Shown here one piece after another: positions 1-64,000 of a stretch of DNA of 64,000 bases (positions within the stretch are counted from its first letter, which is position 1; the number at the start of each line of letters is the position of its first letter). Made by a program: the position numbers and the translations under genes. The stretch lies in the IMG/VR virus record IMGVR_UViG_3300029305_006219; one strand, 5' to 3'. Below the pieces are notes generated by a model. The model saw nothing but the letters and a program-made list of their open reading frames with translations, did no database searches and was not told the DNA's origin. This stretch comes from a virus.

Positions 1-306
1 GTTTCTAAAATAATATGCTCAAACTAGTCCCAGCCATATTTATTAATTGCGTGAAAAAAATGAGGACAGTTTTCATATCGTTTTCCATTGTCTCCCCAAC
101 GATATTCAGGTTTCTAATTTGTCTATCCAATATAAACCTTACCATTAACCTTATTTTTGTGCATATAAATACAATAATTATTTGTCATAAATTTTCTCCT
201 TTAATATGTTTATTTAAGCCTTATTGACTTCATTAATATATTATTTTTGTATTAAATAATTTATATAACTTTAACCTGAATTTTTTCACTATTCAACTAC
301 TTTAAA

Positions 307-1128
307 TCAATTATTCTTTTTCTTTTTAATGACAAGATTCTTTTGTTTTAGCTTTTCACTGATATTAAGAACTCGATCACAGATAGAACAATGTTCGCCT
401 TTCATACATTTTCGTCCACAACTTTTACGCAATTGCGCAAACCCTGGTACGATGCGACTAGAGTCAAAAGATAAATCAAAATCAAGAATAATTTGATTTA
501 AATCTCCAAGCCAAACTCCTTTTTTATAGATTCTATATAAAATCTCTTGTCTATTGGTTGGGCCCCAGAATTCAAGAGTCGAAATGCAATCTTCATATTC
601 TACTACATCTTCTGGACGAATAAAGAATTTTTTGAGCGCCGGTCCAGATTGAATGCTTCCTTGAGCTACATTTGGAAATGCTCTAATCTGCACCCCATAA
701 TTGTCACATACCTTCTTTGCGCGCTTCAGATCAAAGCAAATATCTTCTGCAAGATAAACTTCCGAAACACCTTGTTCTACAAGATAATGTAGTTGGTCAA
801 AATTGACTACTGTATCTCCAGTAAAATAAGGTATCTCTAAACTTTGTATACATTCTACCATCATTTCAGACATTACAGTAAAATATCCTACTTCTTTAAA
901 ACATACTGTAAAACCTAGCTCAGGATATTTTTGATGAATTGCATTAAGTTTTTTCCATTCTTTTGCTTCATAGAAATCTTGAAGATTTGTTATCCTTAAA
1001 ATAATTTTCTTGTTTGAATACTTTTGCATAAAAGGAACAAGCTCTTTATCTTGTCTATCATAAAGAATCGCAATTTCATCAAAGGCATTTAAGTTTATTT
1101 TATTGGAAAATAAAGCACAATATTTCAT
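307..1128 (-). CDS. hypothetical protein (273 aa) with a C-terminal Cys cluster (C-x3-C-x5-C-x2-C)
   Basis: Intact ORF in the track with a TGA stop. No motif recognised apart from the Cys cluster. Lies at the left edge of the early leftward region. Confidence 0.5.
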   Translation of the reverse strand: MKYCALFSNKINLNAFDEIAILYDRQDKELVPFMQKYSNKKIILRITNLQDFYEAKEWKKLNAIHQKYPELGFTVCFKEVGYFTVMSEMMVECIQSLEIPYFTGDTVVNFDQLHYLVEQGVSEVYLAEDICFDLKRAKKVCDNYGVQIRAFPNVAQGSIQSGPALKKFFIRPEDVVEYEDCISTLEFWGPTNRQEILYRIYKKGVWLGDLNQIILDFDLSFDSSRIVPGFAQLRKSCGRKCMKGEHCSICDRVLNISEKLKQKNLVIKKKKNN

Positions 1129-1156
1129 ATTATTAATCTCCTTTTACGAGTAAAAA

Positions 1157-1190
1157 ACAGGCGGCGATAATCAATCCCGCCGCCTGTTTT
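1157..1190. terminator. bidirectional intrinsic terminator
   Basis: GC-rich hairpin caggcggcg...cgccgcctg. An A-run precedes it and a T-run follows it. It sits between two minus-strand genes. Confidence 0.6.
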
Positions 1191-1224
1191 AAGTCTTAAG
1201 TTCAAATATTACGTTCTATTGCTA

Positions 1225-1614
1225 TTACTCAGCATCAGTATCAACGGGAAGAGTGTAAGCTGTCTTTGTCTTACCATCCTCAGTCTTTACCTTGCACTTT
1301 GCAATTGCGCCAGACTCAACAAGGTTGTTAAGCTTAGCCTGAATCTTATGAACAGTAAGCTCGCCGCTCTCGTCATTCATTGCAACAAGAATGTCGTCTC
1401 TTGTCTGAGGCTCGTTAGTAATTACTGCAAAGACGTTGCCTTGAAGCTCGTCGCCTTCAGCTCTCTTAGCGGCTGCGCGCTCTCTGTTCTTTGCATTTTT
1501 CTTGTCAAGCTTTGCAAGCTCGTTCTCTGCGTACTCTACGAATTCTGCGTTGTCTGCATAAAGCTCCTTCCACTCGGTGAGCTTCATAGCTGTTGTTCTC
1601 TTTGTGTCTGCCAT
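1225..1614 (-). CDS. small protein, paralog family member 1 (129 aa), possible winged-helix C-terminus
   Basis: Intact ORF with a TAA stop. It shares its architecture with the ORFs at 9817..10227 and 10799..11203: a K/R/A-rich segment in the N-terminal half (KKNAKNRERAAAKRAE in this member) and a conserved C-terminal block ending ..K..Y.L. Confidence 0.55.
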   Translation of the reverse strand: MADTKRTTAMKLTEWKELYADNAEFVEYAENELAKLDKKNAKNRERAAAKRAEGDELQGNVFAVITNEPQTRDDILVAMNDESGELTVHKIQAKLNNLVESGAIAKCKVKTEDGKTKTAYTLPVDTDAE

Positions 1615-1654
1615 TGTTTTTTTCTCCTTAAAAATTAAATTATTTTTTTTATTT

Positions 1655-1795
1655 GGTGTTATTATTATACCAAAAATTTTTTATTTTTTCAACTTTGGGT
1701 ATATTGCCCACGAATAATTTTTATTATTACTCGTTTCTGCTTTTCCCATTCTTTACATTTATATTATACCAAAAATTTTTGGATTTTTCAAGTGA
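1655..1795 (-). promoter_or_regulatory. two tandem leftward sigma-70-like promoters (TTGAAA-N17-TATAAT each)
   Basis: Reverse complement of ggtgttattattatacc..ttcaac and of tacatttatattatacc..tttcaag. Each gives TTGAAA, a 17-nt spacer and TGgTATAAT upstream of the gene starting at 1614. Confidence 0.45.
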
Positions 1796-1987
1796 AGCCT
1801 TTGAACTAACTTTAAATCCTCGTAATACAAGAAATATGAATCCTGTAATTAAACAGCTTGTGATAGTACCTAGAACTGCGATCCCTATACCTGCGGCTAT
1901 TGGCGCAGTAGGAACAGCTATGATACATGCTGCTAGTCCAAGCCAAAACATTGCGATAGTTATTAAATAGATAATTGCAACTGCCAT
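1727..1987 (-). CDS. small hydrophobic/membrane protein (86 aa)
   Basis: Strong RBS (gaaaggaggttaaaaaATG on the minus strand) and a hydrophobic N-terminus. The 3' end of the ORF runs into promoter DNA. Confidence 0.45.
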   Translation of the reverse strand: MAVAIIYLITIAMFWLGLAACIIAVPTAPIAAGIGIAVLGTITSCLITGFIFLVLRGFKVSSKASLEKSKNFWYNINVKNGKSRNE

Positions 1988-2004
1988 TTTTTAACCTCCT
2001 TTCT

Positions 2005-2871
2005 TTACCATTCTCTATATCCAGAGTAATCGAAAAGGATTGGCGCCCCATTAAGATATCCTATATTTGCGGCTCTTAAATCTCCTATTCGATATTCATC
2101 AAGGAAGTCATATAGTCTTTTTAGTTCCTCTTGTCCATAACAAGCAATAAAATCTGCTACCCATATATCGTTAAAAGCGATAATATCTAGCTCCTGACAA
2201 ACTTTATCTGATATTTTCTTTTTCTTTTTATAGTCATCACTATTGTAATCAATTCCCATTTCATCAAGAGGAATACATCTTTGCTGATAATAAATAGGTG
2301 TTTCATCTATCATACCAAGGAAACCTTCTTCAGCGAAATAGGCGCCCAAACCTGCCTCAAGCGCGTGTTCATAAAGTATAGTTTCCAGCGCGCAATAGTT
2401 CCAAGGTTCAATATATTGTTCTTCATCATGAGGCAGTTCGATATCATTTGCGTATTCAAGATCTGTATACCATATCCTATCTCCTTCATCTGGCTCAGGA
2501 TATTTGGTATCATAGTCTTTCATTTTTTCGTCCATTTTTTGACGAGCAAGTTGTATATCACCGTTACATTTGATAAGCATTTGTTGCGCCCATTCTTCAT
2601 AATAGTCATCTCTTGCTGATTCCCAATCACAATAGGCATCGTCATAACTATCCTGCTCAAATACGCAATGAAAAGGAATTTTAATAACATAAGGCTCACC
2701 TTTAATAAGCAATACAGCTTTCGATATTCCTCCATCAAGAGAAAATTCAAAAGGCGGTTGAGCTTCACGTATAGGATCTTCAAGATAAGCCTCTGTATCT
2801 TTTAAGTTAAATCCAGAATCAAGTACTGGGATTGTATTTTTTAAGAAATTTAGTATTTCTTGTTTTGTCAT
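2005..2871 (-). CDS. hypothetical acidic protein (288 aa)
   Basis: Intact ORF with a TAA stop. An upstream extended -10 promoter (TTGATT-N17-TgtTATAAT at about 2885-2925) and a terminator at 2941-2975 bracket it. Confidence 0.55.
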   Translation of the reverse strand: MTKQEILNFLKNTIPVLDSGFNLKDTEAYLEDPIREAQPPFEFSLDGGISKAVLLIKGEPYVIKIPFHCVFEQDSYDDAYCDWESARDDYYEEWAQQMLIKCNGDIQLARQKMDEKMKDYDTKYPEPDEGDRIWYTDLEYANDIELPHDEEQYIEPWNYCALETILYEHALEAGLGAYFAEEGFLGMIDETPIYYQQRCIPLDEMGIDYNSDDYKKKKKISDKVCQELDIIAFNDIWVADFIACYGQEELKRLYDFLDEYRIGDLRAANIGYLNGAPILFDYSGYREW

Positions 2872-2940
2872 TTATATATTTATTTCCTCTCTGATTTTTT
2901 CTTATACTTAATTATAACATAAATTAAATAAAAAATCAAT

Positions 2941-2975
2941 AAAAAACAGAGCGGCGCGAATGCGTCGCTCTGAGA
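2941..2975 (-). terminator. intrinsic terminator for the leftward transcript
   Basis: Hairpin cagagcg..cgctctg followed on the minus strand by TTTTTT. Confidence 0.55.
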
Positions 2976-3010
2976 GGCGTAAAGTGATTATTCGGCGCCG
3001 TCATAAACTG

Positions 3011-3229
3011 TTATCGTTGGTTTATCTTTTTCGATACCTGTTGAATAATATATTCCTGTTCTGATTCAAATCCATCATCGAGCAATCCATACTGCTTCAT
3101 AACCTCGTCAAAAATTTTTTTATCTGCAATATCGACATCATCGTAATATAAATCTACAAGATAATTAATTGCTTTTTCAACATTTTCATAATGCTGAGCT
3201 ATTGCTATATTTAAAGGATTAAAGTTCAT
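3011..3229 (-). CDS. hypothetical small acidic protein (72 aa)
   Basis: ORF from the track. It overlaps the start/stop of 3219..3506, consistent with an operon. Confidence 0.45.
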   Translation of the reverse strand: MNFNPLNIAIAQHYENVEKAINYLVDLYYDDVDIADKKIFDEVMKQYGLLDDGFESEQEYIIQQVSKKINQR

Positions 3230-3506
3230 TAGGCGTAACCTCCTCTATGGTATAATAACAAGCATCATAGATTTCGTCTGAATTCACGTCGGGAAGTTTA
3301 GCAAAAATGACATCTGCGTGCATATCAAGATAAGCTCCAACACACTCTTCTGCGCAGTATTCCATTTCCTCTTTATTTGTAATATCGACGCGGTCACAGA
3401 TAAATTCTTCGATAAGTCCATGTAGATAAGAATTTCCAATAGTAACTTTAATAGCGTTCATTTTATTTCCTCTCTTTTCTTTTTTATTACATATATATTT
3501 TATCAT
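3219..3506 (-). CDS. hypothetical small protein (95 aa)
   Basis: ORF from the track. An upstream promoter TTGATT-N17-TAAAAT lies at about 3515-3545 on the minus strand. Confidence 0.45.
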   Translation of the reverse strand: MIKYICNKKEKRGNKMNAIKVTIGNSYLHGLIEEFICDRVDITNKEEMEYCAEECVGAYLDMHADVIFAKLPDVNSDEIYDACYYTIEEVTPNEL

Positions 3507-3574
3507 ATTTTTTGAAAAAAATCAATTAGAAAGCAAAAGGTGGTGATAATATAGCAGATAAGAAGTTAAATTTG

Positions 3575-3605
3575 ACTTTATTTTAATTTTATATTATAAT
3601 TAATA
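3575..3605 (+). promoter_or_regulatory. rightward promoter TTGACT-N17-TATAAT
   Basis: aaatTTGACTttattttaattttatatTATAAT lies upstream of the RBS aaaggaga and the GTG start at 3636. Confidence 0.5.
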
Positions 3606-3635
3606 TGAATAAAAGAAATAAAAGGAGAAAGATAC

Positions 3636-4115
3636 GTGGAAATAATTGGATTAATTATTTTAATAGCTGGATTAATATTTATTGGATTTGACTATGGACG
3701 TATGTTAATTAAGAATCGGCGCCTATAGGCAAAATTAGGTGATGATTCGGCGCCTTACACACCTACAAGGAATATTATGGTAATGGATGAATATTGCCCT
3801 TATTTAGTTAAATTAACGACACTATGTATTAAAGCTCATGGAGATGCTAATATTAAAATTACAAAATATGATAGTAGTCAAGAGAATGTTGGTGTGATTA
3901 AAGTGTATTTTGATAATGATGATGAACTATTGGTTTATTAGTATGGTAAAGCAAAGATTAAAGAGTTAACAAATAGAGAAAAGAAGAATTATGCTAATAA
4001 AATTTTTCTTGACTATAAGTTACCAGAGGGTGCGGCCGGCGCAGTAATAAAAGATTTAGGATTAATGAATCACATGGTTTATTTCGGCTTTTGTGATGAA
4101 AGGAGTGTAAAATGA
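3636..4115 (+). CDS. membrane protein (about 159 aa, N-terminal TM helix) with 2 in-frame TAG codons
   Basis: GTG start after the RBS AGGAGA. The frame is open to the TGA at 4113-4115 when the two TAGs are read through. The ATGA overlap with the next gene suggests translational coupling. The gene is absent from the ORF track because of the TAGs. Confidence 0.5.
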
Positions 4116-4519
4116 GTAATTGGGCAAAAACAGGTGAAGCTTATTTTGGAGATTCTTTTGATAGAAAAATAACTCTTGGACCTGGGGAATTGAGTTTTAG
4201 CGCTAATAATTGCGTGATAGATCAAGATGCTTTATCTTCTATAGTAGGATATGATAGTGCTAATACTTATGCAATGGCAACTAGTTATGAAAAGCCAATA
4301 AGTATAGGCTACTGTGGAGATATAAGTGCTAAGGCAGATTCTGTTAGCGCTTTACAAGTGGATATTTCAGCAAGAGTAGATCAGCTTGAAGAGAAGCTTG
4401 ATACAGTAATGGCGCGCATTGATGAGTTAAAGCAGTCTGTTTCACGTACTTCAAGATTGCGTTCGTTATTAAGAACGTTGCATTATAATAGCGAAGTTGA
4501 AAGTGGCGCCAACTTTTGA
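4112..4519 (+). CDS. hypothetical coiled-coil protein (135 aa)
   Basis: ORF from the track with an RBS gaaaggag and no in-frame TAG. Confidence 0.55.
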   Translation: MSNWAKTGEAYFGDSFDRKITLGPGELSFSANNCVIDQDALSSIVGYDSANTYAMATSYEKPISIGYCGDISAKADSVSALQVDISARVDQLEEKLDTVMARIDELKQSVSRTSRLRSLLRTLHYNSEVESGANF

Positions 4520-4776
4520 TGTAAGCTGCTAAGGGTGCAGATTGGCGCATGAACCAACACGATTTTGCTACGATTTTAATTGAACTTGCTTTTGATAAAA
4601 GGCGGCATGACAACAGATTGTTGCAAAACTATTAAAGATGATGCGATAAGGAAAATATAGAAAAGAGTATATCGTCGAAAAATTGGCAAATTAAGGTAGT
4701 ATTATGGAAAAAATTTTGGACAAAAATAGATACAATTACTACCTTAATTTTTATATAATAGTGAAAGGAGTTAGTA

Positions 4777-4974
4777 ATGACTCGTGAAGAAATAATATTT
4801 TAGTTAAAGGAGATGCGCGCAAAAGGTTATACGTATAAGTTGATTGCGAAAGAGGCAAAATTAGATAATCCTGATTAGCTTTATAAGTTTATCAATAGAG
4901 ATGCTCCTGCTATTTGGGTGAAGCAGCAATTAGAGAACTATTTGCGCCGAGTAAACGGAAATGGGTCAAATTAA
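4777..4974 (+). CDS. small HTH-like protein (65 aa) with 2 in-frame TAG codons
   Basis: RBS gaaaggag plus ATG at 4777. With TAG read as sense the protein is MTREEIIF(Q)LKEMRAKGYTYKLIAKEAKLDNPD(Q)LYKF..., ending on TAA at 4972-4974. Confidence 0.4.
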
Positions 4975-5162
4975 AGAAAGAGTGATTTACACTCGAAAAA
5001 TGGCGTACGAATTACGCAAGTTGGGTTTTAAGATTATTAGAGTGATACCTGATGAGAAGAAACCTTATTTTGATAATTATGTATTTGAAGATAGTCTTGA
5101 GTTACAAGAGGCTATGCGCAAATTATCTTAGGTTTAAAATAAGGAATCGGAGGTATCGGATA

Positions 5163-5846
5163 ATGATTAAAGAATTTAAGAATAATCCTGTAAGAGATTT
5201 TGGTAACGTATATCAGACTATGTTGTCACAGATAAAAAAGAGATATGAGAAAGATCCTGTACAAGCTGGAGAATTAGCTATTAGTTTTATTGAATATGTA
5301 TTAACAGGTGATATTAGTAGTGACGATGATATTATTGAAGGCTTTGTTGAAGGATATAAGGTTACGACTAAAAAGAATCAAGATAAATATGATGCTAAGG
5401 TCGCTGCAACAAGAGACGCGCTAAAGCCAATTGCAGATATGTATAATAGGGGTATGACACAGGCGGCGATTGCGCGTGAGCTAGGTGTTCAGCCGCCCGC
5501 TATTTCAAAGAAAATGTCTACCATTCGTACACAGTTTCCAGAGTTGTTAGATAATGAAGGAAAATTAAAGAAAGTTTCCGAAAATTCTGGAAATAATGGA
5601 AAGTTTCCAAAAAATGAGGAAAGTATAGAAAAAGTTTCTGAAAATTCTGGAAATATTAAGAAAGAAGAAGAAAGTTTAGAAACGTTTCCAAGTTTCCAAA
5701 GTTTCCACAATAATAATAACTATAATAACAATAATAACTAGAATAATAATAATGAAGTTTCCATTTCGCCTCGCGGCGAGTCAGGGCTTCGCCCCGACAC
5801 CCCTGCGGCTTCGCCGATAAAGAAGATTGGAGGGTTTGAGTTTTGA
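5163..5846 (+). CDS. HTH DNA-binding protein (sigma-70 region-4 / ArpU-RinA-like helix-turn-helix), with a possible C-terminal extension past the TAG at 5739
   Basis: RBS ggaggt plus ATG at 5163. HTH motif GMTQAAIARELGVQPPAISKKMSTIR. The track ORF stops at the TAG at 5739-5741, and the frame then stays open to the TGA at 5844-5846. The 3' end is built from repeated KVSENSGN / GTTTCCA units. Confidence 0.5.
5571..5770. repeat. iteron-like direct repeats (A)AAGTTTCC(A/G)AAA, at least 7 copies including three tandem copies, followed by an AT-rich (AAT)n tract and a GC-rich segment
   Basis: aaagtttccgaaaa, aaagtttccaaaaa, aaagtttctgaaaa, cgtttccaa-gtttccaaa-gtttccacaa and agtttccattt, all inside the 3' end of the HTH gene. 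Confidence 0.5.
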
Positions 5847-6124
5847 GGGGAGTATATGTAATTGCTGATGATATGGGAAGAGTTTACTATGTGGGACAGA
5901 GTGAATAGTTGGAAAATAGAACATGGGGACATTTAGCTAAAATAAAACAAGATGAGAATAAATATAAGAAAAATAAATTATATTGGATATTGGGTAGATT
6001 GAATGATTTAAAAGTTGGGCTTCATTGTTATTTATTAGAAGAGTATCCGTCATGGAATAGAATCGATATTAAGACAAGAGAAAAAGAAAATATTCGATTG
6101 TTAAAACCTGTATTAAATACTTAG
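5843..6124 (+). CDS. small GIY-YIG nuclease (about 93 aa) containing 1 in-frame TAG
   Basis: RBS GGAGGG plus a TTG start. The motif GVYVIADDMGRVYYVGQSE(TAG)LENRTWGHL matches GIY...YIG...R...H. The TAG lies inside the conserved block, at a position that is D/N-like in I-TevI and UvrC. Confidence 0.55.
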
Positions 6125-6315
6125 GTTCCTACTGATTGCATTTGTTATATGAAGAATATTTGGAATGCGGTAACAGCGGCAGTTCAGGCAGATGAAAATG
6201 GAAGATGGGATTTTAAAGGATGTAGGAAAATATGGTGAAGATGTGGAGAAATTATAGTAGAGTGGAGAGTTGTCCTGCGACCGAATCCAGAACCACTTCC
6301 ACTCATCTCTCGTCT

Positions 6316-6350
6316 TCGTTATCCCTATTGATTTATAATAAAATATATGA
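6316..6350 (+). promoter_or_regulatory. promoter TTGATT-N17-TATAAT
   Basis: attgatttataataaaatatatgatataat lies upstream of the RBS and the ATG at 6391. Confidence 0.45.
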
Positions 6351-6390
6351 TATAATAATTATAGAAAATATAAGAAAGGAAATAATACCA

Positions 6391-6762
6391 ATGAATATTG
6401 AAGATATGATCATGAATGGTGCATCTGAAGAAGAGATTGCAGAAGCTATAGACCAGATTCGCGCCAAGAGAACCTTGAAAATGGAAGAAGAGCGTCAGGC
6501 GCGCGAATCTCAAAAGAAGAAAGATGAAGAGCAGACCGCGAAAGAGGCGCTTAAGGCAGAGGCTCGCGCGCATTTCATCAATGCTGTACTTGCATATAGT
6601 GAGGCTTTTGACCTTTTGGAAGAGGGAGAGAGCTGGACTGAAGAAGATCTAAAAGAGGTGGAAGAGTACCTTATTCAGATTGAAGGAATAATTCCTATGT
6701 ATGCTAAGATGATGAAGAAGAAAAAGGAATTCGGATTTGGAGATCTTTTTGGATTGATATAA
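6391..6762 (+). CDS. hypothetical acidic coiled-coil protein (about 123 aa)
   Basis: The most plausible start is the ATG at 6391 (RBS aagaaaggaa) inside track ORF 6232..6762. Confidence 0.5.
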   Translation: MNIEDMIMNGASEEEIAEAIDQIRAKRTLKMEEERQARESQKKKDEEQTAKEALKAEARAHFINAVLAYSEAFDLLEEGESWTEEDLKEVEEYLIQIEGIIPMYAKMMKKKKEFGFGDLFGLI

Positions 6763-6974
6763 GCGCCGGTCCAGGTTATAGAAGTATAAATATAGAGAAT
6801 AGAGCGTTGGGTAAAACCCGGCGCTCTTATTGTTTTACCTCTTGACGCGACGAAGGCGCATTGGCGCCGAGGAGCGAAAGTTAAAAATTTTTCAAAAGTA
6901 GATAATTGTATTACCTTAATTTTAATATAACAATGACAAAGAAATACATTGTCACTAAGAAAGATTGTAACGAA

Positions 6975-7040
6975 TTATTAAACTACTTAATTTTATAGTC
7001 ATTATAAAAGTCATTACAATCTTTCCAATACTAAAAGAAA
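6975..7040 (+). promoter_or_regulatory. structured 5' leader of the HTH regulator gene, with a 10-bp inverted repeat AAGATTGTAA...TTACAATCTT
   Basis: A perfect 10-bp inverted repeat separated by about 50 nt, together with the direct repeat tcattataaaag/tcattacaat, lies immediately upstream of the RBS and the GTG at 7055. Confidence 0.4.
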
Positions 7041-7054
7041 GGAGATGAATTATA

Positions 7055-7762
7055 GTGAAACTTGTTGAAGGTAAAATAACTTTAGCTAATTTGGCTACTT
7101 GGCTAGGAGTATCTGCAGGCACCCTGCGCAATAATAAAAGTAAGTATTTAAATATTTTAGCTCGCTATTGCCGATATCATGAAGAAGGAACTACCAAAAA
7201 GACTCTTTATATTGATGAAGTATACGAAGCAGAATATTCGGCGCTATAGGGTCCAAAACCTTATCAAAGAGTAAAAGAGTTAACAAGAGAGGGTTGGAGC
7301 GCAGAAGGGCTAGATAGTTGTGCTCTTGTTGCAAGTCGTAATTTTCCTATTCTATAGCAAGAGGGATACACAATTACAGAAAATACCAATTATAATTATA
7401 CTTGTTAGAGCAGAACGGAACTTTGGGGCAGTCCTATGAAGCGCACAAATGGTGAGCTTGGCTATTGTCGTTATGAGTATTGTAAAATTGGACCTTAGGG
7501 CAAGCTTGTTCCGCTTAATGAGGAAGAATAGAAGATTAAGCGCTAGATCACAGAGAAATACTTTGGTAATTTAGAAGATTTTACTCTTGGGATAGCTGAT
7601 GATATTAAAACTGGTAAGATTACTGCGGAAGAGGCTGGTATTGCATTAGCTAATTTAGGTAGTCATGGAGAATATTTAGCTTGGAAGAATGAACTTGAGG
7701 CTAGACTAGGTTGTAAGATTTATAAAGGAACAAGAATACATAATGAAGAGAGTGCGTTTTAA
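7055..7762 (+). CDS. Xre-like HTH transcriptional regulator (about 235 aa) with 6 in-frame TAG codons
   Basis: N-terminal HTH motif ITLANLATWLGVSAGTLRNNKSKYL. The track ORF ends at the TAG at 7247. The same frame then continues for about 170 codons with five more TAGs and no TAA/TGA until the TAA at 7760-7762. A terminator follows directly. Confidence 0.55.
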
Positions 7763-7777
7763 TGCGCACTCTTTTTG
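7749..7777 (+). terminator. intrinsic terminator
   Basis: Hairpin agagtgcg-ttttaat-cgcactct followed by TTTTT. Confidence 0.6.
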
Positions 7778-8374
7778 CCGTGTATTTATTTTTACTATGC
7801 ATTTCTAGCAAAAGTACTACACGTAGTAAAATCAATACACGATGAATGTGGTAATTTGCTAAGTTTTTTAATCATACTCAGCCTATACTTCGCTTGATAA
7901 TAAATAATATTAGGTACATTTGCAACCTTTCTGCGTTACCCTTTTTTAAGGCAACGGCAACTATAAGTAAGGAGTATGAGAAGTTGTTGCCTTGTTTTAA
8001 GGTAACAGAAGCGCCTTTCCATTTTATTACATTTTTACCAAATTTTGGTAATACGCATCTATACTACCCTCAAGTCACGGCCTCCCCTTAACTCATTAAC
8101 CAATAGTAGCTCCTTTCTTCTTTACTATTGTCATCTTTTATTCTTTTCACTATAATTATACCATAATTTTCACTAAAATTCAACTTTTTCTCTTGGATCT
8201 AGGCGGCAATCATCATATTTTTCATTTCTGCGACCAAATTTTAGCATTATTGAAAGAACAAAAACAAGGAAAATACATTAGAAATATGAGTTTTTGATAA
8301 AATATTCATATATTATGCGAAAAAATTGATAAAAATGCTAATTATAGGAAAAAATAATGAAAATGAAACAACCA

Positions 8375-8600
8375 AAAATCGCGGGCGTTATAGTGGAAAG
8401 CACTGGACTAGAGCGATGACGGCTCTTTGCGATTGTCCGCGGCCCGAGCATATGCGCGTGCGCGCTATAGAGGTAGAATTAAGGGAAAACAGTGACTGCG
8501 CCAAACAACTATTTTTCGGTCGGTATAATATGGAAGAGATGGTAGATTCTGGAAACGGGGCTAGCCGGTGGCTAGCGACCCGCGCAATTATGAACAAAGT
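8375..8600. other. GC-rich structured island (candidate ncRNA or DNA recognition element)
   Basis: A sharp local rise in GC content. A CGCGGG...CCCGCG helix closes the element. Inside it are the hairpin AGAGCG..GCTCT, the palindrome GCGCGtgCGCGC and a tandem palindromic GGCTAGCC-ggt-GGCTAGC. Track ORF 8326..8604 is unconvincing as protein. Confidence 0.35.
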
Positions 8601-8618
8601 GTGAACAAGGGCGCAGAT

Positions 8619-8655
8619 AAAAAAAACAGAAGGCTTTACCCTCTGTTTTCTTTTA
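8619..8655. terminator. bidirectional intrinsic terminator (ends the leftward early operon)
   Basis: An A8 run, then hairpin acagaagg..cctctgt, then a T-rich run. Confidence 0.6.
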
Positions 8656-8669
8656 GTGACATTTGGCGC

Positions 8670-8912
8670 TCAATCCTCTGTCACCTCTTCCTCTCCGTTT
8701 TTATCATACAATTTTCCGTCTGTACAACAGCCGTCATAGGTCAGGCGCATATATTCTATCCAATGATGACCGCAGTTATGACATCTGCGCTCTATTGAGA
8801 TTATCTCGTATAAGTCACCATTCTGTTCGGTGACATCTATCTCGGGGTCACTTGAATTATAGACCTTTTCAAACTCGCCGCATTTCGGACATTCGTATTC
8901 TCTTGTTTTCAT
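8670..8912 (-). CDS. small zinc-ribbon protein (80 aa)
   Basis: CPKCG...CHNCGH motifs. Intact ORF. Confidence 0.5.
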   Translation of the reverse strand: MKTREYECPKCGEFEKVYNSSDPEIDVTEQNGDLYEIISIERRCHNCGHHWIEYMRLTYDGCCTDGKLYDKNGEEEVTED

Positions 8913-9196
8913 TCTTCTTCCTCGCTTTCTTCGGGAATATCATAAGATAGGATTGTTCCATAGTATATGGCAGTATACAAATTGCGCCATCGTTTTTCGC
9001 AATTAAGACATTGATAAGTTTCCTCAACGAAGCCGTTGTTGTCATTTGGATATTCAAATGGATTTACTCCACTTCCATCATTCCAAACGATATTATCAGA
9101 TTTGCAAAAAGGACACACAATCCCTGCTTTGGGAAGTCTTACCATAGTATTATTGGCGGTATAGTTTCCTGTTTGTAATTTCTTATATATATTCAT
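8909..9196 (-). CDS. small zinc-ribbon protein (95 aa)
   Basis: CPFC...CLNC motifs and a TGA stop. It overlaps the neighbouring genes. Confidence 0.5.
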   Translation of the reverse strand: MNIYKKLQTGNYTANNTMVRLPKAGIVCPFCKSDNIVWNDGSGVNPFEYPNDNNGFVEETYQCLNCEKRWRNLYTAIYYGTILSYDIPEESEEEE

Positions 9197-9232
9197 TCCT
9201 CTTCCTCGCTTTCGTAGTGGGGGTGACTTTCG

Positions 9233-9703
9233 TCACCCCTCGGTAAAGTAGGTGTCAAATTCGCCTTTAGTTTTAAGCGATTCAAGACCTTTCTTCGTGT
9301 ATCTCGTCAAGTCAAGCTTAAAGTATTCACCGCCTTGCTTGAACACTATCATTTTACCCGCCTTGACGATTTTACAGTAGTCTGCATTTTCCGATATAGC
9401 GGTTTCGATTGCTTGGATAATTCCGTTCTTAGTTTTATCCTCTTTCACTACCCTCTCGCGCTGTGTCTTTTGCTTATACTCGGTTGATTTAGCTTTATGA
9501 ACCGTTGCGCTAACTCGATTCTCTTTAGCTTTTGCGGTGAGTGCTTGTTCTTCTTCGTTGTCGATATAATCGTTATCAAAGAGCCAAAGGTCAACCGCCT
9601 CTTGCCGTGAGCATTTAAGCATACGCATATTCAGCTCTATTGCCTCATTCGGTACTCGCACTGTGCGCCCGTTCTCAAGGGTATAAAGGCTATAATCTGC
9701 CAT
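9233..9703 (-). CDS. hypothetical protein (156 aa)
   Basis: Intact ORF with a TGA stop. A class-A promoter lies directly upstream. Confidence 0.55.
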   Translation of the reverse strand: MADYSLYTLENGRTVRVPNEAIELNMRMLKCSRQEAVDLWLFDNDYIDNEEEQALTAKAKENRVSATVHKAKSTEYKQKTQRERVVKEDKTKNGIIQAIETAISENADYCKIVKAGKMIVFKQGGEYFKLDLTRYTKKGLESLKTKGEFDTYFTEG

Positions 9704-9730
9704 TGGTTTTTACCTCTCTTTCTGTCCTCT

Positions 9731-9759
9731 TGACATATATATTATACCACACTCTTGGT
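9731..9759 (-). promoter_or_regulatory. early leftward promoter (class A: TTGACA-N17-TGgTATAAT plus an upstream A/T tract)
   Basis: The reverse complement reads cTTGACAaatgaccaagagtgtggTATAAT. On the minus strand an A-tract aaaaaatttttcaaaaac lies upstream of the -35. Confidence 0.55.
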
Positions 9760-9816
9760 CATTTGTCAAGAGGTTTGGTAAAAGTTTTTGAAAAATTTTT
9801 TTGGTATGAGGGAGAA

Positions 9817-10227
9817 TTACTCTCCCTCTACCTCGTCTACTACCCCGTAATTAAGGGAGTAGTATGCAACTTTCTTTTCAAGGGTGCGCTTAAAGTCTGC
9901 GCTCTTGGACACGATAGCGGTAATCATCTGTGACGATACGTTATCTCCGTTAGCTCTCTTATACTCTTTGATAGAATCGACCTTGAGGAGTGAGCCAACG
10001 GTCATTCCCTTTTCATCTACACACTCGGCGAGAGCGTCCTTGATAAGTTCGGTTACTGCGAGAGCGTCTTTCTGCGCAGGAGTGAGAGAAGCGGACTTTG
10101 AGTTCTTACGGGAGAGAAGCTCTATCTCGTGAGCCATAACATCTGCCCACTCGGTTTTGCCGTTCTCTATGAGGAACGCTTTGATGTTCTCAAAATTCTC
10201 TCTCTTGGTGATTTTCTTTTCTGCCAT
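9817..10227 (-). CDS. small protein, paralog family member 2 (136 aa)
   Basis: Similar in length and blocks to 1225..1614 and 10799..11203, e.g. ...SSQMITAIVSKSADFKRTLEKKVAYYSL. Confidence 0.55.
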   Translation of the reverse strand: MAEKKITKRENFENIKAFLIENGKTEWADVMAHEIELLSRKNSKSASLTPAQKDALAVTELIKDALAECVDEKGMTVGSLLKVDSIKEYKRANGDNVSSQMITAIVSKSADFKRTLEKKVAYYSLNYGVVDEVEGE

Positions 10228-10306
10228 AGTTTTCTACCTTTGCGATCTGTGACCGCCCTTTCAAAATTTTTTATTTCAAGAGGATTTTCCTCTTGATTAC
10301 ATATAT

Positions 10307-10335
10307 ATTATATCACAAGTTTGTGATTTTGTCAA
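10307..10335 (-). promoter_or_regulatory. early leftward promoter (class A)
   Basis: The minus strand reads TTGACA-N17-TATAAT (plus-strand attatatc...ttgtcaagggg). Confidence 0.5.
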
Positions 10336-10429
10336 GGGGTTTTTGAAAAGTTTTTCAAAAATTTTTTATTTTTTTCAGTGGTTGCAACTACGGGACGATG
10401 CCTCGCAAGGTCGTTCTATCCGTCACCGC

Positions 10430-10476
10430 CCCTTGACTACGATAATATTATATCATAAAAAGATAAATTTGTCAAT
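10430..10476 (-). promoter_or_regulatory. early leftward promoter (class B, with upstream TGCACAA operators)
   Basis: The minus strand reads TTGACAaatttatctttttatgaTATAAT. It lies about 80 nt upstream of the class-A promoter, a tandem arrangement. Confidence 0.45.
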
Positions 10477-10491
10477 AGAAAATGGGAAAAT

Positions 10492-10545
10492 AATTTGCAC
10501 AAATTTGAGAGGAATTTTGGTGAGAAAATTGTGCAACTTGCACAA
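10492..10545. promoter_or_regulatory. operator-like palindromes AATTTGCACAAATT and TTGTGCAAcTTGCACAA
   Basis: A perfect 8-1-8 inverted repeat at 10529-10545. The same 17-mer recurs at 12857-12873 and 16958-16974, and related half-sites occur upstream of other class-B promoters. Confidence 0.5.
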
Positions 10546-10557
10546 AAACGCACAAAT

Positions 10558-10625
10558 CGGCCCAGCGGCGGCCGCCGTTGGGCCGGTCAAAAAAAGACCT
10601 CTGCCGTCGCAGAGGTCTATCCTCG
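10558..10625 (-). terminator. tandem terminator: a GC-rich palindrome plus a hairpin with T7
   Basis: ggcccagcggcggccgccgttgggcc, then hairpin agacctctg..cagaggtct followed on the minus strand by T7. Confidence 0.5.
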
Positions 10626-10798
10626 AGGTTGACCATTCTCGCTTTCTCGCCACTCCTTGCGCATAGGGGACTTTGGTTTTAATGGTCTGCAAAGGCGTGT
10701 GATTTGAACACACATCTGTTGGAAACGAAACCAACTGTTCTTCCATTAAACTACCCTTTGTTATGTATGAGGGGCGCATTTGCGCCCCTGTGCCTCAC

Positions 10799-11203
10799 TC
10801 ACGCAAGGCGAAAGTAAGTGACCTTTTTGTCAATGGTCTTGACTACATCACCGCAGTCAACGAGCTTTTTAAGCATAGAGGAAACTCGCTGTGAAGATGT
10901 TTCCTTACCATCTGCCCACTCAAACTCTGCGATACGAGAATCCTTTGCTATCGCACCGCACTGCATACCCTTTACATCGGTTGCTTCTGCGAGAACATCA
11001 TGAATGAGGTCAAGGAAAGTATCAACTTCCTCTGCGCGCTTTGCGCTGACCTTACCACTCTTGCTTTCAAGCTGACCGAGCTTCTTTTCGGCAAACTCGA
11101 TTACTTTATCCATAGGGATTGTGGTCGGCTCTCCGCTTGCCATCTTGATGATTTCCTCATACATCTGCTTCTGTGTGTACTTGATTTCCTTGATTTCTGC
11201 CAT
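10799..11203 (-). CDS. small protein, paralog family member 3 (134 aa)
   Basis: Third member of the family, e.g. ...SSQRVSSMLKKLVDCGDVVKTIDKKVTYFRLA. TGA stop. Confidence 0.55.
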   Translation of the reverse strand: MAEIKEIKYTQKQMYEEIIKMASGEPTTIPMDKVIEFAEKKLGQLESKSGKVSAKRAEEVDTFLDLIHDVLAEATDVKGMQCGAIAKDSRIAEFEWADGKETSSQRVSSMLKKLVDCGDVVKTIDKKVTYFRLA

Positions 11204-11354
11204 AATTTTTTTCCTCTCTTGCTATTAGGTTGCAACCCTTTAATTTTATTTATCAGAGGTATTCCCTCTTGATTACATATATATTATACCATACTTTTTG
11301 GTATTTGTCAATAGGTTTTTGAAAAATTTTTTATTTTTTTTCTTGGGTAGAGGG

Positions 11355-12074
11355 TTATTCACCCTCTACCTCTTTGCGCTTATGAAAGGGATATACCCAT
11401 TCACCCTCTGGAGTTAAGCAACCGAGTTTCGTGCGCTCTTGGAAGATATTACAACCTCTTTTTCCAAGTTCACAAAGAATACGGAGTTCCCATTGAACAT
11501 CGGAAAGTGCGGTATGTTCCTCAACAAAATCTTTATCTTGGTTAAGAAATGCGGTTACACCCTCAACAGAGGTCGGTATATATTTACCACTTGGAGTGCG
11601 GAGTTCGTGTTCGTTGCAAAATGCGATATAATCTGCGGTAGAGCATATGTCGTATTGTGCATTACACCATATATCTATAACCTCGATTTTGTCAAGTGGA
11701 TTCAAAATACCGAGCGCAGTTGCGGTTCTGCGGAATTTGTCCTCGTCAAACTCGGAGTTATAGGCAAAGCCATACTGTATGCCATATCGGTCAATATCTC
11801 TTGCTATTTGCTCAAATATCTGTTTTTCGGTACGGAGTATTGCCGTTCCGTTCTCAACATTCAAGTCAAACTTTGCGAGTTTTTCTGCTTTGACGAACAT
11901 ATCATTCAAGAGCCAAATGCGGTTGTGATAATGTTTGCCTACAAGATAGTCTTTGCCTTTGAGTATCTTATACTTAAAGGTTGTTAAGTCAACATCTGCT
12001 ATACAATAGCCTATGTTAAGTAGTGTTTGGGTACAACACCCTGCGGTTTCGGTATCAAATACCATAATGTTCAT
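11355..12074 (-). CDS. DEDDh-family 3'-5' exonuclease (DnaQ / RNase T-like), 239 aa
   Basis: Exo I motif MVFDTETAG, a later FDxxF block and the Exo III motif H-TALSDVQWE. Intact ORF with a TAA stop. Confidence 0.7.
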   Translation of the reverse strand: MNIMVFDTETAGCCTQTLLNIGYCIADVDLTTFKYKILKGKDYLVGKHYHNRIWLLNDMFVKAEKLAKFDLNVENGTAILRTEKQIFEQIARDIDRYGIQYGFAYNSEFDEDKFRRTATALGILNPLDKIEVIDIWCNAQYDICSTADYIAFCNEHELRTPSGKYIPTSVEGVTAFLNQDKDFVEEHTALSDVQWELRILCELGKRGCNIFQERTKLGCLTPEGEWVYPFHKRKEVEGE

Positions 12075-12159
12075 TTTTTCTTTTCCTCTCTTTCTGTCAT
12101 AGGGAGTAGCCCTCGCTCTCCACTCGACATATATATTATATCACATCTTGACGAATTTG

Positions 12160-12606
12160 TCAAGAGGTTTTACAAAATTTTTTCAAAATTTCAAAAATTT
12201 TTTCGGGCGGAAATGCGTCACCCTTAGTCCACTCAAGGCGGTTGCGCTCTTCATCGTCAAACAGTATGCCCTCACTCTTGGCTACGGACGATTTGGGTGT
12301 GCCATATGGAACGATATGCAATTCATCAAAAATAACGGACTTCAAGTGCTTTTTGAGCCATTTGCGCTTGGCTTTAGTGACCGCCTTGTTATAGTCCTCA
12401 GTTGCGGCTTTAGACAGCCACGATATAACACCTATATGAACGCCATTGCGCTGAGCCTTATTCAATGCTCTTGCAAGTGCAGACATATTGTGCATAGGTC
12501 TTGCTTCTTCATATGGGCGCGTTCGCTTGGCTTCAAGGTCATCGAGCCAGCCTTCGACCGCATAAAGGTCAGCAACGGTGCCGTCAAGGTCTAAATAAAT
12601 TGTCAT
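12160..12606 (-). CDS. HAD-superfamily 5'(3')-deoxyribonucleotidase-like phosphatase (NT5C-like), 148 aa
   Basis: HAD motif I LDLDGTVADL at the N-terminus. Size and layout are typical of phage NT5C-like enzymes. Confidence 0.6.
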   Translation of the reverse strand: MTIYLDLDGTVADLYAVEGWLDDLEAKRTRPYEEARPMHNMSALARALNKAQRNGVHIGVISWLSKAATEDYNKAVTKAKRKWLKKHLKSVIFDELHIVPYGTPKSSVAKSEGILFDDEERNRLEWTKGDAFPPEKIFEILKKFCKTS

Positions 12607-12640
12607 TTGGTTTAGTTCCTTTCTTCCTTACTGCTCTTAT

Positions 12641-12669
12641 ATTATACCATACTTTGAGCGATTTGTCAA
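12641..12669 (-). promoter_or_regulatory. early leftward promoter (class A)
   Basis: Plus-strand attatacc...ttgtcaagggg with a 17-nt spacer. A second, class-B promoter lies at about 12745-12795. Confidence 0.5.
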
Positions 12670-12856
12670 GGGGTTTTTGAAAAATTTTTTCAAAAATTTT
12701 TGAGTGTCCACTGATTAGCAAGTCCATTTCACTGCTTTTGTTTCTCACCCCTTGACTACGATAATATTATACCACAAAGGGCGCAAAAAGTCAAGCGGTT
12801 TTGGGAATTTTCTTTTCGTCAATTTGCACAAACTTTTGGCGAAAAAATGCGTGGAA

Positions 12857-12935
12857 TTGTGCAATTTGCACAAAAACGGCGCCACACCGATCGGTGGCGC
12901 GCCGACCAAAAAGAGGGAGATTAATCTCCCTCTAT
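12857..12935 (-). promoter_or_regulatory. regulatory/insulator cassette: TTGTGCAAtTTGCACAA, then the GC palindrome ggcgccaCACCGATCGGTGgcgcgcc, then a terminator hairpin
   Basis: Same element order as at 10492-10625. The terminator hairpin agagggagattaatctccctct overlaps the TAA stop of gene 12921..13130. Confidence 0.5.
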
Positions 12936-13130
12936 TATGATTTTATTGATAACTTTTGCATAGTCTTCTTGCGCTCTTCGGAATGCTTGTGCCGCAGTAT
13001 GCAAAGGGCATTCTTCGCAATCAATTTCGCCGCACTGTATATGAATGCAGGGGTCAATCATTATAGCTTCAAGAGTGTCGTGCTGTTCTGTTGCGGTTAT
13101 TGTGACTATGATTTTCATATTTACCTCCAA
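12921..13130 (-). CDS. small Cys-containing protein (69 aa)
   Basis: ORF from the track with a TAA stop. Confidence 0.45.
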   Translation of the reverse strand: MEVNMKIIVTITATEQHDTLEAIMIDPCIHIQCGEIDCEECPLHTAAQAFRRAQEDYAKVINKIIIEGD

Positions 13131-13381
13131 ATTAAATTGATAAGATAATAAGTATTCATCGCAAATAATGCGACATTAAGTATTACAAGATTTATGCGCC
13201 TTGCGCTAAAGCAAAATGCGGTTGCGATTGCCGAGCCGATGAAGAATAATACTGTCATATCGGCGCCACACATAACACCTATTGCGCAAGCGGTATAGAT
13301 TAGTGCGGTGATATCGGTGATATCAAATTCATAGGGGCGGTCAAGGCTGAAATAGGTTTTTAGTTTACCAATCAAAGTCAT
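13121..13381 (-). CDS. small membrane protein (86 aa)
   Basis: Two hydrophobic segments. TAA stop. Confidence 0.5.
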   Translation of the reverse strand: MTLIGKLKTYFSLDRPYEFDITDITALIYTACAIGVMCGADMTVLFFIGSAIATAFCFSARRINLVILNVALFAMNTYYLINLIWR

Positions 13382-13553
13382 CTACCTCTTCTTCCTCATA
13401 ATCATTAGTATAATAATATTGCGTGGTTTTGAACTCTTTACCACAACCGCATTTATATTTGCGACTTGCGACAATTTGCTCTCCGTCCTCTTCATATTTT
13501 GCCGATAAATATTTAACTTGGGCGGTGCTACCGCAATTTGGACATTTAATCAT
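13365..13553 (-). CDS. small zinc-ribbon protein (62 aa)
   Basis: CPNCG...CGCGKEF motifs. Confidence 0.5.
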   Translation of the reverse strand: MIKCPNCGSTAQVKYLSAKYEEDGEQIVASRKYKCGCGKEFKTTQYYYTNDYEEEEVDDFDW

Positions 13554-13753
13554 TTTAATTTAAGCTCCTTTCTAATATTGATAATTCCACGAAATTCTGC
13601 GGTATAGATTGCTTCACAGTGAGGGCAACAAACTTTAGCCTCAAAATCTGCTTCATACCCGTCAAAATTCCATATCTTTGCATCCACATCTCCACAGAAC
13701 AAGTCATCTCTGGTTATAAGTTTATCGCAATTTGGGCATTTAATCATTTTCAA
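13550..13753 (-). CDS. small zinc-ribbon protein (67 aa)
   Basis: CPNC...CCPHC motifs. Confidence 0.5.
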   Translation of the reverse strand: MKMIKCPNCDKLITRDDLFCGDVDAKIWNFDGYEADFEAKVCCPHCEAIYTAEFRGIINIRKELKLK

Positions 13754-13945
13754 ATTCTCCTTGATATTCTCTTATTGTGCAATATCCACTCCAACGCCAT
13801 TCAAGGCATTGTTGATTGATATATTCTTGTGCCTGTTCTTGACTATCAAAGATAGGCGGTTTATTATCTCCTATGAATCCTTTATGCAAGAAGCCGTTTG
13901 GACAAGAGCGAGTATGAATATAAATTACATATTGCATAAGTATTA
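13740..13945 (-). CDS. small protein (about 68 aa); the longer track ORF 13740..14273 is rejected because it runs through the tRNA
   Basis: An internal ATG with RBS aagaggtaatacttATG lies just downstream of the tRNA. Upstream of it, the ORF translates tRNA and promoter DNA (..GSIPIRF.. matches the T-arm). Confidence 0.35.
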
Positions 13946-13957
13946 CCTCTCTTTTTT

Positions 13958-14032
13958 TGGTGAAGCGAATGGGAATTGAACCCACAACGCAGTTGAATAG
14001 TGTCAACCTCATTACCTTTGTGATACCGCTTC
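13958..14032 (-). tRNA. tRNA with CTA in the anticodon loop: candidate amber (UAG) suppressor tRNA
   Basis: Minus-strand sequence GAAGCGGTATCACAAAGGTAATGAGGTTGACACTATTCAACTGCGTTGTGGGTTCAATTCCCATTCGCTTCACCA. The 7-bp acceptor stem has one G.U pair. U8, A14 and GG are in the D-loop. The T-arm is GTGGG/CCCAT with loop TTCAATT. CCA is encoded. The anticodon stem GTTGA/TCAAC is perfect but the loop CACTAT has 6 nt, which is atypical, so the fold needs software confirmation. Confidence 0.6.
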
Positions 14033-14045
14033 TTATTACATTTAT

Positions 14046-14074
14046 ATTATACCATATAATCTTGCTTTTGTCAA
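14046..14074 (-). promoter_or_regulatory. consensus promoter driving the tRNA (TTGACA-N17-TGgTATAAT)
   Basis: The reverse complement reads cTTGACAaaagcaagattatatggTATAAT. The predicted transcription start is about 7 nt before the tRNA 5' end. Confidence 0.55.
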
Positions 14075-14217
14075 GAGGTTTTCGAAAAATATTTGCAACT
14101 ATTTTTCTTATCTCCGATACTTTCCTACTCAAAGCTTTCGTGTCCGTTCTCTTGTTGTACACCAAGTTTCTGATTTCCATTCCTTGCAAGTTAATTTCTC
14201 CGCACGAGGTTCCCCCT

Positions 14218-14258
14218 CTTGACATTATTATTATATCATACAATCGGGAAAATGTCAA
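14218..14258 (-). promoter_or_regulatory. second (class-B) promoter upstream of the tRNA
   Basis: The reverse complement reads cTTGACAttttcccgattgtatgaTATAAT. TGCACAA-type sites lie at 14275-14319, a GC palindrome at 14321-14347 and a terminator at about 14350-14385 further upstream. Confidence 0.5.
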
Positions 14259-14461
14259 GTGGTAATGTTGCACAAAGTTTCAACAAAAAAATGGCGGGAA
14301 GTGTACAAAATGCACAAAACGGAACGCGCCGGCCGGGCTCGTTCCGCTCGGATTTCAGGCAAAAAAGAAAAAACCCAGAACTCATGAAAAGCTCTGGAAA
14401 TTTGTTGAGAGGTCTACTTCGTGGAAATTCGGACTTGGCGCGACCGCCTTCGTCCGTCAGC

Positions 14462-14764
14462 TTAATGGCTGAAGTGTTTCAACACGTCTTGTACATTGTA
14501 CTCATTTTCATCATCACTCATAATTATAATTTTATTTTCCCATTCAGCAGGAATGCTTAAAATTTTAAATGTTTCCTTTAAGAATGAAATCATATTCGTA
14601 CAATCATTTTTTTGATTGTCAGAATGAAAGAGAAGGGCGCCCAACTCTTCACAATAAAGTGCATGAAGTGGATAGTCTTGCGCCGAGAGGGTTTCCCAAT
14701 CAAGGGGAGTAAGTGATGATTCAAAAGAAGTGATGACAAGAGCGTGGATGAAGTGATACTTCAT
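14462..14764 (-). CDS. hypothetical protein (100 aa)
   Basis: ORF from the track with a TAA stop. Confidence 0.5.
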   Translation of the reverse strand: MKYHFIHALVITSFESSLTPLDWETLSAQDYPLHALYCEELGALLFHSDNQKNDCTNMISFLKETFKILSIPAEWENKIIIMSDDENEYNVQDVLKHFSH

Positions 14765-14846
14765 ACCGCGTGACCTCCTTGTATCTCTTATTTCTTTTTA
14801 CATTTATATTATAATATAAAATTTTATAAAAATCAATGGGTGTGGA

Positions 14847-15055
14847 TTATTCCACACCCAAGAGTTCCTTTATTTTATTGACTACTTGCTCTTGTGCTTG
14901 TTTCAGAATGTAATAATCACAATTATCAAGTGTTGCAATATAATCATCTACCGCTATGCGGATTTCAATTTCATTACTATTATGATTAAGATCATACTCC
15001 TTAATGATTTCTTTTTCATTGATTTCTACGCCCGTAGTAATCTCTATATACATAT
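14847..15055 (-). CDS. small protein (about 68 aa, starting MYIEITTGVEINEKE)
   Basis: A strong RBS aaaaggagaaaacaatATG lies inside track ORF 14847..15173. A class-A promoter at 15386-15414 serves the operon. Confidence 0.45.
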
Positions 15056-15096
15056 TGTTTTCTCCTTTTGCGAATTTCCAAATTTTTCCAATGCGC

Positions 15097-15354
15097 CTAC
15101 CAAGCGACTCGGATATGATATCTACCTTCAAAAAGGTTTTTTTCAATCTCAGCCTTGTAGCCAAATTTTTCAAGATTCGCTCTTATGAGTTCGACCTCAT
15201 CTTTGGAAACCTCTTTTACTCCACTGAAATAACCTTGTGAAGCCCTTTTTTTGATGAAGCGCAACATCTCTTTCATTGCCCACGAATGCATGAATTGGTT
15301 TTGATTATTTTCTGCCATCTCTCTTGCTTCCTTTGCGGTCATAGGGTTTTTCAT
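15097..15354 (-). CDS. hypothetical protein (85 aa); the only early gene found that ends on TAG
   Basis: The stop codon is cta on the plus strand at 15097-15099, which is TAG on the minus strand. The frame stays open for about 22 more codons. Confidence 0.5.
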   Translation of the reverse strand: MKNPMTAKEAREMAENNQNQFMHSWAMKEMLRFIKKRASQGYFSGVKEVSKDEVELIRANLEKFGYKAEIEKNLFEGRYHIRVAW

Positions 15355-15428
15355 AAGTATTTCCTCTCTTTCTTTTAGTATATATATTATACCATACTTT
15401 TATATATTTGTCAAGTAGTTTTTGAAAA

Positions 15429-15653
15429 TTATTTGAAAAAAATTTCAAGCACAATTACATCGTCGCAACAACCCTCAATAGTTATTTCCATACTATCTAT
15501 CTTGCGGTTAGCATACTCTTTAATATGCTCACATTCTTTAACATACCAATCGATTGATTGAGCACCAAGCCATTGTTCTGCTTTGAGTAAGAAGTTGTCA
15601 TAAATGCGGATTTTATCTATGTTGTAGATAAGCGGAAGTTGTGCAAGTGTCAT
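15429..15653 (-). CDS. hypothetical protein (74 aa)
   Basis: RBS AGAGAGG. A class-B promoter lies at 15686-15714. Confidence 0.5.
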   Translation of the reverse strand: MTLAQLPLIYNIDKIRIYDNFLLKAEQWLGAQSIDWYVKECEHIKEYANRKIDSMEITIEGCCDDVIVLEIFFK

Positions 15654-15832
15654 AAGTCATTTTCCTCTCTTTCTTTTACACTTATATTATACCACAAATA
15701 TCGGGAATTGTCAATAGGTAATAATCAACAAAGTTTTGCGCCGATTTTTGTGCAAAATGCCAGCCCACAGATAAAACGGCTCGGCGCGCCCGATGCCGAG
15801 CCGCCAAAAAACAAAAGAGGGCAATCGCCCTC

Positions 15833-16213
15833 TTAGGTTTGATATTTAGTTATCTCTGTGGAAGAGCTTTGCGCCACCATTAGCGAAATACACCTTTGCA
15901 TTGTATCGAGTTCAACCACTCTGATGACTTTGCCTTTAGCATACGCATATCCGCACTCCCAAGCTGATCCAAGGTCACCATTGGCGCCTTCGCAAAAATA
16001 GAGAATTTCATCACATTCATCTATTGCTTGAACGTCGTGTTGGAATACCTTGCGCGCCCATTCGGAGTTAGGTAAAGCTTTAGCATTAGGTATCTCTAAT
16101 TCGTGGGGAACGTAAACTTTATATCCTAACTGTCGTAAGAGTTTTGCGTGCTTGTTTATTCTGTCCTTTTGGCTTTCGGTAAACATAGCACTTGCTATAT
16201 AAAACTTTTTCAT
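15833..16213 (-). CDS. nucleoside 2-deoxyribosyltransferase-like protein (NDT / Rcl-DNPH1 fold), 126 aa
   Basis: N-terminal FYIASAMFTE and catalytic-region DLGSAWECGYAYAKGKVI match the NDT family pattern (YxAGxxF ... D.G...E.GyA.a.gK). Confidence 0.55.
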   Translation of the reverse strand: MKKFYIASAMFTESQKDRINKHAKLLRQLGYKVYVPHELEIPNAKALPNSEWARKVFQHDVQAIDECDEILYFCEGANGDLGSAWECGYAYAKGKVIRVVELDTMQRCISLMVAQSSSTEITKYQT

Positions 16214-16238
16214 ATCTCACCTCTTGATAGTGGATAGA

Positions 16239-16457
16239 TTATTCATCTATCCACTCTTTTACTTTATAGGCTGTAACCTCGACAATATCAGCGGTGAATT
16301 TTATCTCTCCCGTAAAGTTATAGATTACGTAAGTATTACCTCTGTTATTTGTCGTAAACTCTCTTGCAAACTGAATTGCCATACTAAGATCGTCAAAATC
16401 AGCAATATGTTTGCCGTCCGCATAGACGCCATAGTCAAGAATGTCAAATTTTACCAT
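16239..16457 (-). CDS. hypothetical protein (72 aa)
   Basis: RBS AAGGAAGG. A class-B promoter lies at about 16486-16522, directly preceded by ATTTTGCACAAAATT. Confidence 0.5.
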   Translation of the reverse strand: MVKFDILDYGVYADGKHIADFDDLSMAIQFAREFTTNNRGNTYVIYNFTGEIKFTADIVEVTAYKVKEWIDE

Positions 16458-16555
16458 AATATTAATACCTTCCTTCCTTTACTGTGCCTATATTATATCA
16501 TATTACTTGCCTCTTGTCAATAGGCATTTTGCACAAAATTTTGCGGCGGGTCTTG

Positions 16556-16864
16556 TTAACAATATACAAGACCCATATCACGCCAACGGAGAATAGAAAT
16601 TTGAGAGCAGGCGCGCCCGACCTCAAGCGCTTTTTTCAAGGTACTTTCGCGATGGCTCTTGTCTATGTAATAAACTCCAGAACTATACCATATACCACAG
16701 TTGCCTTCGTATGCCTTAACGGCGTTGATTGCTTCGCGCGGGTCACGGGTTTCGATACCTTCGGTGGCTACTTGGTAGCCTGTTTTGAACGTGACGCGCT
16801 GACCCTTTTTGAGAGTTAAGCCGTCATTATCTTTAAGTTTGAGAATCGAGCGAATGTTAATCAT
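16556..16864 (-). CDS. hypothetical protein (102 aa)
   Basis: A class-B promoter at about 16895-16925, with TTGTGCAAcTTGCACAA at 16958-16974 upstream of it. Confidence 0.5.
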   Translation of the reverse strand: MINIRSILKLKDNDGLTLKKGQRVTFKTGYQVATEGIETRDPREAINAVKAYEGNCGIWYSSGVYYIDKSHRESTLKKALEVGRACSQISILRWRDMGLVYC

Positions 16865-17041
16865 AGGTGTTTCCCCTTCCTTTATCTTACGTACTTATTA
16901 TACCATAAAAGCGGGAATTTGTCAATAGGCAAAAGTAACAAAGTTTTGATAGTAAATTTGTGCAACTTGCACAACTATGCGTAAAGCGTCACGCCGCGGC
17001 CCTTGGCGTGACGGCGAAAAAAAAAGAGGGCGCAAGCGCCC

Positions 17042-17242
17042 TCATATGAAGTCGGCAAATTGGTCTTCCACCCAAGCCATTATAAGAGGATTAAAGGTTT
17101 GTATCTCAACCTCTACGCATGAGGGATGGACTTGGAGAAGAATTGCCTCTCCTGCGTTATTAGCGGCGAGGAATGAGCAGACTTTTTGCACCGCCATACC
17201 GCTTTCAAAAGTTTTATTAAGCATAAAATTCTTATACTGCAT
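17042..17242 (-). CDS. small protein (about 66 aa)
   Basis: RBS ataagaaaggagatatatATG. It is the C-terminal part of track ORF 17042..17443, whose 5' part overlaps gene 17271..17558 out of frame. Confidence 0.4.
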   Translation of the reverse strand: MQYKNFMLNKTFESGMAVQKVCSFLAANNAGEAILLQVHPSCVEVEIQTFNPLIMAWVEDQFADFI

Positions 17243-17270
17243 ATATATCTCCTTTCTTATGGGGATTGCC

Positions 17271-17558
17271 TTAGCAATCCCCCGTATAGCAACCCATATA
17301 GGGGTCAAAGCCGTTTTCATCAGGCTCTTCTTCCTCATAGTCATACCAGTCGTCATTATAATAGAGGGTCTCAGAGCCGTGATGGTAAATGATGCGCGCC
17401 ATATCTGTCGCCTCTGCTTCAGTAAGATAGCCATTAGCAACAAGCTCTATAAGTCTGCCTATTGCAAGAGAATGAGTATCTTCAAGTCCAAATTCCGTAC
17501 AAGCAAGATTGAAGCAAGTCTGCAAGTCGAGTTTTGTGTAATCCATAATGCACCTCAT
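17271..17558 (-). CDS. hypothetical acidic protein (95 aa)
   Basis: ORF from the track. A class-B promoter lies at about 17596-17632. Confidence 0.5.
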   Translation of the reverse strand: MRCIMDYTKLDLQTCFNLACTEFGLEDTHSLAIGRLIELVANGYLTEAEATDMARIIYHHGSETLYYNDDWYDYEEEEPDENGFDPYMGCYTGDC

Positions 17559-17832
17559 AGTATTTATTTGAGAGTCTATTCCCTCTCTTCTTGCCTATAT
17601 TATATCATATATTCTTGCATTTGTCAATGAATAAAATGTAAACAATATATGAATTATGGGACGGGATCCAATCATAGTTTATTCAATCAATTGAAATAAA
17701 AAATTTACAAATTGTTCACAAATTGCTTTAACGGTGCGCGCCGACCGTGCCCGCACCGAGCGATATAAAAAGGCGCGCCAAAGGTCACCCTAAGGCGCGT
17801 TATAGTGTTGATATGAGATGCTAAGGGCGCGC

Positions 17833-18126
17833 TCAGGCGCCCTCATCATCAAGCTGACTCTCTATAAATGGTATGATGATATTGAATATTTCAACTTCTT
17901 TATTGGTTAAGCCTATAATATCGCAATATGCTATTGGCTCTGCTATATCTTTATATACCGTGCGTACTGAGGGGCTTAAATGGTATGGGTCAATATAAGG
18001 GTCGCTATCACTATCACCCCACATTCTGTCACCTTTGACATCGTATATTGCCAATACATCGCCGAAGTAGCGGGCAAGATATTCTGCCCATTGTGTAAAC
18101 TCATTTTGTATGCTTATTCTTTTCAT
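17833..18126 (-). CDS. hypothetical protein (97 aa)
   Basis: ORF from the track. Confidence 0.45.
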   Translation of the reverse strand: MKRISIQNEFTQWAEYLARYFGDVLAIYDVKGDRMWGDSDSDPYIDPYHLSPSVRTVYKDIAEPIAYCDIIGLTNKEVEIFNIIIPFIESQLDDEGA

Positions 18127-18130
18127 TATA

Positions 18131-18346
18131 TTATTCCCCCATTATCTCCGCTATTGTGTTATCATATATTCTTTTTGCTTTAGTAACGCCATATTGAAAC
18201 GATATAATACCCTTACGATAGTCATCTAATATATGCCCTATGGCGATAGTTGTAGGGTGTTCAAGTCCTAACTCTTTACACGCTTTATTAAAGTATCTTC
18301 TTATGCTCATAATATTCTCCCTTCTTGAGAGGTGGATTATCTCCAC
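18131..18346 (-). CDS. hypothetical protein (71 aa)
   Basis: ORF from the track. Confidence 0.45.
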   Translation of the reverse strand: MEIIHLSRRENIMSIRRYFNKACKELGLEHPTTIAIGHILDDYRKGIISFQYGVTKAKRIYDNTIAEIMGE

Positions 18347-18681
18347 CTCTCACCTCTCTCTATATCAAAGTAATATATAATTTCATCAGCGTCAATGAAT
18401 TTATTTAAGTCAAGACCGCTATTGTAAAACAAGTCATTTAATTCATCAAGATTATTATAGTCATAAGGGTCAAACTCATAAAGTTCATCTTCATTATTGC
18501 AAAATGGGCAAGGGTCATTGTATTCCATAGCATACTGAGGAAGAGTCACTTTATGACACTTGCTACAATAAAGTAAATCTGTTAAACGGGCAGGGCGAGT
18601 AACTATTTTGTTATTAAGATAAAACGTCGCAAGATATTTGTTATTGTATTCATTGTGCTTTGTGTTAATAGTAATTTTCAT
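18337..18681 (-). CDS. Cys-containing small protein (114 aa)
   Basis: CSKCHK...CPFC motifs. Confidence 0.45.
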   Translation of the reverse strand: MKITINTKHNEYNNKYLATFYLNNKIVTRPARLTDLLYCSKCHKVTLPQYAMEYNDPCPFCNNEDELYEFDPYDYNNLDELNDLFYNSGLDLNKFIDADEIIYYFDIERGERWR

Positions 18682-19269
18682 TATTATATACCTCTCTTTT
18701 CTTTATCTTGACGGGGCTATTATATAGCCCCGTATAATTTCATAGGGTTACTTATATTGATTTTCTCTTGAGTGTTTTCTAACTGTTGTATTAAAGCTTT
18801 TTCCTCTAACTCTTGTAAAGCAAGTTCAAACTCATACTCTCGACGGTTATCAATGTGCTTGTCGACCACTATTTTATTTTTCATTATCTTCACCCCCTTT
18901 GTCTATAATGGTAATAGCAATTTTTGCAACAAGTGCAATTAAACCTATTACTAACCAAGTGCCAATAAATTCACCTAACATTTTTTTACCTCTCTGTTTT
19001 GATTTTTTGTTTGCGCTCTCTCTCTTGGAGCATACTCATTGTATCACTTCTTTTTGAACTCCAAGTTTCGAAATTATGAACTTTTTGTAAATCCGACGGG
19101 ATTTTTCAAATTTTTTTTGTTAACAACTACACAACAATCTCGACATCTTTTGTTCATAATTTATTCATAACTTTTTTAGTTATTTTCGGGAAAAAAATTA
19201 TTCACAATTTGTTCACAATTCCGCTCACGACATCTCCCTCCTAGAATATTTCTTTTATTTCAAAAAACG

Positions 19270-19310
19270 AACTTCTAACAACAAAAGAGGGATTTTAACA
19301 AATCCCTCTT
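19270..19310 (-). terminator. intrinsic terminator (leftward)
   Basis: Hairpin agagggatt..atccctct followed on the minus strand by TTTTGTTGTT. Confidence 0.5.
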
Positions 19311-19346
19311 TGCTTCTCATATTCAATTGAAAATTACGCACACGTA

Positions 19347-19826
19347 TTATAGTTCCTTAAAACGCTCGTTTTCTATTTCTCCTAGACTCTTTCGAATCTC
19401 TTCAGGATAATGATGTTTTACGCATTTAAAAATATTCTTTTTACCCATTGGATATAATTCGCCAACATGGCGGAAAAAGAAGCATATAGGCGGCAAATGT
19501 GTAACTATATCACTTCCATTTCTAAACATGGTGAAATGTGCCCAGCGCTCTCTTAATTCTTTCTTAACGCGCCAGCCGCCATAGATTCTAGGTCCATCAA
19601 ATCCAATACCGGTTAACCCCTCTGCGCGCAAGTCTTCTCTATGAAACCACACAGCTTCATGACATAATGCGGCAAGAGCTGCGCCATGACTATAACCAAC
19701 TACTACAATACGTTTCCACCTATAATCGCCGCTAAATCCTTTCTCGGTTGCGCGCCTAATAACAATATCTTCTATTGTTTTCCAGCACTTTAAGAAGCCT
19801 CCATGTACCCTATATTTTATCTTCAT
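19347..19826 (-). CDS. class-3 lipase-like alpha/beta-hydrolase fragment (159 aa), possibly N-terminally truncated
   Basis: GxSxG nucleophile elbow GYSHGAALA. The protein is shorter than typical Lipase_3 family members. No start codon is available further upstream in frame. Confidence 0.4.
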   Translation of the reverse strand: MKIKYRVHGGFLKCWKTIEDIVIRRATEKGFSGDYRWKRIVVVGYSHGAALAALCHEAVWFHREDLRAEGLTGIGFDGPRIYGGWRVKKELRERWAHFTMFRNGSDIVTHLPPICFFFRHVGELYPMGKKNIFKCVKHHYPEEIRKSLGEIENERFKEL

Positions 19827-20167
19827 ATCTTTATAGGGGCGGCGCCAGTAGGCGAAGTTAGCGCACCAATCTAGCTTACCGCGACTTGGCTAGAAAAAGA
19901 TGTAAAGTGTCTTATCGCTCTCCAAAAATGCATAATTTACTTTGCCCTCTGCCTCTTGGTACTCAATCCAATTATTGCACCAATTAAATAACTATACTAA
20001 ATTCATGGCGCGCCCACCCTTAGCCGCTTAAGGTAACTGTCTAAGGAAGATATAACCTAGACCGGCGCTCTCTTAAAATAATAATCATCTCTTTTCTCCT
20101 TTCATATGATGATACTATTATTATAACAGATTTTTTTATAAAGTCAAGTACTTATTTCATTAACCTC

Positions 20168-20196
20168 TTGACATAGTAAAAATTTTTTGGTATAAT
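20168..20196 (+). promoter_or_regulatory. consensus sigma-70 promoter at the head of the rightward structural operon (TTGACA-N17-TATAAT)
   Basis: ctcTTGACAtagtaaaaattttttggTATAATttat, then the RBS aaaggag and the ATG at 20227. Confidence 0.6.
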
Positions 20197-20226
20197 TTAT
20201 TTAAAGATAGATGAAAGGAGTTTTGA

Positions 20227-21399
20227 ATGGATACATTACAAACTTTAGACGACCTTTTGTCTGATGAGGATTTAGATATTGAAGACTCTTCTGAACAAGA
20301 GGAAGAAAATATAGAAGAGAAAATTATCACTGAAGATATTGCGCAAACTATAAAATTAGATTATAAGTTAGCTACCTGCGAAGAGCGCTCGGCGTTGGTT
20401 AATAAGATTATAGCCCAAACCCCTGCCGCCTCTTTAACAAATCGTTATTTAGAAATTTTAGGCGATTATATTATGGGAGGTATCACAAAAGAAGAACGTA
20501 AATCGCACCTATACCTTACTGACAATAGAATGATTACTGTTGCAAGGCGCGAAACGTCTTTTGAAGGTTTGGCAGAAAAATTTGAAAATGGAGAAGATGG
20601 TATTTATAATTTAATGACAAATGATAAAAATATTATCTTTGCACCAAAAAATACAATCACTGAAGAAGATATAGAAAATGTTCCTGGTCTTAAGCAATTG
20701 CGCGAGGCTATTATTCAAATTGAAGAGGAGGGGAAACGTGCTATAGGAAAGCGCAAATACCTTCTCAAAAAGCAACTCATAGAAATGCGTAAAGACCAAT
20801 ATATCTTAAAGAATTCATATTAGGCCCCCATGGTTTGCACTCCTTGTGCAAAAGGAGCAAATAAAATTGATTTAAGTGAAAAAAAATATGTAGATGAAAA
20901 TGGAGATCCACAAAGCACAGGTTTAATTTCTTTTTTTAAACCAGAGCATATTCAAGCAATTTTAAATAATTATAATGCTTTAAAAATAGAGACTAAAGGT
21001 AAATATTCTAGTGACTTTTTTTATTTGATGGAAGATTTTGATAAATTATTACATAAGGCATTAGATAATTATCCTATGTATTTTGATATTGTAAAAATGA
21101 AAGTAAATGGAAAAACAAATATTGAAATTCAAAAAATGTTAAAAGAAAAACATAATACAAGTTTTACTGTGTAGTACATTTCCAGTCTATGGTGTAAAAA
21201 AATTCCTAAAATTATAGCTGAGAAAGAACAGCATGACTTCTTAATCTGGTATTATCGTAATGAACAAAAAGGCCCATGGAAGCGTTGCTCTTGTTGTAAA
21301 GAATTTAAACCAGCTAATTCGCGCTTTTTCTCTAAGAATCGCACAAGTAAAGATGGATTTTATAGCATTTGCAAAATGTGCCGCAATAAGAAAAAATAA
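20227..21399 (+). CDS. hypothetical protein (about 390 aa, 2 in-frame TAG) with an acidic N-terminus and a C-terminal CxxC..CxxC motif
   Basis: Track ORFs 20227..20823 and 20830..21174 plus a further segment share frame 1. They are separated only by TAG codons and end on TAA at 21397-21399. Confidence 0.5.
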
Positions 21400-21480
21400 G
21401 GACAAAAATAATTATATATATACGCTTAATTTTATAAATCAATAAAGGCAAGCAAAATATAATTAAGAAAGGAGATTCTA

Positions 21481-22692
21481 ATGGCTAAATATCATTGTAA
21501 TAAATGCAATAAAGAATTAGAAGAAATTAATTTTTATAAGTATAGAGATGGTAGTTATGTAGAACTTTGTAAAAAATGTTTGACAATGCATGTTGATGTT
21601 TTTGATCCTAGCACTTTTACATGGCTATTAGAAAAATTAGACGTTCCTTATATCCCTCAAGAGTGGAACGCAGTAATTGAAAATAAAATGGCGAAAAAGC
21701 CAGATAAGCCTATTTCACATTCTGCTGTATTTGGATCTTATTTATCGAAGACTAAATTAAAACAGTGGAAGGATTATTATTGGGCAGATAATGAGCGTAT
21801 TCAAGAATTATATTATCAACAAAGCGCGCAGGCTTCTGCGGAAAAGGCTGAACTTGATGCGATGTATCAGGAGTAGTTTGAAGCGGGTCAGATTTCAGAA
21901 GCATAGTATAAAACTCTTACCTCCCCAAAGGCGCGCAATGATTCTATGATGGCGGCGCTTAGCGCAGGTGGCCCTTATTTAGGAGAAAATAACTCTTTTA
22001 ATGAGAATGATTTTATTGATGACTCTGCATTACCCGATTTATCTGCGCAAATGACACAAGAAGAAAAGATTACCTATGCAATGAAATGGGGTAAGTTATA
22101 TAAGCCTAGTGAATGGATAGAGCTTGAAACAGATTATCAAAAGATGAAAAAATCATTTGATATTCAAGATGCAGACTCTGAAAATACATTAATTCTTTTA
22201 TGTAAAACAAATTTAAAAGCTAACCAAGCTATTGACTGTGGCGATATCGAAGGCTTTTAGAAATTATCAAAAGTATCTGAATCATTGCGTAAATCAGCTA
22301 AGTTTACAGCAGCGCAAAATAAAGAACAAAAAGATGATTATGTAGATTCTATTGGATAGCTTATCGCTATTTGCGAAAAAGATGGTTTTATTCCAAGGTT
22401 TGCGACAGATATACCTCAAGATAAAGTTGATATGACTTTACGAGATATGAATGAATATGTGCGTAAGCTAGTTACCCAAGATTTAGGCTTTGGACAACAA
22501 ATTGAAGACTCTTTAAAGAAAATTATGATTCAAAATGAAATGAATCGTGAGGCGGAAGCGCGCCAGGCAGAAGAGGGTGATGACTTTGACCCTTATGCGC
22601 CAACGGAACTCGAGGATGAAGATATTGTTGCGCATTATGACAATTTACTAGAGATGAGACAAAAAGATCGAGATTTACTCGAGAAAGAGTGA
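21481..22692 (+). CDS. hypothetical protein (about 403 aa, 4 in-frame TAG) with an N-terminal zinc ribbon; candidate small terminase subunit by position
   Basis: Track ORFs 21481, 21946 and 22432 are all in frame 1 and joined through TAG only. The N-terminus carries CNKCNK...CKKC. The gene lies immediately upstream of the large terminase. Confidence 0.45.
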
Positions 22693-22696
22693 AGCT

Positions 22697-24445
22697 ATGG
22701 CAGTTCAAGATCTAATTAATCTCGCCCTTTGTGGAGACCAGAAAAAAATAGGGTTGTCAAAAGAACGCATTATGAAATAGATACCAATAGTGCGGTAGTA
22801 TGTTGCCTATTGGCGCGAATATCCTGATATGTTTGTAGAATTCTTATGCGGTCCAGAGAACAAAGAAAATTTTTAGTTATTTTTTTATTAGCGTTTATTT
22901 TTACGCGCAGTTATGCGTCATAGATATGCCTATGCAACGTTTCCTCGTGCGTATTCAAAAAGTTTTCTCTCAGTACTTGTATTAATGCTAAGATGTATAC
23001 TATATCCTGGTAGCCATTTATTCGTTACCACAGGGGGTAAAGAGCAAGCGGCAGGTATTGCTAAAGAAAAATCAGACGAGCTTTGCAAATTAATACCTGG
23101 ATTAAAGAATGAGCTCGATATGACAAGAGGTAAGACTAAAACAAGTAAAGATAATATTGAATTAATATTTAAAAATGGTTCAAAATTAGATATTATGGCG
23201 GCGCGCCAGTCGTCTCGTGGTAAACGTGCTACCGGTGGTCTAATGGAAGAGTGTATTCTTATAGACTAGACCTTGCTGAACGAAGTTATTATTCCTACAA
23301 TGAACGTAGATCGAAGATTATCAGACGGTTCCCGCGTAGAGGAGGAAACTGTTAACAAGAGTCAGATTTATGTGACGACCGCAGGATGGAAGAATAGCTT
23401 TGCTTATGAAAAACTTATAGAGTTGCTAATTCGTCAAATTATTTATCCTGATGAAGCAGTTGTTATGGGTGGAACCTGGCGTATTCCAGTTATGGAAAAA
23501 TTACTAAAAAAGAGCTTTATTGAAGAACTAAAATTAGACGGAACTTACAATGATGCTTCCTTTAGTCGAGAATATGAATCAGAATGGAGTGGAGATGCTG
23601 AAAATGCCTTCTTCTCTGCTGAAAAATTTGATAAGCATCGTCAATTATTACAACCAGAATACGAGTATTCCGGACGTACGTCAAAGAGTGGATATTACGT
23701 ACTTGGCGTCGATGTGGGTCGTCTTAAGTGTACAACTGAAGTTTGTATTTTCAAAGTCACTCCTTAGGCGCAAGGCGCAGCTTTAAAATCTTTAGTCAAT
23801 CTCTATTCCTATGAAGCCGAGGACTTTGAAGCACAAGCTATTAAAATTAAAAAGTTATTTTATAAATACAAGGCTCGTATGATCGCAATTGACGCCAATG
23901 GACTTGGAGTTGGTTTAATAGACTTCATGACCAAAGGACAAGAGGATCCAGAAACAGGTGAATATTTGCCGCCTTTTGGAGTTGATGGAGGCACATCTGA
24001 TGAGTTTAATGAGCAGTATAAGAAAGTTAAAGGCGCCGGAGTGGAAGAAAATGCAATGTATTTAATTAAAGCTAATGCGCCTATTAATACAGAAGCTCAT
24101 ACTTACGTACAAACTCAATTGGTTGGAGGTAAAATTAAACTTTTAATTGATGAAACTTAGGCTAAAACAAAATTAATGGCAACAAAGATGGGACAAGAAA
24201 TGGATGCGTCCAAGCGCGCCGATTATTTAATGCCATTTACACAAACTACAATTTTGCGTGAGTAGCTTTTGAATCTTGTAGAAGATAACGAAGGTACAAA
24301 TATTATTCTTAAGCAATCATCTCGCGGGATTCCAAAAGATAAGTTTTCTGCTTTTGAATATGGATTATATTATATTAAGCAAGAAGAAGACCGTAGTCGA
24401 AAACGTAAAAAGAGAAATATATCAGAGATGATGTTCTTCTCTTGA
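22697..24445 (+). CDS. terL: terminase large subunit (about 582 aa) with at least 8 in-frame TAG codons
   Basis: Frame-2 ORFs 22913, 23273 and 23879 and their flanking segments are contiguous through TAG. The N-terminal ATPase-like block is ..ATFPRAYSKSF..VTTGGKEQA... The gene ends with TGA at 24443-24445 followed by TAA. The position before the portal gene supports the call. Confidence 0.6.
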
Positions 24446-24518
24446 TAAAAATTAGGACAATTTTAAATAAATTATAACTTATAATTTTTATATAACAATA
24501 GTAAAGGAGTGAAGAGAT

Positions 24519-24875
24519 ATGAAAGCAAGTCGAGGCGAAATTAAAATTTGTGATATTTTAACCGAGGCTGGCGTCTCTTTTACAGAAGAGTATTCATTTT
24601 CCGATCTTGTTGGTTATACTAAAACCCCTTTAAGATTTGATTTTGCAGTATTAGACGATGATGGAGAGGTTGATTTTTTAATTGAATATTAGGGTATTCA
24701 ACATTATGAACCTAAGTCTAAATTTGGCGGAGTGGCTGGATTGCGCCAATAGCAATACTACGATATGTTAAAAAGGGAGTATTGTAAAAAACATAATATT
24801 CCCTTGGTTTTAATTCCTTATTATGATGAAGGAAGAATAAACTACGATTATATCTTTAAGGCCGCTGGCTATTGA
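24519..24875 (+). CDS. DUF559/Vsr-like PD-(D/E)xK endonuclease (about 118 aa, 2 in-frame TAG), likely a homing endonuclease between terL and the portal gene
   Basis: Motif RFDFAVLDDDGEVDFLIEY(Q)GIQHY matches the DUF559 pattern. An upstream motif-B promoter and the RBS aaaggag are present. TGA stop. Confidence 0.5.
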
Positions 24876-24917
24876 CAAGATTGAAAATTTTGAATATAAT
24901 ATTTAGAGAAAGAAGAG

Positions 24918-26522
24918 GTGCTTAGTTTGGACGAAAGAATAGAGCAAATTCATAAAAAAGGCTTTAACATGAGCACCCCAAGAAGTATCCCAACAGAAGG
25001 GAATGTAATTCCTGAATTAGATTATTCACGAATAAAAATAGGAATTAAGGCGCTTGATGATGCAGTTATAAATCTAGGAGCATATAAAAAACTAAATCCT
25101 AATATGACAAAAGAAAGGATTTAGAAGGCAATTGTAACTGGAGATATAGAATTTATGCGTGAAGCATCTAATTTTTATTTTAAAATAAGTGGTATCTATT
25201 CAAGACTATGTAAACACTTAGCTAATTTTTATAGATATGATTGGTTTATTACTCCTTATGTTAAAAATGCTACTCCAGAAAAGGTTATTGATGGCTTTAA
25301 TAAATGGAATGAGTATTTAGATAATTTTGGAGTAAAAGAGAATTTAGGCGATATAGCTTTGAAAGTATTGCGTAATGGATGCTATTATGGATATATTATA
25401 AAAACAGACAATGGCGCTTACCTTTAGGAGCTATTACCAAAGTATTGCCGCAGCCGCTTTAGTGTCAAAGGGCGCCCGGCGGTTGAATTTAATATGAAAT
25501 TCTTTAATGACTATTATAGAGATGAAGATTATCGTATTCAAGTGTTGAAAATGTTCCCTAAGGACTTTCAAAAAGGTTATACTGCTTTTATAAATGGAAA
25601 GCTGCCACCTGTTGAGCCGGGGGATACTGCGGGATGGTATCTACTTGATCCAGAATGTGCTATTAAGTTTAATATTAATGGCGAAGATTATCCTCCTTTT
25701 ATTTCAGTTATTCCACATATTATTGATTTGGATGCTGCGCAAGAGTTGGATAGAAAGAAAATGGCGCAAAAACTTCTAAAAATTATTATTTAGAAAATGC
25801 CATTAGACAAAAATGGTGATTTAATATTTGATGTTGAGGAAGCACAAGAGCTTCACAATAATGCAGTTAAAATGTTGGGCAAGGCTATTGGTATTGATGT
25901 ATTAACGACTTTTGCAGATGTAGAAGTCGCTGACATGGCTGATAAAAATACTGCTACTACTATTGATGAATTAGAAAAGGTTGAAAGAACCGTGTATAAT
26001 GAGTCAGGTACGGCATAGAATTTATTTAATACTGATGGTAATATTGCTCTTGAAAAAAGTATTCTTGATGACGAAGCTAATTTATATAATCTTATTCTTT
26101 AGTTTCAATCATTTTTGAATTAGCTTATTGAAGATAAGAAAAATAAAAAATTGTATTATAAAGTTCAAATATTACCAACTACAATTTATAATTATAAAGA
26201 TATGTCAAAAATTTATAGAGAGCAAAGCGCGCAAGGAGGTTGTTCTAAGGTTCTTGCAAGTGTTGCACTTGGGCAATCTTATGCTTCAGTAATAGCCACA
26301 GCGAAATTTGAAAATGAAATTCTTGATGTATCTAACCTTTTCCAATCGAAATAGTAGAGGGAAGAGGCAAAAGCAAAAATGAAAACAGATAATAACAAAA
26401 CTACTAATCCTGCAAATAAACAGGAAGAAGTTGTTGTTGAAAAGAAAAAAGTCGGGCGCCAAGAGAAGCCTGATGATCAAAAGTCAGAAAAGACAATTAA
26501 AAATCGCGAAGCCATGAGCTGA
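24918..26522 (+). CDS. portal protein (about 534 aa, about 8 in-frame TAG)
   Basis: Five track ORFs (24918, 25155, 25494, 25797, 26151) are all in frame 0 and joined only through TAG, with a TGA at 26520-26522. The position between terL and the scaffold/capsid genes supports the call. Confidence 0.55.
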
Positions 26523-26539
26523 GGAGAGGAGAAACGGAA

Positions 26540-27901
26540 ATGCACAAATCAGTTGCTACGATAAACTCTCCTGAGTTTATCAATTTAAAACCACTTGATA
26601 TTAATCCTTTAATGTCTGCATGTGAAATTAAAGTTTTGTATGTTGGCGAAAATCGTAATAGGTCATATATAACCAAGGATGTTGCAACCGAAATGGCTAA
26701 GACATTACGAGGTGCGCCTATTGTAGGTTATTATAAAGAAGACATTGGAGACTTTAGAGACCACGGACAAGAAGTTATTATTGATAACGATGGGATTAAA
26801 TTTAATTGCAAAACTGTTCCTTATGGTTTTGTAGCTCCAGATGCAAAGGTATGGTTTAAAGAATTTGAAGATACTAATGACTTTGGAGAAACTATTTTGA
26901 GAGAATATCTTATGACTACAGGATATTTGTGGACTGGCCAATTTGAGGAATGTAAATCTGCTGTTGAGGGCGATGGCAAGCCGCACTCGATGGAATTAGA
27001 TGAAGCAACCGTTAAAGGACATTGGGAAACAAATACCAAAGGCATGGATTTCTTTATTATAAATGACGCAATTTTTTCAAAACTTTGCATTTTGGGCGAC
27101 GATGTTGAACCTTGTTTTGAAGGCTCAAGCATAAAAGCACCAAATGTTAGTGCGTCTTTTACGAAAGTAGATGATACTTTCAGACAAACATTATTTACTA
27201 TGATGCAGGATTTAAAGACTGCATTAGGAGGAGGTCAGCAAATGATAGACGCTATCGTCGATAATGCTGTAGTTGAAGAGCCTATTGTAGCGCCTGCGGC
27301 AGAACCTGCTGCGGAACCTATTATCGAGCCTGAAACTCCAGTAGAACCTTCTTTTGCTGCATCACAAGAGCCAGCTGTTGATACACCTGCAGTGGTTGAA
27401 GAGCCTGCGGCAGAACCTGTCGTAAATCCTGAAGACCCTGCTCCTGTAGATCCTGAACCGGCGCCCGCGCCTTCAATAGAAGAGCAGTTTACTGCACTTC
27501 AGCAGGAACTTGAGGAAGAAAGAACTGCACACTCTGCGCTTGCAGAACAGTATGCGCTACTTCAATCTCAGTATAATACCCTTTCAGCTGAGCACCTAGA
27601 ACTTGTTGAATTTAAAAGACAAAGTGACGATGCAAAGAAAGACGAAATGATTGGAAAATTCTATATGCTTAGCGATGAAGATAAGGCAGAGGTCTTATTT
27701 AATAAAGCTAATTACACTGTAGAAGAAATTGAAGAAAAACTTTCTGTAATTTGTTTCAGAAAAAAGGTCAATTTTGAATTAGAGGATAACTCTAAAAATA
27801 ATAATAAAGTAGAGCAACCACCTGTGACATTTAATATGTCCAACCCTGGTGCTTCAATGCCTGCTTGGTTACAAGCAGTTGAAAATGCAAAAAATAAATA
27901 A
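26540..27901 (+). CDS. scaffolding protein with a P/A/E-rich linker and a coiled coil (453 aa), possibly fused to a prohead protease domain; no in-frame TAG
   Basis: Intact track ORF. The central repeat region is AAEPAAEPIIEPETP..., followed by a C-terminal coiled coil. The position supports the call. Confidence 0.45.
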   Translation: MHKSVATINSPEFINLKPLDINPLMSACEIKVLYVGENRNRSYITKDVATEMAKTLRGAPIVGYYKEDIGDFRDHGQEVIIDNDGIKFNCKTVPYGFVAPDAKVWFKEFEDTNDFGETILREYLMTTGYLWTGQFEECKSAVEGDGKPHSMELDEATVKGHWETNTKGMDFFIINDAIFSKLCILGDDVEPCFEGSSIKAPNVSASFTKVDDTFRQTLFTMMQDLKTALGGGQQMIDAIVDNAVVEEPIVAPAAEPAAEPIIEPETPVEPSFAASQEPAVDTPAVVEEPAAEPVVNPEDPAPVDPEPAPAPSIEEQFTALQQELEEERTAHSALAEQYALLQSQYNTLSAEHLELVEFKRQSDDAKKDEMIGKFYMLSDEDKAEVLFNKANYTVEEIEEKLSVICFRKKVNFELEDNSKNNNKVEQPPVTFNMSNPGASMPAWLQAVENAKNK

Positions 27902-27921
27902 TTTTAAGGAGGACATATAAC

Positions 27922-28446
27922 ATGGCTACTATTAAGCGTGTTGGATTTGGTCAAGTCGAGCCTAATCATCTTTCCGCTCAAAGAAATGGTCAAGTTTACG
28001 CTTCTCTTCCTTGCAATAAGGATATTGCAATCCTTGAAAATGGTCAGTTTGTAAAATATGACTATGCAAAGAATGAAGTTAACTTTACTGGCGAAGGCGA
28101 GTGGATGCTCGTTATGAATGAAGTCAAGCTTTATGATGACTTCTGGAGAGAGTCTTACAAAGATTTTGCTCTTATTAAAGATAATTATAATAATGGTGTT
28201 ATGGCGCCTAGAGTTTTAAAGACTATGCCTGGCGACATTTACACAACAAACTGCCTTGAGGACGCTAATACCTCTGGCAAAGCTACTTTCACTGGCACAG
28301 AGGAAATTGAGGTTGGCACTGAGCTCAAGATCAATGCTAAAGGTTTCCTTTCTACTAATGGAACTAGCGATATTGTATTCCAAGTTGTAAAAGTTTACAC
28401 AATGCCTGATGGCCAATAGGGCGTCAAGGTTATGCGTATTAAATAA
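27922..28446 (+). CDS. head protein, possibly a decoration protein (165 aa, or 174 aa if the terminal TAG is read through)
   Basis: Strong RBS aaggagg. The ORF ends on the TAG at 28417-28419, and a TAA lies in frame 9 codons later. Confidence 0.45.
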
Positions 28447-28464
28447 TAAGGGAGGGATATAGTA

Positions 28465-29517
28465 ATGGCATTAGATAGAAATAGTTTATTTACATTAGGT
28501 CACCGCGTTGCTGACGCTAATCCTTCTGCTCCCGTTGCTTATTCTTTTGAGGATAAGAGTTATAGCTATGCAGATTTAAATAATGCTTTCCGTGCAGAGC
28601 TTAAGGATCTTATTGGTACATATGCTCTTTGGAGAGAGAACCATAATACAGTTTATACTCTTATGGAGGAAATTATCACTGATAAGCTTCCTGCTAAAGT
28701 AATGCAACAATATGGCGCATTTGCTGAAGTTAAGACATATCGTCAAGGCGAAAAGCCTGTATTCGTTCAGAGAATTACCGAGGCTTCCAAGAGACGTGCA
28801 AAGCAGTTTATTGCAATGCCTGCAGGTCTTGCTGGTCGTTATGAGGTCTTTAAGCTTGATGGACGTAGCTACGAAGTAAAGACTTCTGCAATGGGTGCAG
28901 CATGTCAGATCGCTATTGAGGAATTCCTTGATGGTAGAATTGATATGGCTACAGTTCTTGATATTGTTATGGAAGGTATGGATGATAAGATCTATGCTGA
29001 AATCGCAAATGTTCTTATCGCTGCTGTTGAGAATATTCAAGATGCTAACAAGGTTCTTGCTGATAGCTTCGTTGAGGCTGAAATGGACGCTCTTCTTGCA
29101 GTTGCGGACACTTATGGAAACGGTAGATCGACGATTTATTGTACATTTGAGTTTGCTTCTCAAATGCTTCCTGACAATGCTTGGGATCAAGGAAGAATGT
29201 CTGATAGTATGAAGGATGAGTACTGGAGAAATGGTCGTCTTGCAAACTACAAGAACCATCAAGTCATCGTTCTTCGTCAATCTTTTGTTGATGAAACAAA
29301 TACTGAAAAGGTTATCGATCCTTCATATGCTTGGATTATTCCTGGCGGCGCTGAGAAGCCAATCAAGATCGCTTTCGAAGGTGATACAATGATTAAAGAA
29401 GAAGATAATGAAGACTGGTCTAAGAGCATCCACTTCTATAAGAAGGTTGGCGTTGCGGCTATGATCAACAATGATATCTGTGTTTATAAGAACAGATCTC
29501 TTAAGAAAACCAGATAA
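28465..29517 (+). CDS. major capsid protein (350 aa, no in-frame TAG)
   Basis: Strong RBS aagggaggg. Size and position downstream of the scaffold gene fit a major capsid protein. A stem-loop follows at 29535-29569. Confidence 0.55.
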   Translation: MALDRNSLFTLGHRVADANPSAPVAYSFEDKSYSYADLNNAFRAELKDLIGTYALWRENHNTVYTLMEEIITDKLPAKVMQQYGAFAEVKTYRQGEKPVFVQRITEASKRRAKQFIAMPAGLAGRYEVFKLDGRSYEVKTSAMGAACQIAIEEFLDGRIDMATVLDIVMEGMDDKIYAEIANVLIAAVENIQDANKVLADSFVEAEMDALLAVADTYGNGRSTIYCTFEFASQMLPDNAWDQGRMSDSMKDEYWRNGRLANYKNHQVIVLRQSFVDETNTEKVIDPSYAWIIPGGAEKPIKIAFEGDTMIKEEDNEDWSKSIHFYKKVGVAAMINNDICVYKNRSLKKTR

Positions 29518-29603
29518 TTAAACTTGAACTTTCAGAGGGAAGAGAAGAAGGTGGGTCTTCCTTCCCTCTTAAATTCTAAATGGAGATAAAAGGAGATATA
29601 ATT

Positions 29604-30182
29604 ATGTTAAATAATACTGATAAAATCAGAGTAGAAAATCGCGCAAATGCGATTGTTTGTTACAGAGTACCAGAATCTAAGGTTATTAGACGTTTTGAGC
29701 CAAAAGAAACAAAAGAAATTCCTATGGGCGAATTGCGTCAAGCAGTACAAATCCCAGGTACTTATAATCTAATAGCTAGTGATTTGATTCTGCATAGTAA
29801 AGAAGCTGTTGAAGAACTAATTCCAGATGCAGAACCTGAGTATTTTTATGATAAAAATGATGTTCTTTTTCTTCTTGAAAAAGGCACTTTAGATCAACTT
29901 AAAGATGCATTAGATTTTGCGCCTGAGGGTGTTATTGATCTAATTAAAGAAGAGGCTGTTCTTACAGAACTTAACGACATGAAGAAAAGAACTGCAATTT
30001 TTGAAGCTACTAATTTTAATGTAACTAAAGCAATTGAGCTTAGACATGAAGCGCAAAAGGAAACTAAAGTTGAAACTAAGACCAGACGTGCGGCGCCAAT
30101 CGGTGAAGCAGAGACTGAAGAAACAACTCAAGCGCCTGTGCGCAGAACGGCTATGCCCAATAAATACACTATTGTAAAGTAA
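29604..30182 (+). CDS. hypothetical head-completion or connector-region protein (192 aa)
   Basis: RBS aaaggagatataattATG inside track ORF 29580..30182. Confidence 0.45.
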   Translation: MLNNTDKIRVENRANAIVCYRVPESKVIRRFEPKETKEIPMGELRQAVQIPGTYNLIASDLILHSKEAVEELIPDAEPEYFYDKNDVLFLLEKGTLDQLKDALDFAPEGVIDLIKEEAVLTELNDMKKRTAIFEATNFNVTKAIELRHEAQKETKVETKTRRAAPIGEAETEETTQAPVRRTAMPNKYTIVK

Positions 30183-30200
30183 TATTAAGGAGGTGTTCGT

Positions 30201-30677
30201 ATGCCAGTAACATCAACACCTTTTTCCGTAGTGCATGATAGATTTTTATCGAAAATAACTGACGATATGTATATGGAAATTACTCCAGAAGAAACCGCCG
30301 CAGCATTGAATGAGCTTCTTGATAGCGCAATACCGTGGTTTGAATTTCCTAGGGTTAATTTAAACGATAAAACAAATGAAGTATTTAATGCTTCATTAAG
30401 TGATGAAGAAATTAATATTCTTGCTATATATATGATAGTCGAATGGATTGGATATCAATTGGCTAATATTGAATTGATTCGTATGAAGTATAGTGGAAGT
30501 GATTTTAAATTTACTTCTCAAGCTAATCATATGCACAAGCTTAAAGATATGCAAAAGGAATATGAAAGAAAAGGATTCCATTTGCAAAGACTTTATAAAC
30601 GGAGAAAAGCAGATAGTAAAGGTATTATGAAATCTACTTTTGGAAGTATTATGGAATCTTCTTTTAAGGAGGACTAA
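30201..30677 (+). CDS. hypothetical structural protein (158 aa)
   Basis: RBS taaggagg. ORF from the track. Confidence 0.45.
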   Translation: MPVTSTPFSVVHDRFLSKITDDMYMEITPEETAAALNELLDSAIPWFEFPRVNLNDKTNEVFNASLSDEEINILAIYMIVEWIGYQLANIELIRMKYSGSDFKFTSQANHMHKLKDMQKEYERKGFHLQRLYKRRKADSKGIMKSTFGSIMESSFKED

Positions 30678-30679
30678 AT

Positions 30680-30991
30680 ATGCTTTTAAAGTATGATTAT
30701 AATATAGGTAAAGAAGCAATAAAAATTAGTTTTACTCGATTAACTAATTAGATATATAAGCTTCTCCCATTGCGTGAAGAAGGGAGCGATTGGCGCAAAC
30801 CTTTAATCACAATTATGGAAGAGCTTTAGGGTATGAATAGGTTATTTCTCGATCAATAGCCTAATCTATATAAATTACTTTGTAAATTAGAAGGACTATT
30901 TACTCTTGATTCTGAAGAAGATTTTATGACTTATCGTGGAATCATTTTTGAGTGTCTGAGTATTTTAAGTGAATTACAACAATGTCTTTAA
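30680..30991 (+). CDS. hypothetical protein (about 103 aa, 3 in-frame TAG)
   Basis: ATG at 30680. Frame 2 is open through three TAGs to the TAA at 30989-30991. Confidence 0.4.
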
Positions 30992-31971
30992 ATAATTTAA
31001 AAACAAGATTACAATATCATGGCGGCGCCAAGTAGATTGATCGAATGACGGAAGATAAGAAAAGAAGTTTGAATAAAGCTTTATTATATTCTTATTAGTC
31101 AGCTACTGCAATCCTTGAAGATGGGCGCGAATTTAGATGTCTTATTAATCCAAATAAAATTAGTATGGAAGCAGATGATAAAATGTTATCTATTCCATTT
31201 GAAGATATTTGTTTAAATAAAGAAAGGCCAGAAGGAGAAAAAACTTCTGAAGGAAAAGAGATTATTGGAGTTAAAAGTGGAAGTCTTATTCAATGGAAAG
31301 AGAATGGAACCTATTGGTTAGTATATTCACAGTATCTCCAAGAAACTGCTTATTTTAGAGGCTTGATGCGCCAATGTGATGCCGAAGTAGAATGGGAAGA
31401 TGATAATGGTAATAAACATCGTCGTCGAGTATATCTTAAAGGCCCTGATGAAAAAGGTATCGATTGGCAAAAAACTAAGAATTTTATTTTTAACGATTTA
31501 AATTATACTGTAGAAATTTATATTTCTAATATATAGGAAACAAATGAGTTCTTTCATAGATTTAAAAAAGTAAAAATTCAAGGAAGACCATTTGAAGTAC
31601 AAGCAGTCGATGATTTATCAACAGATGGTATCTTGACTGTTTATCTAAAAGAAGACTATACGAATGTCTGGGAAGAGGTTGCGCCCGAGGCTAAAGAAGA
31701 AAATGCTGATGCCTTAAAGGGAAATGATGTAACAACTCCCGTAATCGAAGGTCCTACTGAGGTATATCCATACGATATTGTTGAATATAAGGTGCGCAAT
31801 AGTGCGCCTGGCGCGTGGGTATTGAGTAATCATAGGGCGCAGATTATCGAATCGAATGAGTCTTCTGTTAAAGTTGAAATCACTACAGGTAAAAGTGGTA
31901 GTGTTAGTTTAATATATAAAATTGATGGTATTAATGATATTATTCACAATATCGAGATATTGTCATTATGA
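30982..31971 (+). CDS. structural protein with a C-terminal Ig-like (Big_2-like) domain (about 329 aa, 3 in-frame TAG); candidate major tail or head-tail protein
   Basis: Track ORFs 31165 and 31633 share frame 1 and are joined through TAG. The ATG at 30982 overlaps the end of the previous gene. The C-terminus reads ..VEYKVRNSAPGAWVLSNHRAQIIESNESSVKVEITTGKSGSVSLIYKIDG. Confidence 0.45.
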
Positions 31972-31988
31972 GATAAAAGGAGTACACT

Positions 31989-32579
31989 ATGAAGAGAGAT
32001 ACAATTGCTAAACCTTTAGAATCATCCTTTCTTTCATGTGAACGTGATACGGAAACTATATTAAAAAAATTATTTATTGATAGCCGCCAGCACAGTAAGA
32101 TTTTAAAACGATTACTTGTTGTTACAAATAACGATTGCTTAATTGATACGAGTGCAAAATATCAAGATGCTGAAAATATGAGTATTAAATAGCTTATTGA
32201 TCAAGGATATATTATTACGTCTCCAGTAATAAAGCAAAATGAGCATGAATAGTTAAAGGCGGCATTGGTGATTAGTTTTGACAATTTCTTGCCAAATGGA
32301 ACTAATCCAGAGTTTAGAGATTGCTCAGTAAATATTGATGTATTATGTCCTCTTGATTGTTGGGATTTAACTGATTATCAACAGCGACCTTTTAAAATTG
32401 CGGGTTATGTTGATGGTATTTTAAATAAGGCAAAATTATCTGGAATAGGAGAACTAAATTTCTTGGGCGGCAATGGGCCAATTATAGATGGAAACGTAGG
32501 GATGTTTTCTTTAATCTATCGTGCTGTGCATGGAACCGATGATATCCTTCCAGATGATGAATATCATGGCACTGAATAA
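31989..32579 (+). CDS. hypothetical protein (about 196 aa, 2 in-frame TAG)
   Basis: Track ORFs 31989 and 32265 are in the same frame and joined through TAG. TAA at 32577-32579. Confidence 0.45.
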
Positions 32580-33327
32580 TGAGTTGCTCTTACTCTCTGG
32601 AGCAGATATTCCTTTTGTCGAAGGCACGGTAACAATTCATTAGCCTACGATATATGAAATCTCTTTAATTGGAGAGGAAACATTATTTACTGGTTGTGAG
32701 TTGTTGAGGTTTTCAAAAGATATGTTAAATTCTGAGGACAAAATTAAATTATCTAATTATACTGATTTTAATATATTAATGTCAATAATGAATGATAAAA
32801 GTGGGTCAATGATATTTAATATATCTTGTGCTAAATAGGTGTTAGATTTAATCTTTCCCTTTTATACTGTTGAATTGGCGCCCAATGCGATACTGCTTGT
32901 TGACGCTAATGATAAATTTACACAATGCGGTGAAATTAATGATACTAATTTCCTTGTATTTAAAGATGTTCTGACTCAAATGTTTTGTTTGAAAAGGGCA
33001 TCGTCTACACAAGATTATAATGTGTAGGGTGAGTTAGCGAAGAAAATTGCAGACAAATTTAAACGCAGACAAAAATAGCTTGCCGAACTATCTGCGAAAC
33101 CAAACAAGATTGCAATTTTTAGTAGATATATTTCAATATTAACAGTTGGAGAGCATAAAGATATGAATTCTTTTATGAAATACACTGTTTATCAATTATT
33201 TGATGAGTTTTAGCGCTATGAACTTAAAACGGGATATGATATTTATTTCAAAGCTCGTACGGCTGGCGCTAAAGACATAAAAGAGCCTGAAGATTGGATG
33301 AAAGATCTCCATAATGAAGGCGCTTAA
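32566..33327 (+). CDS. hypothetical protein (about 253 aa, about 5 in-frame TAG)
   Basis: ATG at 32566 in frame 1. The gene contains track ORF 32839..33027 and ends on TAA at 33325-33327. Confidence 0.4.
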
Positions 33328-33362
33328 TAAAAAACTTAAAATATTTTAAGGAGGACAACTCT

Positions 33363-34286
33363 ATGCAATTTGGTATTAGAGAAATATGCGACGTCGTATT
33401 TAAGGCTAAAAATGCTGGAAACCTTGGTTCCTTTAAGTATGTTGCAGGACAGCCTGTTCTTTATATTGACAGCGCAAAAACTTCCACAATGGAAGGCGCA
33501 GCTACCACTGTTTATGCTCAGGGTGGTAAGGGTAATGCGCGTTTGATCGCTTGGGAAGGTGAGAGAACTCTTACTTTCACGGTTGAAGACGCACTTCTTT
33601 CTGAGCTTGGATTTGCTATTCTTTCTGGCGCTGGTCTTTTAAAGGCTGGTGAAAAAGTTGGAGAGAATACTCATGTTGCTCATGTTCATTCTACTTCTAG
33701 AACTGTTATTGGTACAGATGGAAAAATCGATCTTAGTGATGTTCTCGGTGAGAATGAAACTATCGATGAAGCTTCTCCTGTTTTTGTTATGCTAATGGAG
33801 CATGGTTCGCTTAAGAATATTCTTACTGGTTGCACTATTGCAGAAGATGGTAAATCAATTACTGGACCCATCCAAATGGACGGTGAGACGGCGGTTGAAG
33901 CAGATGTCTTTGTTGACTTCTATATTCAAAAGACAGCTGGTGTTACAGAAATGACTATTGATATGGAGAACTTTGCAGGTTATTATTATGTTGAAGCATC
34001 TACTCTCTTTAGACGTCAATCTGACGGTAGAGACTTACCTGCTGAGCTTATTTTCCCGAACGTTAAAATTCAATCTAACTTCACATTCTCAATGGCTTCT
34101 ACTGGTGATCCTTCTACATTTACATTCACAATGGATGCAATGCCTGGATACACTCGTTTTGATCGTTCTAAGAAAGTTCTTTGCGCAATGCAAGTTGTTG
34201 ACGAAGATACTAGCGATGACAAGGATCCTGATAAAGATTCTGCTGATTTGATAGCAGATGCAGAAAAACTTTATCCTATTGCTTAA
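33363..34286 (+). CDS. abundant tail protein (307 aa, no in-frame TAG); candidate tail tube protein
   Basis: Strong RBS taaggagg. Intact ORF followed by a strong terminator. The position upstream of the chaperone/tape-measure genes supports the call. Confidence 0.45.
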   Translation: MQFGIREICDVVFKAKNAGNLGSFKYVAGQPVLYIDSAKTSTMEGAATTVYAQGGKGNARLIAWEGERTLTFTVEDALLSELGFAILSGAGLLKAGEKVGENTHVAHVHSTSRTVIGTDGKIDLSDVLGENETIDEASPVFVMLMEHGSLKNILTGCTIAEDGKSITGPIQMDGETAVEADVFVDFYIQKTAGVTEMTIDMENFAGYYYVEASTLFRRQSDGRDLPAELIFPNVKIQSNFTFSMASTGDPSTFTFTMDAMPGYTRFDRSKKVLCAMQVVDEDTSDDKDPDKDSADLIADAEKLYPIA

Positions 34287-34310
34287 GCAGTAAGTAATTA
34301 AATAGTATTT

Positions 34311-34341
34311 AAAAGGCGGTGGGTGGTCCACCGCCTTTTTA
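34311..34341 (+). terminator. intrinsic terminator
   Basis: Hairpin aaggcggtgg-gtggt-ccaccgcctt followed by TTTTT. Confidence 0.6.
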
Positions 34342-34363
34342 TTATGAGTAAAAGGAGGTATGT

Positions 34364-36124
34364 ATGAGTAAGCTTGGAGATTATATTCATGTTAGCTGGA
34401 AAAATTATCGATTATATGGTACTACTAAACAAGGCCCTAGTAATTTTGATCCTATGATTTTTGCTCATCATAGAACAGAGGTTGCGCGCGAAATTTTAAA
34501 AACTAAAGAAATAAATAATATTGCAAAATTAGAATAGCAATACAATAGTGGAGCAAAAAAGTTAAATTCATTTATATCTAATGTTATTGCACATAAAAAT
34601 GATAATAAAGATTTTTTAACTTAGCTTTTAAGTATTATTAGTAAAAATTATAAATCTATTTCAGATTATATTATAAAAGGATTAAAATGGGATCCTCATA
34701 GAGAATGCATTATTTATGATCCTGAAATTACTACTGAAGCATTAAAAGCGGATGAAGTAAATGCGCAAAAAACAATGCAAAATTTTCAACGACAATCTGG
34801 TATACATATCGACCCATTGGTAACGCATCTATAGTCAATAAAAAGTAAATTATCAAAATTAAATGAAAGTTCTTTAAAAATTGGATTATTAGCTACTTGT
34901 CAAAGTTACATTTTATCTTTGCAACAAGCGAAAGGTGAAGATAGTTTATTAGCAGATTCAATTAGGGTAATTACTCGTGGTAAGGTACAAGGCGGTTTTT
35001 TATCAATAGCAGAAGAAACAAAATAGGGGAAAAAAGGTTTTTTAAATGGATTTTTAGCTGATATTTAGAAGCTAACTGCATAGTCATTGAGCGCAATTAG
35101 AATTTAGAATAATATTGGAGCAGAATTAGCAGAAATTATGGGTACTGTTATTAGTGAAAATCTTAATAATCTTTCTAGAACTGCGCTGGAAGAATATTTT
35201 AAGTCATTCGTTAATTCTAATAAAACTACTATGGGGCGCGCAATGACGAAAGCTTGGACAAAAAAAGTAAATGGAAATATGACGGGCGCAGGTATTGGAT
35301 CTATTGAATTAAATTTAGATAATATTGATTTAGGAACTTTATTTGATGATAAAAACTCTCATAGAAAAGCTATTCAAAAATATGAGTCTAAAAAAACGGG
35401 AGAAATTAGTTACTCAATTGAATCTTTTTCTGATACAGTTTAGCAAAAAGCGGATTTCATTGTTACTTTAAAAGATAATACACAATTTGGAGTGTCTATG
35501 AAAAATTATGATATGTCTGATATTTCAGCTATTGAAACAAAAGTTGGAACAAAAATTCCTAATAGCATTGCTTTACAGGATTCTAGTTTAGCTTTATATC
35601 TAGGAGCATTAGAATTGAAACACAAACCTGGAAACTTAGGCAATCATTATTTATAGATTTTAAGCCAATAGAGAGGATATGAGAATGGAAAATATGCGGC
35701 TGAAATATAGCGAATGCGTACGTAGGCTAATCAAGCTTTATCTTTATATATTTTATGGAGCGCAATGACTGGGCGCGGTCAGGGTAGAGGTTTTAGTAAT
35801 TAGTTTGCTGATATTTTAGCTATTTATGATAAAGCAGATAAATTTGCTGCTATAACTGGTTTTAGAAGAATTCGTTTATATAGCATGAGAGATATTTTAA
35901 AAGATATTATGACTATGACTCAGGATTCTTTTAATTAGGTGGCAATATTTACACCTCGTATTTCTCAAATTCTATTAGATAATAAAAGGGTAGGTGATAA
36001 ACCTGATTTTGCATTGGCAAAAGAGCGTATTTCTAAATTAGTTATTCATGCAAAATCATAGAATATAGCGGTTTCTTTATCTAAAATATATCTTAATACT
36101 ATTGCAGGTATTTCTTATAAATAA
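34364..36124 (+). CDS. hypothetical tail-region protein (about 586 aa, about 17 in-frame TAG)
   Basis: RBS aaaggagg plus ATG at 34364. Frame 2 is open to the TAA at 36122-36124 and contains track ORF 35138..35443. Confidence 0.45.
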
Positions 36125-36133
36125 TATTTAAAC

Positions 36134-36162
36134 TTGACTTTTTAAAAATTTTTTCTTATAAT
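36134..36162 (+). promoter_or_regulatory. internal consensus promoter TTGACT-N17-TATAAT
   Basis: aacTTGACTttttaaaaattttttctTATAAT lies upstream of the chaperone and tape measure genes. Confidence 0.5.
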
Positions 36163-36205
36163 ATATATGTAAGAACTAAGTAAGAGTAAAAGGAGATTAA
36201 AGAAT

Positions 36206-36733
36206 ATGAATTATTCTAATTTTAATATTCATCTTAATAAAGATGTAAAAACTATTGAATATAATAATAATACTATTAATATATTATAGTATCTTCCTAT
36301 TGAAGAAAAAAATAGTATTATTCAACTCGCACTTCAAAATAGTGAAGAAAATGGTATTTATAATGTATTAATGTTAGATATGTATTTTAAACTTTATATT
36401 GTATATTCTTATACAGATATTGAATTTACAGAAGATGAAAAAGATAATCCTGTTAAGCTATATGATGAGTTGTATAGCGAGGGATTAATACAAGCAATTA
36501 TATCGGCGATTCCTATTCATGAATATGAATATCTTTGCGATAACCTTAAACATATGATGGATCTTAAACTTCAATATCGCAATACTATTGCATCTGTAAT
36601 TAATAATTTTGTAGAGAATCTACCTATTAATGCAAATGCGGCAAAGGACATTATTGAGAAGTTTAATCCTGAGGATTTTCAAGAGGTATTAAAGTTTGCA
36701 CAAGCTGCAAATGGCAATCGTCCAATTAATTAA
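36206..36733 (+). CDS. tail assembly chaperone-like protein (about 175 aa, 1 in-frame TAG)
   Basis: RBS aaaggag plus ATG at 36206, in frame with track ORF 36371..36733. The position immediately upstream of the tape measure gene supports the call. Confidence 0.4.
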
Positions 36734-36828
36734 GGTCAAAATAAGATAAATTTAATACCCTAACTATTATATATTAGTAGTATAGGGTATTTTATTTTAC
36801 CTAAAACGAGAAACAAGGAGGATATATA

Positions 36829-39800
36829 ATGGCTAATTAGGAAAGAATTAATTTCTAGGTTGGTTTTAATGTAGATTAGTCTGGTTTAAATTAGTTAAAA
36901 ACAAGTTTATCTAATTTATAGAATATGAAACCAGCGGACTTAACTAATATTAAAAATTTGGCTGAGGCTAAAAAAGAATTATCTATTATTCAACAAGAGG
37001 CTAAGAAAGTATAGAATGCACTTGAAGCTAGTTTTAATCCTACGTTAGGCACGCATAACATTGATATTTTTAAACAAAAATTAATAGAAAATGGTGCTTC
37101 TATTTAGGATATAAAAAATAAATTTGCATCTGCGGGTGCCGAAGGTACAACTGCATTTAGAAATTTAGCAACAGCAATTTCATCAACTAAATTACCGCTT
37201 CAAGAGACACATAATTTATTGCGCTCTATGGGCACTACATTGATGAATACTATTAAATGGTCTATTGCATCTTCAGCTTTATAGACGATCACTTCTTCTG
37301 TTCAATAGGCATGGAATTATACTAAATAGCTAGATAAATCATTAAACAATATTATGCTTGTTACTGATAAAAGCGCAGAGTCAATGGAGAAATTTGCGCG
37401 TCAAGCAAATAAAGCGGCTAGGGAATTAGGTAAAAGTACTAAAGATTATGCCAATGCTGCTTTAATATATTACCAACAAGGTTTATCTGAAGAAGAGGTA
37501 AGAGCTAGAACAGAAACAACGCTGAAAGTTGCAAATGTTACGAAACAAAGCACAGAAATGGTTTCTGAACAATTAACCGCGGTTTGGAATGGTTATAAGG
37601 TATAGGCGCAAGAAGCTGAAGCTTATATCGATAAAATTGCAGTTGTAGCAGCAACAACCGCAGCCGACTTAGAAGAGCTCTCTACTGGTATGTCTAAAGT
37701 TGCTTCTGCGGCTAGCAATATGGGAGTTAATATTGATTAGTTAAATGCAATGTTAGCAACTGTTATTTCCGTTACGCGCCAGGCGCCTGAGTCTGTTGGT
37801 ACAGCATTTAAAACCATTTTTGCTCGTATTAGTGATATTGAAGCGGGCTTAGATGCAGAAGCTACTCTTGGAGAATACACAAAACAAATGTCGCAATTGG
37901 GCTTTGATGTTTTAGATGCGAATAATAAACTACGCGATATGGGTAGCGTTGTTGAGGAAATTGGTAGTAAATGGAATACATTGTCGCGTGAACAATAGAT
38001 TTCATTGGCATAGACAATGGCTGGTACTCGTCAGTATAATAATCTTTTAGCGTTATTTGAAAACTGGAGTATGTATGAGAAGTCTGTACGAGATTCTGCT
38101 ACTGCAACCGGATTTTTACAAGAACAACAAGAAAAATATTTAGATTCTGTTGAAGCTCATTTAGAACAATTAAGCGCGGCAGGTGAGCGTGTATATGATG
38201 CTTTGTTTGATTCAAAAAGTACTAATAATCTTATTGATATTTTAACTGATTTTGTTACATTTTTTGGTAATGCTATTGAATCAATAGGGGGCGGCGGTAC
38301 TTTATTAATGGCTATTTTACCAGTAATGACTAAATTATTTTCTGGTAGTTTAGCATCTGGCATGGCTACATTTGTTACTAACATTCAAAATGCATAGCAG
38401 TCTGCTCAATCGCTGCGTGGATTATTAGAGAATATTAAAGAAATTCGTTTAAATGGGGATACTTTGACTTCTGATTATGATGAAAAAATTAGCGCTTTAA
38501 GAGAAAATTTAGTATTATTAAAGCAATAGGGTATTATTACAAATGAAACTTTTAATAATTTAACAGATACTATTAATGCTTTTGCAAATGCAGCTAATGA
38601 ATACGAGAAATCTATAGAAGCTTATGATCCTACTACAATAGGAGATTAGTATACAAAAATTTTATAGCGTGGCTTTAATATGCCTCCTGCTGGAAGTAAA
38701 TCCTCTGTCACAGAAGAGTCTGCATAGCTTTATATAAATCGTTTATCTGAATATGCTCGTGAAAATCCATTTTCAAATGAAGATTTTATAAGAATGGAAA
38801 ATTCAAGTGTTGAATATATGGATGCTTCTGCTGAAAATTCTTATAAGAGATTATATTTTGAGTTAGAGAATGTTTAGGCTGCATATAACGAAACTATAAA
38901 ACGTGCATAGAATTTAACAAAAATTATTAACAATACATCATGGGATAAATTTAAGCAAGAAGGAAGCCCTGCGGTTAAAAAGTTTAATGACGAACTTCAG
39001 CATACGTTAAATGATGTTAATAAAATTTCATAGTCTGGATTACTTTCTGGATAGGACTTAACTCATTTTAATAAATATGCGTCAGTATTAAAAGGATTTA
39101 ATAAAGATACAAAAATTACTCAAGAATAGTTTGATCAAATATAGACAGCCGTGTCTGAAATTGAGCGTTTAACTAAACGCGCAATGGGCAAGGGCAATAC
39201 AGAAGCTAAAAAGATGTAGCAATCTTTACGTGAGCTTGGCGCAGCGGGGGTTGAGGCAAAATCTACTATGGATTAGTTTGGTGTGGCTGCTGAAATGGCA
39301 TTGCGTAAAGCTAACCTTGAAAAGCAAATTAATTCATTTATTCAATTAACATCTAATATTAGTATGGCAATTTCTGCGTTGACAATATTGTCTAATTTAG
39401 GTTCTATTTGGAAAAATGAAGATTTAACTGTTGGAGAAAAACTGTTATAGACATTATAGAATACTGTTACTACAATATCATTATTAAGTCCATTGATTAC
39501 AGGTCTAATTAAATTATATAGTACCCATAATGCTAAACTTGCAGAAAAAAATATTTAGACTGCTCAAGAAATTGCTTTAACACAAATTTTAACAACATTA
39601 AAAGATAAAGAAGCTAATGCAGAAACTAAACTGTGGGCAGCCAAATGTTTAGTAGATTTAGCCGGGGATGAAATAAATGATGAACTACGCGAAGAAATTA
39701 ATAATCATATTTTAAACGGTGAAGCATTAGATAATGAAACTATAGCAATTTTAAAAAATGCTGCTGCTAAAAAAATTGCTAATAATACTGATAATCCTTC

Positions 39801-42800
39801 TTTTAAAGATACAACGAAAGATATTTTTGATAGTGGGAAAAATAAATTTAAAGATTTTGGTAGTGGATTCAAAGAAGGCTGGAAAGGCACTGATTTAAAA
39901 GGCGTTAAAGGATGGAAAGCAGGTGGCGCAGGAGCCAAGGCAGGCGCAGCAAAAGGTGGCGCTGCTGGTATTGGACAAGCTATTGGAGCGGTGGCGCCTT
40001 ATATTGCAGCATTTGCAGCAGTGGCCGCGATTATTACAGGAACTGCAGCAATCGGCATTGCTGTTTAGAATAAAGAGCAAAAAGCTTTTGAGCAAGCAAC
40101 AGAAGCTGCAAAAGCTCAATAGGCACAATTACAAGCCACACAACAAGAATGGGATAATTTATAGTCTTCTATTTCAAATCTAGAAAATGCTAAAACTGCT
40201 TTAGAAGATTTAACTGAAGGAACGGTTGAATGGAATAAGGCTTTAACAGATATTAATAATCAAGTCTTAGATTTATTAACTAAATATCCTGAATTAGCAT
40301 CATATATGGAGCGCGATCCTATTACTGGAGAATTATCTATTGATCCAGAAGGCTTAGAGCTAATATAGCAGAAATAGTATGAAGAACTACAACGTGCTAC
40401 ATCTCGTACCTTACTTACAGATATGGCTGCCGATCGCAAGGAATATGAGTATGCTCGTAAAGAATATGTAGAAGGTTCTAGTTTTGGAGGTCAAGCAGGT
40501 GCAGATTTAGCAGCGGGAGCAGGTGCCATTGGCGCCACAGCAGGAGCTGGTATTGGCGCAATTTTTGGACCGTTAGGTATGGTTATCGGCGCAGCTATTG
40601 GTGGAGTTGGCGGCTTAATTGTTACAGCGATTACGGATGCAAATGAAGATACTAAAGCTCAAAACTTAGAATCTGATGAATCTTATCGCAAAGCTATGGA
40701 TGCCTATACCGCTGGTAACACAGCTGTTTTTAATTCTTATGAAACATTAGCAAAGGTTTTAGGTAAAACAACGAATGAGTTAACGGATACTGAAAGAGCA
40801 TTGGTTGATAATACTGCAGAGACTAAGGCTTTAGCTGAAGCTTATCGTGCAAATGAAGCAGGAAAATAGGATAAATATATTGAGCTTGGTAAATCTATAT
40901 TAGGAGAAGGCTATTCTTTAGGTGAGTATTATGCAGCAGGAGAAAAGGCTGATACAGAATACTAGGCCTCATTAGAATAGGTTAAATCTCAATATGCTGG
41001 TTTTGATCAAGCAGACAAAAAAGCAGGAATAGATTATTTAAAAACATTAGGGTTAGATGAGAGTAATTTTGTAGGCACTAAAGGTTCTAATAGATTTTAG
41101 TATATCGATGCGGAAGGCAATGAACAAGATATATCGATGACTTAGATATATGCGGCTTTAGCTTCAGATATGGCTTCAGATTTAGCCAAATCGACTAAAG
41201 GCATTACGACAATGGCATTGGCGCCAATTGTAAATAAATTTCAAGATGAAACTGCAAAATCTGCTGTATCATTATTAAGATCTGGTAATGCAAATTATGA
41301 AAAGTTAAATAAGGCTGCCTTAAAAGAATTAACATCAGTTACATTAACCGCCGAAGAATTAACTAAATTAAGTGAAGCAACTGGTAAATCTGCAGATGAT
41401 TTATTGAGTGTTCATGAGGCTGCTGTGACGGCAGCTAACGCCTCATGGGATAAAGTAACTTTAGATATGCCTATTCATATGCAAGCTGCTTTTACTACAT
41501 TAGAAAACTCAATTACAACTGATTTATTAAGTCCTGAGCAGTGGGCTGCATTTAGTGGATATTTTACTGAATTATGGGAGCGCTATGGCGCAGAATCAGC
41601 TAATAAATTTGCTGCCGTATTTACTTCTATGGGTGAAGCATCAGATGATGTTATCGTAGCAATATAGGAAATAGATTGGTCTTCTATTGATAATGTTGAA
41701 AATGAAATTAAGAGAATTTTTACAGATTTAAATGTTACAGTTCCTAATGATGTTTTTGATGATTTTACGGCACAATGGCGTGCTTTGTGGGGCCAGGCCA
41801 TTACTCTTGAAGAGCTTCAAGATAGTTATGCTAATTTTCAATCTATTATGCAAAAAGTTGCAAAAGAGAGTAAGATTGCATAGGATGAATATGATAAGTT
41901 ATCAGATAAACAAAAAGAGTATTTTACCGTTTTAGCTGACGGTACAGCATTATTAATTGGTAATGCTAATGAATTATACTAGCAAGGTAAAAAAGACGAG
42001 AGAGAAAAGTTTTTTAATAGTTTAAATATTAGTCAAGGTAATTTACAAAATTATACATAGAAAAATATTGAAGCAAATAAAGCAAGAGATGACCTAAATA
42101 ACCTTGATAGAGTATCAAAGTTTATTGATGTATCAAATTTAAATATTCCAAACACAATAACAGTTTCAAATATACCTAATTTGACAAGTGGAGAGGCTTC
42201 TTTTGATACAATTGTTGCTGCATTTACAGGAAATAAAACTGGAGATCTAACATGGTCTAAAAATTAGACACAAATTATAAATGCAGCTTGGGAAAAAATA
42301 AATAATGCTTCAGCATCAGATTTATATTATAATAAGGATAAATTTTTACTTTCTGGAGGTTTTGGCCATTGGGGGTAGAGCCGAGTAAAGGAACAAAATG
42401 CCTTACAAGGGTTTAATACTTTATTTTCAGATTATATAGATATATTAATAAAGAAAAAAGTAGCAGCCGGAGATTTAATTGAAAATAAAGATTATGACAC
42501 TTATGAAAAAGAATATAATGAGCTGCAAGGTAAAATTGAAAGTGAAGTAAGTAACACGACTATAAATGAAGAACAAAGAAAGTATGATGGTGTAATGCAT
42601 CAGCTGCTTACTACTTATGATTCTGTCACAGAGCTTGAAAATGCATTAATTAATGGAACAGCAATTAAAGATTTTGTAAAGGGAGATATTTATACTGTTA
42701 CAGAAGACTAGAAAAAATAGGCTATTGAAGCTATTGAACTTCGTACTGTCATTAATTCGTTATAGGGACAAGAAAATGAATTAAATTTAGATAGTTTTAA

Positions 42801-45800
42801 TATTTTTAAAAAGAATTTTTCATCTCAGGAAGAAGCTTTAAAACAGCTAATTTTAGGACATAAAGATTTATCGCATTTAATTACTGATAATACTAATGAA
42901 CTTGAATATTTATAGAAAGCTTATGAGTCTTTAGGTAAAAGTGAATAGCTTGATAATTTAATAAAATAGTCATCTTTATTGTCAAAAAATATTAATTTAA
43001 CTCGGTAGTCATTAGGACGTGATGTTCAGCTTGATAAGACAATTATTGAAGCTAATTTACAAAATGTTGCTACAAATATGCAAGCAACTGGCATTAAAGT
43101 TGACGCAGCTTTGTTTAGAAAAATGTTTGCTGCAGATGGAACTTTTGATGCGAGTAGTTTAGTAGCGTTAGAAACATATTATGCTGAAAATGTATCAGAA
43201 ATTATAAATAATCCTATTTTAAAAGAGAGTTGGAATAATTTATTTGAAGCGATAGAAAAATCATAGTCTAATTATGAAGAAAACTATAATGCATGGCTTG
43301 ATAGTATTTATAATTCATTTGATAAAAATCTTGAAGTATTAGAAATAAAACTAGAATTAGCTTTTGATAAAACAGATTTTGAAAGAGCTTATAATGATTA
43401 TATTAAAACTATTTATGATGATGATTATGTAAAAATAGGAGAAGTTTTATTAGGAGATATTAATACTTATGCAGATGATATTAACAATATTAACGAAGCA
43501 ATTAAGGGCCTCAATGAGGGATTAATAATTTCAGAGGAGACTTTTGAGAAATTTTCATAGCTACCTGCTGAAATTACTTAGGCTACTTATGATGCTATGG
43601 ATGACAGTGCCAAAAAGTTTTATGATGAAGATACCTTAAAACTTCGTACAGACATTTATACGTTAAAAGGTGCTGAAGAGAAAAAATAGGAACTTTTAAA
43701 CCAGTTAATGGAAAAAGGTCTGTCCCTTGAAGAGGCGCGCGCCGCAGTTTATGACCATATTAATTCGTACTTAGATGATGTATCTAGTGCATATGAAACT
43801 TATATTGGATACCTTGAAGATATTTCAGAGATATTGGAACAATAGGTTTCTTTAAATGAATTACTTTATGGAGATAAAGCATTTAAATATTTAGATGGTT
43901 ATTATAAATCTGCTTTAAGCAATCAAACGAAAATAACAGAAAAGCGTAGAGAAGATTATGAGACTTAGCTTAAAGAATATGAATTAGTAAAAGATAGCGA
44001 AGAATTGAGCCCAGAATAGGCTGAAAGATATTTAACTGCTCGCTCTAATTATTTAAGTGAATTGGTTAATAAAGCTACTCTTATTACTGAACAATTTGCA
44101 AATGATGTCAAAGTAACCATTGCAAACTTTGAAGAAGAGGTATTTGGTAATACTGTTGCATCTCTTAAAGAAGAGTGGGAATGGTTCAAAGATATGAGTG
44201 ATGATTATCTGGATTAGATTGATGCTGGCTATGGTATTGATGCTATTGAAATAGCTTTTGAAAAGGCATTATAGTCTACTAAATTATCTGTTAATGCGCA
44301 ACAAAAACTAAATGATTTAAGAAATCTTGAATTAAAGGCTTTGCGCAAAAAGGATAAATTAACTCAATATGATTTAGATAGGGCGCAAAAGCGTTTAGAC
44401 TTATTACAAGCAGAAATTGCTCTTCAAGAAGCTCAAGAAAACAAAACTCAAATGCGCCTAATGCGCGGAGCAGATGGTACTTATAGTTATCAATATGTTG
44501 CTGATTAGAGTAAAATTTTAGAATAGCAAGAAGCTTTAAATAAGGCGCAATAGGAACTAGTTAACTTAGACGAGGAAGAGTTGAAAAAGACTTTGGACAA
44601 TGTAGCTTCTCTTTGGGAAGATTGGCAATAGACTGTCTCTGAAAAGATTACTAGTGGCGAATGGGATAAGGAAGAAGATGCTCAAGAGTATACAGATAAA
44701 TAGTTAGCGCGATTTAAAGATAGTTAGCTTCGAACAAAAGAGTTACTCGATAAGCTTGGCTGGAGTGCAGAAGATGCATAGATTAATTTAGGTTTAGATT
44801 ATGAGTTAAGTGAAATTTTTACCTGGTTATAGTCAGATTGGGCCGAAAGTATGACCACTGCAGAAAGTACTTTTGCAGATAAGTCGCAAGAGATTATAGC
44901 TGAAATTTTTGCATCTAAAAAAGAAGCCGATGAACAACTAAATAATATAAATATGGCTTTTAAAGGTATTTCGGATAATTTATTATCTGACACAGATGGT
45001 ATTTTATCAAAATAGGAATAGGTTATTGAAAAATTAGAGGCAATACGTAAGGGTATATTAGGAGACGGAGAAGAAAAAACTGAAAGTCTACTATCTAGTA
45101 TAAAAGGGTTAGAAGGTGCAATTTCAGAATACACTGGTACAATCGCTCAGACGGTTCAAGGGGCTATTAATAATGGATTAGGACTTTAGGGCGGTGGATC
45201 TCCTGATACCAATCTTAGTCTTAGTAAAAGTGATATTGAAGATGCTCAATATTTTCTTAATAATAAAGGATTTACAGTTACAGATACAGTATCGACTTCT
45301 GGTGGTGCAAAACCTGGAGACACTAGCTTAACAATAACTGGAGAATTGGACTCAGGTACCGAAGAAGCGATTAAAGAGTATTAGCTCCGAATGGGATTAG
45401 CTCCTACTGGTAAATTAGACGCTCAAACTTGGGAGGCAATGAAGAAAGATCCAGAATGGGAAAAATCCAGTGGAATTAATGATGCAGGTTCCGATCATCT
45501 TGATTTTATTGACAATGAATAGAATATAAAAGATTTGGCGCGTACTTTAACTGAGATGGGTCATGGTTTGTTTTACGAGGATTTAACAACATATACGGGC
45601 GCTCTTAGAGACATGGTGGCAAAGATTCAAGAAAGAGCTGGTTTACCTGTCACTGGTTTAATGGATAAAAATACCTAGTAGTTAATTGAAAGAATAGGCT
45701 CTTATTAGACTGCTACTAGATTAAAATAGTATAATGAAATGTTTAATAAGAATTATTCATCATGGGCAGCTCTCAATCAAAGTGGAGATTTATCTAAAAA

Positions 45801-46257
45801 CATAACGCAAAACCAAAACTCAAATGATAGAAGTGGAGTATATTTAGATAATGCTGAAGAGGTTCTCAATTTTACAGAACTTTATAATAATTATAGACGA
45901 TTATCTAAGTTTGATACTGGTGGTTACACAGGAGACTGGGGCGCCGAGGGCCGACTTGCGATGCTTCATGAGAAAGAAATAGTTCTCAATAAACAAGACT
46001 CTTCGAATTTCCTTGATGCACTTGATATTCTCCGCACTTTAAATCTTTCGATGGTTGATTAGATGGCGAATTACAATTTTGGTTTTACGCATTCTCAAGC
46101 GGCATGGGAAGCGCTTAATAGTTCGACTATTGAATAGATTGTTAATATTAATGCGGAGTTCCCGAATGCTACTGACAAGGACGAAATTAAAGAAGCTTTT
46201 GAAGACTTGGTTAATTTAGCATTGTAGTATACAGGTAAGAATTCTCGAGTTAAATAA
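36829..46257 (+). CDS. tail tape measure protein (about 3142 aa, many tens of in-frame TAG codons)
   Basis: Track ORFs 37354, 37750, 38017, 40423, 41170, 43078 and 45739 are all in frame 1. Hand translation of the intervening stretches meets only TAG, never TAA or TGA, until the TAA at 46255-46257. Gly/Ala-rich glycine-zipper TM-like segments (GWKAGGAGAKAGAAKGGAAGIGQAIGA..) are present. The TP901-type region EELSTGMSKVASAASNMGVNID and the C-terminal FDTGGYTGDWG block are recognisable. A hairpin terminator follows at 46261-46295. Confidence 0.6.
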
Positions 46258-46363
46258 AATAAGGCGGCTAAGGGCAACTTTAGCCGCCTTTGGGCATTTC
46301 TATTTAATTTATTTATTATAATTTTTATATTTTTAGAAGAGAAAAAAGGAGGTATAATAATTT

Positions 46364-49300
46364 ATGAGTAATAAATATGCTGATAATTTATTTCAAGCTA
46401 TTGAAAAAATAGCCAATACTAATTCAACTTGGAGAGTTGTTACTGGTGAAATCGTAAATTGCACTGCATATATTGATGGACAATACGTTTATAAAGTGCG
46501 GTATGAAGGAAATATAAGAACCGTTAATACTCCTTTGAGTTTGGCAGAAGGCGATTTAGTTAGACTAGGAGTAGATAATACTAATACAATAAGCGGAGAG
46601 CAATGTTTTATTTTAGAGAAAATTATTTCTAATACATTGACAGAAACTCAAAAAATATCAAAATCATATACTAGAAAAGGAACTGTGCTTTCTATTGATG
46701 AAGAATTTGATTATTCCCCGCAAGAATTAGTATTATATGATATAGAGGTGCCTGATGATTCGATTATTTCTAAAGAAGAAATAAATAATTTAAATGTTAG
46801 TTTAAACGAAGAAGATTTTGACCATATAGTTTTAAGTTTAAATTATACTTCGGCAATAGCTTCTACGAAAAATAGAGCATTGGTGGTTACTATAAAAGAT
46901 GACTCAAAGCCCGCGAAAGAGATTCTAATAACTCTATCATTTTTATAGACTTCTTTAATTCAAAAAGAAGTTGCTTAGGTTAGTGAATTTATAAAAACAG
47001 AAGGTAGAATCTATACTATTACCAAAGTTGTGTTAAAGGGTCTTGAGGAAGGAGACAAAGTATCTAATATCAACATTTATTGCGCCAAAAAGAAAGAAAC
47101 TTCTGATTTGTTTGAGGTTATTATCAAGGCGCGTGATGGGTTAACTTTTGTCTAGAATGATGTTGATTCAATCTAGGTCAGCGCCTATTTATAGTTTAAA
47201 GATGCAGGTTTTAGCTAGGCTTTTGATAATAGTAATGTAACGTATGCACTTTATGCATATAATGGTGCAGACACTTGGATTCAAAAAATAGCTCCAGGTA
47301 CAGAAACTACATTTAGTATTCAACGCGATTGGATTTTTAATCAAACAAGAAAATTTAAAGTTGTTATTAGATACAATGGAGAGGATTTCGAAAAAGAGTT
47401 TACTGTTCGTAATTTAGCGGCGTCAAAGATTGACGTTATTGTTAGCTCTTCTCAATAGAATAAGGATTATTATCTTGATGATAATGTTATATTAATAGGT
47501 AGTCCTGGAGAGGGTTATACTTACTCTTGGTATAAAGCCGATACATTAGGTGGAGAATGGAGCGAATAGTTTGGTAAGACGGATGCTTCACTTATAGTTC
47601 AGAATGCAGATATTGTGGATCAAGATGAGTATTTATTTGTCGTTTATAAGAATGTTGAATATGTGGGTGAAGCTTCGATATCAGTCTTTAACAAGTAGGC
47701 GCTTGAAAAAAGTATGATTTCTTTTAGTATTTAGTATTTATCTTCAAAAAAAGAGCCTAAAGAAGATACTGACGGTTGGCAAAATGAAATGCCAGAAAAA
47801 GAAAATGATAAATATATTTGGCAAAAAATAGAGCGAATTTATATTAACGGATTAAAGTTGGTTTCTATTATTAATATAAGTGGCGCAGACGGAACACCTG
47901 GCGCGCCGGCGATTTCAATACAATCTAATGTTGAGACTTTAACTTTTATTAAGTCAAGCATTGGCAATATAAGTCCTGCCTCAATAGGCTCTATTATAAT
48001 TACAGTCAATAAAGGCGGGGTTGCAGATACAGTCACAAATTATTTTTGTAAATGGTATAAAGGTACTGATTCTAATATAATAAATTCTAATTTATCTTCT
48101 AATAAGAATATTGAAAATGGTATATTTACTTTGGATATTGAAAATATGGCTATTGGATAGGTTGTTTATAAAGTTGAGGTTTATCAAGGTGAAACCACCG
48201 CTACAGATCCTCCATTGATAGGAACTAAAACTATTACAATAATTTGTAATGCAGCTCAAGTTAGTTATACTTTAGTTCCTGATAAGAAATAGATTACTAT
48301 TACTTCTGAAATGCTAATTGATTCGTCTAAACTTCCAAAAGTGCGTTTAGACGTTTATAAAAATGAAGCCGGAATATCAACTCCTATTTTAATACAAGAT
48401 ATCAATAACTCAAAGATAGCGCCTAGTATCGAAATAAATGGTAGTAGAACAATAACATCATTAGTCGAGGGTGAAACAGACTAGACTAAAATACGTTATT
48501 TTCAATACTCTATTACAGAAAATGATTTGAAAACTGCCGAAAATATAATCTTTACTTTAAAAGTAGCTGACCAATTAAATACAACTGCTAAAGAATGGGA
48601 TACCGAAACTTTAAGTTTTATTATTACAGTTGATAAAATAGAGCCATAGTACGCAGGAACTTTAACTTCAGCTTAGCCGGATATAGAATCAGATGCTATT
48701 GAGAACAGTGAGACAGAAAAGAGTTTAGTTCCAGGTGGTTGGTCTACATCTCTTGATAAAGTCGTTCAACTTTCAGGTATTTTATATATTTGGTATCGAG
48801 AAAAAATATATTTTAGTAATGGAACATATGATTTTACCGATCCAAGAGTTGATAGTTCTGAAATGGCTTTAAGAGACTGGGCAGTAAGTGAAAATAAAAC
48901 TTTAATTGATGGTTCAAAAATTTATACTGGATCCATTAGCGCTGATAAAATAAATGTTGATAATCTTAATGCGCTTGCCGCCGAAATTGGCGGTTGGAGT
49001 ATAAATGACTATGGCATTTACAAAGACGATGGAGATAGTAAATCAGCAATGGTTTCTACCTCTGGAGAATAGCGTTTTGCTTCTGGAGGTACTATAGCTT
49101 GGGAAAATATTATAAGTGGAATAGAGTGGGATAGCGATAGGGAAAATGTTATTATTACAACAGACGATACTCATAAATTTAAATTTTCTTTTAGATTTAA
49201 AGGTAGACCATATTCAATGCCTTATGAAGGTAAAATTGGAGAATAGGTGTTTTCTTATACTAATTTTCAAACTTGGTTATCTAACGTGTTTAATCCATAG

Positions 49301-51328
49301 TTAACACTATATTATAAATAGATTAATATTAATAATGGTGAACAAGAAGCTTCTTGGTAGTTATTAAATAAAAATGTATATAGCTTTGAATGGAAAGAGC
49401 CAAAACAAAATAAAATTGAATGCACTGGTTAGATAAATAATACAGCTGGTTTAAGCGGCGGTCTGATTTTAAAAGTAGTAGTCATATATAAGAATTATGA
49501 TTTCTCTGGAATGACAAAGCCTACGTATGAAGTAACAGCAGATGGTAGTATGTCAGCAAAGTTAGGCTATATTGGTGGTTGGAAAATTGATGAAAATAGT
49601 ATTAGTGTTGAGAATGAGAGTTTCTCCCTTATATCAGACGATAGTAGTATGGGAATATCACTTTTAGGTGGAGGAAACTCACCGCACCGTATAGTTGTAG
49701 GCGGAAGCGGTGGAGGTGGCAGCGGTGATGGTGATAATAGCGGTGGCGATGATAATGGTGGTAGTGGAGATTCTACTACTATAACAGTTTTAGTTTCGAA
49801 AGAGAAAAGCATAACTCTGTCAGCTTAGAAGACTGAAGCAAAACAATTTTTACATGAAGGTGTAGATAGTACGTTTATATTAAACTCAATAGAAGGAGAA
49901 GGGGGTTCTTATATTACTTCTATTGAATATAATCCTGATACTAAGTAGATTACTGTCTATTATAGTAATCCAACCTCTTCAGATGCTTAGATAACTATTG
50001 GATATACTGTTCATACTTATTAGACTATACCAAATACAACTACGAGTAGTGCTAATTTAACTGCAAGTAGTAGTACTAGCTCAAGCAACTATACTTTTTA
50101 GTTATTAGCAGACGGTAGCCTGTATGCGAGCGCCGTAGATATTAAAGGTACTATTACTACAGAAAATGGATATATTGGTGGTTGGAATATCGGTCCAAAT
50201 GGATTATACAGTCCCAAATTAGCATCTGGCTCAATATTTAGTTTAAATAGTACTGGCATTGGTAGTTATGATTATCCTTTATTATAGTTACTTAGCTCTT
50301 TTAATATTCCTTCAGATATTAAAGATAGCATAAAATTAGAAGATTTGGGAGTACTTATAGAAAAGGAAGAATATATGTTAAAAGCATCAGCAAGATTTTC
50401 GTTCAATGGTCTTTCGGTAGACGAGTTTAATGCGCAGTATGGTTACAATTTTACAGTTAGTATACGTAATGAAGGAGATTTTTAGTATATAACATTTACA
50501 TATGGAGCGGAACTAAATGTTAAAACAGTAAAAATTGACATATTTGTTGATAATGTTTTTTCTACTTATTCTTTTGCCGTACTTCCTCGACATTTATATT
50601 ATTCTACTGGAAATTTATCTGGTGACATCTACTATGGTGACTGGATTATATTCGATGGCTTATATTTTCAAAACGGTTCTGACAATGGCGCGACTCCCTT
50701 TGGTACAAGTTTAAAATATATTGAAAGTGGTTATCCAACCATATTTTCTACAGCTACTGCTTTAAAAGAAGATCCTAACAGTGGAAATATAATAATATAG
50801 CCAGGGGAATATTTTACAGTTATTCTTAATCAAACAGTTTATTCTTCATGGTCATGGACGCTTATTAAAAGGAAAGCTGATGAAAAGACAGTTTTTTTAC
50901 TTACAGGTTCAAATGGCGATCCTCTTGCCTTTTTAGACTATAATGGTAATTTATTTGCTCAAACTGTAAATTCAACAGGTAGTGACTAGAGAATAAAAAA
51001 TTCGATTCAAGCTATTCCTTTTTAGTACGAAGAAGCTTATGATAATTTTGAACCTGTTATTTATAAATATAATGATGGAACCTCAGACAGATATCATACT
51101 GGTTTTATTGCACAACCAATGGCACAGGCGATCGAAGATGCAGGCTTAACATTGCAAGATTTTGCTGCAGTATGCAAGCCAGCCTATGACGGTGGTACTT
51201 GGGGTATTCGTTATGGAGAAATTGTTTCGCTGAATACATGGCAAATTCAAAAAGCTAAAAAACGTATCACGGCACTTGAACAAGAAGTTTAGAATTTAAA
51301 AGATATAATTACTTCATTGGTTAAATAA
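46364..51328 (+). CDS. giant tail fibre / host-specificity protein (about 1654 aa, many in-frame TAG) with a C-terminal peptidase S74 intramolecular-chaperone domain
   Basis: Track ORFs 46364, 47789, 48863 and 49511 are all in frame 2 and joined through TAG. A Gly-rich linker GGSGGGGSGDGDNSGG is present. The C-terminus SD(TAG)RIKNSIQAIPF...HTGFIAQPMAQAIEDAG...YGEIVSLNTWQIQKAKKRITALEQEV matches the auto-cleaving chaperone domain of phage tailspikes and fibres. TAA at 51326-51328. Confidence 0.55.
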
Positions 51329-51362
51329 CCAATGAAGTAATTATCTGAAAGGAGAATTAATA

Positions 51363-51650
51363 ATGGCTTTACAAAAACCAATAATTTAGCAGAATGGAGT
51401 AGTAACGCACTATCATCGTATTAGTAATTTGCATTTAAGCTCATAGGAAGAAAAACAGCATATTTTTTCTGTAGTTGTTGATTCCTATCTCTCAGAAGAG
51501 TCGCGTCGAGCAGATATTCATGATATATATGCAAGTGCTAGTTTTATTATTTAGGCTGAATGGTATGAAGTTGACCATTATGGCGCCTTAATTCTCATTT
51601 ATCAAAAGTTAAAAGAACTTAAATTCTTTGAAGGCGCTACAGATTGCTGA
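51363..51650 (+). CDS. small protein (about 95 aa, 4 in-frame TAG)
   Basis: RBS gaaaggag plus ATG at 51363. TGA at 51648-51650. A hairpin terminator follows at about 51710-51745. Confidence 0.4.
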
Positions 51651-51765
51651 TTAAAATTCTTATCAAAATGATTTAATCGAATTATTTTAGTTTTTATATA
51701 TTTATAGACAAAGAGAGAAATAATTTATTTCTCTCTTTGAATTTTAAGATAGGAGGTTATTGAAT

Positions 51766-52098
51766 ATGGTTATTCAACAAAATTGTAATTTTATTGAAAA
51801 TGCCAGTGCTCCTATTGTATCAAAAACATTTTCTAATGCGGCAAGCGACACCTTAACGCTGCAAATAAGTGGCGCTAATGGTAAGTATTATCTTGAAGGA
51901 CGCAATAATTCTATGGGTGACTGGTTTGCGCTCGCAGGTATTAGCTTAAGTGACTTCTCTGCCCACCGAGGAGTGTTTACAAAAGCTGGTATCTATGAGA
52001 TTGGCGTAGTCGGTATTCGTGAAGTACGCGTACGAATAGAATCAGTAGAAGGAAATGTTTCTATTTTTGGACAAATGATAAGCACGGAGGAGACGTAA
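51766..52098 (+). CDS. hypothetical structural protein (about 110 aa)
   Basis: RBS ataggagg plus ATG at 51766, inside track ORF 51760..52098. Confidence 0.45.
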   Translation: MVIQQNCNFIENASAPIVSKTFSNAASDTLTLQISGANGKYYLEGRNNSMGDWFALAGISLSDFSAHRGVFTKAGIYEIGVVGIREVRVRIESVEGNVSIFGQMISTEET

Positions 52099-52099
52099 G

Positions 52100-52987
52100 A
52101 TGGCGATAGATATTATTGCAAGAGGTCTTGCGACTTCGCTTATTGGTTCAGATGGACGAATTTCTTCAGATAAACTACCTGTGATGGGCGCAGTCCCAGA
52201 AGGCGCGACATTTTATCCAGTTGGCGCCATTACGGACCCTAAGCAGCTTGAAGGCAAAACATCTGAAGAGATTCTTTTAATGATGCTTTACGGCGTAGTA
52301 AGTCCCACCCTTACGAATCCTAGTTTAGCAGTTGAAGTTACCTCAGGATTAACAGCTGTTGCTGGAAAACCCGTTACTATTAATGGAACTCTAGTTTTTG
52401 ATCGAGGCGCAATATCGCCTGCCTATGGTACCTCAGGGTATCGCGCGGGCGCCCCATTATCATATACAATAAATGATATTGAAGTCCCTTCTGCTACTTT
52501 CACCATTGATTTAATACCTATTGCAGGTGAAAATATAATAAACTGCACTGTTTATTATGCAGAAGGAGAACAGCCATTAAACAGTATTGGATAGCCTTTT
52601 GATTTACCTTTATCTGCAGGTTATTTAACGACAAGCTTTACTATTGTCGGTACCCATCAAATATATACTGCTGATGGTAAAGAGTTAGATTTTACTTGGT
52701 TTGAAGATGAAAATGGCGCCGGATACGAAGTTGAATTATTAATAGAAACAGGAAATACAAAGCAATCTTTTGCAGTTAATGCTAATTTAAAAGTTATTGG
52801 TATTAAACAATTTGAGACAATGACTCAAACATGGCAATGGATTGGAGGTAGTCCTGAAGCATCATTAGCTACTTTTGATACATCTTTAATTGAAGGAGAC
52901 TCCTTAGATTAGTCTGATGACTATATGGTATATACTCATAATGGTTCTAAGACTGGTAATAGAGAATTGCGTATTTACGTAGAGTGA
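52100..52987 (+). CDS. hypothetical tail protein (about 295 aa, 2 in-frame TAG)
   Basis: Track ORF 52100..52594 continues in frame past the TAG to the TGA at 52985-52987. Confidence 0.45.
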
Positions 52988-53005
52988 AAGGGGTATAGAT
53001 AAGAT

Positions 53006-53872
53006 ATGGCAAGAGAAAAAGGTACATTTCTAGTCTCAGCTAATTATGAGCCGCAAAAAGCTGCCCCATTCGATGCGCGGGCTTTGGTTGAAACTAAAGC
53101 AGATTTATTTGCGGCAAATACATGGGCTATAAATAACGAATTGTGGATTTATAAAGGTATGATAGTTGCAGTTGCAACTGACATTGAGCCTAAAAACAAT
53201 GGTATTTATATGCTCTTAGACGATGTAAATTATTTTAATGAAGATGCTTGGCTTAAAATGTCTGACTCAACCATGGACGGCGAGTCTGCTGGTGAGGTTC
53301 TAGGTCAATTAAATTCTTATAAAGAGACTAACGATGCGGTAGTTGCTGCTATCAATGGTAAGATTGGAACTCCTGGTGAGGGACAAAATGATGAAGGCGA
53401 TACGCTTTATAGCTTAATTGCAGAAGCGCAAACTCAGGCTAATAAAGGTGTTGCCGATGCGAAGACAGCGAATGACGCAATTGCAGCGTTAACCAATGGC
53501 GCAATTGCTACTAATACATCTGACATTAGCGCAATTAAAGGTAGACTTACTACTCTTGAGACAGAAGTTCTTCCTATTATCAATAAGCATAGTGATATTC
53601 TTGCAGGCATTGGCGGCGATGGTGAAAAAGCAACAGTTAAGGCATATGTTGATGATGCTATTGCAGCAATTCCTACTTATGAACTTCCTGCAGCTACTGC
53701 TGAAACTCTTGGTGGAGTTAAGTCTGCGGCTGATGTTGACGGGAAAGCAGTTACAAATGCAGTTTATGTTGATGCAACTAGCAATGTTGGTAGTGTAAAA
53801 ACTATAAGCACAGATATATTAGTCCAAGGGGTCGAAGAGCTTATTCTTAATGGCGGTAGCGCCAAGGCTTAA
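53006..53872 (+). CDS. fibre-like structural protein (288 aa, no TAG)
   Basis: Intact ORF with an Ala/Thr-rich repetitive C-terminus. A GC hairpin at 53903-53926 carries the same 23-mer as 17775-17797, in inverted orientation. Confidence 0.45.
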   Translation: MAREKGTFLVSANYEPQKAAPFDARALVETKADLFAANTWAINNELWIYKGMIVAVATDIEPKNNGIYMLLDDVNYFNEDAWLKMSDSTMDGESAGEVLGQLNSYKETNDAVVAAINGKIGTPGEGQNDEGDTLYSLIAEAQTQANKGVADAKTANDAIAALTNGAIATNTSDISAIKGRLTTLETEVLPIINKHSDILAGIGGDGEKATVKAYVDDAIAAIPTYELPAATAETLGGVKSAADVDGKAVTNAVYVDATSNVGSVKTISTDILVQGVEELILNGGSAKA

Positions 53873-53966
53873 TTATAAGCCACTTAATATATAAAATATA
53901 AGACGCCTTAGGGTGACCTTTGGCGCCGATTAAATAAATTCATAATTTAAAGGAGATTTTAAAATT

Positions 53967-55481
53967 ATGGCGAAACAAATTAATACTCGTATCATGCTTA
54001 AGCATGATAGCTTAACTAATTGGAATGAATCCTCTATAGTTCTTAAGCCAGGTGAAGTTGGTATAGCATATGTAGATGTTACAACCACTGATGCCAAGGG
54101 CAATATTATTCATGTTCCTACTGCTCTTTTAAAAGTAGGTGAAAATGTAGAGAATTCTACCAAAACTTTTAAAGAGCTTCCCTTTATGTCTGCTATTGCA
54201 GCTGATGTTTATGCATGGGCAAAGAAGAGCGGAATTGAAGTAGTAGACGAAGGAGAGGGAGAGGTTCTTTCTGATGTAACTTGGGAGAATGACAAACTCG
54301 TTCTTCATAGATTAGATGTTGTAACTCCAGCAGAACTTACAACGGCTCTTGGAAGTTACTATACAAAAGATGAAATTGATGGCAAGATTGAGGAAATCAG
54401 TCAGTCTATTTCGGACCTTGACGTATCTGCTCTTGAAGGTAGAGTTGATGCAGTAGAGACTGCTGTCGAAACAACACTCCCTGGTCAAATCAGCGCAGTA
54501 GATGCAAAATTTGCAAGCTATACAACAACAGCTGCGCAACAAGCAATTGATGCGGAACAGGATCGTAGACTTGGCGTTATCGAGGGTGATTATGTAAAAT
54601 CTGCTGATATTGCCAACTTTGAAACAAAAGAGAATGTTCAGAAGGTTGCAAACGATCTTGCAGGATATCAAACTTCTAATGACGCAGCTCTTGCAGCAGT
54701 AAAAGCAACAGCTGATGCGGCTGCAGTTAAGACTGAGGTTGAGACAGCTCTTGCTGATAGATATACTAAAACCGAGGCAGATGCTGCTTTTGATGCAAAA
54801 GGCAGTGCTGATCAAGCATTAACCGATGCTAAGGACTATACTGATACCCAAATTCAAGCTATCATGGGTGGAGAAGTCGATGAAGCTTATAACTCTTTCT
54901 TAGAGATTCAGAATTTCTTAAAGGCTGATGAAACTGCTACTGCTCAGCTTGTTGAAAAGGTAAATGCGAATGAGGCGGCCGCAGCTGCAGCTCAGGCAAA
55001 GGCTGATGCTGCACTTCCTACAGCTACCGCGGAGGCAGATTACTTAAAGAAAACAGATGCATCTACCATTTACGAGCCTATTGGTGCACAAGCTGCTGCA
55101 GAGGCTACTGCTAAAGGTTATACCGATACAGAGATTGCAAAGCTTAGCAATGTTTATGATGCTAAGGGTGCTGCTGCTGATGCACAGGCGGCTGCTATCG
55201 CAGATGCTGCGGGCAAGTATGAGACAAAAGGTACTGCTCAAGGTATTGTTGACGCTTTAAACCTTGCTCAAACTTATGAGCCTATTGGCGCAGAAGGTAG
55301 AGCTATTGCTGCGGCAAAGACTGAAACTGAGAACCAGATTGCAGCTCTTGGTATTGAAGATTATGCAAAGAGCGCAGATGTGGCTACTACATATCGCGCA
55401 AAGGCAGATAAGATTACTTCTGATGATCTCTCTGACGAAGTTTTCATCTTTAATTGCGGAACAGCATCTACTGTTATATAA
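53967..55481 (+). CDS. coiled-coil, alanine-rich tail fibre protein (504 aa, no TAG)
   Basis: Strong RBS taaaggag. Long Ala/Glu/Thr-rich repeats are typical of fibre shafts. A strong terminator follows. Confidence 0.5.
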   Translation: MAKQINTRIMLKHDSLTNWNESSIVLKPGEVGIAYVDVTTTDAKGNIIHVPTALLKVGENVENSTKTFKELPFMSAIAADVYAWAKKSGIEVVDEGEGEVLSDVTWENDKLVLHRLDVVTPAELTTALGSYYTKDEIDGKIEEISQSISDLDVSALEGRVDAVETAVETTLPGQISAVDAKFASYTTTAAQQAIDAEQDRRLGVIEGDYVKSADIANFETKENVQKVANDLAGYQTSNDAALAAVKATADAAAVKTEVETALADRYTKTEADAAFDAKGSADQALTDAKDYTDTQIQAIMGGEVDEAYNSFLEIQNFLKADETATAQLVEKVNANEAAAAAAQAKADAALPTATAEADYLKKTDASTIYEPIGAQAAAEATAKGYTDTEIAKLSNVYDAKGAAADAQAAAIADAAGKYETKGTAQGIVDALNLAQTYEPIGAEGRAIAAAKTETENQIAALGIEDYAKSADVATTYRAKADKITSDDLSDEVFIFNCGTASTVI

Positions 55482-55500
55482 TAAATTAAACAGATATTTG

Positions 55501-55534
55501 AAAGGCGCTAATAGTTAGCGCCTTTCTTTTTTTG
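55501..55534 (+). terminator. intrinsic terminator
   Basis: Hairpin aaaggcgctaa-tag-ttagcgccttt followed by T8. Confidence 0.65.
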
Positions 55535-55609
55535 GTCATTTTAAGTTAATCTCATTTAATGAATTTTAATATATAATTAGAGAATTACTGGGAAAGGAGG
55601 AATTCCTAC

Positions 55610-56116
55610 ATGGCTGAATTAATTGGAACATTTGGTGCTGGTACTGTAATTATTATTTTATTAATTGCGATTCCAGCCATTGTTAATTTTATCTCTTGGT
55701 GTAAAAAAATATGGTCTACAAGAGAGAAGTTTAAAGAAGAAAATATCCAAAAAGGTAAAAAGATAGAAGCGGAAACTGAGCAAAAAGAGGCGCGTCTCGT
55801 GAAGCATGAAGACAGAATTAAGTTATTAGAAGATAACTTAATTGAAATGAAAAAAATTAATGAAGCGCAAAGTAAAGAGTTAACTCGTTTGCGTAAATCT
55901 GATAGATTAGCAATCAAAACATGGATAAAAGAATAGCATGAAAAGTGGATTAGATTAGGATGTATTGATAACTACACTTTAGATTTACTTGAAGAAAGAT
56001 ATGCTATTTATAAAGAAGAAGGCGGCAACAGTTGGGCTAAGAAGCTTATGGACGAGCTTCGCGCCCTTCCCACAGTAACCGTAGTTGCTATATCAGATAT
56101 TCATGAATAGGAATAA
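55610..56116 (+). CDS. membrane-anchored coiled-coil protein (about 168 aa, 2 in-frame TAG); possible holin or lysis-associated protein
   Basis: An N-terminal TM helix GAGTVIIILLIAIPAIVNFISW is followed by a coiled coil. Track ORF 55610..55936 continues through the TAG to the TAA at 56114-56116. Confidence 0.35.
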
Positions 56117-56146
56117 GATATATGGAGATAAAAGGAGAAAAAGATT

Positions 56147-57502
56147 ATGGCAACACAAACACTTTATCCACCTATTATTGATACTGCAAAAGGAACAGTT
56201 TTCACTAATTAGGGTATAACTGTTTATTTTAATTTAATAAACAAAATAATCTCTAACAAAGATAAAATTTTAATAAAACAAGAAGACATTGAAACTGGCA
56301 ACATAGATTGGCAACTTTTAACCAGTTCTAATAATAGTATTAAAGCTAATTATATAGATGGTTTTAAAGATATACTTATTTATCTATATTTAATAGACAC
56401 TTCTGTTTCTACTACTCCTGTAGAAGGATGGAAGGATTGGTTAAAAAATACTAATAATAAATCTTTACACTCAGAAGCGAGTACTGGAGTGAGATTTAAT
56501 TATTTGACTCAAATTCCTAGTTTAGATATAAGTTGGACGAATATTGGTCGTAATAATACAATATCTATAACAGGACAAGATAGTTTATCTGAGGAAGATT
56601 TTATTACTTATTTTGCATTTACTTGTGCGGGAAAAACTTAGGAATTTTATTCTTCTCTACCTACAGATTTTAAGTTTATTTTATCATATAATTTAGTTGG
56701 AACCGCTATTAATTATCAATATACTTATAAAACTTTTAAAGGATATGTATATTCTGGATCTGGCTTAAGAGAATGGACGGCATCAAACGAATCTTTGGCG
56801 CCCATTACTTATTCTTTTGAAAAAGAATATAGTATTAAAATATCTAATCCTAATGGTTATGAGATATATAAGAAAATAGACGAACAAGAACACAGTTTAG
56901 GCACTGATACTGATATAACCGATTATCTTTTAGAAGGTTCTCATGATGTTTATTACTATAATAACCCTGATGCCTCTGTTATAAATGAACCTCATATCGT
57001 GATAAATAAAGTCTTTGATGATATGTTTTTATTGTCTAAAAATAAAACATTACGTATTAGATTTAATCCAGATATATCTAGCTATAAACGCAACGTAGCA
57101 GATGTAATCACTGCCACATTAGGGGGCGCCTATCCATTTGTAAGACGCAACGGCGCACAAAAATATCGCACTTTTACTATTAATGGTATGATTTCCTACG
57201 AAGGCGAAGATTTAACTGATGATAGATCTTTACTTAATGAAATTACATTATTATCCGATGATTCATATGATAATCATGTAATTAATGAACGTAAATATCG
57301 CGATAAGGTTTTAGACTTTCTTTATACACCAGATATTAAATTGTTTAAATCAACTCAAGAGGGTAATATTTTTGTTTATTTATCTAACATTTCATTGACC
57401 CCTGAGAAGACGCTTTGGCGCTCAATTTACTCCTTTTCTTGCACTGCGACAGAAGTTGCTCCTTAGTATGACATGTTTAAGTTGGAGTCAATAGGAGGTT
57501 GA
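56147..57502 (+). CDS. hypothetical structural protein (about 451 aa, 3 in-frame TAG)
   Basis: RBS aaaggag plus ATG at 56147, in frame with track ORF 56795..57466. TGA at 57500-57502. Confidence 0.45.
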
Positions 57503-57504
57503 TT

Positions 57505-59715
57505 ATGGCAAAATATAGCTACTTATCTAATCCTTAGATATTAAGATATGTTGATAATTTAATAGTAAAAGAACAATATGTTAAAATTATTTTATTCAAC
57601 ATGAATGACGAACCTCTTGAATCTATTGAAGGGTTTGCCACTACCGGTAGTATTTCAGTAAATGGTTAGTCTTCAATGCGTAGAACTGGCTCTTTAACAA
57701 TGTTAACTTATACGGATAAAGATATTTGTAAAAATCCTAATTTTATAATGAATAAAGTAACTGATATTAATAATAAATTATCAATGAATAAAAAGATTGA
57801 AATTGAAGTTGGTATTAAAAATACTGGCGCATAGTATTTAGAATATTCTATCTTTTGGTTCCCTGTTGGAGTTTATGGAATTACAGATGCTTCTGTGAGT
57901 TCAAATAATTCGGGTATTCAAATATCTTTAAAATTTAATGATAAAATGGCATTTTTGAATGGCTCTTTAGGAGGTACTTTTTCAGTTAAGACAACGCATT
58001 CTCCTATTTATGTAGAGGGCGGTGATCCTGAGCCTGTTTTAAATCGTAAATTAATTGAATCTCTGGTACATGATGCAGGTGGTATTCCTAAAGAAAAAAT
58101 TATTATTGAAGATGTTCCCTTTTAGATTAAAAATGCAATTCGATGGACATCAAATTATCCAGCTTATTTAAAGCATATAGATGGTAACAAATATGAGTTA
58201 ACATTAGGATAGGCGCCAAATGATGGAGCTATTGATGAATATATTTTTGGAGATGCTATTGGATATCAAATGACTAATTTTACTTATGGCGCAGGTGATA
58301 GTCAAGCAGAGTTAACTTCTAATGCAGGTGAAACTATTGAATCTGTCTTAAACAAGATAAAAAATACTATGGGTAATTATGAGTTTTTCTTTGATTTAGA
58401 TGGGAACTTTAGATTTAGAGAAATTAAAAATTATCTTAATGAAGGTAGTGCTATTAACAATCTTGTAGATGCTATTAATGATAAATATTTTATTAATTAG
58501 TCGCGAGGTAAATCAATCTACTCTTTTGATAATACTAATTGTACTGTTTCCTATTCTAATAATCCACGTTATAGTGAAATTAAAAATGATATTATTGTAT
58601 GGGGGTAGACTGCTAAAAATAAAACCCCAATTTGTTATCATTTAATTATTGACACACCGCCTTAGTCTGGTAACGAATACTGGGTTGTGTTTTAGATGGA
58701 TGCAGATGGTACATAGAGAGCTAAAGCAGTATGGGATGTGTAGCCTGAGAATGATAAACTTAGTGCAAAAAAAGTAAGGACTTAGGACTGGCGCCAAGAA
58801 CTCTATATGTAGTATATTAGAGATGGAGTTCAAACTCCTTTGGCTAAAGAGTTAATTTAGAATTTGCCTTTGATTTATAATGTTCAATATGGAATAGAAG
58901 CCGATAATATTAAGCCTGGTGATAACGGCTTCTTTTATGATAATTAGCCTGATGCAACACCTTATTTTATAGATATGATAGACCCTAATCTTTTTGGCGG
59001 AGATAATATTATACCAATTTTAGCCAAAAAAACAGCAACGGTAATTATACCTGCCACATAGAGCGGAACGGAAAAAATTCCATATGAAGGGATGGATAGT
59101 ATACTTAAATTACATTCTATTGAAGGCGAAGAAACAGCTTGCATTACTTCTATTGAACATGATGCTAATTATATTATTATAAAATATAACAACACAACCG
59201 ATACATTACTTTCTATAATTATTAATTATTCTGTTGTTACTGGTTATTAGACTATACAATCAAATACAATAGGTGTTACAGGTTTAGAATCAATAAAATA
59301 GTTTGGAGTTTAGACTATAGGCCGCCGACAAAAAGTTATTAATGATTCAAAAGTAAACTGTGTCTTTGCGCCAGTGCTAAAAGATATTTTATATGTTGAA
59401 AAAGCAGAAGATGCATCTGCTAATCAAAAGTATATTATTGCAGATACTTCGATTCAATCAGCTATTGGAATAGGCGTAGCAACTAATTCAGCATATGATT
59501 TAGTACGCAGTGCATTACATTAGTACACTAGTTACAATAATAGTATTAGTTTATCTTGTATGCCTATTTATCATTTAGAGCCAAATACTCGTATTACAGT
59601 AAATGATGATGATAGTGATATTCATGGAGACTATATTATAAATAGTTTAACAGTTCCACTTACAGCGAATGGAACAATGAGTATAAGCGCAAGTCGTGCG
59701 ATTGAAAGAATATAA
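57505..59715 (+). CDS. hypothetical large structural protein (about 736 aa, many in-frame TAG)
   Basis: Frame 1 contains track ORFs 57895 and 58270 and is joined through TAG. TAA at 59713-59715. Two tandem terminators follow at 59723-59751 and 59802-59829. Confidence 0.45.
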
Positions 59716-59930
59716 TAAAAATAAAGGAACTCATTTTGAGTTCCTTTTTTATTGAAAGAAATAATTTAATACGATTTTAATTGATTACTGTTAAAATGAT
59801 TTCCTCATCATATGGATGAGGATTTTTTTATTCTCCTGTTAAATTTCAAAATTTATATCAAAATTTATTAAAGCGATTAAGTAAATTTTAATATAAATTT
59901 GAACAAGAGTGAAAGGAGAAATAAACTCGA

Positions 59931-60416
59931 ATGAATATGTATAATAATCTAACTCAACAGACACCCTATATGTATGGATATGGGATGCAACCACAGTATC
60001 AGAGAATGATGCAGACTCAACAGACAGATTAGAGTGCGCCTAGCGTTGCTCCATAGCAGCAATATACCGCGCCTATAATGATGTCACAAGGCAATTACAT
60101 TAAAGGTCGTCCAGTAGTCTCGATTGATGAAGCAAGAGCTAGTCAAATCGATTTAGATGGATCGCTCTATGTTTTCCCAGACTTAGGAAATAAGAAGATT
60201 TATACCAAACAGATTAACATGGATGGCACTGCCGCTTTTAATGTATTTGAATTAAGCACTCCAAGTGAAGCTGCGCCGGCGCCGGTGTATGTTACTAAGG
60301 ATGAGCTTGATGAAATTTTGGCAAGTTTTAAGGCAAGTTTGGTTTAGGAAAAATCACAAGAACCTGGACCGGCGCGCAATGTAAAAGCGCAAGTAAATGC
60401 GCCATTTAATCTATAA
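59931..60416 (+). CDS. hypothetical protein with a Q/M/Y-rich N-terminus (about 161 aa, 4 in-frame TAG)
   Basis: RBS gaaaggag plus ATG at 59931. Track ORF 60078..60347 is in the same frame. TAA at 60414-60416. Confidence 0.45.
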
Positions 60417-60427
60417 GGAGGTAAAAT

Positions 60428-60676
60428 ATGGCTTACAATGTAGACCCCGCATATTTATTAATGCAAATGCGTTAGGGCAAAAATCCAGAACAATTAATGA
60501 TTGATATTCTTGAAGGAGAAGCGTCACAAAATCCTATTATGGGTAATCTCTTGTCAATGGCAAAAGATAATCGTACAGCAGATATTGAAAAATTCGCACG
60601 TAATCTTGCCAAAGAACAAGGAATTGATTTTGATAAAGAGTTCAGTAGGTTCAAAAAGCAGTATTTTGGACTCTGA
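60428..60676 (+). CDS. small protein (about 82 aa, 1 in-frame TAG)
   Basis: RBS ggaggt plus ATG at 60428. TGA at 60674-60676. Confidence 0.4.
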
Positions 60677-60709
60677 ATCTAAATATATTTTTATAAAGGA
60701 GGACATAAT

Positions 60710-61159
60710 ATGTTCAACACTTCAAATGGATATTCTTTATCCGACATCGCCGCAGTAACAGGCGGCAACAGAGGAAATGGAGGTTTCGGTGACGGCTTTG
60801 GTGAGAACGGTTGGTGGATCATCTTATTGTTTCTTTTCACTGGATGGGGAAGAAATGGTTGGGGCAACAACGGAGGCTCTGAAGGAGGCGCAGGTTACAT
60901 TTTAAATCCTTACTTCTATGGAGCTAACTTTGGTGGATCAGCTTGTGCAACTAAAGATGATGTTCGCGCTGCAGTCGATCAGCAAACTTTAATTTCTAAA
61001 CTTGATAACCAAACTTATGGTTTAGCTGATAGCACATACGCATTAAGTAATGCTATCACAACAGGATTCCACGGAGTAGATAACGCTATCTGTACTCTTG
61101 GATATCAAAACCAAGCTGGATTTACAGCCCTTGGTAACCAGATCGCAGAATGCTGCTAA
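60710..61159 (+). CDS. glycine-rich membrane protein (149 aa) with a YjcZ-like Gly/Trp-flanked hydrophobic core
   Basis: Strong RBS aaaggagg. Core GGNRGNGGFGDGFGENGWWIILLFLFTGWGRNGWGNNGG. No TAG. Confidence 0.5.
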   Translation: MFNTSNGYSLSDIAAVTGGNRGNGGFGDGFGENGWWIILLFLFTGWGRNGWGNNGGSEGGAGYILNPYFYGANFGGSACATKDDVRAAVDQQTLISKLDNQTYGLADSTYALSNAITTGFHGVDNAICTLGYQNQAGFTALGNQIAECC

Positions 61160-61335
61160 AGTCATTGGCAGCCTAATAGGTAACTATTAGAAAACAATTC
61201 GGAGAATTGCTGGAAGGCTAATTTCACAAAATAAAAAATTAAGGACAAAAATTATTCATCCATTAAACTCAATTTTAAATATATATTGAACAATGAAGTT
61301 CATAATTCAATATAGAATAATAAAGGAGATTAAAA

Positions 61336-62136
61336 ATGGAAGAAAATAAGTTTTATGTATATGAATGGTATAATGTTGATACCAATTATGTCTTTTATGT
61401 AGGCAAAGGCTGCGGGAAACGATATCGAGAGATGGCGCGCAGAAATCAATTATTCAAATAGTATTGTATGGATTATAATGTAGATTCAAGAATTGTTAAA
61501 GATCAGCTCACAGAAGAACAAGCTTTTAAATATGAAGCAGAGTTAACTTATTACTACAAAGAAAAAGGTGAATGTCATTGTAGTTTAGCTAAACCTGGAA
61601 CTGGAGGCTACTCTTTTGTATGGACAGAGGATATGAAACAATATTGGTCTAAATATAACCCAATGAAAGCTCAAGAATAGAGAGAAAGAATGTCTAAGAA
61701 TAATCCTATGAAAAATCCAGAATTTGCAAAAAAAGCTGGAGATAAACATAAGCGACCTATTATAATAAACAAAACCCGATATGATGGTCTAGTTGATGCA
61801 GCAAGAGCATATGGAGTAGCAGAGACAACTGTCGTAGGATGGTGTAAAAAAGGAGGCAATCCTCAAGGAGAATTATGTTATTATGAGGATGAAGGACCCA
61901 AACCATTCACTCCTAGTTTAAGTACAAAAGTTCCTATTATTGTAAATGGAATATGGTATGAGAGCAAAGGAGCCGCAGCGAAAGCTATTGGTGCGCCAAA
62001 TGGTTCTTGTTTCAATAGCGCGTTAAAAAATGGGATTTTATATAAAGGACAATATAAATGTGAATATGCTAATCAGCAGCCGAGCCAAGGGAATTCCAAT
62101 AACAGTACCTTGGAAGGTTCAACGACTAACGAGTGA
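61336..62136 (+). CDS. GIY-YIG homing endonuclease with NUMOD-like C-terminal repeats (about 266 aa, 2 in-frame TAG)
   Basis: RBS aaaggag plus ATG at 61336. GIY-YIG motif FYVYEWYNVDTNYVFYVGKGCGKRYREMARRN. Track ORFs 61468 and 61690 are in the same frame. The C-terminus repeats NPMK... Confidence 0.55.
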
Positions 62137-62366
62137 GGATGGATACCAATAATCTCGACACGAGTACCGAACTCCTATTTAGATAGGATGAAGATATAGT
62201 CTGATCTTATAGGAAACTATAAGAAATACAAGATAAAGAGCTTGTATGATAACATAATGGTGACACTCGCGCCGCAATTGCTGATGTAAAAACTCAAGGC
62301 GTTATAAATACTAACGCTCTTGCTTCACAATTAGCTGCTTGCTGCTGCGACATTGAGAAGGCTAAC

Positions 62367-62687
62367 ATGGAAAATCGTTTTGCCGCTCAAACTTATAACT
62401 GCAATACGCTTCAAGCTATTGACAAACTTGGTGATAGAATCATCGATTTCATGACGCAAGATAAGATCGCTTCTCTTACTGCAGAGAATCAGTCTCTTAA
62501 ATTCGCGGCATCACAAGCAAATCAAAATGCATTTATCACTGCAAATCAAGAAGCTCAGACTGCAGAACTTATTCGCAGACTTTCGACTCCATGTCCCGTT
62601 CCTGCGTATGTAGTTCCTAACCCCAACTGCTGCTACGATTATCAAGTAACTCGTAACTGCGGTTGCGGTAATTGCGTAAGCTTCTAA
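62367..62687 (+). CDS. small protein with a Cys-rich C-terminus (106 aa)
   Basis: ORF from the track. The C-terminus is CPVPAYVVPNPNCCYDYQVTRNCGCGNCVSF. Confidence 0.45.
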   Translation: MENRFAAQTYNCNTLQAIDKLGDRIIDFMTQDKIASLTAENQSLKFAASQANQNAFITANQEAQTAELIRRLSTPCPVPAYVVPNPNCCYDYQVTRNCGCGNCVSF

Positions 62688-62715
62688 TTAATTTTAAACG
62701 GAGGCTTAGATAAGA

Positions 62716-63135
62716 ATGGAAATTACAGCAAATGCTCTGCAGACGGTAGAGCTTAATCAAAATGTTCAGTTTACCGACACTGCGGTTTGCGGCAGCTGCT
62801 CCATTATGCATCGTGATGGTAGTGGTTTAGTAACTCTTCGTGGTCTTACTAACCAATGTCGTGCGAGATTTAAGGCGTTCTTCAGCGGGAATATAGCCAT
62901 TCCCGCTGACGGAACTGTTGAAGCGATCTCTCTTGCGATTGCTATTAACGGAGAGGCTGTGGCTACAACCACAATGATCCAAACTCCAGCGGCAGTAGAA
63001 GAATTCGCTAATGTAGCTAGCGCAGTATATATTGACGTTCCTGCTAATTGCTGCATCACAGTTAGCGTAAGAAATACTAGTACGCAAGCTATTGATGTTC
63101 AAAATGCAAACTTAATTATAGAAAGGGTGGCGTAA
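62716..63135 (+). CDS. BclA-C-terminal / C1q-TNF-like jelly-roll domain protein (139 aa)
   Basis: The pattern ..LAIAINGEAVA....SAVYIDVPANCCITVSVRNTSTQAIDVQNANLIIERV resembles the exosporium BclA C-terminal domain and phage receptor-binding C1q-like domains. RBS acggagg. Confidence 0.4.
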   Translation: MEITANALQTVELNQNVQFTDTAVCGSCSIMHRDGSGLVTLRGLTNQCRARFKAFFSGNIAIPADGTVEAISLAIAINGEAVATTTMIQTPAAVEEFANVASAVYIDVPANCCITVSVRNTSTQAIDVQNANLIIERVA

Positions 63136-63136
63136 T

Positions 63137-63856
63137 ATGGAAAAATTAAAATAGATGAAAGAGGCGCTCGTCGGTTGTGTTCAAGGCCAGGTCTATGGCA
63201 ACATGGAGAAGGTCGACGCTCAAGAGCTTGGCGCCGCCATTGATATGATTAAGGATCTTAGTGAAGCTATCTATTATTGTACAATTACTGAGGCTATGGA
63301 GGAAGAAGGCGAAGATAAAGAAGGTAAAGGCAAGCACGGAATGATGTATTATTCTCGTACAACTCCTATGTATCATATGCCTTATCCTGTTGAGATGTAT
63401 GACCCTCGCAATAGAGAAAGATATTATTCACCAATGTATGCGCAAAGTGGCGAAAATAGTGGTGGCTATTCTAGCTCGTCTAATGGCAATAGTTCGAACT
63501 CCTCAGGTGGTAATGATGCGCGCGGAGGCGGCACTCGTGGCTACCATGAGGGAATGATTCCAGGTGAACATTATCCAATGTATAACGATGGTATGTATTC
63601 AATGTACGAACGCGGCGGTAATCGAGGATATATGGAAGCTATGAGTCGTGACCCTAAAGAAGGAAGAAGCGGCGAACGCCGCAAGATGTATATGGACGGT
63701 AAAGGTATGAAAGATAAAGCTCATCAAATGAAAGAGCTTGAATCTTATATGCAAGAACTTTCCAGTGATCTCACAGAGATGATTCAAGACGCATCTCCTG
63801 AAGAAAAACAACTTCTACAACAAAAGATAAGCATGCTCGCTACTAAAATTAAATAA
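63137..63856 (+). CDS. Tyr/Met/Gly-rich low-complexity protein (about 239 aa, 1 in-frame TAG near the N-terminus)
   Basis: RBS gggtgg plus ATG at 63137, in frame with track ORF 63155..63856. Repeats MYxxMY, GYSSSSNGNSS and GGNRGYMEAM are present. Confidence 0.45.
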
Positions 63857-64000
63857 TGTTTACCATTAATGGAGAACAATGGTGGATTGTTTTAGTTATG
63901 CCATACGACGTTGCGCTTTTAATGCCTGACGGTAACTTTGCTATTGGGGCGTGTAATGATGCAACTAAAACTATCTATATTAGTAACGAACTTTATGGTG
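63856..64000 (+). CDS. partial ORF (5' end only) running off the window
   Basis: ATG at 63856 overlaps the previous stop. The frame is open to the end of the window. Confidence 0.3.
   Translation, partial: MFTINGEQWWIVLVMPYDVALLMPDGNFAIGACNDATKTIYISNELYG

Follow-up and report, generated by a model that had tools for sequence, protein, structure and literature searches.

The window, a 64-kb stretch of DNA, comes from an uncultured gut phage whose later genes reread the TAG stop codon. Judging from its sequence, the leftward early block carries about 15 near-perfect host-type promoters, arranged as terminator/promoter cassettes. In the explanation that best accounts for the whole, to which a probability of roughly 0.75 can be given, host sigma-A promoters lie in insulating terminator/promoter cassettes that also act as recombination joints. 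These composite cassettes would cut the block (~8.6-17.7 kb) into ~7 insulated transcription units, from which the unmodified host RNA polymerase would express simultaneously many small takeover and nucleotide-metabolism genes. The array is a known kind of system and a familiar phage strategy; the clade that carries it is undescribed.

The phage would be lytic, TAG-recoded, and a phage of Clostridia/Bacillota. All relatives of its terminase are Bacillota phages, and one relative, L217, was binned with a Eubacteriales metagenome-assembled genome (MAG). In-frame TAG occurs 190 times in 12291 codons of the rightward ORFs as against 0 times in 2439 codons of 25 early genes; since these 25 genes lack it, the early block would need nothing from the phage.

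An array of near-consensus promoters

Promoters were searched as TTGACA-N17-TATAAT with at most one mismatch, using 100 shuffles as a control. The 64 kb contain 22 matches for 1.26 expected (shuffle maximum 4), and 14 of them are gathered within 8 kb of the minus strand, here the coding strand, between 9741 and 17627. The array described in the initial annotation is thus real, and its coordinates were correct to 0-21 nt. Beside these 14 sites there is a degenerate fifteenth (14808-14836). The TG at -15/-14 is present in 14/14 sites and the hexamers of 13/14 are perfect (12/12); site 12766-12794 has TTGACT (11/12).

The anatomy of the sites is directly established. All 14 are intergenic and oriented toward genes or a tRNA, and they are placed 31-79 nt 5' of Shine-Dalgarno-preceded start codons, 13 nt 5' of the tRNA, or 5' of another cassette. 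The copies are 61-76% identical over 51-105 nt, and are constrained motifs rather than recent duplicates. The earlier reading as extended -10 host promoter cassettes of the sigma-70/sigma-A type, placed before the tRNA and before almost all early genes or gene pairs, is upheld. That the sites are early promoters for host sigma-A is nearly certain; from their sequence, we infer that they are active and that alpha-CTD uses the A/T tracts described below.

Promoter classes and predicted transcription units

In class A, a consensus -35, TG and -10 are joined to a phased A/T tract matching the UP-element consensus. This UP-like character, proposed earlier, is borne out: the UP-element consensus plus -35, at up to 3 mismatches, has 14 matches for 0.87 expected and recovers 7/7 class A sites. 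Six -10 ends (10307, 11283, 12135, 12641, 14046 and 15386) had been listed correctly, and the seventh, given as 9731, should be 9741. Upstream A-tracts are known from the early promoters of SPO1/SP82. The predicted class A promoters are:

9741-9769, minus strand: TTGACA-N17-TGGTATAAT; UP-like A/T tract 9770-9803; target 9233-9703 and genes beyond; GTCAAGAGG at +1 (9726-9734)
10307-10335, minus strand: UP-like tract 10336-10376; target 9817-10227; leader opening with the 5' hairpin CAAGAGG-aaaat-CCTCTTG
11283-11311, minus strand: unit-internal; UP-like tract 11312-11343; targets 10799-11203 and tRNA 10689-10760
12135-12163, minus strand: unit-internal; UP-like tract 12164-12204; target exonuclease-like gene 11355-12074
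12641-12669, minus strand: UP-like tract 12670-12703; target nucleotidase-like gene 12160-12606
14046-14074, minus strand: UP-like tract 14075-14108; targets a tRNA-like gene, then genes 13937 to 12921
15386-15414, minus strand: unit-internal; UP-like tract 15415-15447; targets 15097-15354 and 14847-15053

The -10 ends of the other seven sites are at 10447, 12766, 14230, 15686, 16492, 16897 and 17599. A second class with TGCACAA boxes had been recognized among them. TGCACAA/TTGTGCAA boxes are indeed enriched, TTGTGCAA being counted 17 times in the window for 3.2 expected (13/17 within 10.4-17.0 kb), but site 17599-17627 has no such box. In the class B layout, a 17-bp palindrome lies ~33-56 nt 5' of the -35 and a single box 8-30 nt 5' of it. 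Near the -35, the single box looks like a class A tract that has diverged (AAAACTTTGTGCAAAAT compared with AAAAACTTTTCAAAAAC); at the RNA level, the palindrome might also form a weak hairpin with U residues behind it.

The organising rule, missed earlier, is that transcription units start at class B promoters, which tandem terminators usually precede, and that class A promoters are internal boosters. In the window, a terminator hairpin with a T-run is found upstream of 5/6 class B promoters and directly upstream of 0/7 class A promoters, which places the latter inside units. Pooled over four phages, the counts are 19/28 for class B and 1/24 for class A, the pooled sites being orthologous and not independent. 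The sole class B exception, 16520, has no canonical terminator upstream; a 9-bp hairpin ahead of it overlaps the stop codon of 16556-16864. A class B promoter, or else the 17627 variant, would stand at the head of each unit. Tandem intrinsic terminators directly precede most class B promoters, which also bear TTGTGCAA boxes, and class A promoters would restart transcription before individual genes and a tRNA-like gene. The predicted class B promoters and their upstream modules, followed by the hairpin at the end of the block, are:

10447-10475, minus strand: class B promoter, opens unit; transcript starts GTCAAGGGG and reaches class A promoter 10335 after 111 nt (stack/empty slot)
10495-10545, no strand assigned: TTGTGCAA boxes of promoter 10475; single box 10495-10502, palindrome TTGTGCAAgTTGCACAA 10529-10545
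10558-10618, minus strand: tandem terminators closing the upstream unit; hairpin 1 with T7 10595-10618, GC-rich hairpin 2 10558-10586
12766-12794, minus strand: class B promoter (TTGACT), opens unit; stacked 96 nt 5' of class A promoter 12669
12824-12933, minus strand: upstream module of promoter 12794; box 12824-12831, palindrome 12857-12873, terminator hairpin 2 12879-12900, hairpin 1 12912-12933
14230-14258, minus strand: class B promoter, opens unit; stacked 155 nt 5' of class A promoter 14074
14268-14398, minus strand: upstream module of promoter 14258; proximal box 14268-14275, direct TTTTGTRCA repeats ~14300-14319, hairpin 2 14320-14346, terminator 1 14374-14398
15686-15714, minus strand: class B promoter, opens unit; target 15429-15653
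15748-15834, minus strand: upstream module of promoter 15714; box 15748-15755, hairpin 2 15778-15802, terminator 1 15815-15834
16492-16520, minus strand: class B promoter; proximal box 16529-16536; targets 16239-16457 and 15833-16213
16897-16925, minus strand: class B promoter, opens unit; target conserved 102-aa gene 16556-16864
16958-17043, minus strand: upstream module of promoter 16925; palindrome TTGTGCAAgTTGCACAA 16958-16974, hairpin 2 16988-17014, terminator 1 17026-17043
8622-8652, minus strand: terminator-like hairpin with T8 closing the leftward early block, read directly from the sequence

Two classes, as originally proposed, are too few: boxes of another kind are present at 17627, and a conserved-spacer class (AAAAATTTTT between -35 and -10) is found at 14808-14836, 20168-20196, 1664-1692, 1763-1791 and 36134-36162. 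Three of these additional predicted promoters can be described as follows:

17599-17627, minus strand: promoter with a third upstream type, TTTGTGAACAATTTGTAAA boxes at ~17700-17722; targets 17271-17546 and 17042-17242
14808-14836, minus strand: degenerate conserved-spacer promoter, TTGATT-N17-TATAAT without TG; hairpin 14837-14860 immediately upstream; target 14462-14764; a good promoter in relatives
20168-20196, plus strand: perfect divergent conserved-spacer promoter; target sigma-factor-like gene 20227-21399 (2 in-frame TAG codons)

Conservation of the cassettes and gene slots between them

The comparison with relatives directly documents both the conservation of the sites and the breakpoints. 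For 9 pairs orthologous with the relative L003 (proteins 30-79% identical), the -10 hexamer and the TG are each 100% and the -35 hexamer 91% conserved, against 56% for the spacer, 59% for the upstream region and 52% for the +1 region. The promoter class is kept slot for slot in L001, L002, L003 and L217. In three relatives homology stops inside cassettes, and genes are gained or lost between them. Colinear blastn blocks shared with L001 and L002 stop between +12 and +71 from the start of the -35, such breakpoints being partly expected since the cassettes are conserved islands among diverged genes. The arrangement B15714-gene-A15414 of the window is B-A in L001 and L002, where gene 15429-15653 is absent, and B14258-A14074 becomes B-gene-A-A in L002, with a slot gene of 155 aa.

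True B-then-A stacks number three (10475>10335, 12794>12669 and 14258>14074). The pair previously reported before 15097-15354 is not one of them, as a 74-aa gene (15429-15653) separates its B from its A. Stacking of two cassettes before one target is probably no design feature, as the same slots are occupied by a gene or vacant depending on the relative. Given the breaks in homology within cassettes and the turnover of genes between them, the stacks look like empty gene slots, by analogy with the PeSL cassettes of T4-like phages. The cassettes would be recombination joints across which intervening genes are gained, lost or replaced among relatives, and the stacks would be slots empty at present.

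It is somewhat improbable, though a serious alternative, that the stacks are purposeful tandem promoters combining regulated and constitutive transcription of one target. Stacks 10475>10335 and 12794>12669 are retained in the window, L001 and L002, the latter stack also in the distant L003, and a GTCAAGRGG motif is common to the start of all stacked B transcripts. Against this, 2/4 B/A intervals are gene-polymorphic among close relatives, and the spacers are unlike in sequence and length (67-149 nt), do not fold significantly (z-scores -1.6 to +0.15 in 8/9, -2.5 in one) and gave no matches in an Rfam search.

A palindrome shared with Clostridial chromosomes

The host distribution of the class B palindrome was obtained by scanning it with its flanks, as TTTTGTGCAANTTGCACAAWT (exact 21 nt), against public genomes. 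At least 120 matches were found for ~2-10 expected, an enrichment of at least 10-fold in bacterial genomes. Among the matches listed, ~110/120 (~92%) are in Clostridia and 108/120 are intergenic, with neighbours from 78 Pfam families of ordinary chromosomal genes; in the same list, the Clostridia palindromes often overlap promoters or 5'UTRs of regulator genes. The TGCACAA boxes had been called operators; their enrichment stands, but the palindrome that they match is common throughout Clostridial chromosomes, an argument for a host factor. As judged from sequence, the palindrome is probably where a host regulator of Clostridia binds. This presumed factor could tie the unit-opening promoters to the state of the host or, alternatively, strengthen insulation as a roadblock.

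It is unlikely that the TTGTGCAA boxes are instead operators for an early regulator encoded by the phage (a shut-off repressor, for example), the Clostridial matches being unrelated or the product of reverse mimicry. The boxes do hold fixed positions in relatives as far as phAss-1, early-promoter shut-off is common in phages, and the first gene behind the best palindrome encodes a 102-aa protein (16556-16864) conserved at 79-86% even in L003. This protein, however, has no detectable homolog in phAss-1, which nevertheless has box-type promoters, and no DNA-binding signature in Pfam, PHROGs or PDB; the enrichment of the exact 21-nt palindrome beside chromosomal genes, mostly of Clostridia, also speaks for a host regulator.

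Quite improbable is a third reading, in which no dedicated factor binds the boxes. The palindrome would then form one more terminator hairpin, a weak one and the third in its row, and the proximal box would count as a degenerate UP element; class B would differ from class A only in its weaker upstream tract and its position after terminators. The terminator scan flags TTGTGCAAGTTGCACAA with T-rich tails at 10529-10545 and 16958-16974, and the proximal region can be aligned with the class A tract. Yet the 8-mer takes several forms (palindrome, single box, and direct repeat at 14300-14319), for which recognition as DNA accounts more readily than folding of RNA, and the Clostridia contexts of the palindrome are unrelated and intergenic, often on promoters or 5'UTRs of regulator genes. 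Binding by a Clostridial regulator is the preferred reading.

Relation to known phage systems

The Staphylococcus Kayvirus vB_SauM-515A1 has 58 early promoters identified by RNA-seq, with the same consensus as here (PMC7698491). Both are large lytic Bacillota phages with dozens of TTGACW-17-TRTGN-TATANT promoters (predicted from sequence in the present case), many small units bounded by terminators, and a phage sigma factor inferred for late genes (PMC7698491). The Kayvirus uses the standard genetic code, and its study reported no class structure, host-type palindrome or cassette-bounded gene swapping (PMC7698491). In that study, 23 consensus promoters predicted bioinformatically left the transcriptome visibly unaffected (PMC7698491), so some sites here may be silent. 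That the repeats are not promoters, but recombination or packaging sites, protein-binding iterons or chance matches in an AT-rich genome (35% GC) where loose criteria easily yield promoter-like hexamers (57 for 36 expected), is scarcely credible in view of 12/12 hexamers with TG and exact 17-nt spacing 13 times on one strand, the correct orientation and spacing of every site relative to genes, hexamers conserved while spacers drift, and this identical consensus identified by RNA-seq (PMC7698491).

The early promoters (Pe) of T4 are "uber UP/-35/TGn/-10" promoters (Hinton 2010, PMC2988021). Both systems have many promoter copies for host RNA polymerase uniting all four recognition elements, additional conserved positions around the core and, presumably here too, immediate use after infection without phage factors, outcompeting host promoters (PMC2988021). 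In contrast to T4, the host here is of Bacillota/Clostridia rather than E. coli, no Alt-like modification is known, and the classes are positional (unit-opening or internal), one of them with palindromic boxes.

The promoter-early stem-loop (PeSL) cassettes of T4-like phages (Arbiol 2010, PMC2839356; Comeau 2014, PMC4122927) are similarly ~100-bp intergenic composites of an AT-rich tract, a strong sigma-70-type promoter and stem-loops/terminators; they flank small orphan genes, and insertions, deletions and replacements among close relatives terminate in them. The resemblance extends to a cultured relative, Enterococcus phage H1, in which GGGG-TTGACAA-CCCC hairpins even enclose the -35. The T4-like myoviruses in which PeSLs were defined infect Gram-negative hosts and cyanobacteria. 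The class B terminators here are separate tandem upstream hairpins, with no stem-loop within the promoter. The copies are also more diverged here (61-76% identical), so that homologous recombination would rest on short patches.

Host-regulator sites are embedded at the early promoters of the lytic Bacillota phages phi29 and Nf, which contain Spo0A sites (Castilla-Llorente 2009, PMC2731898). Early transcription can track host physiology there (PMC2731898), as it may here through the putative regulator sites. The present motif, TTGTGCAAnTTGCACAA, is no 0A box, and it lies 33-56 nt 5' of the -35, beside terminators, instead of overlapping the core promoter.

Finally, phAss-1 and the "Caudoviricetes code 15 clade" are 120-140-kb gut phages in which TAG is likewise recoded, as glutamine (Babkin 2023, PMC10607447); on promoters, sigma factors and early genes the paper is entirely silent. 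With phAss-1 the terminase shares 42% identity, and in that phage's 46-kb small-gene/tRNA region 38 consensus promoters were found. phAss-1 has 36 tRNAs, compared with two in the 64-kb window, both atypical:

10689-10760, minus strand: tRNA gene at a unit end, with an 8-nt anticodon loop (UUUCGUUU)
13961-14032, minus strand: tRNA-like gene starting 13 nt 3' of the -10 of class A promoter 14074, with a 6-nt anticodon loop CACUAU, containing CUA

Near-consensus promoters of the early block

The 64-kb window was searched for TTGACA-N17-TATAAT with at most one mismatch, using 100 shuffles as control. This search returned 22 sites against 1.26 expected and a shuffle maximum of 4, and 14 of them fall within 9741-17627 on the minus strand, which is also the strand of the genes from about 8.6 to 19 kb. 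In a separate promoter scan, 13 of the 14 array sites scored 12/12 and one 11/12. All 14 possess the hexamers and the 17 +/- 1 bp spacing of a sigma-70/sigma-A promoter (the spacer being 17 nt throughout), together with the extended -10 (TG) element. The initial annotation had proposed iterated near-consensus early promoters in two classes, A and B, from sequence alone; this core of its interpretation is confirmed and its promoter coordinates are correct within about 20 nt, while its class scheme, the meaning given to stacked promoters and the "operator" nature of the class B motif need revision. Promoters are designated below by their class and the start of their -35.

Table. Promoters of the early block
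Class A, -35 starts at 9769, 10335, 11311, 12163, 12669, 14074 and 15414, minus strand
Class B, -35 starts at 10475, 12794, 14258, 15714, 16520 and 16925, minus strand
Promoter 17627, minus strand, boxes of another type
14808-14836, minus strand, weaker fifteenth site (TTGATT-N17-TATAAT) preceding gene 14462-14764

The relatives read TTGACT or TTGACA at the orthologue of the weaker site. Every array site is intergenic and points at a start codon, a tRNA-like gene or another cassette. The distance from the -10 to a start codon with its Shine-Dalgarno sequence is 31-79 nt, and at site 14046-14074 the tRNA-like gene begins 13 nt past the -10. Repeat finding produced 13 copies of the promoter core and an 88-nt unit in 8 copies, namely the seven class A cassettes and the stacked promoter B12794. 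Because these copies are only 61-76% identical, they are regarded as constrained motifs and not as recent duplications.

The same promoter arrays are shared by four relatives, the IMG/VR contigs L001, L002 and L003 and a 106-kb contig (L217) of about 77% DNA identity that was binned with a Eubacteriales MAG. For the exonuclease-like protein, identity reaches 86-88% with L001 and L002 but 34% with L003, and this last, distant relative was used to compare nine orthologous promoter pairs.

Table. Identity between the window and L003 over nine orthologous promoter pairs
-10 hexamer, 100%
TG element, 100%
-35 hexamer, 91%
Spacer, 56%
24 nt upstream, 59%
20 nt downstream, 52%

The profile of these predicted sites matches the footprint expected for sigma-A promoters. 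RNA-seq gave this consensus as well (TTGACW, 17 nt, TRTGN, TATANT) for 58 early promoters of a Staphylococcus Kayvirus, in which 23 predicted promoters were silent (PMC7698491), so that some of the promoters predicted in the window may be weak.

Beyond these relatives, the class A upstream/-35 pattern was found in 92 IMG/VR stretches, and the 60 loci fetched contain 299 distinct perfect promoter sites. In the gut phage phAss-1, 38 sites were counted over 46 kb, with 36 on the strand of the genes. Enterococcus phage H1 (OP534061) has 17 near-consensus promoters in 7.5 kb (3391-10946 of locus L100, at 91.5-99.0 kb of the record), about one per small gene, and in this cultured relative the cassette model could readily be put to experiment.

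Class A and class B promoters in the transcription units

Phased A/T tracts such as AAAAATTTTTGAAAAACTTTTCAAAAACCCC, with an A-tract phasing of 11-12 nt, lie immediately 5' of the class A -35. When the UP-element consensus AAAWWTWTTTTNNNAAA, an A/T-rich tract at -40 to -60, was matched together with the -35, all seven class A promoters agreed at three mismatches or fewer against 0.87 expected, which bears out the UP-element-like tract originally described at this position. The tracts thus have the sequence of an UP element and are predicted sites for the alpha-CTD, and class A can be likened to the "uber UP/-35/TGn/-10" early promoters of T4 (PMC2988021).

Class B promoters lack phased A/T tracts. 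Upstream of them are found, in order, a terminator hairpin with its T-run, a GC-rich hairpin (hairpin 2) followed by GTTTT, and TTGTGCAA boxes. The boxes form a perfect 17-bp palindrome, TTGTGCAA-N-TTGCACAA, at three class B sites and direct repeats at one, and a single box is present 8-30 nt 5' of the -35 at most sites. The sequence of hairpin 2 varies among the relatives and its pairing is kept.

Table. Intrinsic terminators (GC-rich hairpin and T-run) from the terminator scan, all on the transcribed strand
10595-10618, terminator
12912-12933, terminator
12879-12900, terminator
14374-14398, terminator
15815-15834, terminator
17026-17043, terminator

A terminator-like hairpin within 170 nt upstream of the promoter accompanies five of the six class B promoters of the window and none of the seven of class A. 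When four phages are pooled, the proportions are 19/28 for class B and 1/24 for class A, with a Fisher p of 1.8e-6 that overstates the evidence, since orthologous promoters do not count as independent sites. Taken from right to left, the early block resolves into about seven units.

Table. Transcription units of the early block (minus strand)
Unit 1, promoter 17627
Unit 2, promoter B16925
Unit 3, promoter B16520
Unit 4, B15714, A15414 and 14836
Unit 5, B14258 stacked on A14074, tRNA-like gene, five small genes
Unit 6, B12794 stacked on A12669, then A12163 and A11311, with a tRNA at the end
Unit 7, B10475 stacked on A10335, then A9769, with a terminator at about 8622-8652

From this layout, class B promoters can be described as the openers of insulated units and class A promoters as restarts inside them. 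Such cassettes could be used as strong promoter and terminator parts in the synthetic biology of Clostridia or Bacillota.

A TAG-free early block in a recoded phage

A megablast of the 9-18 kb region against 50,697 phage records returned no match, and the region does not correspond to a known phage. The rightward genes, from 20.2 kb onwards, form long ORFs only with TAG read-through, among them ORFs of 3150 codons (36805-46257 on the plus strand, tape-measure-like) and 1655 codons. Over the rightward ORFs, 190 of 12,291 codons are in-frame TAG and termination is only at TAA or TGA, as against no in-frame TAG in the 2,439 codons of the 25 leftward early genes. The terminase, compared with TAG translated as Q, matches only phages of Bacillota.

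Table. Relatives of the terminase
Alicyclobacillus phage KKP_3916 and Geobacillus phage E3, 46% identity
Enterococcus phages VRE9_4, H1 and EF1, 42% identity
Gut phage phAss-1, 42% identity

Since the early genes are TAG-free, the recoding is rightward and the kin of the terminase are Bacillota phages, the promoter array can be considered as the portion of a recoded Bacillota/Clostridia phage that is legible to an unmodified host cell. The sigma-factor-like gene 20227-21399 (plus strand) has two in-frame TAG codons. Against phrog_5767, the 198-aa product ending at the first TAG codon gives E = 4e-13, and the 390-aa read-through product gives E = 3e-44 over profile positions 74-393 of 393; from this end-to-end match, the full-length protein should therefore need TAG suppression. 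The resulting map sets a TAG-free block, suited to unmodified host machinery, against TAG read-through in the sigma-like gene and the other rightward genes. phAss-1 has been assigned to a "Caudoviricetes code 15 clade" with Eubacteriales as proposed host, in a paper that does not mention promoters, sigma factors or early genes (PMC10607447). As this is the sole published description of the group, the present analysis provides a testable transcription map for uncultured TAG-recoded gut phages.

A Clostridial palindrome upstream of class B promoters

The palindrome, of the form TTTTGTGCAAnTTGCACAAWT, was scanned as TTTTGTGCAANTTGCACAAWT against 185,579 species genomes. At least 120 matches were obtained, where about 2-10 were expected by chance according to our own estimate from base composition. 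About 110 of the 120 matches listed belong to Clostridia (Oscillospiraceae, Lachnospiraceae, Christensenellaceae, Ruminococcus, Eubacteriales), and one lies in a complete Massilimicrobiota chromosome; Massilimicrobiota timonensis and Agathobacter rectalis are examples of Clostridia with the motif. Among these same 120, 108 are intergenic, with flanks unrelated to one another, and a few are phage arrays, of which loci L124 and L217 are relatives of the window phage. Genes starting within 250 nt of the palindrome represent 78 Pfam families among the matches listed; they include PucR-family regulator genes, with the palindrome in the promoter or 5'UTR (7), Ppx/GppA (6), ABC ATPases (4), ROK proteins (3) and MraZ (3), and about ten of the sites listed adjoin DnaA-box clusters. 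The share of Clostridia, the intergenic placement and the neighbouring genes therefore mark it as a genuine chromosomal cis-element of Clostridia. The class B boxes described in the initial annotation are confirmed, and what had been called operators is now better described as a host-type palindrome, mostly found in Clostridia among the matches listed.

We infer that the palindrome would bind a host regulator. To our knowledge, and by eye, it matches none of the motifs of Rex, CcpA, CodY, LexA, Spo0A, TnrA/GlnR, DnaA or parS; the single boxes, unlike the palindrome, bear a partial resemblance to a relaxed DnaA box. A literature search for TTGTGCAA/TTGCACAA gave no relevant report, the matches being mostly primer sequences. 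Spo0A, which binds at early promoters in phi29 and Nf (PMC2731898), provides the nearest precedent; as in that case, copies of the motif are found at regulatory positions of host chromosomes. Each phage copy of the palindrome lies 33-56 nt 5' of the -35, directly against the T-run of terminator hairpin 2, and its possible effects are repression, activation or a roadblock reinforcing the insulation.

The binder could possibly be encoded by the phage itself. The 102-aa early protein 16556-16864 (minus strand) is 79-86% identical in all relatives including L003, in which the other early proteins compared are 30-65% identical; it is an unlikely binder of the boxes, having no Pfam, PHROG or PDB match and no homolog in phAss-1 despite the box-type promoters of that phage. 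The other ORFs of the window gave only weak, sub-threshold HTH and zinc-ribbon matches when a DNA-binding protein was sought among them. This previously unremarked and strongly Clostridia-specific intergenic motif would give a handle on a putative regulator of abundant gut bacteria.

Promoter cassettes as probable joints of gene replacement

Colinear blastn blocks between the window and L001/L002 repeatedly stop within cassettes, +12 to +71 from the -35 start, as is partly expected anyway because the cassettes are conserved islands, and the genes past these block ends are unrelated. About half of the early-block ORFs have no ortholog in any of L001-L003, and most early-block genes have no Pfam or PHROG match. 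No counterpart was found in the relatives for window genes 15429-15653, 15097-15354 and 14847-15053 and for the tRNA-like gene.

Two slots illustrate this variability. In the first, the window has a 74-aa gene between B15714 and A15414, and in L001 and L002 nothing separates these B and A promoters. In the second, B14258 is directly followed by A14074 in the window, and L002 reads B, a 155-aa gene, A and A. Because these two slots are polymorphic for a gene, B-then-A stacks are interconvertible with a B-gene-A arrangement and are best read as empty gene slots. The stacks noted earlier as two promoters in front of one target do exist; it is their meaning that changes. The idea that the B-to-A spacers encode a small RNA or riboswitch was rejected: Rfam finds only two tRNAs, the sequences are not conserved and the spacers are not significantly structured, eight of nine z-scores falling between -1.6 and +0.15 and one at -2.5.

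The cassette copies, at 61-76% identity, are too diverged for long-patch homologous recombination. In T4-like phages, promoter-early stem-loop (PeSL) cassettes consist of an AT-rich tract, a strong sigma-70 promoter and a stem-loop; they border orphan genes and bring about indels and replacements (PMC2839356, PMC4122927). Recombination between PeSLs also yields mini-circles. The composition is comparable here, class B associating tandem terminators with a promoter, and class A joining an A/T tract to a promoter, with hairpins located at +1 or at the stop codon upstream. The context is likewise one of small orphan genes in a variable region, and the indels and replacements between close relatives end in cassettes, with the same reservation about conserved islands. 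A GGGG-TTGACAA-CCCC hairpin surrounds the -35 at many promoters of phage H1, where it is centred on this element, and of phAss-1, an arrangement shared with PeSLs. Unlike PeSL phages, the window phage is not T4-like, its terminase relatives being large phages of Bacillota, and the cassettes are for this reason classed as PeSL-like and not as PeSL. Gene shuffling of the PeSL type, described only for T4-like phages, appears to operate in large phages of Bacillota.

Two atypical tRNA genes

Table. tRNA genes of the early block
13961-14032, minus strand, tRNA-like gene (Rfam 38.9 bits; missed by ARAGORN)
10689-10760, minus strand, unit-end tRNA with an 8-nt anticodon loop (UUUCGUUU) and the ARAGORN anticodon "tcgt"; orthologues at L001 11322-11391 and L002 11294-11363

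The tRNA-like gene folds as a cloverleaf with a 6-nt anticodon loop, CACUAU, containing CUA. L001 and L002 lack it at the corresponding slot, and a search of IMG/VR for an exact 25-mer taken from it found nothing. It could be a candidate amber suppressor, a pseudogene or the product of an assembly indel. The orthologues of the unit-end tRNA in L001 and L002 are nearly identical outside the anticodon arm, yet they read AGG (Pro) and AGT (Thr); as they differ almost there alone, the anticodon arm is hypervariable at this one locus.

An integrated reading of the early array

Arrays of consensus early promoters belong to the textbook knowledge of phages, and finding one here is not new in itself. 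As far as sequence comparison can tell, the strategy is known in kind, combining consensus early promoters with PeSL-like cassettes; its setting here is a recoded, undescribed clade of Bacillota/Clostridia phages, and its variant features are the positional logic of the classes and the host-type palindrome. These elements could be united in a single tentative scheme, to which we give a probability of roughly one in four: a code-neutral, strictly early array would be wired to a Clostridial host through a borrowed chromosomal operator and would carry components of the code switch as cargo. Class B promoters would then be switched or insulated by a global Clostridial regulator, whose 17-bp palindrome would also serve at PucR-type regulator genes, ppx, mraZ and near oriC. 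The cassette cargo would be the CUA-containing tRNA-like gene directly behind a class A promoter, and the sigma-like gene, dependent on TAG read-through, would also count as a code-switch component. If true, a single cascade would link the state of the host and early transcription to the change of genetic code.

Other promoter types and recurrent motifs

Promoter 17627 had been attributed to class B; it carries TTTGTGAACAATTTGTAAA-type boxes instead, which are found again at 19195-19220 and, many times over, in L003. TTGTRAACA boxes by themselves are not enriched in the window (3 against 1.5 expected) and are clustered in the relatives. A further type is recognized by its conserved spacer.

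Table. Conserved-spacer promoters
1664-1692, minus strand
1763-1791, minus strand
14808-14836, minus strand
20168-20196, plus strand, perfect divergent promoter ahead of the sigma-like gene
36134-36162, plus strand

This type dominates the tRNA-rich region of phAss-1 (about 20 copies, 2-36 kb of locus L098) and may constitute a distinct temporal class.

The motif GTCAAGRGG and its complement CCYCTTGAC occur in 11 copies against 0.25 expected. CCYCTTGAC corresponds to the -35 and its 5' flank in class A, and the inverted copy is found at positions +1 to +9 wherever a B promoter is stacked, and also at promoter 9769.

Table. GTCAAGRGG at +1 to +9
9726-9734, minus strand
10429-10437, minus strand
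12748-12756, minus strand
14215-14223, minus strand

Its possible roles are a 5' stabiliser, a PeSL-like stem or a protein site. Among the 299 perfect promoters of the 60 loci, the motif is mildly associated with long leaders (24/148 against 12/151, p = 0.03), and the first 22 nt or so of the transcript are rich in purines with or without a nearby start codon, so that a stabiliser mimicking a Shine-Dalgarno sequence is kept as an idea only.

GGCGCGCC is present in 7 copies against 0.2 expected in this genome of 35% GC (12896, 15783, 16610, 17772, 20007, 23200 and 47900). The copies at 12896, 15783 and 17772 belong to GC-rich terminator-type hairpins 5' of unit-opening promoters and that at 16610 lies within coding sequence; with four of seven copies in or beside the array, within hairpins or coding sequence, it is probably incidental as an independent motif. 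The Lipase_3-like gene 19347-20007 (minus strand) appears to read through two TAG codons, and it is adjoined by the back-to-back divergent promoters 20120-20147 (minus strand) and 20168-20196 (plus strand).

What the first reader, a model, noticed from the sequence alone, without database searches (positions are those of the whole stretch)
10492..19222. Family of TTGTGCAA/TTGCACAA palindromic operator-like sites upstream of class-B promoters
The perfect 17-bp inverted repeat TTGTGCAA-n-TTGCACAA occurs three times, at 10529-10545, 12857-12873 and 16958-16974. Related pseudo-palindromes AATTTGCACAAATT, ATTTTGCACAAAATT, GTGTACAAAATGCACAA, AATTGTTCACAAATTG and TTCACAATTtgTTCACAATT occur at 10492, 12821, 14275-14319, 15744, 16526, 17711 and 19201. 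All of them lie 10 to 80 bp upstream of the -35 of class-B promoters, including the outer promoter of the suppressor tRNA. This is a regulon-like arrangement for a dimeric DNA-binding protein. Candidate proteins are the TAG-containing HTH regulators or the three-member paralog family.
Basis: seen in the sequence. Interest (0 to 1): 0.65.

Follow-up and report, generated by a model that had tools for sequence, protein, structure and literature searches.

The report
Phased operator sites at phage early promoters
Half of the strong early promoters of this gut phage, which reads the TAG stop codon as an amino acid, carry a conserved 17-bp palindrome on one face of the DNA helix; the same site and spacing occur at ordinary genes of Clostridia bacteria, so the phage probably plugs these promoters into a still unidentified host regulator.

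Summary
TTGTGCAA-N-TTGCACAA occurs three times exactly (0 expected). Six weaker sites with an exact half-site or at most 3 mismatches lie upstream of six consensus sigma-A promoters on the minus strand (10.4-17.0 kb). All nine sites sit on one lattice: -43/-44, -54, -64, -76/-77, -86, -97, -106 (R=0.89 at 10.5 bp, p~1e-4). The layout is a strong distal palindrome plus a weak proximal site fused to the -35. Related and unrelated phage contigs share it.

Apparently chromosomal genes of Clostridia MAGs share it too: in 11 of 40 cases the palindrome ends 30-33 nt before a -35.

Best reading: operators of a dimeric transcription factor, most likely host-encoded, replacing the UP element used by the other promoter class. 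A PucR-type regulator is a lead only.

Rival: the phage's own winged-helix paralogs (9817-10227, 10799-11203, 1225-1614). They co-occur with the motif, but one relative has them with almost no sites.

The sites at 17711 and 19201 are tandem direct repeats of another motif, not family members. Relatives carry different palindromes at the same place. This is a new member of a known kind, of moderate interest.

The parts
10529..10545 (.). Perfect palindrome TTGTGCAAcTTGCACAA. It is the distal operator of promoter P10475, with its centre at about -97.
10486..10502 (-). Site TTGTGCAAATTATTTTC with an exact promoter-distal half. Centre at about -54 of P10475.
10447..10475 (-). Class-B promoter P10475 (TTGACA-17-TGATATAAT). 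It is followed 140 nt downstream by class-A promoter P10335 and the winged-helix gene 9817-10227.
12857..12873 (.). Perfect palindrome TTGTGCAAtTTGCACAA. It is the distal operator of P12794, with its centre at about -106. It directly follows a GC-rich hairpin plus TTTT.
12815..12831 (-). Site TTGTGCAAATTGACGAA (3 mismatches). Centre at about -64 of P12794. The right half TGACGAA recurs in relatives.
12766..12794 (-). Class-B promoter P12794 (TTGACT-17-TGGTATAAT), in tandem with class-A P12669 in front of the dNMPase-like gene 12160-12606.
14301..14317 (-). Site TTGTGCATTTTGTACAC (3 mismatches). Centre at about -86 of P14258.
14259..14275 (-). Proximal site TTGTGCAACATTACCAC, which abuts the -35. 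Centre at about -44.
14230..14258 (-). Class-B promoter P14258, the outer promoter upstream of class-A P14074 and the tRNA-like gene 13961-14032.
15748..15764 (+). Site with an exact half-site (TTGTGCAAAATGCCAGC on the + strand). Centre at about -77 of P15714.
15715..15731 (-). Degenerate proximal site TTGTTGATTATTACCTA at about -44 of P15714. It is weak and was called mainly from its position.
15686..15714 (-). Class-B promoter P15714.
16520..16536 (-). Proximal site TTGTGCAAAATGCCTAT. Its last T is the first T of the -35. Centre at about -43 of P16520.
16492..16520 (-). Class-B promoter P16520.
16958..16974 (.). Perfect palindrome TTGTGCAAcTTGCACAA. Its end lies 32 nt from the -35 of P16925, with its centre at about -76. 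This is the geometry most common in phage and host loci.
16925..16941 (-). Degenerate proximal site TTGTTACTTTTGCCTAT at about -43 of P16925 (weak).
16897..16925 (-). Class-B promoter P16925.
17704..17730 (-).
19196..19224 (-). There is no consensus promoter within 100 nt.
9817..10227 (-). Winged-helix paralog (family W1) behind the tandem P10475/P10335 promoters. It is a rival candidate binder.
10799..11203 (-). [not shown]
1225..1614 (-). Third, more distant winged-helix paralog (family W3).

Best explanation
The sites are operators of a sequence-specific dimeric transcription factor that acts on RNA polymerase at one class of sigma-A early promoters.

Shown. Each class-B promoter has a consensus -35 and extended -10, but lacks the AT-rich UP element of class A. 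In its place are a weak site whose promoter-distal half is TTGTGCAA and which is fused to the -35 (or lies 10 or 20 bp upstream of it), and a strong, often perfect 17-bp palindrome 3 to 6 helical turns further upstream. All sites lie on the same face of the helix.

Inferred. Dimers on the strong distal site help to fill the weak proximal site, which touches sigma region 4 or the alpha subunit. The factor is most likely host-encoded and conserved in gut Clostridia, because the same palindrome occurs at the same distance from sigma-A promoters of chromosomal genes. It most likely works as a class I/II-type activator. This would couple class-B genes to a host signal, while tandem class-A promoters give unconditional expression. 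Those genes include the outer promoter of the CUA tRNA, the dNMPase-like gene, one winged-helix gene and several small host-takeover genes. A PucR-type regulator (GGDEF-like domain plus HTH_30) is the only concrete lead for the identity of the factor.
For: Dyad symmetry and enrichment.

Register. Nine window sites fall at -43/-44, -54, -64, -76/-77, -86, -97 and -106, giving R=0.89 at 10.5 bp and p~1e-4. Over 91 non-redundant promoters from window and loci, the 8-mer start peaks at 16-17, 27, 37-38, 49 and 58-59 nt from the -35, with p~0.001 when the proximal peak is excluded.

Coupling. The distance to the upstream GC hairpin varies from 3 to 13 nt, whereas the distance to the promoter is quantised.

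Phage distribution. The layout is conserved in relatives found through a protein, not the motif: L239, L240, L247, L250-252 and L270. The same layout occurs in unrelated 22-50 kb phages that have no W1 gene in the locus.

Host evidence. In 11 of 40 promoter-associated cases the -35 starts 30-33 nt after the palindrome. Chromosomal context was shown by Pfam for three of them: L129 (SBP_bac_5 next to OAD_beta), L224 (SBP_bac_1 next to ABC/FtsX) and L141 (MCP, epimerase).

PucR lead. The operator sits directly after the TATAAT of PucR-type genes in L160, L162, L130, L201 and L273. Variants occur in L278 and L275. PucR-type regulators are mostly activators; PutR binds a 17-bp inverted repeat and GabR binds two inverted repeats immediately upstream of the -35 (PMC7652997).

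Precedent. A relative, L254, has an early promoter with several CGAACATATGTTCG boxes. This sequence is the Firmicute LexA-box consensus from memory. It suggests that this phage group does use host-factor sites.
Against: No binding data exist and the host of this phage is unknown.

Class-B promoters already have consensus -35 and extended -10 elements, so an activator seems unnecessary and a repressor would fit as well.

Relatives carry different palindromes at the same place, in some lineages at nearly every early promoter. That pattern is also what co-evolving phage factor and operator pairs would give.

In nine host loci the palindrome lies 16 nt from a weak -35 of a ppx-like gene. That puts it about half a turn out of the phage register.

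The PucR link rests on about 6 independent loci. Two of six further homologues looked up (L274, L277) show no site, and L276 only a variant (TTTTGCGCAATTT). No HTH_30 protein is encoded in the window or in the viral loci. MAG contigs can be mis-binned.
Confidence: 0.45

Rival explanations
1. The phage makes the binder itself. An early winged-helix protein of the paralog family (9817-10227, 10799-11203, perhaps with the adjacent 156-aa protein 9233-9703) would bind the palindromes as a dimer. It would repress class-B promoters by occluding the -35/UP region, with cooperative help from the distal site. This would give feedback or early shut-off. Operator and recognition helix would co-evolve between lineages.

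For: The W1 family and the 156-aa family occur in all 8 TTGTGCAA-type relatives. L241, which has TTGTGCA-like proximal sites, also has W1. Other lineages carry diverged clusters W2 and W3 together with other palindromes.

W1 occurs in 18 of the 118 viral loci that were found through the 17-mer alone, in 15 of them together with the 156-aa gene.

The 9817-type gene sits behind a class-B plus class-A tandem promoter in the window, L239 and L240.

Consensus promoters suit repression better than activation.
Against: L244 has three W1 copies with the same recognition-helix motif (SNQRVS) and 36 promoters, but essentially no TTGTGCAA sites.

Unrelated phages and chromosomal host genes use the same site and geometry without a W1 gene in the locus.

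The co-occurrence is confounded by shared ancestry.

There is no Pfam or PHROG annotation and no solved homologue by sequence.
Confidence: 0.25
2. A host or phage repressor binds the same sites and silences class-B promoters under some condition, for example stationary phase or sporulation. This would be like Spo0A at phi29 early promoters, rather than activation.
For: The proximal site overlaps the first base of the -35 and covers the UP-element position. The promoters are already consensus. In PucR-type host genes the palindrome lies at +1 to +17, a repressor position. A right half-site TGACGAA recurs in the window, L036, L041 and L074. It fits the 0A-box consensus TGNCGAA, which is quoted from memory.
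Against: At -54, -64 and beyond the sites do not overlap core promoter elements. Host examples have imperfect -35 hexamers with the palindrome at about -75, a typical activator position. The 0A-box resemblance is a 7-mer and was not tested.
Confidence: 0.15
3. The palindromes are not protein operators. They would be by-products of the tandem terminators just upstream (a U-tract continuing into TTTTGTGCAA), or small hairpins in read-through RNA.
For: The left half regularly continues the T-run after a GC-rich hairpin. The consensus scan lists two of the palindromes as weak terminator-like hairpins.
Against: The hairpin-to-palindrome distance varies from 3 to 13 nt, while the palindrome-to-promoter distance is quantised at 10.5 bp. 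Proximal sites have no hairpin partner. Host and L067-type examples lack an upstream terminator. The stem is 7-8 AT-rich pairs with a 1-3 nt loop.
Confidence: 0.05

Closest known systems
Tandem activator sites at sigma-70 promoters (CRP class I/II/III geometry; lambda cI at OR2 activating PRM). This comparison is from established knowledge.
   Same: A dimer site centred near -42/-43 touches the -35. Further sites lie at integral helical turns upstream (-54 to -106). A strong distal site is combined with a weak proximal one.
   Different: The sequence and spacing differ: TTGTG-N7-CACAA against TGTGA-N6-TCACA, which has 8 nt between TGTG and CACA. The promoters here are already consensus. The protein is unknown.
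PucR-family regulators (PutR, AdeR, GabR of C. glutamicum), as summarised in PMC7652997
   Same: They bind inverted repeats of 17-24 bp. GabR binds two repeats immediately upstream of the -35. Most are activators. Clostridial PucR-type genes carry this exact palindrome at their own promoters.
   Different: No PucR-type gene is present in the window or in the viral loci. Known family members are pathway-specific, not global. The site of the Clostridial proteins has never been measured.
Host-takeover module of SPO1-like (Herelleviridae) phages. This comparison is from established knowledge; PMC7414437 and PMC6873191 were retrieved but not read beyond the listing.
   Same: A block of many small early genes, each with its own strong sigma-A promoter and terminator, next to the structural genes. 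The N-terminal 90 residues of the large terminase are 50-59% identical to ~120-142-kb Enterococcus, Geobacillus and Alicyclobacillus phages.
   Different: No sequence-specific palindromic operator class has, to my knowledge, been described for SPO1 early promoters. SPO1 shut-off uses gp44/50/51 and TF1. This phage also recodes TAG.
Phassvirus group (phAss-1, 135,976 bp, TAG read as Gln, tRNA-SUP-CTA, predicted host Eubacteriales), PMC10607447
   Same: Comparable genome size: an identical copy of the 134-aa protein lies on a 135-kb contig. TAG recoding of late genes and a tRNA with CUA are shared. So is kinship with Enterococcus phage EF1.
   Different: There was no nucleotide match to phage records at BLAST sensitivity. 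The window is therefore at most a distant relative, or phAss-1 is not in that collection. The paper contains neither 'promoter' nor 'palindrom'.
Rex operator (TTGTGAA-N4-TTCACAA). The consensus is quoted from memory.
   Same: The outer pentamers TTGTG...CACAA are the same. Rex is a winged-helix dimer.
   Different: Rex sites are 18 bp with 8 nt between the pentamers. Here the site is 17 bp with 7 nt, and the inner bases are GCAA/TTGC.

Membership tests
Operator of a dimeric transcription factor at a sigma-A promoter | Dyad-symmetric site present far more often than chance | tested here: met
   There are 3 exact 17-mers against 0 expected. With up to 3 mismatches there are 6 against 0.54. The 8-mer occurs 17 times against 3.1.
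Operator of a dimeric transcription factor at a sigma-A promoter | Fixed position or helical register relative to the core promoter | tested here: met
   In the window R=0.89 at 10.5 bp with p~1e-4. Across 91 non-redundant promoters p~0.001.
Operator of a dimeric transcription factor at a sigma-A promoter | Conservation in related genomes found independently of the motif | tested here: met
   The motif is enriched in L239, L240, L247, L250-252 and L270. It is absent from most other relatives, which carry other palindromes at the same place.
Operator of a dimeric transcription factor at a sigma-A promoter | Demonstrated binding of a protein | not testable with these tools
   This needs EMSA, footprinting or DAP-seq.
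PucR-family regulator operator | Inverted repeat of about 17-24 bp near or upstream of the -35 | tested here: met
   The site is a 17-bp inverted repeat. The literature values come from PMC7652997.
PucR-family regulator operator | Site associated with the regulator's own gene (autoregulation) across homologues | tested here: inconclusive
   The site is present in L160, L162, L130, L201 and L273. Variants occur in L278 and L275, and L276 has only TTTTGCGCAATTT. It is absent in L274 and L277.
PucR-family regulator operator | A PucR-type (HTH_30) protein available in the infected cell | not testable with these tools
   None is encoded in the window or in the viral loci. The host is unknown.
Phage repressor/operator system of the lambda OR/OL type | Cognate phage-encoded DNA-binding protein linked to the operators | tested here: inconclusive
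   Winged-helix paralogs co-occur with the motif. L244 is a counter-example, and unrelated phages lack them in the locus.
Rex box | TTGTGAA-N4-TTCACAA: 18 bp with 8 nt between TTGTG and CACAA (consensus from memory) | tested here: not met
   All three perfect sites are 17 bp with 7 nt between the pentamers.
CRP/FNR site | TGTGA-N6-TCACA (consensus from memory) | tested here: not met
   The spacing is one base shorter and the inner bases differ.
UP element | AT-rich -59 to -38 sequence matching AAAWWTWTTTTNNAAAANNN (consensus from memory) | tested here: not met
   Class-A promoters match it, for example AAAAAATTTTTCAAAAACCC. Class-B upstream regions do not.
Intrinsic terminator | GC-rich stem followed by a T-run, at a fixed place after a gene | tested here: not met
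   The stem is AT-rich with 7 pairs. The distance to the real GC hairpins varies. The register follows the downstream promoter.

The most novel reading that the evidence does not exclude
A virulent, SPO1-like phage of gut Clostridia that recodes TAG addresses about half of its host-takeover promoters through a conserved host regulator, whose 17-bp site also controls transporter and surface-protein genes. Sister lineages have swapped this operator for other palindromes at the very same position. Early-promoter control in this phage group would then evolve by cassette-like exchange of operator type. The exchange would either track the host's regulators or track a diversifying family of phage winged-helix proteins, which would define specificity groups in lytic phages.
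Probability: 0.25. Interest if true: 0.7.

Novelty: new member of a known kind. Interest (0 to 1): 0.5.

Why it matters
If the reading is right, the window gives a ready-made, testable cis-regulatory code for uncultivated Clostridia and their large phages. The code is a defined 17-bp site with known geometry. It occurs at phage early promoters, including one that drives the tRNA needed to read the recoded late genes, and at host transporter and surface-protein genes.

It could identify an uncharacterised regulator of gut Clostridia. It could give a physiological input into the timing of code switching. It could also explain why related phages carry different palindromes at the same promoter position.

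If instead the phage winged-helix proteins bind the sites, they would be an early-promoter regulator of a kind that, to my knowledge, has not been described for this group of large phages.

Tried and rejected
1. Nucleotide searches of the phage collection with 10300-18200 and 30000-50000 found no usable relative.
2. Pfam and PHROGs on the early proteins found only Nuc_deoxyrib_tr, a deoxyribonucleotidase-like and an exonuclease-like match, and no DNA-binding family. The TAG-containing HTH candidates gave only sub-threshold hits.
3. Rfam found only the two tRNAs and no RNA family over the palindromes or the leaders.
4. A full-text search for the two 8-mers returned only primer-type matches.
5. 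A sequence search of the PDB with the 134-aa protein found nothing significant.
6. An HMM of the PucR HTH against six-frame translations of the window and all viral loci gave no hit.
7. A profile comparison of the L016/L042/L067 downstream protein with the winged-helix families aligned the recognition-helix region but was not significant.
8. I considered and set aside Rex, CRP/FNR, TnrA/GlnR, LacI-type, Fur-type 7-1-7, FapR and parS as the motif. Spacing or sequence does not fit. These consensus sequences are from memory.
9. The terminator or RNA-hairpin reading was rejected on geometry.
10. The ppx-type host sites (palindrome 16 nt from a weak -35) do not fit the phage register and remain unexplained.

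Full report
**Setting**

The window is part of a large phage genome. With TAG read as sense, the plus strand from 20.2 kb onward resolves into long genes, for example 36805-46257 (3151 codons, 82 TAG). The minus-strand block from about 8.6 to 19 kb has no in-frame TAG. It consists of some 25 small genes.

Most of these small genes are preceded by a perfect TTGACA-17-TGnTATAAT promoter and followed by a terminator. There are 13 promoters scoring 12/12 on the minus strand. The N-terminal 90 residues of the large terminase are 50-59% identical to ~120-142-kb Enterococcus, Geobacillus and Alicyclobacillus phages.

An identical copy of one early protein lies on a 135-kb contig. The block therefore looks like the host-takeover module of SPO1-like phages (established knowledge). 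The phage resembles the TAG-recoding 'Phassvirus' group described in PMC10607447. That paper mentions neither promoters nor palindromes. Kinship to that group was not tested directly, and nucleotide searches of phage records found nothing.

**Check of the observation**

- The 17-mer TTGTGCAANTTGCACAA occurs exactly at 10529, 12857 and 16958, against none in shuffles.
- With up to 3 mismatches there are 6 matches against 0.54 expected.
- The 8-mer occurs 17 times against 3.1 expected, and 13 of the 17 lie in 10.5-17.0 kb.

Printing the minus-strand context of every consensus promoter shows two classes.

- **Class A** (9769, 10335, 11311, 12163, 12669, 14074, 15414) has an AT-rich stretch such as AAAAAATTTTTCAAAAACCC directly upstream of the -35. 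This is a near-consensus UP element (consensus from memory).
- **Class B** (10475, 12794, 14258, 15714, 16520, 16925) has TTGTGCAA-type sites instead. P17627 also lacks an UP element, but it carries a different repeat.

Three class-B promoters stand 125-185 nt upstream of a class-A promoter, forming tandem pairs: 10475/10335, 12794/12669 and 14258/14074.

The sites at 17711 and 19201 are tandem direct repeats of AATTGTGAAyA with an 11-bp period. The second has no consensus promoter nearby. I do not count them as members of the family.

**Anatomy**

The TSS is taken as 7 nt after the -10 hexamer; this is an inference. On that basis, the nine sites with an exact half-site or at most 3 mismatches are centred at -43, -44, -54, -64, -76, -77, -86, -97 and -106. 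These values fall on one lattice of 10.5 bp. The resultant length is R=0.89, with p~1e-4 against uniform placement, or 7e-4 when periods of 9.5-11.5 are scanned.

The proximal site is asymmetric. Its promoter-distal half is consensus. Its promoter-proximal half is degenerate (TGCCTA) and runs into the first T of TTGACA.

The strong palindromes follow a pair of terminators: an ordinary one, then a very GC-rich hairpin often containing GGCGCGCC. The spacing between hairpin and palindrome varies from 3 to 13 nt. The sites are therefore coupled to the downstream promoter, not to the terminator.

**Related sequences**

Several of these share 65-73% nucleotide identity with window genes at 22-27 kb. 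About twenty show the same layout:

- a palindrome;
- then 31/32, 42/43, 53, 62 or 69 nt;
- then a proximal TTGTGCAAnnTGCCTA fused to TTGACA;
- then an extended -10.

Over 91 non-redundant promoters the 8-mer start peaks at 16-17, 27, 37-38, 49 and 58-59 nt from the -35.

Relatives were also collected independently of the motif, through the 148-aa dNMPase-like protein. This gave 34 loci, with a split result.

- The closest ones and some distant ones (L239, L240, L247, L250-252, L270) are rich in the motif.
- Most others have none. At the same place, after a terminator and upstream of a consensus promoter, they carry other palindromes:
  - GTTAATCAAA-N9-TTTGATTAAC (L269);
  - GTTAATTAGA-N9-TCTAATTAAC (L259);
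  - TTAGT-N4-ACTAA (L254, L245, L266);
  - a TAGACGA-type motif at 21 of 23 promoters (L257).
- One L254 promoter carries several CGAACATATGTTCG boxes. This sequence is the Firmicute LexA consensus, quoted from memory.

The architecture is thus conserved while the operator sequence is lineage-specific.

**Who binds: phage candidates**

Evidence in favour of this family:

- This family (W1) and the adjacent 156-aa protein (9233-9703) occur in all eight TTGTGCAA-type relatives.
- Other lineages hold diverged clusters W2 and W3, with 2-4 copies each.
- W1 is also present in 18 of the 118 loci found through the palindrome alone, in 15 of them together with the 156-aa gene.

Evidence against it:

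- L244 has three W1 copies with the same recognition-helix motif and 36 promoters, but practically no sites.
- The same operator layout occurs in small unrelated phages (L016, L042, L051, L067). There it lies next to terminase and portal genes, with no W1 hit in the locus.
- The gene downstream of the operator in those phages ends in a segment that looks like a winged helix. The profile comparison was not significant.

**Who binds: the host**

More than half of the 80 record titles shown are Clostridia: Oscillospiraceae, Lachnospiraceae, Christensenellales, Acutalibacteraceae and Eubacteriales. Most sites are intergenic.

I took the best sigma-A-like promoter within 90 nt on either side. In 11 of 40 cases its -35 starts 30-33 nt after the palindrome, the same distance as at P16925.

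Pfam shows that three of these are ordinary chromosomal contexts:

- L129: a family-5 solute-binding protein next to oxaloacetate decarboxylase beta;
- L224: a family-1 solute-binding protein next to ABC/FtsX genes;
- L141: next to a chemotaxis receptor and an epimerase.

L129 and L224 also have a degenerate proximal site fused to the -35.

A second recurrent context is a PucR-type regulator gene (GGDEF_2 plus HTH_30). There the palindrome sits directly after its TATAAT box in L160, L162, L130 and L201. Of six further homologues looked up, one has the site in the same place with one mismatch (L273). One has a 2-mismatch version 7 nt upstream of its -35 (L278). One has half-sites (L275). One has only a variant, TTTTGCGCAATTT (L276). 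Two show nothing (L274, L277).

PMC7652997 states that PucR-type regulators are mostly activators, that PutR binds a 17-bp inverted repeat, and that GabR binds two inverted repeats immediately upstream of the -35. No HTH_30 domain is encoded in the window or in any viral locus.

Nine loci place the palindrome 16 nt from a weak -35 of a Ppx/GppA-like gene. That is about half a turn off the phage register, and I cannot explain it.

**Weighing**

That the sites are operators of a dimeric sequence-specific protein acting in register with RNA polymerase is well supported; I put this at about 0.8.

For the identity of the protein, three findings make a host factor the more economical reading:

- the chromosomal host sites with identical geometry;
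- the occurrence in unrelated phages;
- the counter-example L244.

I put the host reading at 0.45 as stated, including the activator-type mechanism. The phage winged-helix family remains a serious rival at 0.25. A repressor version has 0.15. A non-protein reading is unlikely, at 0.05.

The direction of regulation is inferred only. Activation is suggested by the replacement of the UP element, by the host examples with imperfect -35 hexamers, and by what is known of PucR-type proteins. Repression is suggested by the consensus core promoters and by the overlap with the -35.

**Novelty**

Operators in helical register with a promoter are a textbook kind of element. This particular site, its use at the early promoters of a phage that recodes TAG, and its presence at Clostridial host genes were not found in the literature searched. 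I rate it a new member of a known kind. The open question of the binder and the lineage-specific exchange of operator types are the interesting parts.

Noticed in passing
window 9741-15414, minus strand (promoters at 9769, 10335, 11311, 12163, 12669, 14074, 15414): Class-A promoters carry a near-consensus UP element that is itself an AT-rich inverted repeat (TTTTTGAAAAA-A-TTTTTCAAAAA). It resembles a CodY box (AATTTTCWGAAAATT, from memory) with the spacing off by one base.
   Followed up: partly
window 10562-10618, 12877-12933, 14330-14398, 15775-15834, 16986-17043, 17735-17850: Every class-B intergenic region has two terminators in tandem. The second is a very GC-rich hairpin in a ~37% GC genome, and it often holds GGCGCGCC (an AscI site).
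   Followed up: no
window 10689-10760 and 13961-14032, minus strand: Both tRNA genes score as tRNA in Rfam (44.6 and 38.9 bits) but have non-canonical anticodon loops of 8 nt (or 6). ARAGORN calls a 4-base anticodon 'tcgt' for the first and misses the second. The loop of the second contains CUA, so it may be an amber suppressor.
   Followed up: partly
window 20227-64000, plus strand: TAG is read as sense in late genes, for example 36805-46257 (3151 codons, 82 TAG) and 46361-51328 (32 TAG). The minus-strand early block has none.
   Followed up: partly
window 17704-17730 and 19196-19224; L239, L240, L250; host locus L141 about 5240-5290: There is a second motif family: tandem direct repeats AATTGTGAAyA / TATGAACAA with an 11-bp period. 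It occurs in the phage, in its relatives, and next to the palindrome in a Lachnospiraceae chromosome.
   Followed up: partly
loci L269, L259, L257, L254, L245, L266 (relatives): Other lineages carry different palindromes at the same promoter-upstream position, in some lineages at nearly all early promoters. In L269 the palindrome ends a fixed 12 nt from the -35, with its centre at about -62.
   Followed up: partly
L254 minus strand, upstream of the promoter at position 5538 (reverse-strand coordinate): An early promoter of a relative is preceded by several CGAACATATGTTCG boxes. This sequence is the Firmicute LexA/DinR consensus, quoted from memory.
   Followed up: no
window, first ~20 nt of transcripts from most early promoters (e.g. 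10300-10440, 12740-12765, 14205-14229): There is a conserved initial transcribed sequence GTCAAGGGG / ATCAAGAGG, often forming a 5' hairpin. In the tandem pairs, a leader of about 100-150 nt lies between the class-B and class-A promoters.
   Followed up: no
window 9233-9703, minus strand: A 156-aa protein with no family match is always encoded next to the winged-helix gene in relatives, forming a conserved gene pair. It has a basic middle region.
   Followed up: partly
window 15833-16213, 12160-12606 and 11355-12074, minus strand: The host-takeover block encodes a nucleoside 2-deoxyribosyltransferase (Pfam 1.7e-19), a 5'-3' deoxyribonucleotidase-like protein and a DnaQ-like exonuclease. This hints at nucleotide-pool manipulation.
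   Followed up: no
host loci L151, L167, L182, L192, L200, L207, L209, L212, L234: In Christensenellales-type genomes the exact palindrome lies 16 nt upstream of a weak -35 (TATACA) of a Ppx/GppA-like gene. Its centre is at about -60, out of phase with the phage sites.
   Followed up: partly
window 12815-12831; L036, L041, L074: A variant right half-site TGACGAA recurs. It fits the Spo0A 0A-box consensus TGNCGAA, quoted from memory.
   Followed up: no
L193, L232, L184, L173 (Streptococcus parasanguinis / australis): The 17-mer lies inside a 13-bp-stem terminator-like hairpin between a PucR-type gene and msmK. This one is probably a terminator rather than an operator.
   Followed up: partly

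What the first reader, a model, noticed from the sequence alone, without database searches (positions are those of the whole stretch)
10558..17850. Each early unit is insulated by a tandem terminator (AT hairpin plus T-run, then a GC-rich palindrome), and one GC-hairpin loop is copied in the late region
Order is conserved but sequence is variable: gene stop, hairpin plus T5-9, GC-rich stem-loop, TGCACAA sites, then the class-B promoter. The GC-rich stem-loops are ggcccagcggcggccgccgttgggcc, ggcgccaCACCGATCGGTGgcgcgcc, cggaacg..cgttccg, ggctcggc..gccgagcc, cgtcacgcc..ggcgtgacg, ggtgcg..cgcacc and gggtcttgt..acaagaccc. The arrangement occurs at 10558-10625, 12881-12935, 14321-14385, 15771-15830, 16545-16575, 16990-17045 and 17745-17850. 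In one case the first hairpin overlaps the upstream stop codon (12921). The 23-mer GCGCCAAAGGTCACCCTAAGGCG at 17775-17797 reappears as its reverse complement at 53903-53925, downstream of the 288-aa fibre gene. Loop included, this argues for a sequence-specific recognition element rather than a generic stem.
Basis: seen in the sequence. Interest (0 to 1): 0.5.

Follow-up and report, generated by a model that had tools for sequence, protein, structure and literature searches.

The report
Terminator plus GC-palindrome promoter cassettes
In the early region of an uncultured gut phage, six gene units end in an ordinary terminator followed by a very GC-rich hairpin that belongs to the next regulated promoter; this looks like a double stop signal inside reusable regulatory cassettes, and the hairpin copied in the late region is a one-off duplicate rather than a conserved signal.

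Summary
The described anatomy is real at six of the seven listed sites. On the transcribed (minus) strand the order is: stop codon, mixed-GC hairpin plus T-run (T1), a 27-28-nt palindrome of 78-89% GC (T2), TTGTGCA boxes, then a consensus promoter.

Corrections:
- T1 is not an AT hairpin.
- Site 16545-16575 is a single hairpin of 41% GC with no T-run.
- The tandem occurs only upstream of box-bearing promoters (6 of 7, against 0 of 8 box-less promoters), not at every early unit.
- The 23-mer is T1 of site 7, not a second-position GC hairpin. Its late copy lies at 53904-53926.

T2 sits at fixed distances from the -35 (61-62, 82 or 104 nt). It recurs in relatives with different sequence but preserved pairing (93% against 51% when arms are swapped). 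Three or four of six have a good T-tract. T2 shows no strand bias.

Differences between relatives start and end at the cassettes. This resembles the PeSL promoter/stem-loop cassettes of T4-type phages.

The 23-mer pair is exact and appears in independent assemblies. It is absent from three public collections. At both sites, relatives carry unrelated hairpins or none.

Verdict: a double hairpin stop in front of regulated promoters is plausible. A sequence-specific 23-mer element is not supported.

The parts
10595..10618 (-). S1 T1: hairpin AGACCTCTGCGACGGCAGAGGTCT followed by T7; canonical terminator after the tRNA and its trailer
   Evidence: identical in L001 and L002
10558..10585 (-). S1 T2: 28-nt palindrome, 89% GC, -21.6 kcal/mol, tail ATTTGTGC
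12912..12933 (-). S2 T1: AGAGGGAGATTAATCTCCCTCT followed by T4; stop codon of ORF 12921-13130 lies in the loop
12877..12904 (-). S2 T2: 28-nt GC palindrome, tail TTTTTGTG running into the box palindrome
14375..14397 (-). S3 T1: CCAGAGC...GTTCTGG followed by T6CT6
14320..14346 (-). S3 T2: 27-nt GC palindrome, tail TTTTGTGC
15815..15834 (-). S4 T1: AAGAGGGCGATTGCCCTCTT followed by TTGTTTTTT
15777..15803 (-). S4 T2: 27-nt GC hairpin, tail TTTTATCT
16549..16575 (-). S5: single hairpin GGGTCTTGT...ACAAGACCC, 41% GC, no T-run, overlaps the end of ORF 16556-16864; not a tandem site
17026..17043 (-). S6 T1: GAGGGCGCTTGCGCCCTC followed by T9
16987..17013 (-). S6 T2: 27-nt GC hairpin, weak tail CTTTACGC
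17822..17850 (-). S7 extra hairpin GAGGGCGCCTGAGCGCGCCCT holding the stop codon of ORF 17833-18126; no T-run; conserved in L002
17774..17799 (-). S7 T1: hairpin CGCGCC-UU-AGG-GUGA-CCU-UU-GGCGCG followed by CCTTTTT; contains the 23-mer (17775-17797)
17732..17758 (-). S7 T2: 27-nt GC hairpin, no T-tract (TTAAAGCA)
53904..53926 (+). Late copy of the 23-mer, same polarity relative to local transcription, between the 288-aa and 504-aa genes; weaker hairpin (-12.2 kcal/mol) and no T-tract (tail score 1.84, below background)
10447..10545 (-). S1 box-bearing promoter cassette: TTGTGCA boxes, palindrome TTGTGCAAGTTGCACAA (10529-10545), promoter 10475-10447
12766..12873 (-). S2 cassette: box palindrome 12857-12873, box 12825-12831, promoter 12794-12766
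14230..14317 (-). S3 cassette: boxes 14311-14317 and 14269-14275, promoter 14258-14230
15686..15754 (-). S4 cassette: box 15748-15754, promoter 15714-15686
16897..16974 (-). S6 cassette: box palindrome 16958-16974, promoter 16925-16897; hybrid of two cassettes that are separate in L001 and L002
17599..17731 (-). S7 cassette: variant boxes TTGTGAACAATTTGTAAA, promoter 17627-17599
8555..8650 (-).

Best explanation
The early region is built from composite regulatory cassettes.

Shown:
- At six junctions the upstream unit ends in a conventional intrinsic terminator, T1 (hairpin plus T-run).
- Seven to 28 nt further on lies T2, a 27-28-nt, 78-89% GC near-palindrome. It sits at a fixed distance (61-62, 82 or 104 nt) upstream of the -35 of a consensus promoter that carries TTGTGCA-type boxes.
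- T2 is kept in relatives as a structure, not as a sequence.

Inferred:
- T2 is a compact second hairpin stop. It catches polymerases that read through T1, so the very strong upstream promoters do not drive the regulated unit downstream.
- T2 belongs to the promoter cassette rather than to the upstream gene.
- Because the cassettes are similar to each other, they also act as crossover points that add, delete and swap small early gene units between related phages.
- The 23-mer is simply the T1 hairpin of site 7. It is specific to this lineage and shares a recent intragenomic copy with a late intergenic hairpin. Nothing indicates a dedicated recognition factor.
For: Anatomy and excess over chance.

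T1 looks like a sense-strand RNA hairpin. Tail scores are 4.2-6.1 at five of six sites against a background 99th percentile of 4.31; the 23-mer hairpin at S7 scores 2.74, its T5 run starting two bases after the stem. G-U pairs number 13 on the sense strand against 4 on the antisense strand.

T2:
- Tails at S2, S3 and S4 score 4.55-4.85; all antisense tails score 1.5-2.1.
- Pairing is preserved in 23 hairpins from four phages: 93% of the outer eight pairs, against 51% when arms are swapped between hairpins (maximum 66% in 1000 shuffles), with several pair types per position.
- Both hairpins are less conserved than the protein-binding parts. Identity to the window is 0.58 for T1 and 0.61 for T2, against 0.75 for the box region and 0.80 for the promoter.
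- T2 is tied to box-bearing promoters: 6 of 7 against 0 of 8 in the window, and 25 of 31 against 3 of 41 across four phages (Fisher p = 1e-10; the loci are related, so this p is inflated).
- Distances from T2 to the -35 are fixed.
- In L003 one T2 with a T5 tail stands alone with no T1.

Cassette-bounded mosaicism:
- At S1, L002 differs from T2 onward while T1 is identical.
- S6 of the window joins the upstream half of one cassette of L001/L002 to the downstream half of another. It lacks the gene units that lie between them in those phages.

23-mer.
Against: - There are no transcript data, so termination is not shown for any hairpin.
- T2 at S6 and S7 lacks a usable T-tract (scores 2.75 and 2.97), and S1 is borderline at 3.05.
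- T2 shows no sense-strand signature. G-U pairs are 15 against 15, and summed energy is -581 kcal/mol sense against -591 antisense.
- T2 loops are as GC-rich as the stems, and several T2 are palindromic through the centre. A plain RNA terminator does not need this.
- All late-region terminators of the same phage are of T1 type, so it is unclear why a back-up terminator should look so different.
- In distant relatives the GC hairpin sits directly after a -10 element or between convergent promoters. A simple back-up role does not predict this.
Confidence: 0.55

Rival explanations
1. T2 acts in the DNA rather than in RNA. It would be a GC-rich inverted repeat set in AT-rich flanks that forms a cruciform or is bound by a structure-specific protein. 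It could serve as a supercoil or promoter-domain boundary, or as a recombination point, next to the box region.
For: - No strand bias in G-U pairs or in energy, unlike T1.
- Palindromy often runs through the centre (S1, S2).
- The loops are GC-rich.
- The spacing to the -35 is fixed.
- Two of six lack a T-tract.
- In relatives the hairpin is used in either orientation relative to promoters, including between convergent promoters.
Against: - The sequence is not conserved, so any binding would have to be purely structural.
- A T-tract directly after the stem is kept on the sense side only at most sites and in most orthologues.
- GC-rich centres disfavour cruciform extrusion (my own knowledge, not tested).
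- Crossover points seen here do not fall specifically in T2.
Confidence: 0.2
2. One reading: the 23-mer hairpin (GNRA-type GUGA loop, UU/UU internal loop) is a sequence-specific RNA element. A phage or host factor would read it and link one early unit with the tail-fibre region.
For: - Exact 23-nt identity including the loop and internal loop, against 0.00 expected.
- Both copies have the same polarity relative to transcription.
- Both are unchanged in independent assemblies from several samples.
- It is the only hairpin shared between non-orthologous sites among 20 tested.
Against: - Only two copies were found in the 76 kb read.
- It is absent from three collections.
- Relatives hold unrelated hairpins or none at both positions.
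- One copy has a T-run and the other does not.
- There is no Rfam match.
- Flank similarity is 10 of 17 in AT-rich sequence, which I judge no better than chance; this was not formally tested.
Confidence: 0.1
3. T2 has no function of its own. It would be a by-product of a process that creates and perfects palindromes (template switching in quasi-palindromes), carried along with the promoter cassette.
For: - Near-perfect palindromy.
- Fast sequence turnover with pairing kept.
- No strand bias.
Against: - Length is constant at 27-28 nt.
- Extreme GC content in intergenic DNA, inside a window whose 2-kb stretches average 28-42% GC.
- Position is fixed.
- It persists across phages that share only 34% identity in a neighbouring protein, and in more distant relatives.
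All of these point to selection.
Confidence: 0.08
4. The two 23-bp copies are inverted repeats for a site-specific DNA inversion of the 36-kb segment between them, as in tail-fibre switching systems.
For: - They are inverted in the DNA, and one lies beside tail-fibre-like genes.
- Two short contigs end in or next to the late-site copy of the repeat.
Against: - All 13 independent contigs show the same junctions as the window.
- No recombinase gene was seen near either copy.
- An inversion would turn the whole structural module against its promoters.
- The repeat coincides with a hairpin, and hairpins alone explain contig breaks.
Confidence: 0.02

Closest known systems
PeSL cassettes (promoter-early stem-loops) of T4-type phages (Arbiol et al. 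2010, PMC2839356; Comeau et al. 2014, PMC4122927)
   Same: - Small repeated intergenic cassettes that join a consensus sigma-70-type promoter with a stem-loop proposed to stop upstream transcription.
- Concentrated among small genes of unknown function in a variable early region.
- Stem sequences vary.
- Insertions, deletions and replacements between related phages are bounded by the cassettes.
- In distant relatives the position of the hairpin relative to the promoter varies, as in the PeSL subclasses.
   Different: - A different phage group: a roughly 135-kb TAG-recoded gut phage with relatives among Firmicute phages.
- Two hairpins of different kinds instead of one.
- The second hairpin is a 27-28-nt, roughly 85% GC palindrome at a fixed distance upstream of the promoter.
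- The cassette also carries TTGTGCA palindromic boxes.
- Often a second promoter lies behind an ORF-less leader.
- No mini-circles have been shown.
Tandem intrinsic (Rho-independent) terminators, for example rrnB T1-T2 (my own knowledge)
   Same: - Two hairpins in series downstream of a unit.
- The first has a long T-run.
- The second has a T-tract directly after the stem at S2, S3 and S4.
   Different: - The second hairpin has a weak or missing T-tract at S1, S6 and S7.
- It has no sense-strand bias.
- It is tied in position to the next promoter rather than to the preceding gene.
SPO1 host-takeover module (my own knowledge; the term appears in PMC6873191)
   Same: An array of very short early genes, each behind a very strong host-type promoter and separated by terminators.
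   Different: Nothing I know of in that module matches the GC palindrome or the box-bearing cassette. I did not compare sequences.
Structure-conserved, sequence-variable palindromes such as integron attC sites and REP elements (my own knowledge)
   Same: Intergenic imperfect palindromes that keep pairing while the sequence varies, placed between small gene units.
   Different: - No conserved core motif at the ends of T2.
- T2 is much shorter than attC.
- No integrase or REP-type transposase was seen.
- Crossovers are not centred on T2.

Membership tests
Intrinsic (Rho-independent) terminator: T1 hairpins | Stable stem-loop directly followed by a T-rich tract on the transcribed strand, downstream of a gene | tested here: met
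   Five of six were flagged by the terminator scan. The sixth (S7) has CCTTTTT. Tail scores are 4.2-6.1 at five sites and 2.74 at S7. dG is -11.6 to -18.4 kcal/mol.
Intrinsic (Rho-independent) terminator: T1 hairpins | Selection acts on the sense RNA (G-U pairs tolerated on the sense strand only) | tested here: met
   G-U pairs 13 sense against 4 antisense; summed dG -356 against -331 kcal/mol over 29 tandems. The sample is small.
Intrinsic (Rho-independent) terminator: T2 palindromes | Stable GC-rich stem-loop | tested here: met
   dG -15.5 to -21.6 kcal/mol; z-scores.
Intrinsic (Rho-independent) terminator: T2 palindromes | T-rich tract directly after the stem | tested here: inconclusive
   S2, S3 and S4 score 4.55-4.85, above the 99th percentile of background. 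S1 scores 3.05, S6 2.75 and S7 2.97. The tail score is my own implementation of a published formula, written from memory.
Intrinsic (Rho-independent) terminator: T2 palindromes | Sense-strand signature | tested here: not met
   G-U pairs 15 against 15; antisense folds are slightly more stable.
Intrinsic (Rho-independent) terminator: T1 and T2 | RNA 3' ends at the T-tract in vivo or in vitro | not testable with these tools
   No transcript data are available.
PeSL-type composite regulatory cassette | Repeated intergenic unit that joins a consensus sigma-70-type promoter with a stem-loop | tested here: met
   (repeat families D1-D3, D12).
PeSL-type composite regulatory cassette | Sits upstream of small genes of unknown function in a variable region | tested here: met
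   Nine of ten early proteins have no Pfam match. Gene content differs between the window, L001 and L002.
PeSL-type composite regulatory cassette | Insertions, deletions and replacements between relatives are bounded by cassettes | tested here: met
   S6 is a hybrid cassette with loss of the intervening units. At S1, L002 is replaced from T2 onward.
PeSL-type composite regulatory cassette | Found in T4-type myoviruses; stem-loop within or at the promoter | tested here: not met
   The phage is unrelated to that group. The hairpins lie 61-104 nt upstream of the -35. The cassette works like a PeSL but is not a member by descent.
PeSL-type composite regulatory cassette | Mini-circles formed by recombination between cassettes | not testable with these tools
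   This needs read-level or PCR data.
Sequence-specific RNA element (the 23-mer) | Sequence conserved at the same positions in related genomes | tested here: not met
   At the early site L001 has a different hairpin and L002 none. At the late site L143 and L144 have different hairpins.
Sequence-specific RNA element (the 23-mer) | Recurs beyond one pair, in the genome or elsewhere | tested here: not met
   Two copies in 76 kb. None in the viral, metagenome or genome collections. About 59 kb of the genome was not readable here.
Sequence-specific RNA element (the 23-mer) | Match to a described RNA family | tested here: not met
   Only chance-level hits below the gathering scores.
REP / integron attC-type palindromes | Conserved core motif at the palindrome ends and an associated recombinase | tested here: not met
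   The outer pairs vary (GC or CG at position 1, several pair types at positions 3-8). No recombinase gene was noticed near the sites; no dedicated search was made.

The most novel reading that the evidence does not exclude
The GC palindromes may be a distinct class of compact element that works in either orientation and acts through structure. TAG-recoded Clostridia-type phages would use it wherever very strong consensus promoters must be stopped or isolated within a few dozen bases: after a terminator in front of a regulated promoter (this window), directly after a promoter, or between two convergent promoters (relatives, including the published phAss-1). The element would act in both directions, or at the DNA level, rather than as an ordinary one-way terminator.
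Probability: 0.2. Interest if true: 0.55.

Novelty: new variant of a known kind. Interest (0 to 1): 0.35.

Why it matters
Phages that recode TAG must keep early and late programmes strictly apart. One of these cassettes sits in front of the unit that starts with a probable amber-suppressor tRNA. Knowing how units are insulated would help explain how the code switch is timed.

The cassettes also give a concrete mechanism for the gain and loss of small early genes in this uncultured group. This parallels PeSLs in an unrelated phage lineage.

The GC palindromes could be useful as very short insulators if they work in both orientations.

None of this overturns current knowledge. The paper that describes phAss-1, a distant relative of this phage, does not mention promoters, terminators or hairpins, so the description itself is new.

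Tried and rejected
- DNA searches of the early region against deposited phages, in near and distant modes: no match.
- 23-mer or its 20-mer core in the viral, metagenome and genome collections: nothing.
- Exact-protein look-ups returned only copies of the same phage identical at both 23-mer sites. They confirm the sequence but give no divergence.
- The nearest homologues of the 288-aa protein are only 47% identical, or 76% over part of the protein, so no intermediate relatives exist for the late site.
- A possible late promoter motif (CTTAATATATAA) upstream of the late hairpin: not enriched (31 matches against 35 expected).
- The extension of the repeat to 40 nt at 85% rests on 10 of 17 matches in AT-rich flank. 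I judged this no better than chance (not formally tested) and did not use it.
- Rfam at relaxed thresholds around both 23-mer copies and around the tRNA trailer: only chance-level hits and no ribozyme family.
- A MAFFT alignment of trimmed T2 arms, made for the count of structure pairs, fell out of register. It was not used, so the pair counts rest on my script.
- Walking to the remaining 59 kb of the genome was not possible, because look-ups accept only proteins encoded in the window.
- The idea that a protein bound to the boxes acts as a roadblock that helps T2 terminate was dropped. A stalled polymerase would sit before the hairpin is complete.
- The idea that T2 mimics CRISPR repeats was dropped because every T2 differs in sequence.

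Full report
**Context**

The window is part of a roughly 135-kb phage genome. It maps to positions 9742-73741 of a 135,189-nt metagenome contig.

Genes at 20-64 kb lie on the plus strand. They give long reading frames only if TAG is read through, including one of 3150 codons.

The region at 8-20 kb holds short genes on the minus strand. Each lies behind a perfect TTGACA-17-TGnTATAAT promoter.

Protein matches place the phage near large phages of Firmicutes, including the published TAG-recoded gut phage phAss-1. Nine of ten early proteins have no Pfam match.

**Check of the observation**

Coordinates are listed under parts.

The structures fold far better than shuffled sequence, with z-scores from -3.3 to -7.6.

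Stretches of at least 18 G/C in 22 nt occur 11 times in the window against 0.5 expected. Only five of them fold strongly, and those are T2 hairpins. T2 of S2 fell just under the threshold.

Corrections:
- T1 is 45-78% GC, not AT-rich.
- The site at 16545-16575 is a single hairpin of 41% GC without a T-run.
- S7 has three hairpins. The outermost holds the upstream stop codon.
- Two ranges are clipped.
- The late 23-mer copy is at 53904-53926.
- The tandem is not a property of 'each early unit'. It precedes six of the seven promoters that carry boxes and none of the eight that do not.

**What T1 and T2 are**

T1 looks like an ordinary intrinsic terminator.
- The simple scan flags five of six.
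- Tail scores are 4.2-6.1 at five sites against a background 99th percentile of 4.31. The 23-mer hairpin at S7 scores 2.74.
- Over 29 tandems from this phage and relatives, G-U pairs favour the sense strand 13 to 4.

T2 differs in five ways.
- With its closing C-G pair it is always 27-28 nt long and 78-89% GC, loops included. Several T2 are palindromic through the centre.
- Its 3' end lies 61-62, 82 or 104 nt from the -35.
- Directly after the stem come TTTTTGTG (S2), TTTTGTGC (S3) and TTTTATCT (S4), which are good T-tracts. ATTTGTGC (S1) is borderline. CTTTACGC (S6) and TTAAAGCA (S7) are poor.
- On the opposite strand no T2 has a T-rich tail.
- T2 shows no strand bias. G-U pairs are 15 against 15, and antisense folds are slightly more stable.

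All intergenic terminators in the late region are of T1 type.

**Relatives**

Two phages share 86-88% amino-acid identity in the neighbouring exonuclease-like protein (L001, L002). A more distant group shares 34% (L003-L005). All keep the same architecture.

Across 23 T2 hairpins from four phages, 93% of the outer eight positions pair. When arms are swapped between hairpins the figure is 51%, with a maximum of 66% in 1000 shuffles. Most positions use three or four pair types.

Identity to the window by segment:

| Segment | Identity |
|---|---|
| T1 | 0.58 |
| T2 | 0.61 |
| Box region | 0.75 |
| Promoter | 0.80 |

Both hairpins therefore evolve under a structural constraint, while the protein-binding parts are constrained in sequence.

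Across the four phages a GC hairpin precedes 25 of 31 box-bearing promoters and 3 of 41 others. Fisher's test gives p = 1e-10, but the loci are related, so this is not an independent sample.

More distant relatives found through the box palindrome also place a T-run terminator before a GC hairpin of the form CGGCCCG...CGGGCCG followed by a short T-tract.

**Cassettes as crossover points**

At S1, T1 is identical in the window, L001 and L002. L002 differs from T2 onward.

At S6, the window's terminators and box palindrome match one cassette of L001/L002, and its promoter half matches another. The gene units that lie between those two cassettes in L001 and L002 are missing from the window. This is the footprint of recombination between two cassettes.

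This mirrors the PeSL cassettes of T4-type phages, which join a consensus promoter with a stem-loop and bound the indels between close relatives.

**The 23-mer**

- It is the T1 hairpin of S7, with the structure CGCGCC-UU-AGG-GUGA-CCU-UU-GGCGCG followed by CCUUUUU.
- The late copy has the same polarity relative to transcription. Its stem is shorter (-12.2 kcal/mol) and it has no T-tract, with a tail score of 1.84, below the background mean.
- Thirteen contigs from independent assemblies carry one or the other copy with both junctions as in the window. One of them ends inside the late copy. The pair is therefore real.
- No further copy exists in the window, in the 9.7 kb to its left or in the 2.4 kb to its right.
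- The 23-mer is absent from the viral collection, and its 20-nt core is absent from the metagenome and genome collections.
- At the early site L001 has an unrelated terminator hairpin and L002 has none.
- At the late site two distant relatives each have a hairpin at the same spot, with unrelated sequence and again no T-run.
- Among 20 hairpins of the window compared with all fetched DNA, this is the only one shared between non-orthologous places.
- There is no Rfam match.

Position and structure are kept, but sequence is not. The simplest reading is a recent copy of one hairpin into the other site in this lineage.

**Mechanism and its limits**

I consider a double hairpin stop in front of regulated promoters the best explanation (confidence 0.55). 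The architecture, the structural conservation, the link to box-bearing promoters and the cassette-bounded mosaicism are shown. Termination itself, and the purpose of shielding a regulated promoter, are inferred.

The main rival is a role for T2 in the DNA, or in both orientations (0.2). It rests on three observations:
- T2 has no strand bias.
- T2 loops are GC-rich.
- In distant relatives, including phAss-1, the same kind of hairpin lies directly after a -10 element or between two convergent consensus promoters.

In those convergent cases the reverse complement of each -10 element supplies a short T-rich tail for the opposing direction. A hairpin stop that works both ways would fit this.

**Novelty**

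The elements are variants of known kinds: intrinsic terminators, and composite terminator-promoter cassettes. The GC palindrome at a fixed position in a box-bearing cassette is, as far as I could find, undescribed. The phAss-1 paper does not mention promoters, terminators or hairpins.

Noticed in passing
window 20200-64000 (+): Late genes give long reading frames only if TAG is read through (3150- and 1655-codon frames at 36805-46257 and 46361-51328). Early genes on the minus strand are intact under the standard code. This is a code-15-type phage.
   Followed up: partly
window about 13963-14037 (-): A tRNA-like gene with anticodon loop CACTATT (CUA, which reads UAG), T-arm GGTTCAATTCC and a CCA end. 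Default ARAGORN and Rfam missed it; relaxed ARAGORN found it. It is probably the amber suppressor, and it is the first element behind promoters 14258 and 14074, downstream of the S3 double stop.
   Followed up: partly
window 10619-10760 (-): The tRNA at 10689-10760 has an 8-nt anticodon loop; ARAGORN reports a four-base anticodon. A 70-nt trailer closed by GACCATT/AATGGTC lies between it and T1, and part of it aligns with L001 and L002. Gut-phage tRNAs are often followed by theta ribozymes (PMC10879173), but no Rfam ribozyme matched.
   Followed up: partly
window 10336-10446, 12670-12765, 14075-14229 (-): Three box-bearing promoters are followed by ORF-less leaders of 100-190 nt that begin GTCAAGGGG or GTCAAGAGG. 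Next come an AT-rich upstream element and a second consensus promoter. The leaders differ in sequence between relatives.
   Followed up: no
window 8190-8650 (-): A looser tandem site (T1 plus T8, TTGTTCA boxes, GC hairpin) is followed by about 350 nt without an ORF. That stretch contains GC-rich segments and a reversed TATAAT.
   Followed up: no
L150 minus-strand positions about 2950-3080 and 5160-5290 (phAss-1 OQ749652, record about 130.7-133.0 kb); L046 1400-1640; L085, L015, L106: In distant relatives a GC-rich hairpin lies directly after a consensus -10 element or between two convergent consensus promoters about 35 nt apart. This would yield very short hairpin RNAs.
   Followed up: partly
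   Followed up: no
L135, L136 (late 23-mer site); L142 (early site): Two short metagenome contigs end inside or a few bases after the late copy of the 23-mer. A third ends at the T2 hairpin about 40 nt past the early copy. This is probably an assembly effect at the repeat or at GC-rich hairpins.
   Followed up: no
window 20227-20820 (+); L145 11400-11609, 19306-20669: A sigma-factor-like gene opens the plus-strand block. Homing-endonuclease-type domains (NUMOD3, PD-(D/E)XK, GIY-YIG) lie in the 9.7 kb to the left of the window.
   Followed up: no

Follow-up and report, generated by a model that had tools for sequence, protein, structure and literature searches.

The window analysed here is a 64-kb stretch of a viral genome of ~135 kb. 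From position 20227 to its end, the plus strand is occupied by a block of packaging, head and tail genes, and almost all plus-strand genes are preceded by an RBS motif of the AAAGGAG type. At the head of this block lies the sequence TTGACA-TAGTAAAAATTTTTTGG-TATAAT (20168–20196, plus strand; referred to as P1), whose −35 (TTGACA, 20168–20173) and −10 (TATAAT, 20191–20196) hexamers match the consensus at 12 of 12 positions. They are separated by a 17-nt spacer with an A5T6 tract (20178–20188), and the −10 box is of the extended TGn type. The RBS AAAGGAG (20214–20220) is found 6 nt before the ATG at 20227. Both the perfect promoter sequence and the good RBS had been pointed out in a sequence-only reading of this DNA, and both are confirmed. 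A mirror of P1, the divergent promoter TTGACT-N16-TATAAT (20147 to 20120, minus strand) with an A7 tract in its spacer, serves a Lipase_3/esterase-like gene (19347–20006, minus strand).

The first gene of the block (20227–21399, plus strand; TAG at codons 199 and 316) encodes a 390-aa protein with an HTH and a zinc ribbon. It is closely followed by the YonG-like, terminase and portal genes, all on the plus strand. The YonG-like gene (21481–22692; PF27269 YonG_N, phrog_3314; four TAGs), whose relatives are annotated as small terminase, encodes a probable small terminase and is followed by genes for the large terminase (22697–24445; eight TAGs), a 118-aa HNH-like endonuclease (24519–24875) and the portal (24927–26522; phrog_2739, E 6e-67; eight TAGs). 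All relatives have the HNH-like gene at this place, between those for the terminase and the portal, and it is therefore probably a fixed packaging accessory, not a mobile insertion; in the related loci L007–L010, this HNH/homing-endonuclease-like gene is found around 14.2–14.6 kb. Further along the plus strand are genes for a YonD scaffold-like protein (26540–27901) and a YonB capsid-like protein (28465–29517), with a gene for a 174-aa protein between these two (within 26540–29517). They are followed by the gene for a major-tail-like (tail-tube-like) virion protein (33363–34286; phrog_2729), with a terminator after it at 34318–34336, and by the gene for a 504-aa Ala-rich protein (53967–55481).

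The Pfam families YonG_N, YonD_N and YonB in the neighbouring genes place the phage among the SPbeta-like phages, in a wider group with phAss-1 and Enterococcus phage EF1. The order of genes in SPbeta is yonO, yonN, yonK ... yonG, yonF (TerL), yonE (portal), and the virion module of the phage studied here, with homologs of YonG, YonF/TerL, YonE/portal, YonD and YonB, has the same order. The late operon of SPbeta is transcribed by the YonO RNA polymerase (Forrest et al., 2017, PMC5467207). In contrast, a tblastn search of the 64-kb window with YonO found nothing, and the assembly operons here have host sigmaA promoters, not the YonO start site. This is a large SPbeta-like/phAss-1-like siphovirus of Firmicutes from the gut, apparently devoid of the late polymerase YonO of SPbeta.

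Searches with the 504-aa and 288-aa proteins of the distal late region (46–64 kb) gave poor or too few relatives. A gene of the phrog_16490 family is split in this region into two parts (60710–61159 and 62367–62687, plus strand), and between the two halves there are a GIY-YIG-like homing endonuclease ORF (61336–62136) and a group I intron match (RF00028, 62027–62223; 45.8 bits, E 4e-10, slightly below the gathering score). At the other end of the window, a second plus-strand stretch (3702–8604) has positive GC skew and ORFs that need TAG as a sense codon. A 264-aa HTH protein encoded at 5052–5846 (plus strand) has weak matches to transcription regulators and a sigma-factor PHROG.

Promoter designs and their conservation

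The exact sequence TTGACA-N17-TATAAT is found 15 times in the 64-kb window, compared with 0.01 copies expected from dinucleotide shuffles, so that the P1 motif is not a chance occurrence, yet it is not unique. Of these perfect copies, the plus strand carries two (20168 and 24872). The other 13 are clustered on the minus strand at 9741–17627, where they drive small TAG-free genes and one odd tRNA. These 13 early-class promoters have a fixed design, aaAACCyC-TTGACAAAt-N8-rTrTGrTATAAT-ATAwrt, also seen in relatives, which is marked by an AAACC element upstream, AAT after the −35 hexamer and a TRTG motif. An antisense TTGACA-N18-TATAAT (12/12; 32756–32785, minus strand) lies within a plus-strand coding region and may be due to chance. 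Another look-alike, TTGAAA-N17-TATAAT (11/12; 20582–20610, plus strand), is located inside the first gene of the block and recurs in many relatives because the conserved peptide FENGEDGIYN is encoded there.

The members of a second class (class II) in the window are P1 (20168), P2 (24872) and P3 (36134) on the plus strand and two promoters on the minus strand (1692 and 1791); the minus-strand promoter at 20147 perhaps also belongs here. The class II design combines consensus hexamers with an A-tract/T-tract palindrome centred ~7–8 nt upstream of the −10 hexamer, and P1, P2 and P3 are devoid of the early-class flanks. Class II promoters head the packaging, head and tail operons: P2 (TTGACA-AGATTGAAAATTTTGAA-TATAAT; 24872–24900, plus strand), a perfect promoter preceded by a hairpin at 24773–24805, lies ahead of the portal gene, and P3 (TTGACT-TTTTAAAAATTTTTTCT-TATAAT, 11/12; 36134–36162, plus strand) lies ahead of the operon with the gene for the 3142-aa tape measure. 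The two promoters at the left end, TTGAAA-...AAAAATTTTTGG-TATAAT (1664–1692 and 1763–1791, minus strand), have a 14-tRNA cluster downstream. They drive TAG-free genes and, hence, promoter class and recoding do not correspond one-to-one.

Among non-redundant promoters, the spacer carries an AnTn or TnAn tract in 46 of 62 late-class promoters and in none of the 55 early-class ones. This conserved A5T5-type spacer had been overlooked when P1 was described as having no obvious activator site nearby. The phage thus has two promoter classes, one of them with a conserved spacer element, and we infer that the two differ in timing, early versus late. The A/T tract itself could simply affect how strong the promoter is or how the DNA bends, without a regulator.

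Conservation of P1 was assessed in 74 IMG/VR loci that carry the gene for a homolog of the 390-aa protein (sigma-like gene). In 71 of the 74 loci, the 300 nt ahead of this gene contain a promoter that agrees with the consensus at 11 or more of the 12 positions (48 of these promoters are perfect), as opposed to 1 of 62 control windows; the remaining three loci have 10 matches and an unchanged layout. Of these 71 promoters, 63 have an AnTn spacer (37 of 42 in the non-redundant set), with the A|T junction mostly 7–8 nt before the −10 hexamer. In the alignment of the P1 region from six phages, nothing is invariant except the −35 and −10 hexamers and the A/T tract between them. The Enterococcus phage P1 has no A/T tract. 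Promoters with at least 11 matches are also found at the P3 place in 68 of 76 loci (4 of 72 controls) and at the P2 place in 20 of 74 relatives, P2 being kept in loci L008 and L009. With all 12 hexamer positions matched, a spacing within 17±1 bp and conservation at the homologous place beyond chance, P1 has the hallmarks of a genuine, conserved sigma-70/sigmaA consensus promoter that heads the plus-strand assembly block.

The first gene and its product

The gene behind P1 had been taken for the first late structural gene. Judging from the properties of its product, this gene is not structural but a conserved regulator-like gene. The match of the 390-aa protein to PHROG 5767 ('sigma factor'; E 3e-44) extends over nearly the full length. 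It belongs to a family with more than 5000 relatives, and homologs in Enterococcus, Brevibacillus and Mammaliicoccus phages are labelled as sigma factors; TAG is translated as Q in the database copy of the protein. It contains a conserved HTH that is weakly sigma4/LuxR-like and a C-terminal CxxC...CxxC zinc ribbon that resembles the N-terminus of YonG. Membership in the sigma-70 family was considered and dropped, as searches with Pfam, NCBIfam, PDB sequences, Foldseek and hhalign were all negative. No Pfam or NCBIfam domain was found in four homologs, the sigma2 domain was not detected, and neither a sequence profile search of PDB nor Foldseek against PDB returned a match (pLDDT of the AlphaFold2 model, 77). 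The hhalign probabilities against Escherichia coli FliA, RpoH and RpoE were below 1%. A comparison with YonO likewise gave no sign that the first gene is related to this polymerase. With the sigma label unconfirmed by domain searches, we describe the product as an HTH and zinc-ribbon protein, not as a sigma-70-family member; it is a probable DNA-binding regulator.

The 81-nt gap that follows the first gene contains no conserved motif. In L007–L010 the sigma-like and YonG genes are separated by at most 15 nt, and in relatives the regulator-like gene forms one operon with the terminase genes. A different arrangement is seen in Brevibacillus phage Sundance and the Mammaliicoccus phages, where the sigma-like gene is apart from the terminase genes and occupies the place of yonO in SPbeta, just upstream of a yonN-like gene. 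Among phage records, YonO homologs are found in 40 and the sigma-like gene in 14, with an overlap of 0. The 'Exonuclease V' encoded beside the sigma-like gene of Sundance was considered as a hidden polymerase and ruled out, as it is a RecD2-type helicase.

This distribution bears on the possibility that the promoter layout has no temporal meaning, i.e. that all consensus promoters fire together, the spacer affects only strength or bending, and the first gene encodes a packaging accessory or a DNA-binding protein. The likeness of its zinc ribbon to the YonG N-terminus and the position of the gene next to the terminase genes are consistent with such a role, as is the fact that no operator-like repeats were seen around P1 outside the promoter itself. 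However, two sharply distinct promoter designs have been kept across dozens of diverged genomes, the gene stands apart from the terminase genes, at the place of yonO, in the Sundance and Mammaliicoccus phages, and the sigma-like gene and YonO are mutually exclusive. We therefore regard an absence of timing as very improbable.

In a design known from siphophages of Gram-positive bacteria, the gene for a late activator (RinA, ArpU or Ltr) immediately precedes terS, and one Ltr family is sigma-70 region-4-like (PMC3753634, PMC3152322). The regulator-like gene studied here is similarly followed directly by the YonG-like gene (probable small terminase) and the TerL gene, and the weakly sigma4/LuxR-like HTH of its product is reminiscent of that Ltr family. 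Nevertheless, it encodes 390 aa with a zinc ribbon, as opposed to a small basic protein of 120–150 aa, and the 390-aa protein matches none of the Ltr, RinA and ArpU models in Pfam and NCBIfam. Also unlike that design, the space between the regulator and the next gene is too short for a target promoter in the relatives, and the downstream promoters have canonical −35 boxes.

Phages SPO1 and T4 provide precedents for transcription cascades that depend on phage factors. In a classic cascade, P1 would serve, early or in the middle of infection, only for the production of a phage sigma factor or activator, and most transcription of the structural genes would start at factor-dependent promoters unlike those of sigmaA. 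The annotation of the first gene as a sigma factor and its occurrence in yonO's slot fit this scheme, as do the strong terminators at 46261–46290, 55500–55526, 59723–59747 and 59802–59822, which have no good sigmaA promoters behind them. A further precedent is the late promoter PL1 of SPP1, which has an atypical −35 box and depends on an early factor (PMC6316719). As in SPP1, the early genes here are under canonical sigmaA promoters and the late clusters are bounded by terminators. In contrast to SPP1, the promoters of the assembly operons are canonical as well and differ from the early ones only in the spacer and flanks; in this respect the earlier statement that P1 departs from classic late-promoter control holds, its −35 box being canonical. 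Nor was a separate factor-dependent late-promoter motif found in the plus-strand gaps, where a de novo search of the intergenic sequences returned only the RBS and a weak TAAGGACA-like signal in 3–4 gaps. The candidate AT-rich late motif AATTTTAATATATA was dropped, with 16 matches against 8.6±3.0 expected, mostly in coding DNA. Given also that the structural block has conserved consensus sigmaA promoters of its own (P2 and P3), that the regulator gene shares an operon with the terminase genes in relatives, and that the 390-aa protein has no detectable sigma2 domain, we consider a cascade of this kind unlikely.

TAG recoding and the promoter layout

When TAG is read as a sense codon, the long-ORF content of the plus strand rises from 5667 to 15121 aa and the 3142-aa ORF appears. 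The plus-strand late block contains 205 in-frame TAGs, which make up 32% of its Gln-type codons, as opposed to 0 TAG among the 57 Gln codons of the small early genes on the minus strand (8.6–18.7 kb). TAG never serves as a stop in the genes examined. With late in-frame TAGs, TAG-free early genes and no TAG stops, the phage has the characteristics of a TAG-recoded (code 15) phage with a late-gene bias, and TAG in the late block is apparently a sense codon for Gln. The minus-strand Lipase_3 gene carries two in-frame TAGs as well, so that recoding is not a strict property of the plus strand.

In the phAss-1 group, TAG is likewise read as Gln and the tape measure has ~3150 aa (PMC10607447), similar to the 3142 aa found here. 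As in that group and in the phages considered by Borges et al. (bioRxiv 10.1101/2021.08.26.457843), who hypothesised that recoding regulates late and lysis genes, it is the structural block that is recoded and the early genes follow the standard code. Those papers contain no promoter analysis, the phAss-1 paper making no mention of promoters, sigma factors or RNA polymerase (PMC10607447), whereas here the promoter layout could be compared and proved common to standard-code relatives. A further difference is that the most abundant virion genes avoid TAG here. There is no TAG in the genes for the scaffold-like (P 0.002), capsid-like (P 0.014) and tail-tube-like (P 0.045) proteins or the 504-aa protein (P 0.0006), presumably the most abundant virion proteins. 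These genes avoid TAG in recoded relatives too, and the capsid gene is without TAG in all recoded relatives examined. This avoidance suggests that the decoding of TAG comes at a cost or is limiting.

Searches for a suppressor tRNA(CUA) in the 64-kb window, the loci of relatives and the 14-tRNA cluster to the left of the window returned none. The sole tRNA in the window (10689–10760, minus strand; Rfam tRNA score 44.6 bits) is encoded among the clustered early promoters. Its anticodon loop, TTTCGTTT, is 8 nt long (anticodon called as 'tcgt' by ARAGORN). This tRNA is not a CUA suppressor; a loop of this size is reminiscent of frameshift-suppressor tRNAs. The 14-tRNA cluster (contig L101, 13945–19943) is located just beyond the left window edge, on the same strand as the early genes, and includes a tRNA-Gln(UUG) at the contig end and a 91-nt tRNA-like gene for which a 4-base anticodon is called. 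Upstream of the cluster, the first consensus promoters are the A/T-spacer ones at 1692 and 1791, with none between.

The promoter layout is shared by phages with and without recoding. P1 agrees with the consensus at 11 or more of 12 positions in 34 of 35 recoded loci and 33 of 35 standard-code loci, and P3 is present in 62 of 68 standard-code loci. Enterococcus phage VRE9_2, which uses the standard code, has a perfect promoter before the same sigma-like gene. In L010, a contig from a Ruminococcus MAG, 11 genes have no in-frame TAG, TAG is a stop, and the layout is unchanged. Even among recoded relatives, the TAG positions in the sigma-like first gene differ. The promoter layout is thus either older than recoding or independent of it.

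These observations have to be weighed against the view that P1 is constitutive and used by the host polymerase from the start of infection, with timing imposed only by suppressor-tRNA decoding of TAG, the gate favoured in the sequence-only reading. One part of that proposal stands, as the block does need TAG as sense. In-frame TAGs fill the late block, including the first gene and those for the terminase, portal and tape measure, and are missing from the early genes. The perfect consensus of P1 and the published hypothesis on late and lysis genes speak for it as well, and promoters with 12/12 matches are somewhat commoner in recoded loci (30 of 35 versus 17 of 35, redundant loci counted). The other part, that decoding sets the time, fares less well. 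Standard-code relatives share the promoter and the gene order, which rules out TAG reading as the main timer. Genes for the scaffold-like, capsid-like and tail-tube-like proteins are TAG-free and have their own RBS, which means that TAG cannot delay their translation; these proteins and the 504-aa protein would be made regardless. The shifting TAG positions in the first gene, the conserved and class-specific spacer of P1 and the lack of a suppressor tRNA in the window or adjacent tRNA cluster also argue against a timer based on TAG alone, which we judge decidedly unlikely. TAG decoding is best seen as an extra, lineage-specific layer and not as the reason for the P1 design.

Control of the assembly operons

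We lean towards a scheme in which the assembly operons have a separately controlled class of sigmaA promoters, complemented by a TAG lock in some lineages. According to this model, the host sigmaA holoenzyme would transcribe the assembly operons from the class II promoters, including P1, and P1 would first transcribe the gene for the conserved HTH/Zn-ribbon protein. This protein would then regulate the assembly genes, a role played elsewhere in phages of Gram-positive bacteria by the RinA/Ltr activators or YonO, and the A/T spacer would be the site through which class II promoters are timed differently from the early ones. In some lineages, TAG-to-Gln recoding would add a translational layer, such that virion completion, with the terminase, portal, tape measure and tail proteins under the TAG block, would be held up until a suppressor is available. 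A regulatory role of the A/T spacer and the first gene is a more tentative part of the model, possible but falling short of probable. Rather unlikely, in our opinion, is the most far-reaching version, in which the A/T-spacer promoters form a dedicated phage class under the HTH/Zn-ribbon protein, the family of this protein replaced YonO, and recoding was layered on later.

In this last version, a family of HTH/Zn-ribbon proteins with more than 5000 members in gut metagenomes and no assigned domain family would determine the transcription of assembly genes in SPbeta-like phages of Firmicutes. Discussion of recoded gut phages usually assumes that the alternative code alone times the late genes. 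The retention of host-type promoters with or without recoding, together with the TAG-free genes for abundant virion proteins, speaks for recoding as an added safety layer and against its being the primary clock. The model has two testable elements, the conserved promoter spacer and the regulator-like protein at the place of SPbeta's RNA polymerase, and since standard-code relatives such as the Enterococcus phages EF1 and VRE9 can be cultured, the question is accessible to experiment.
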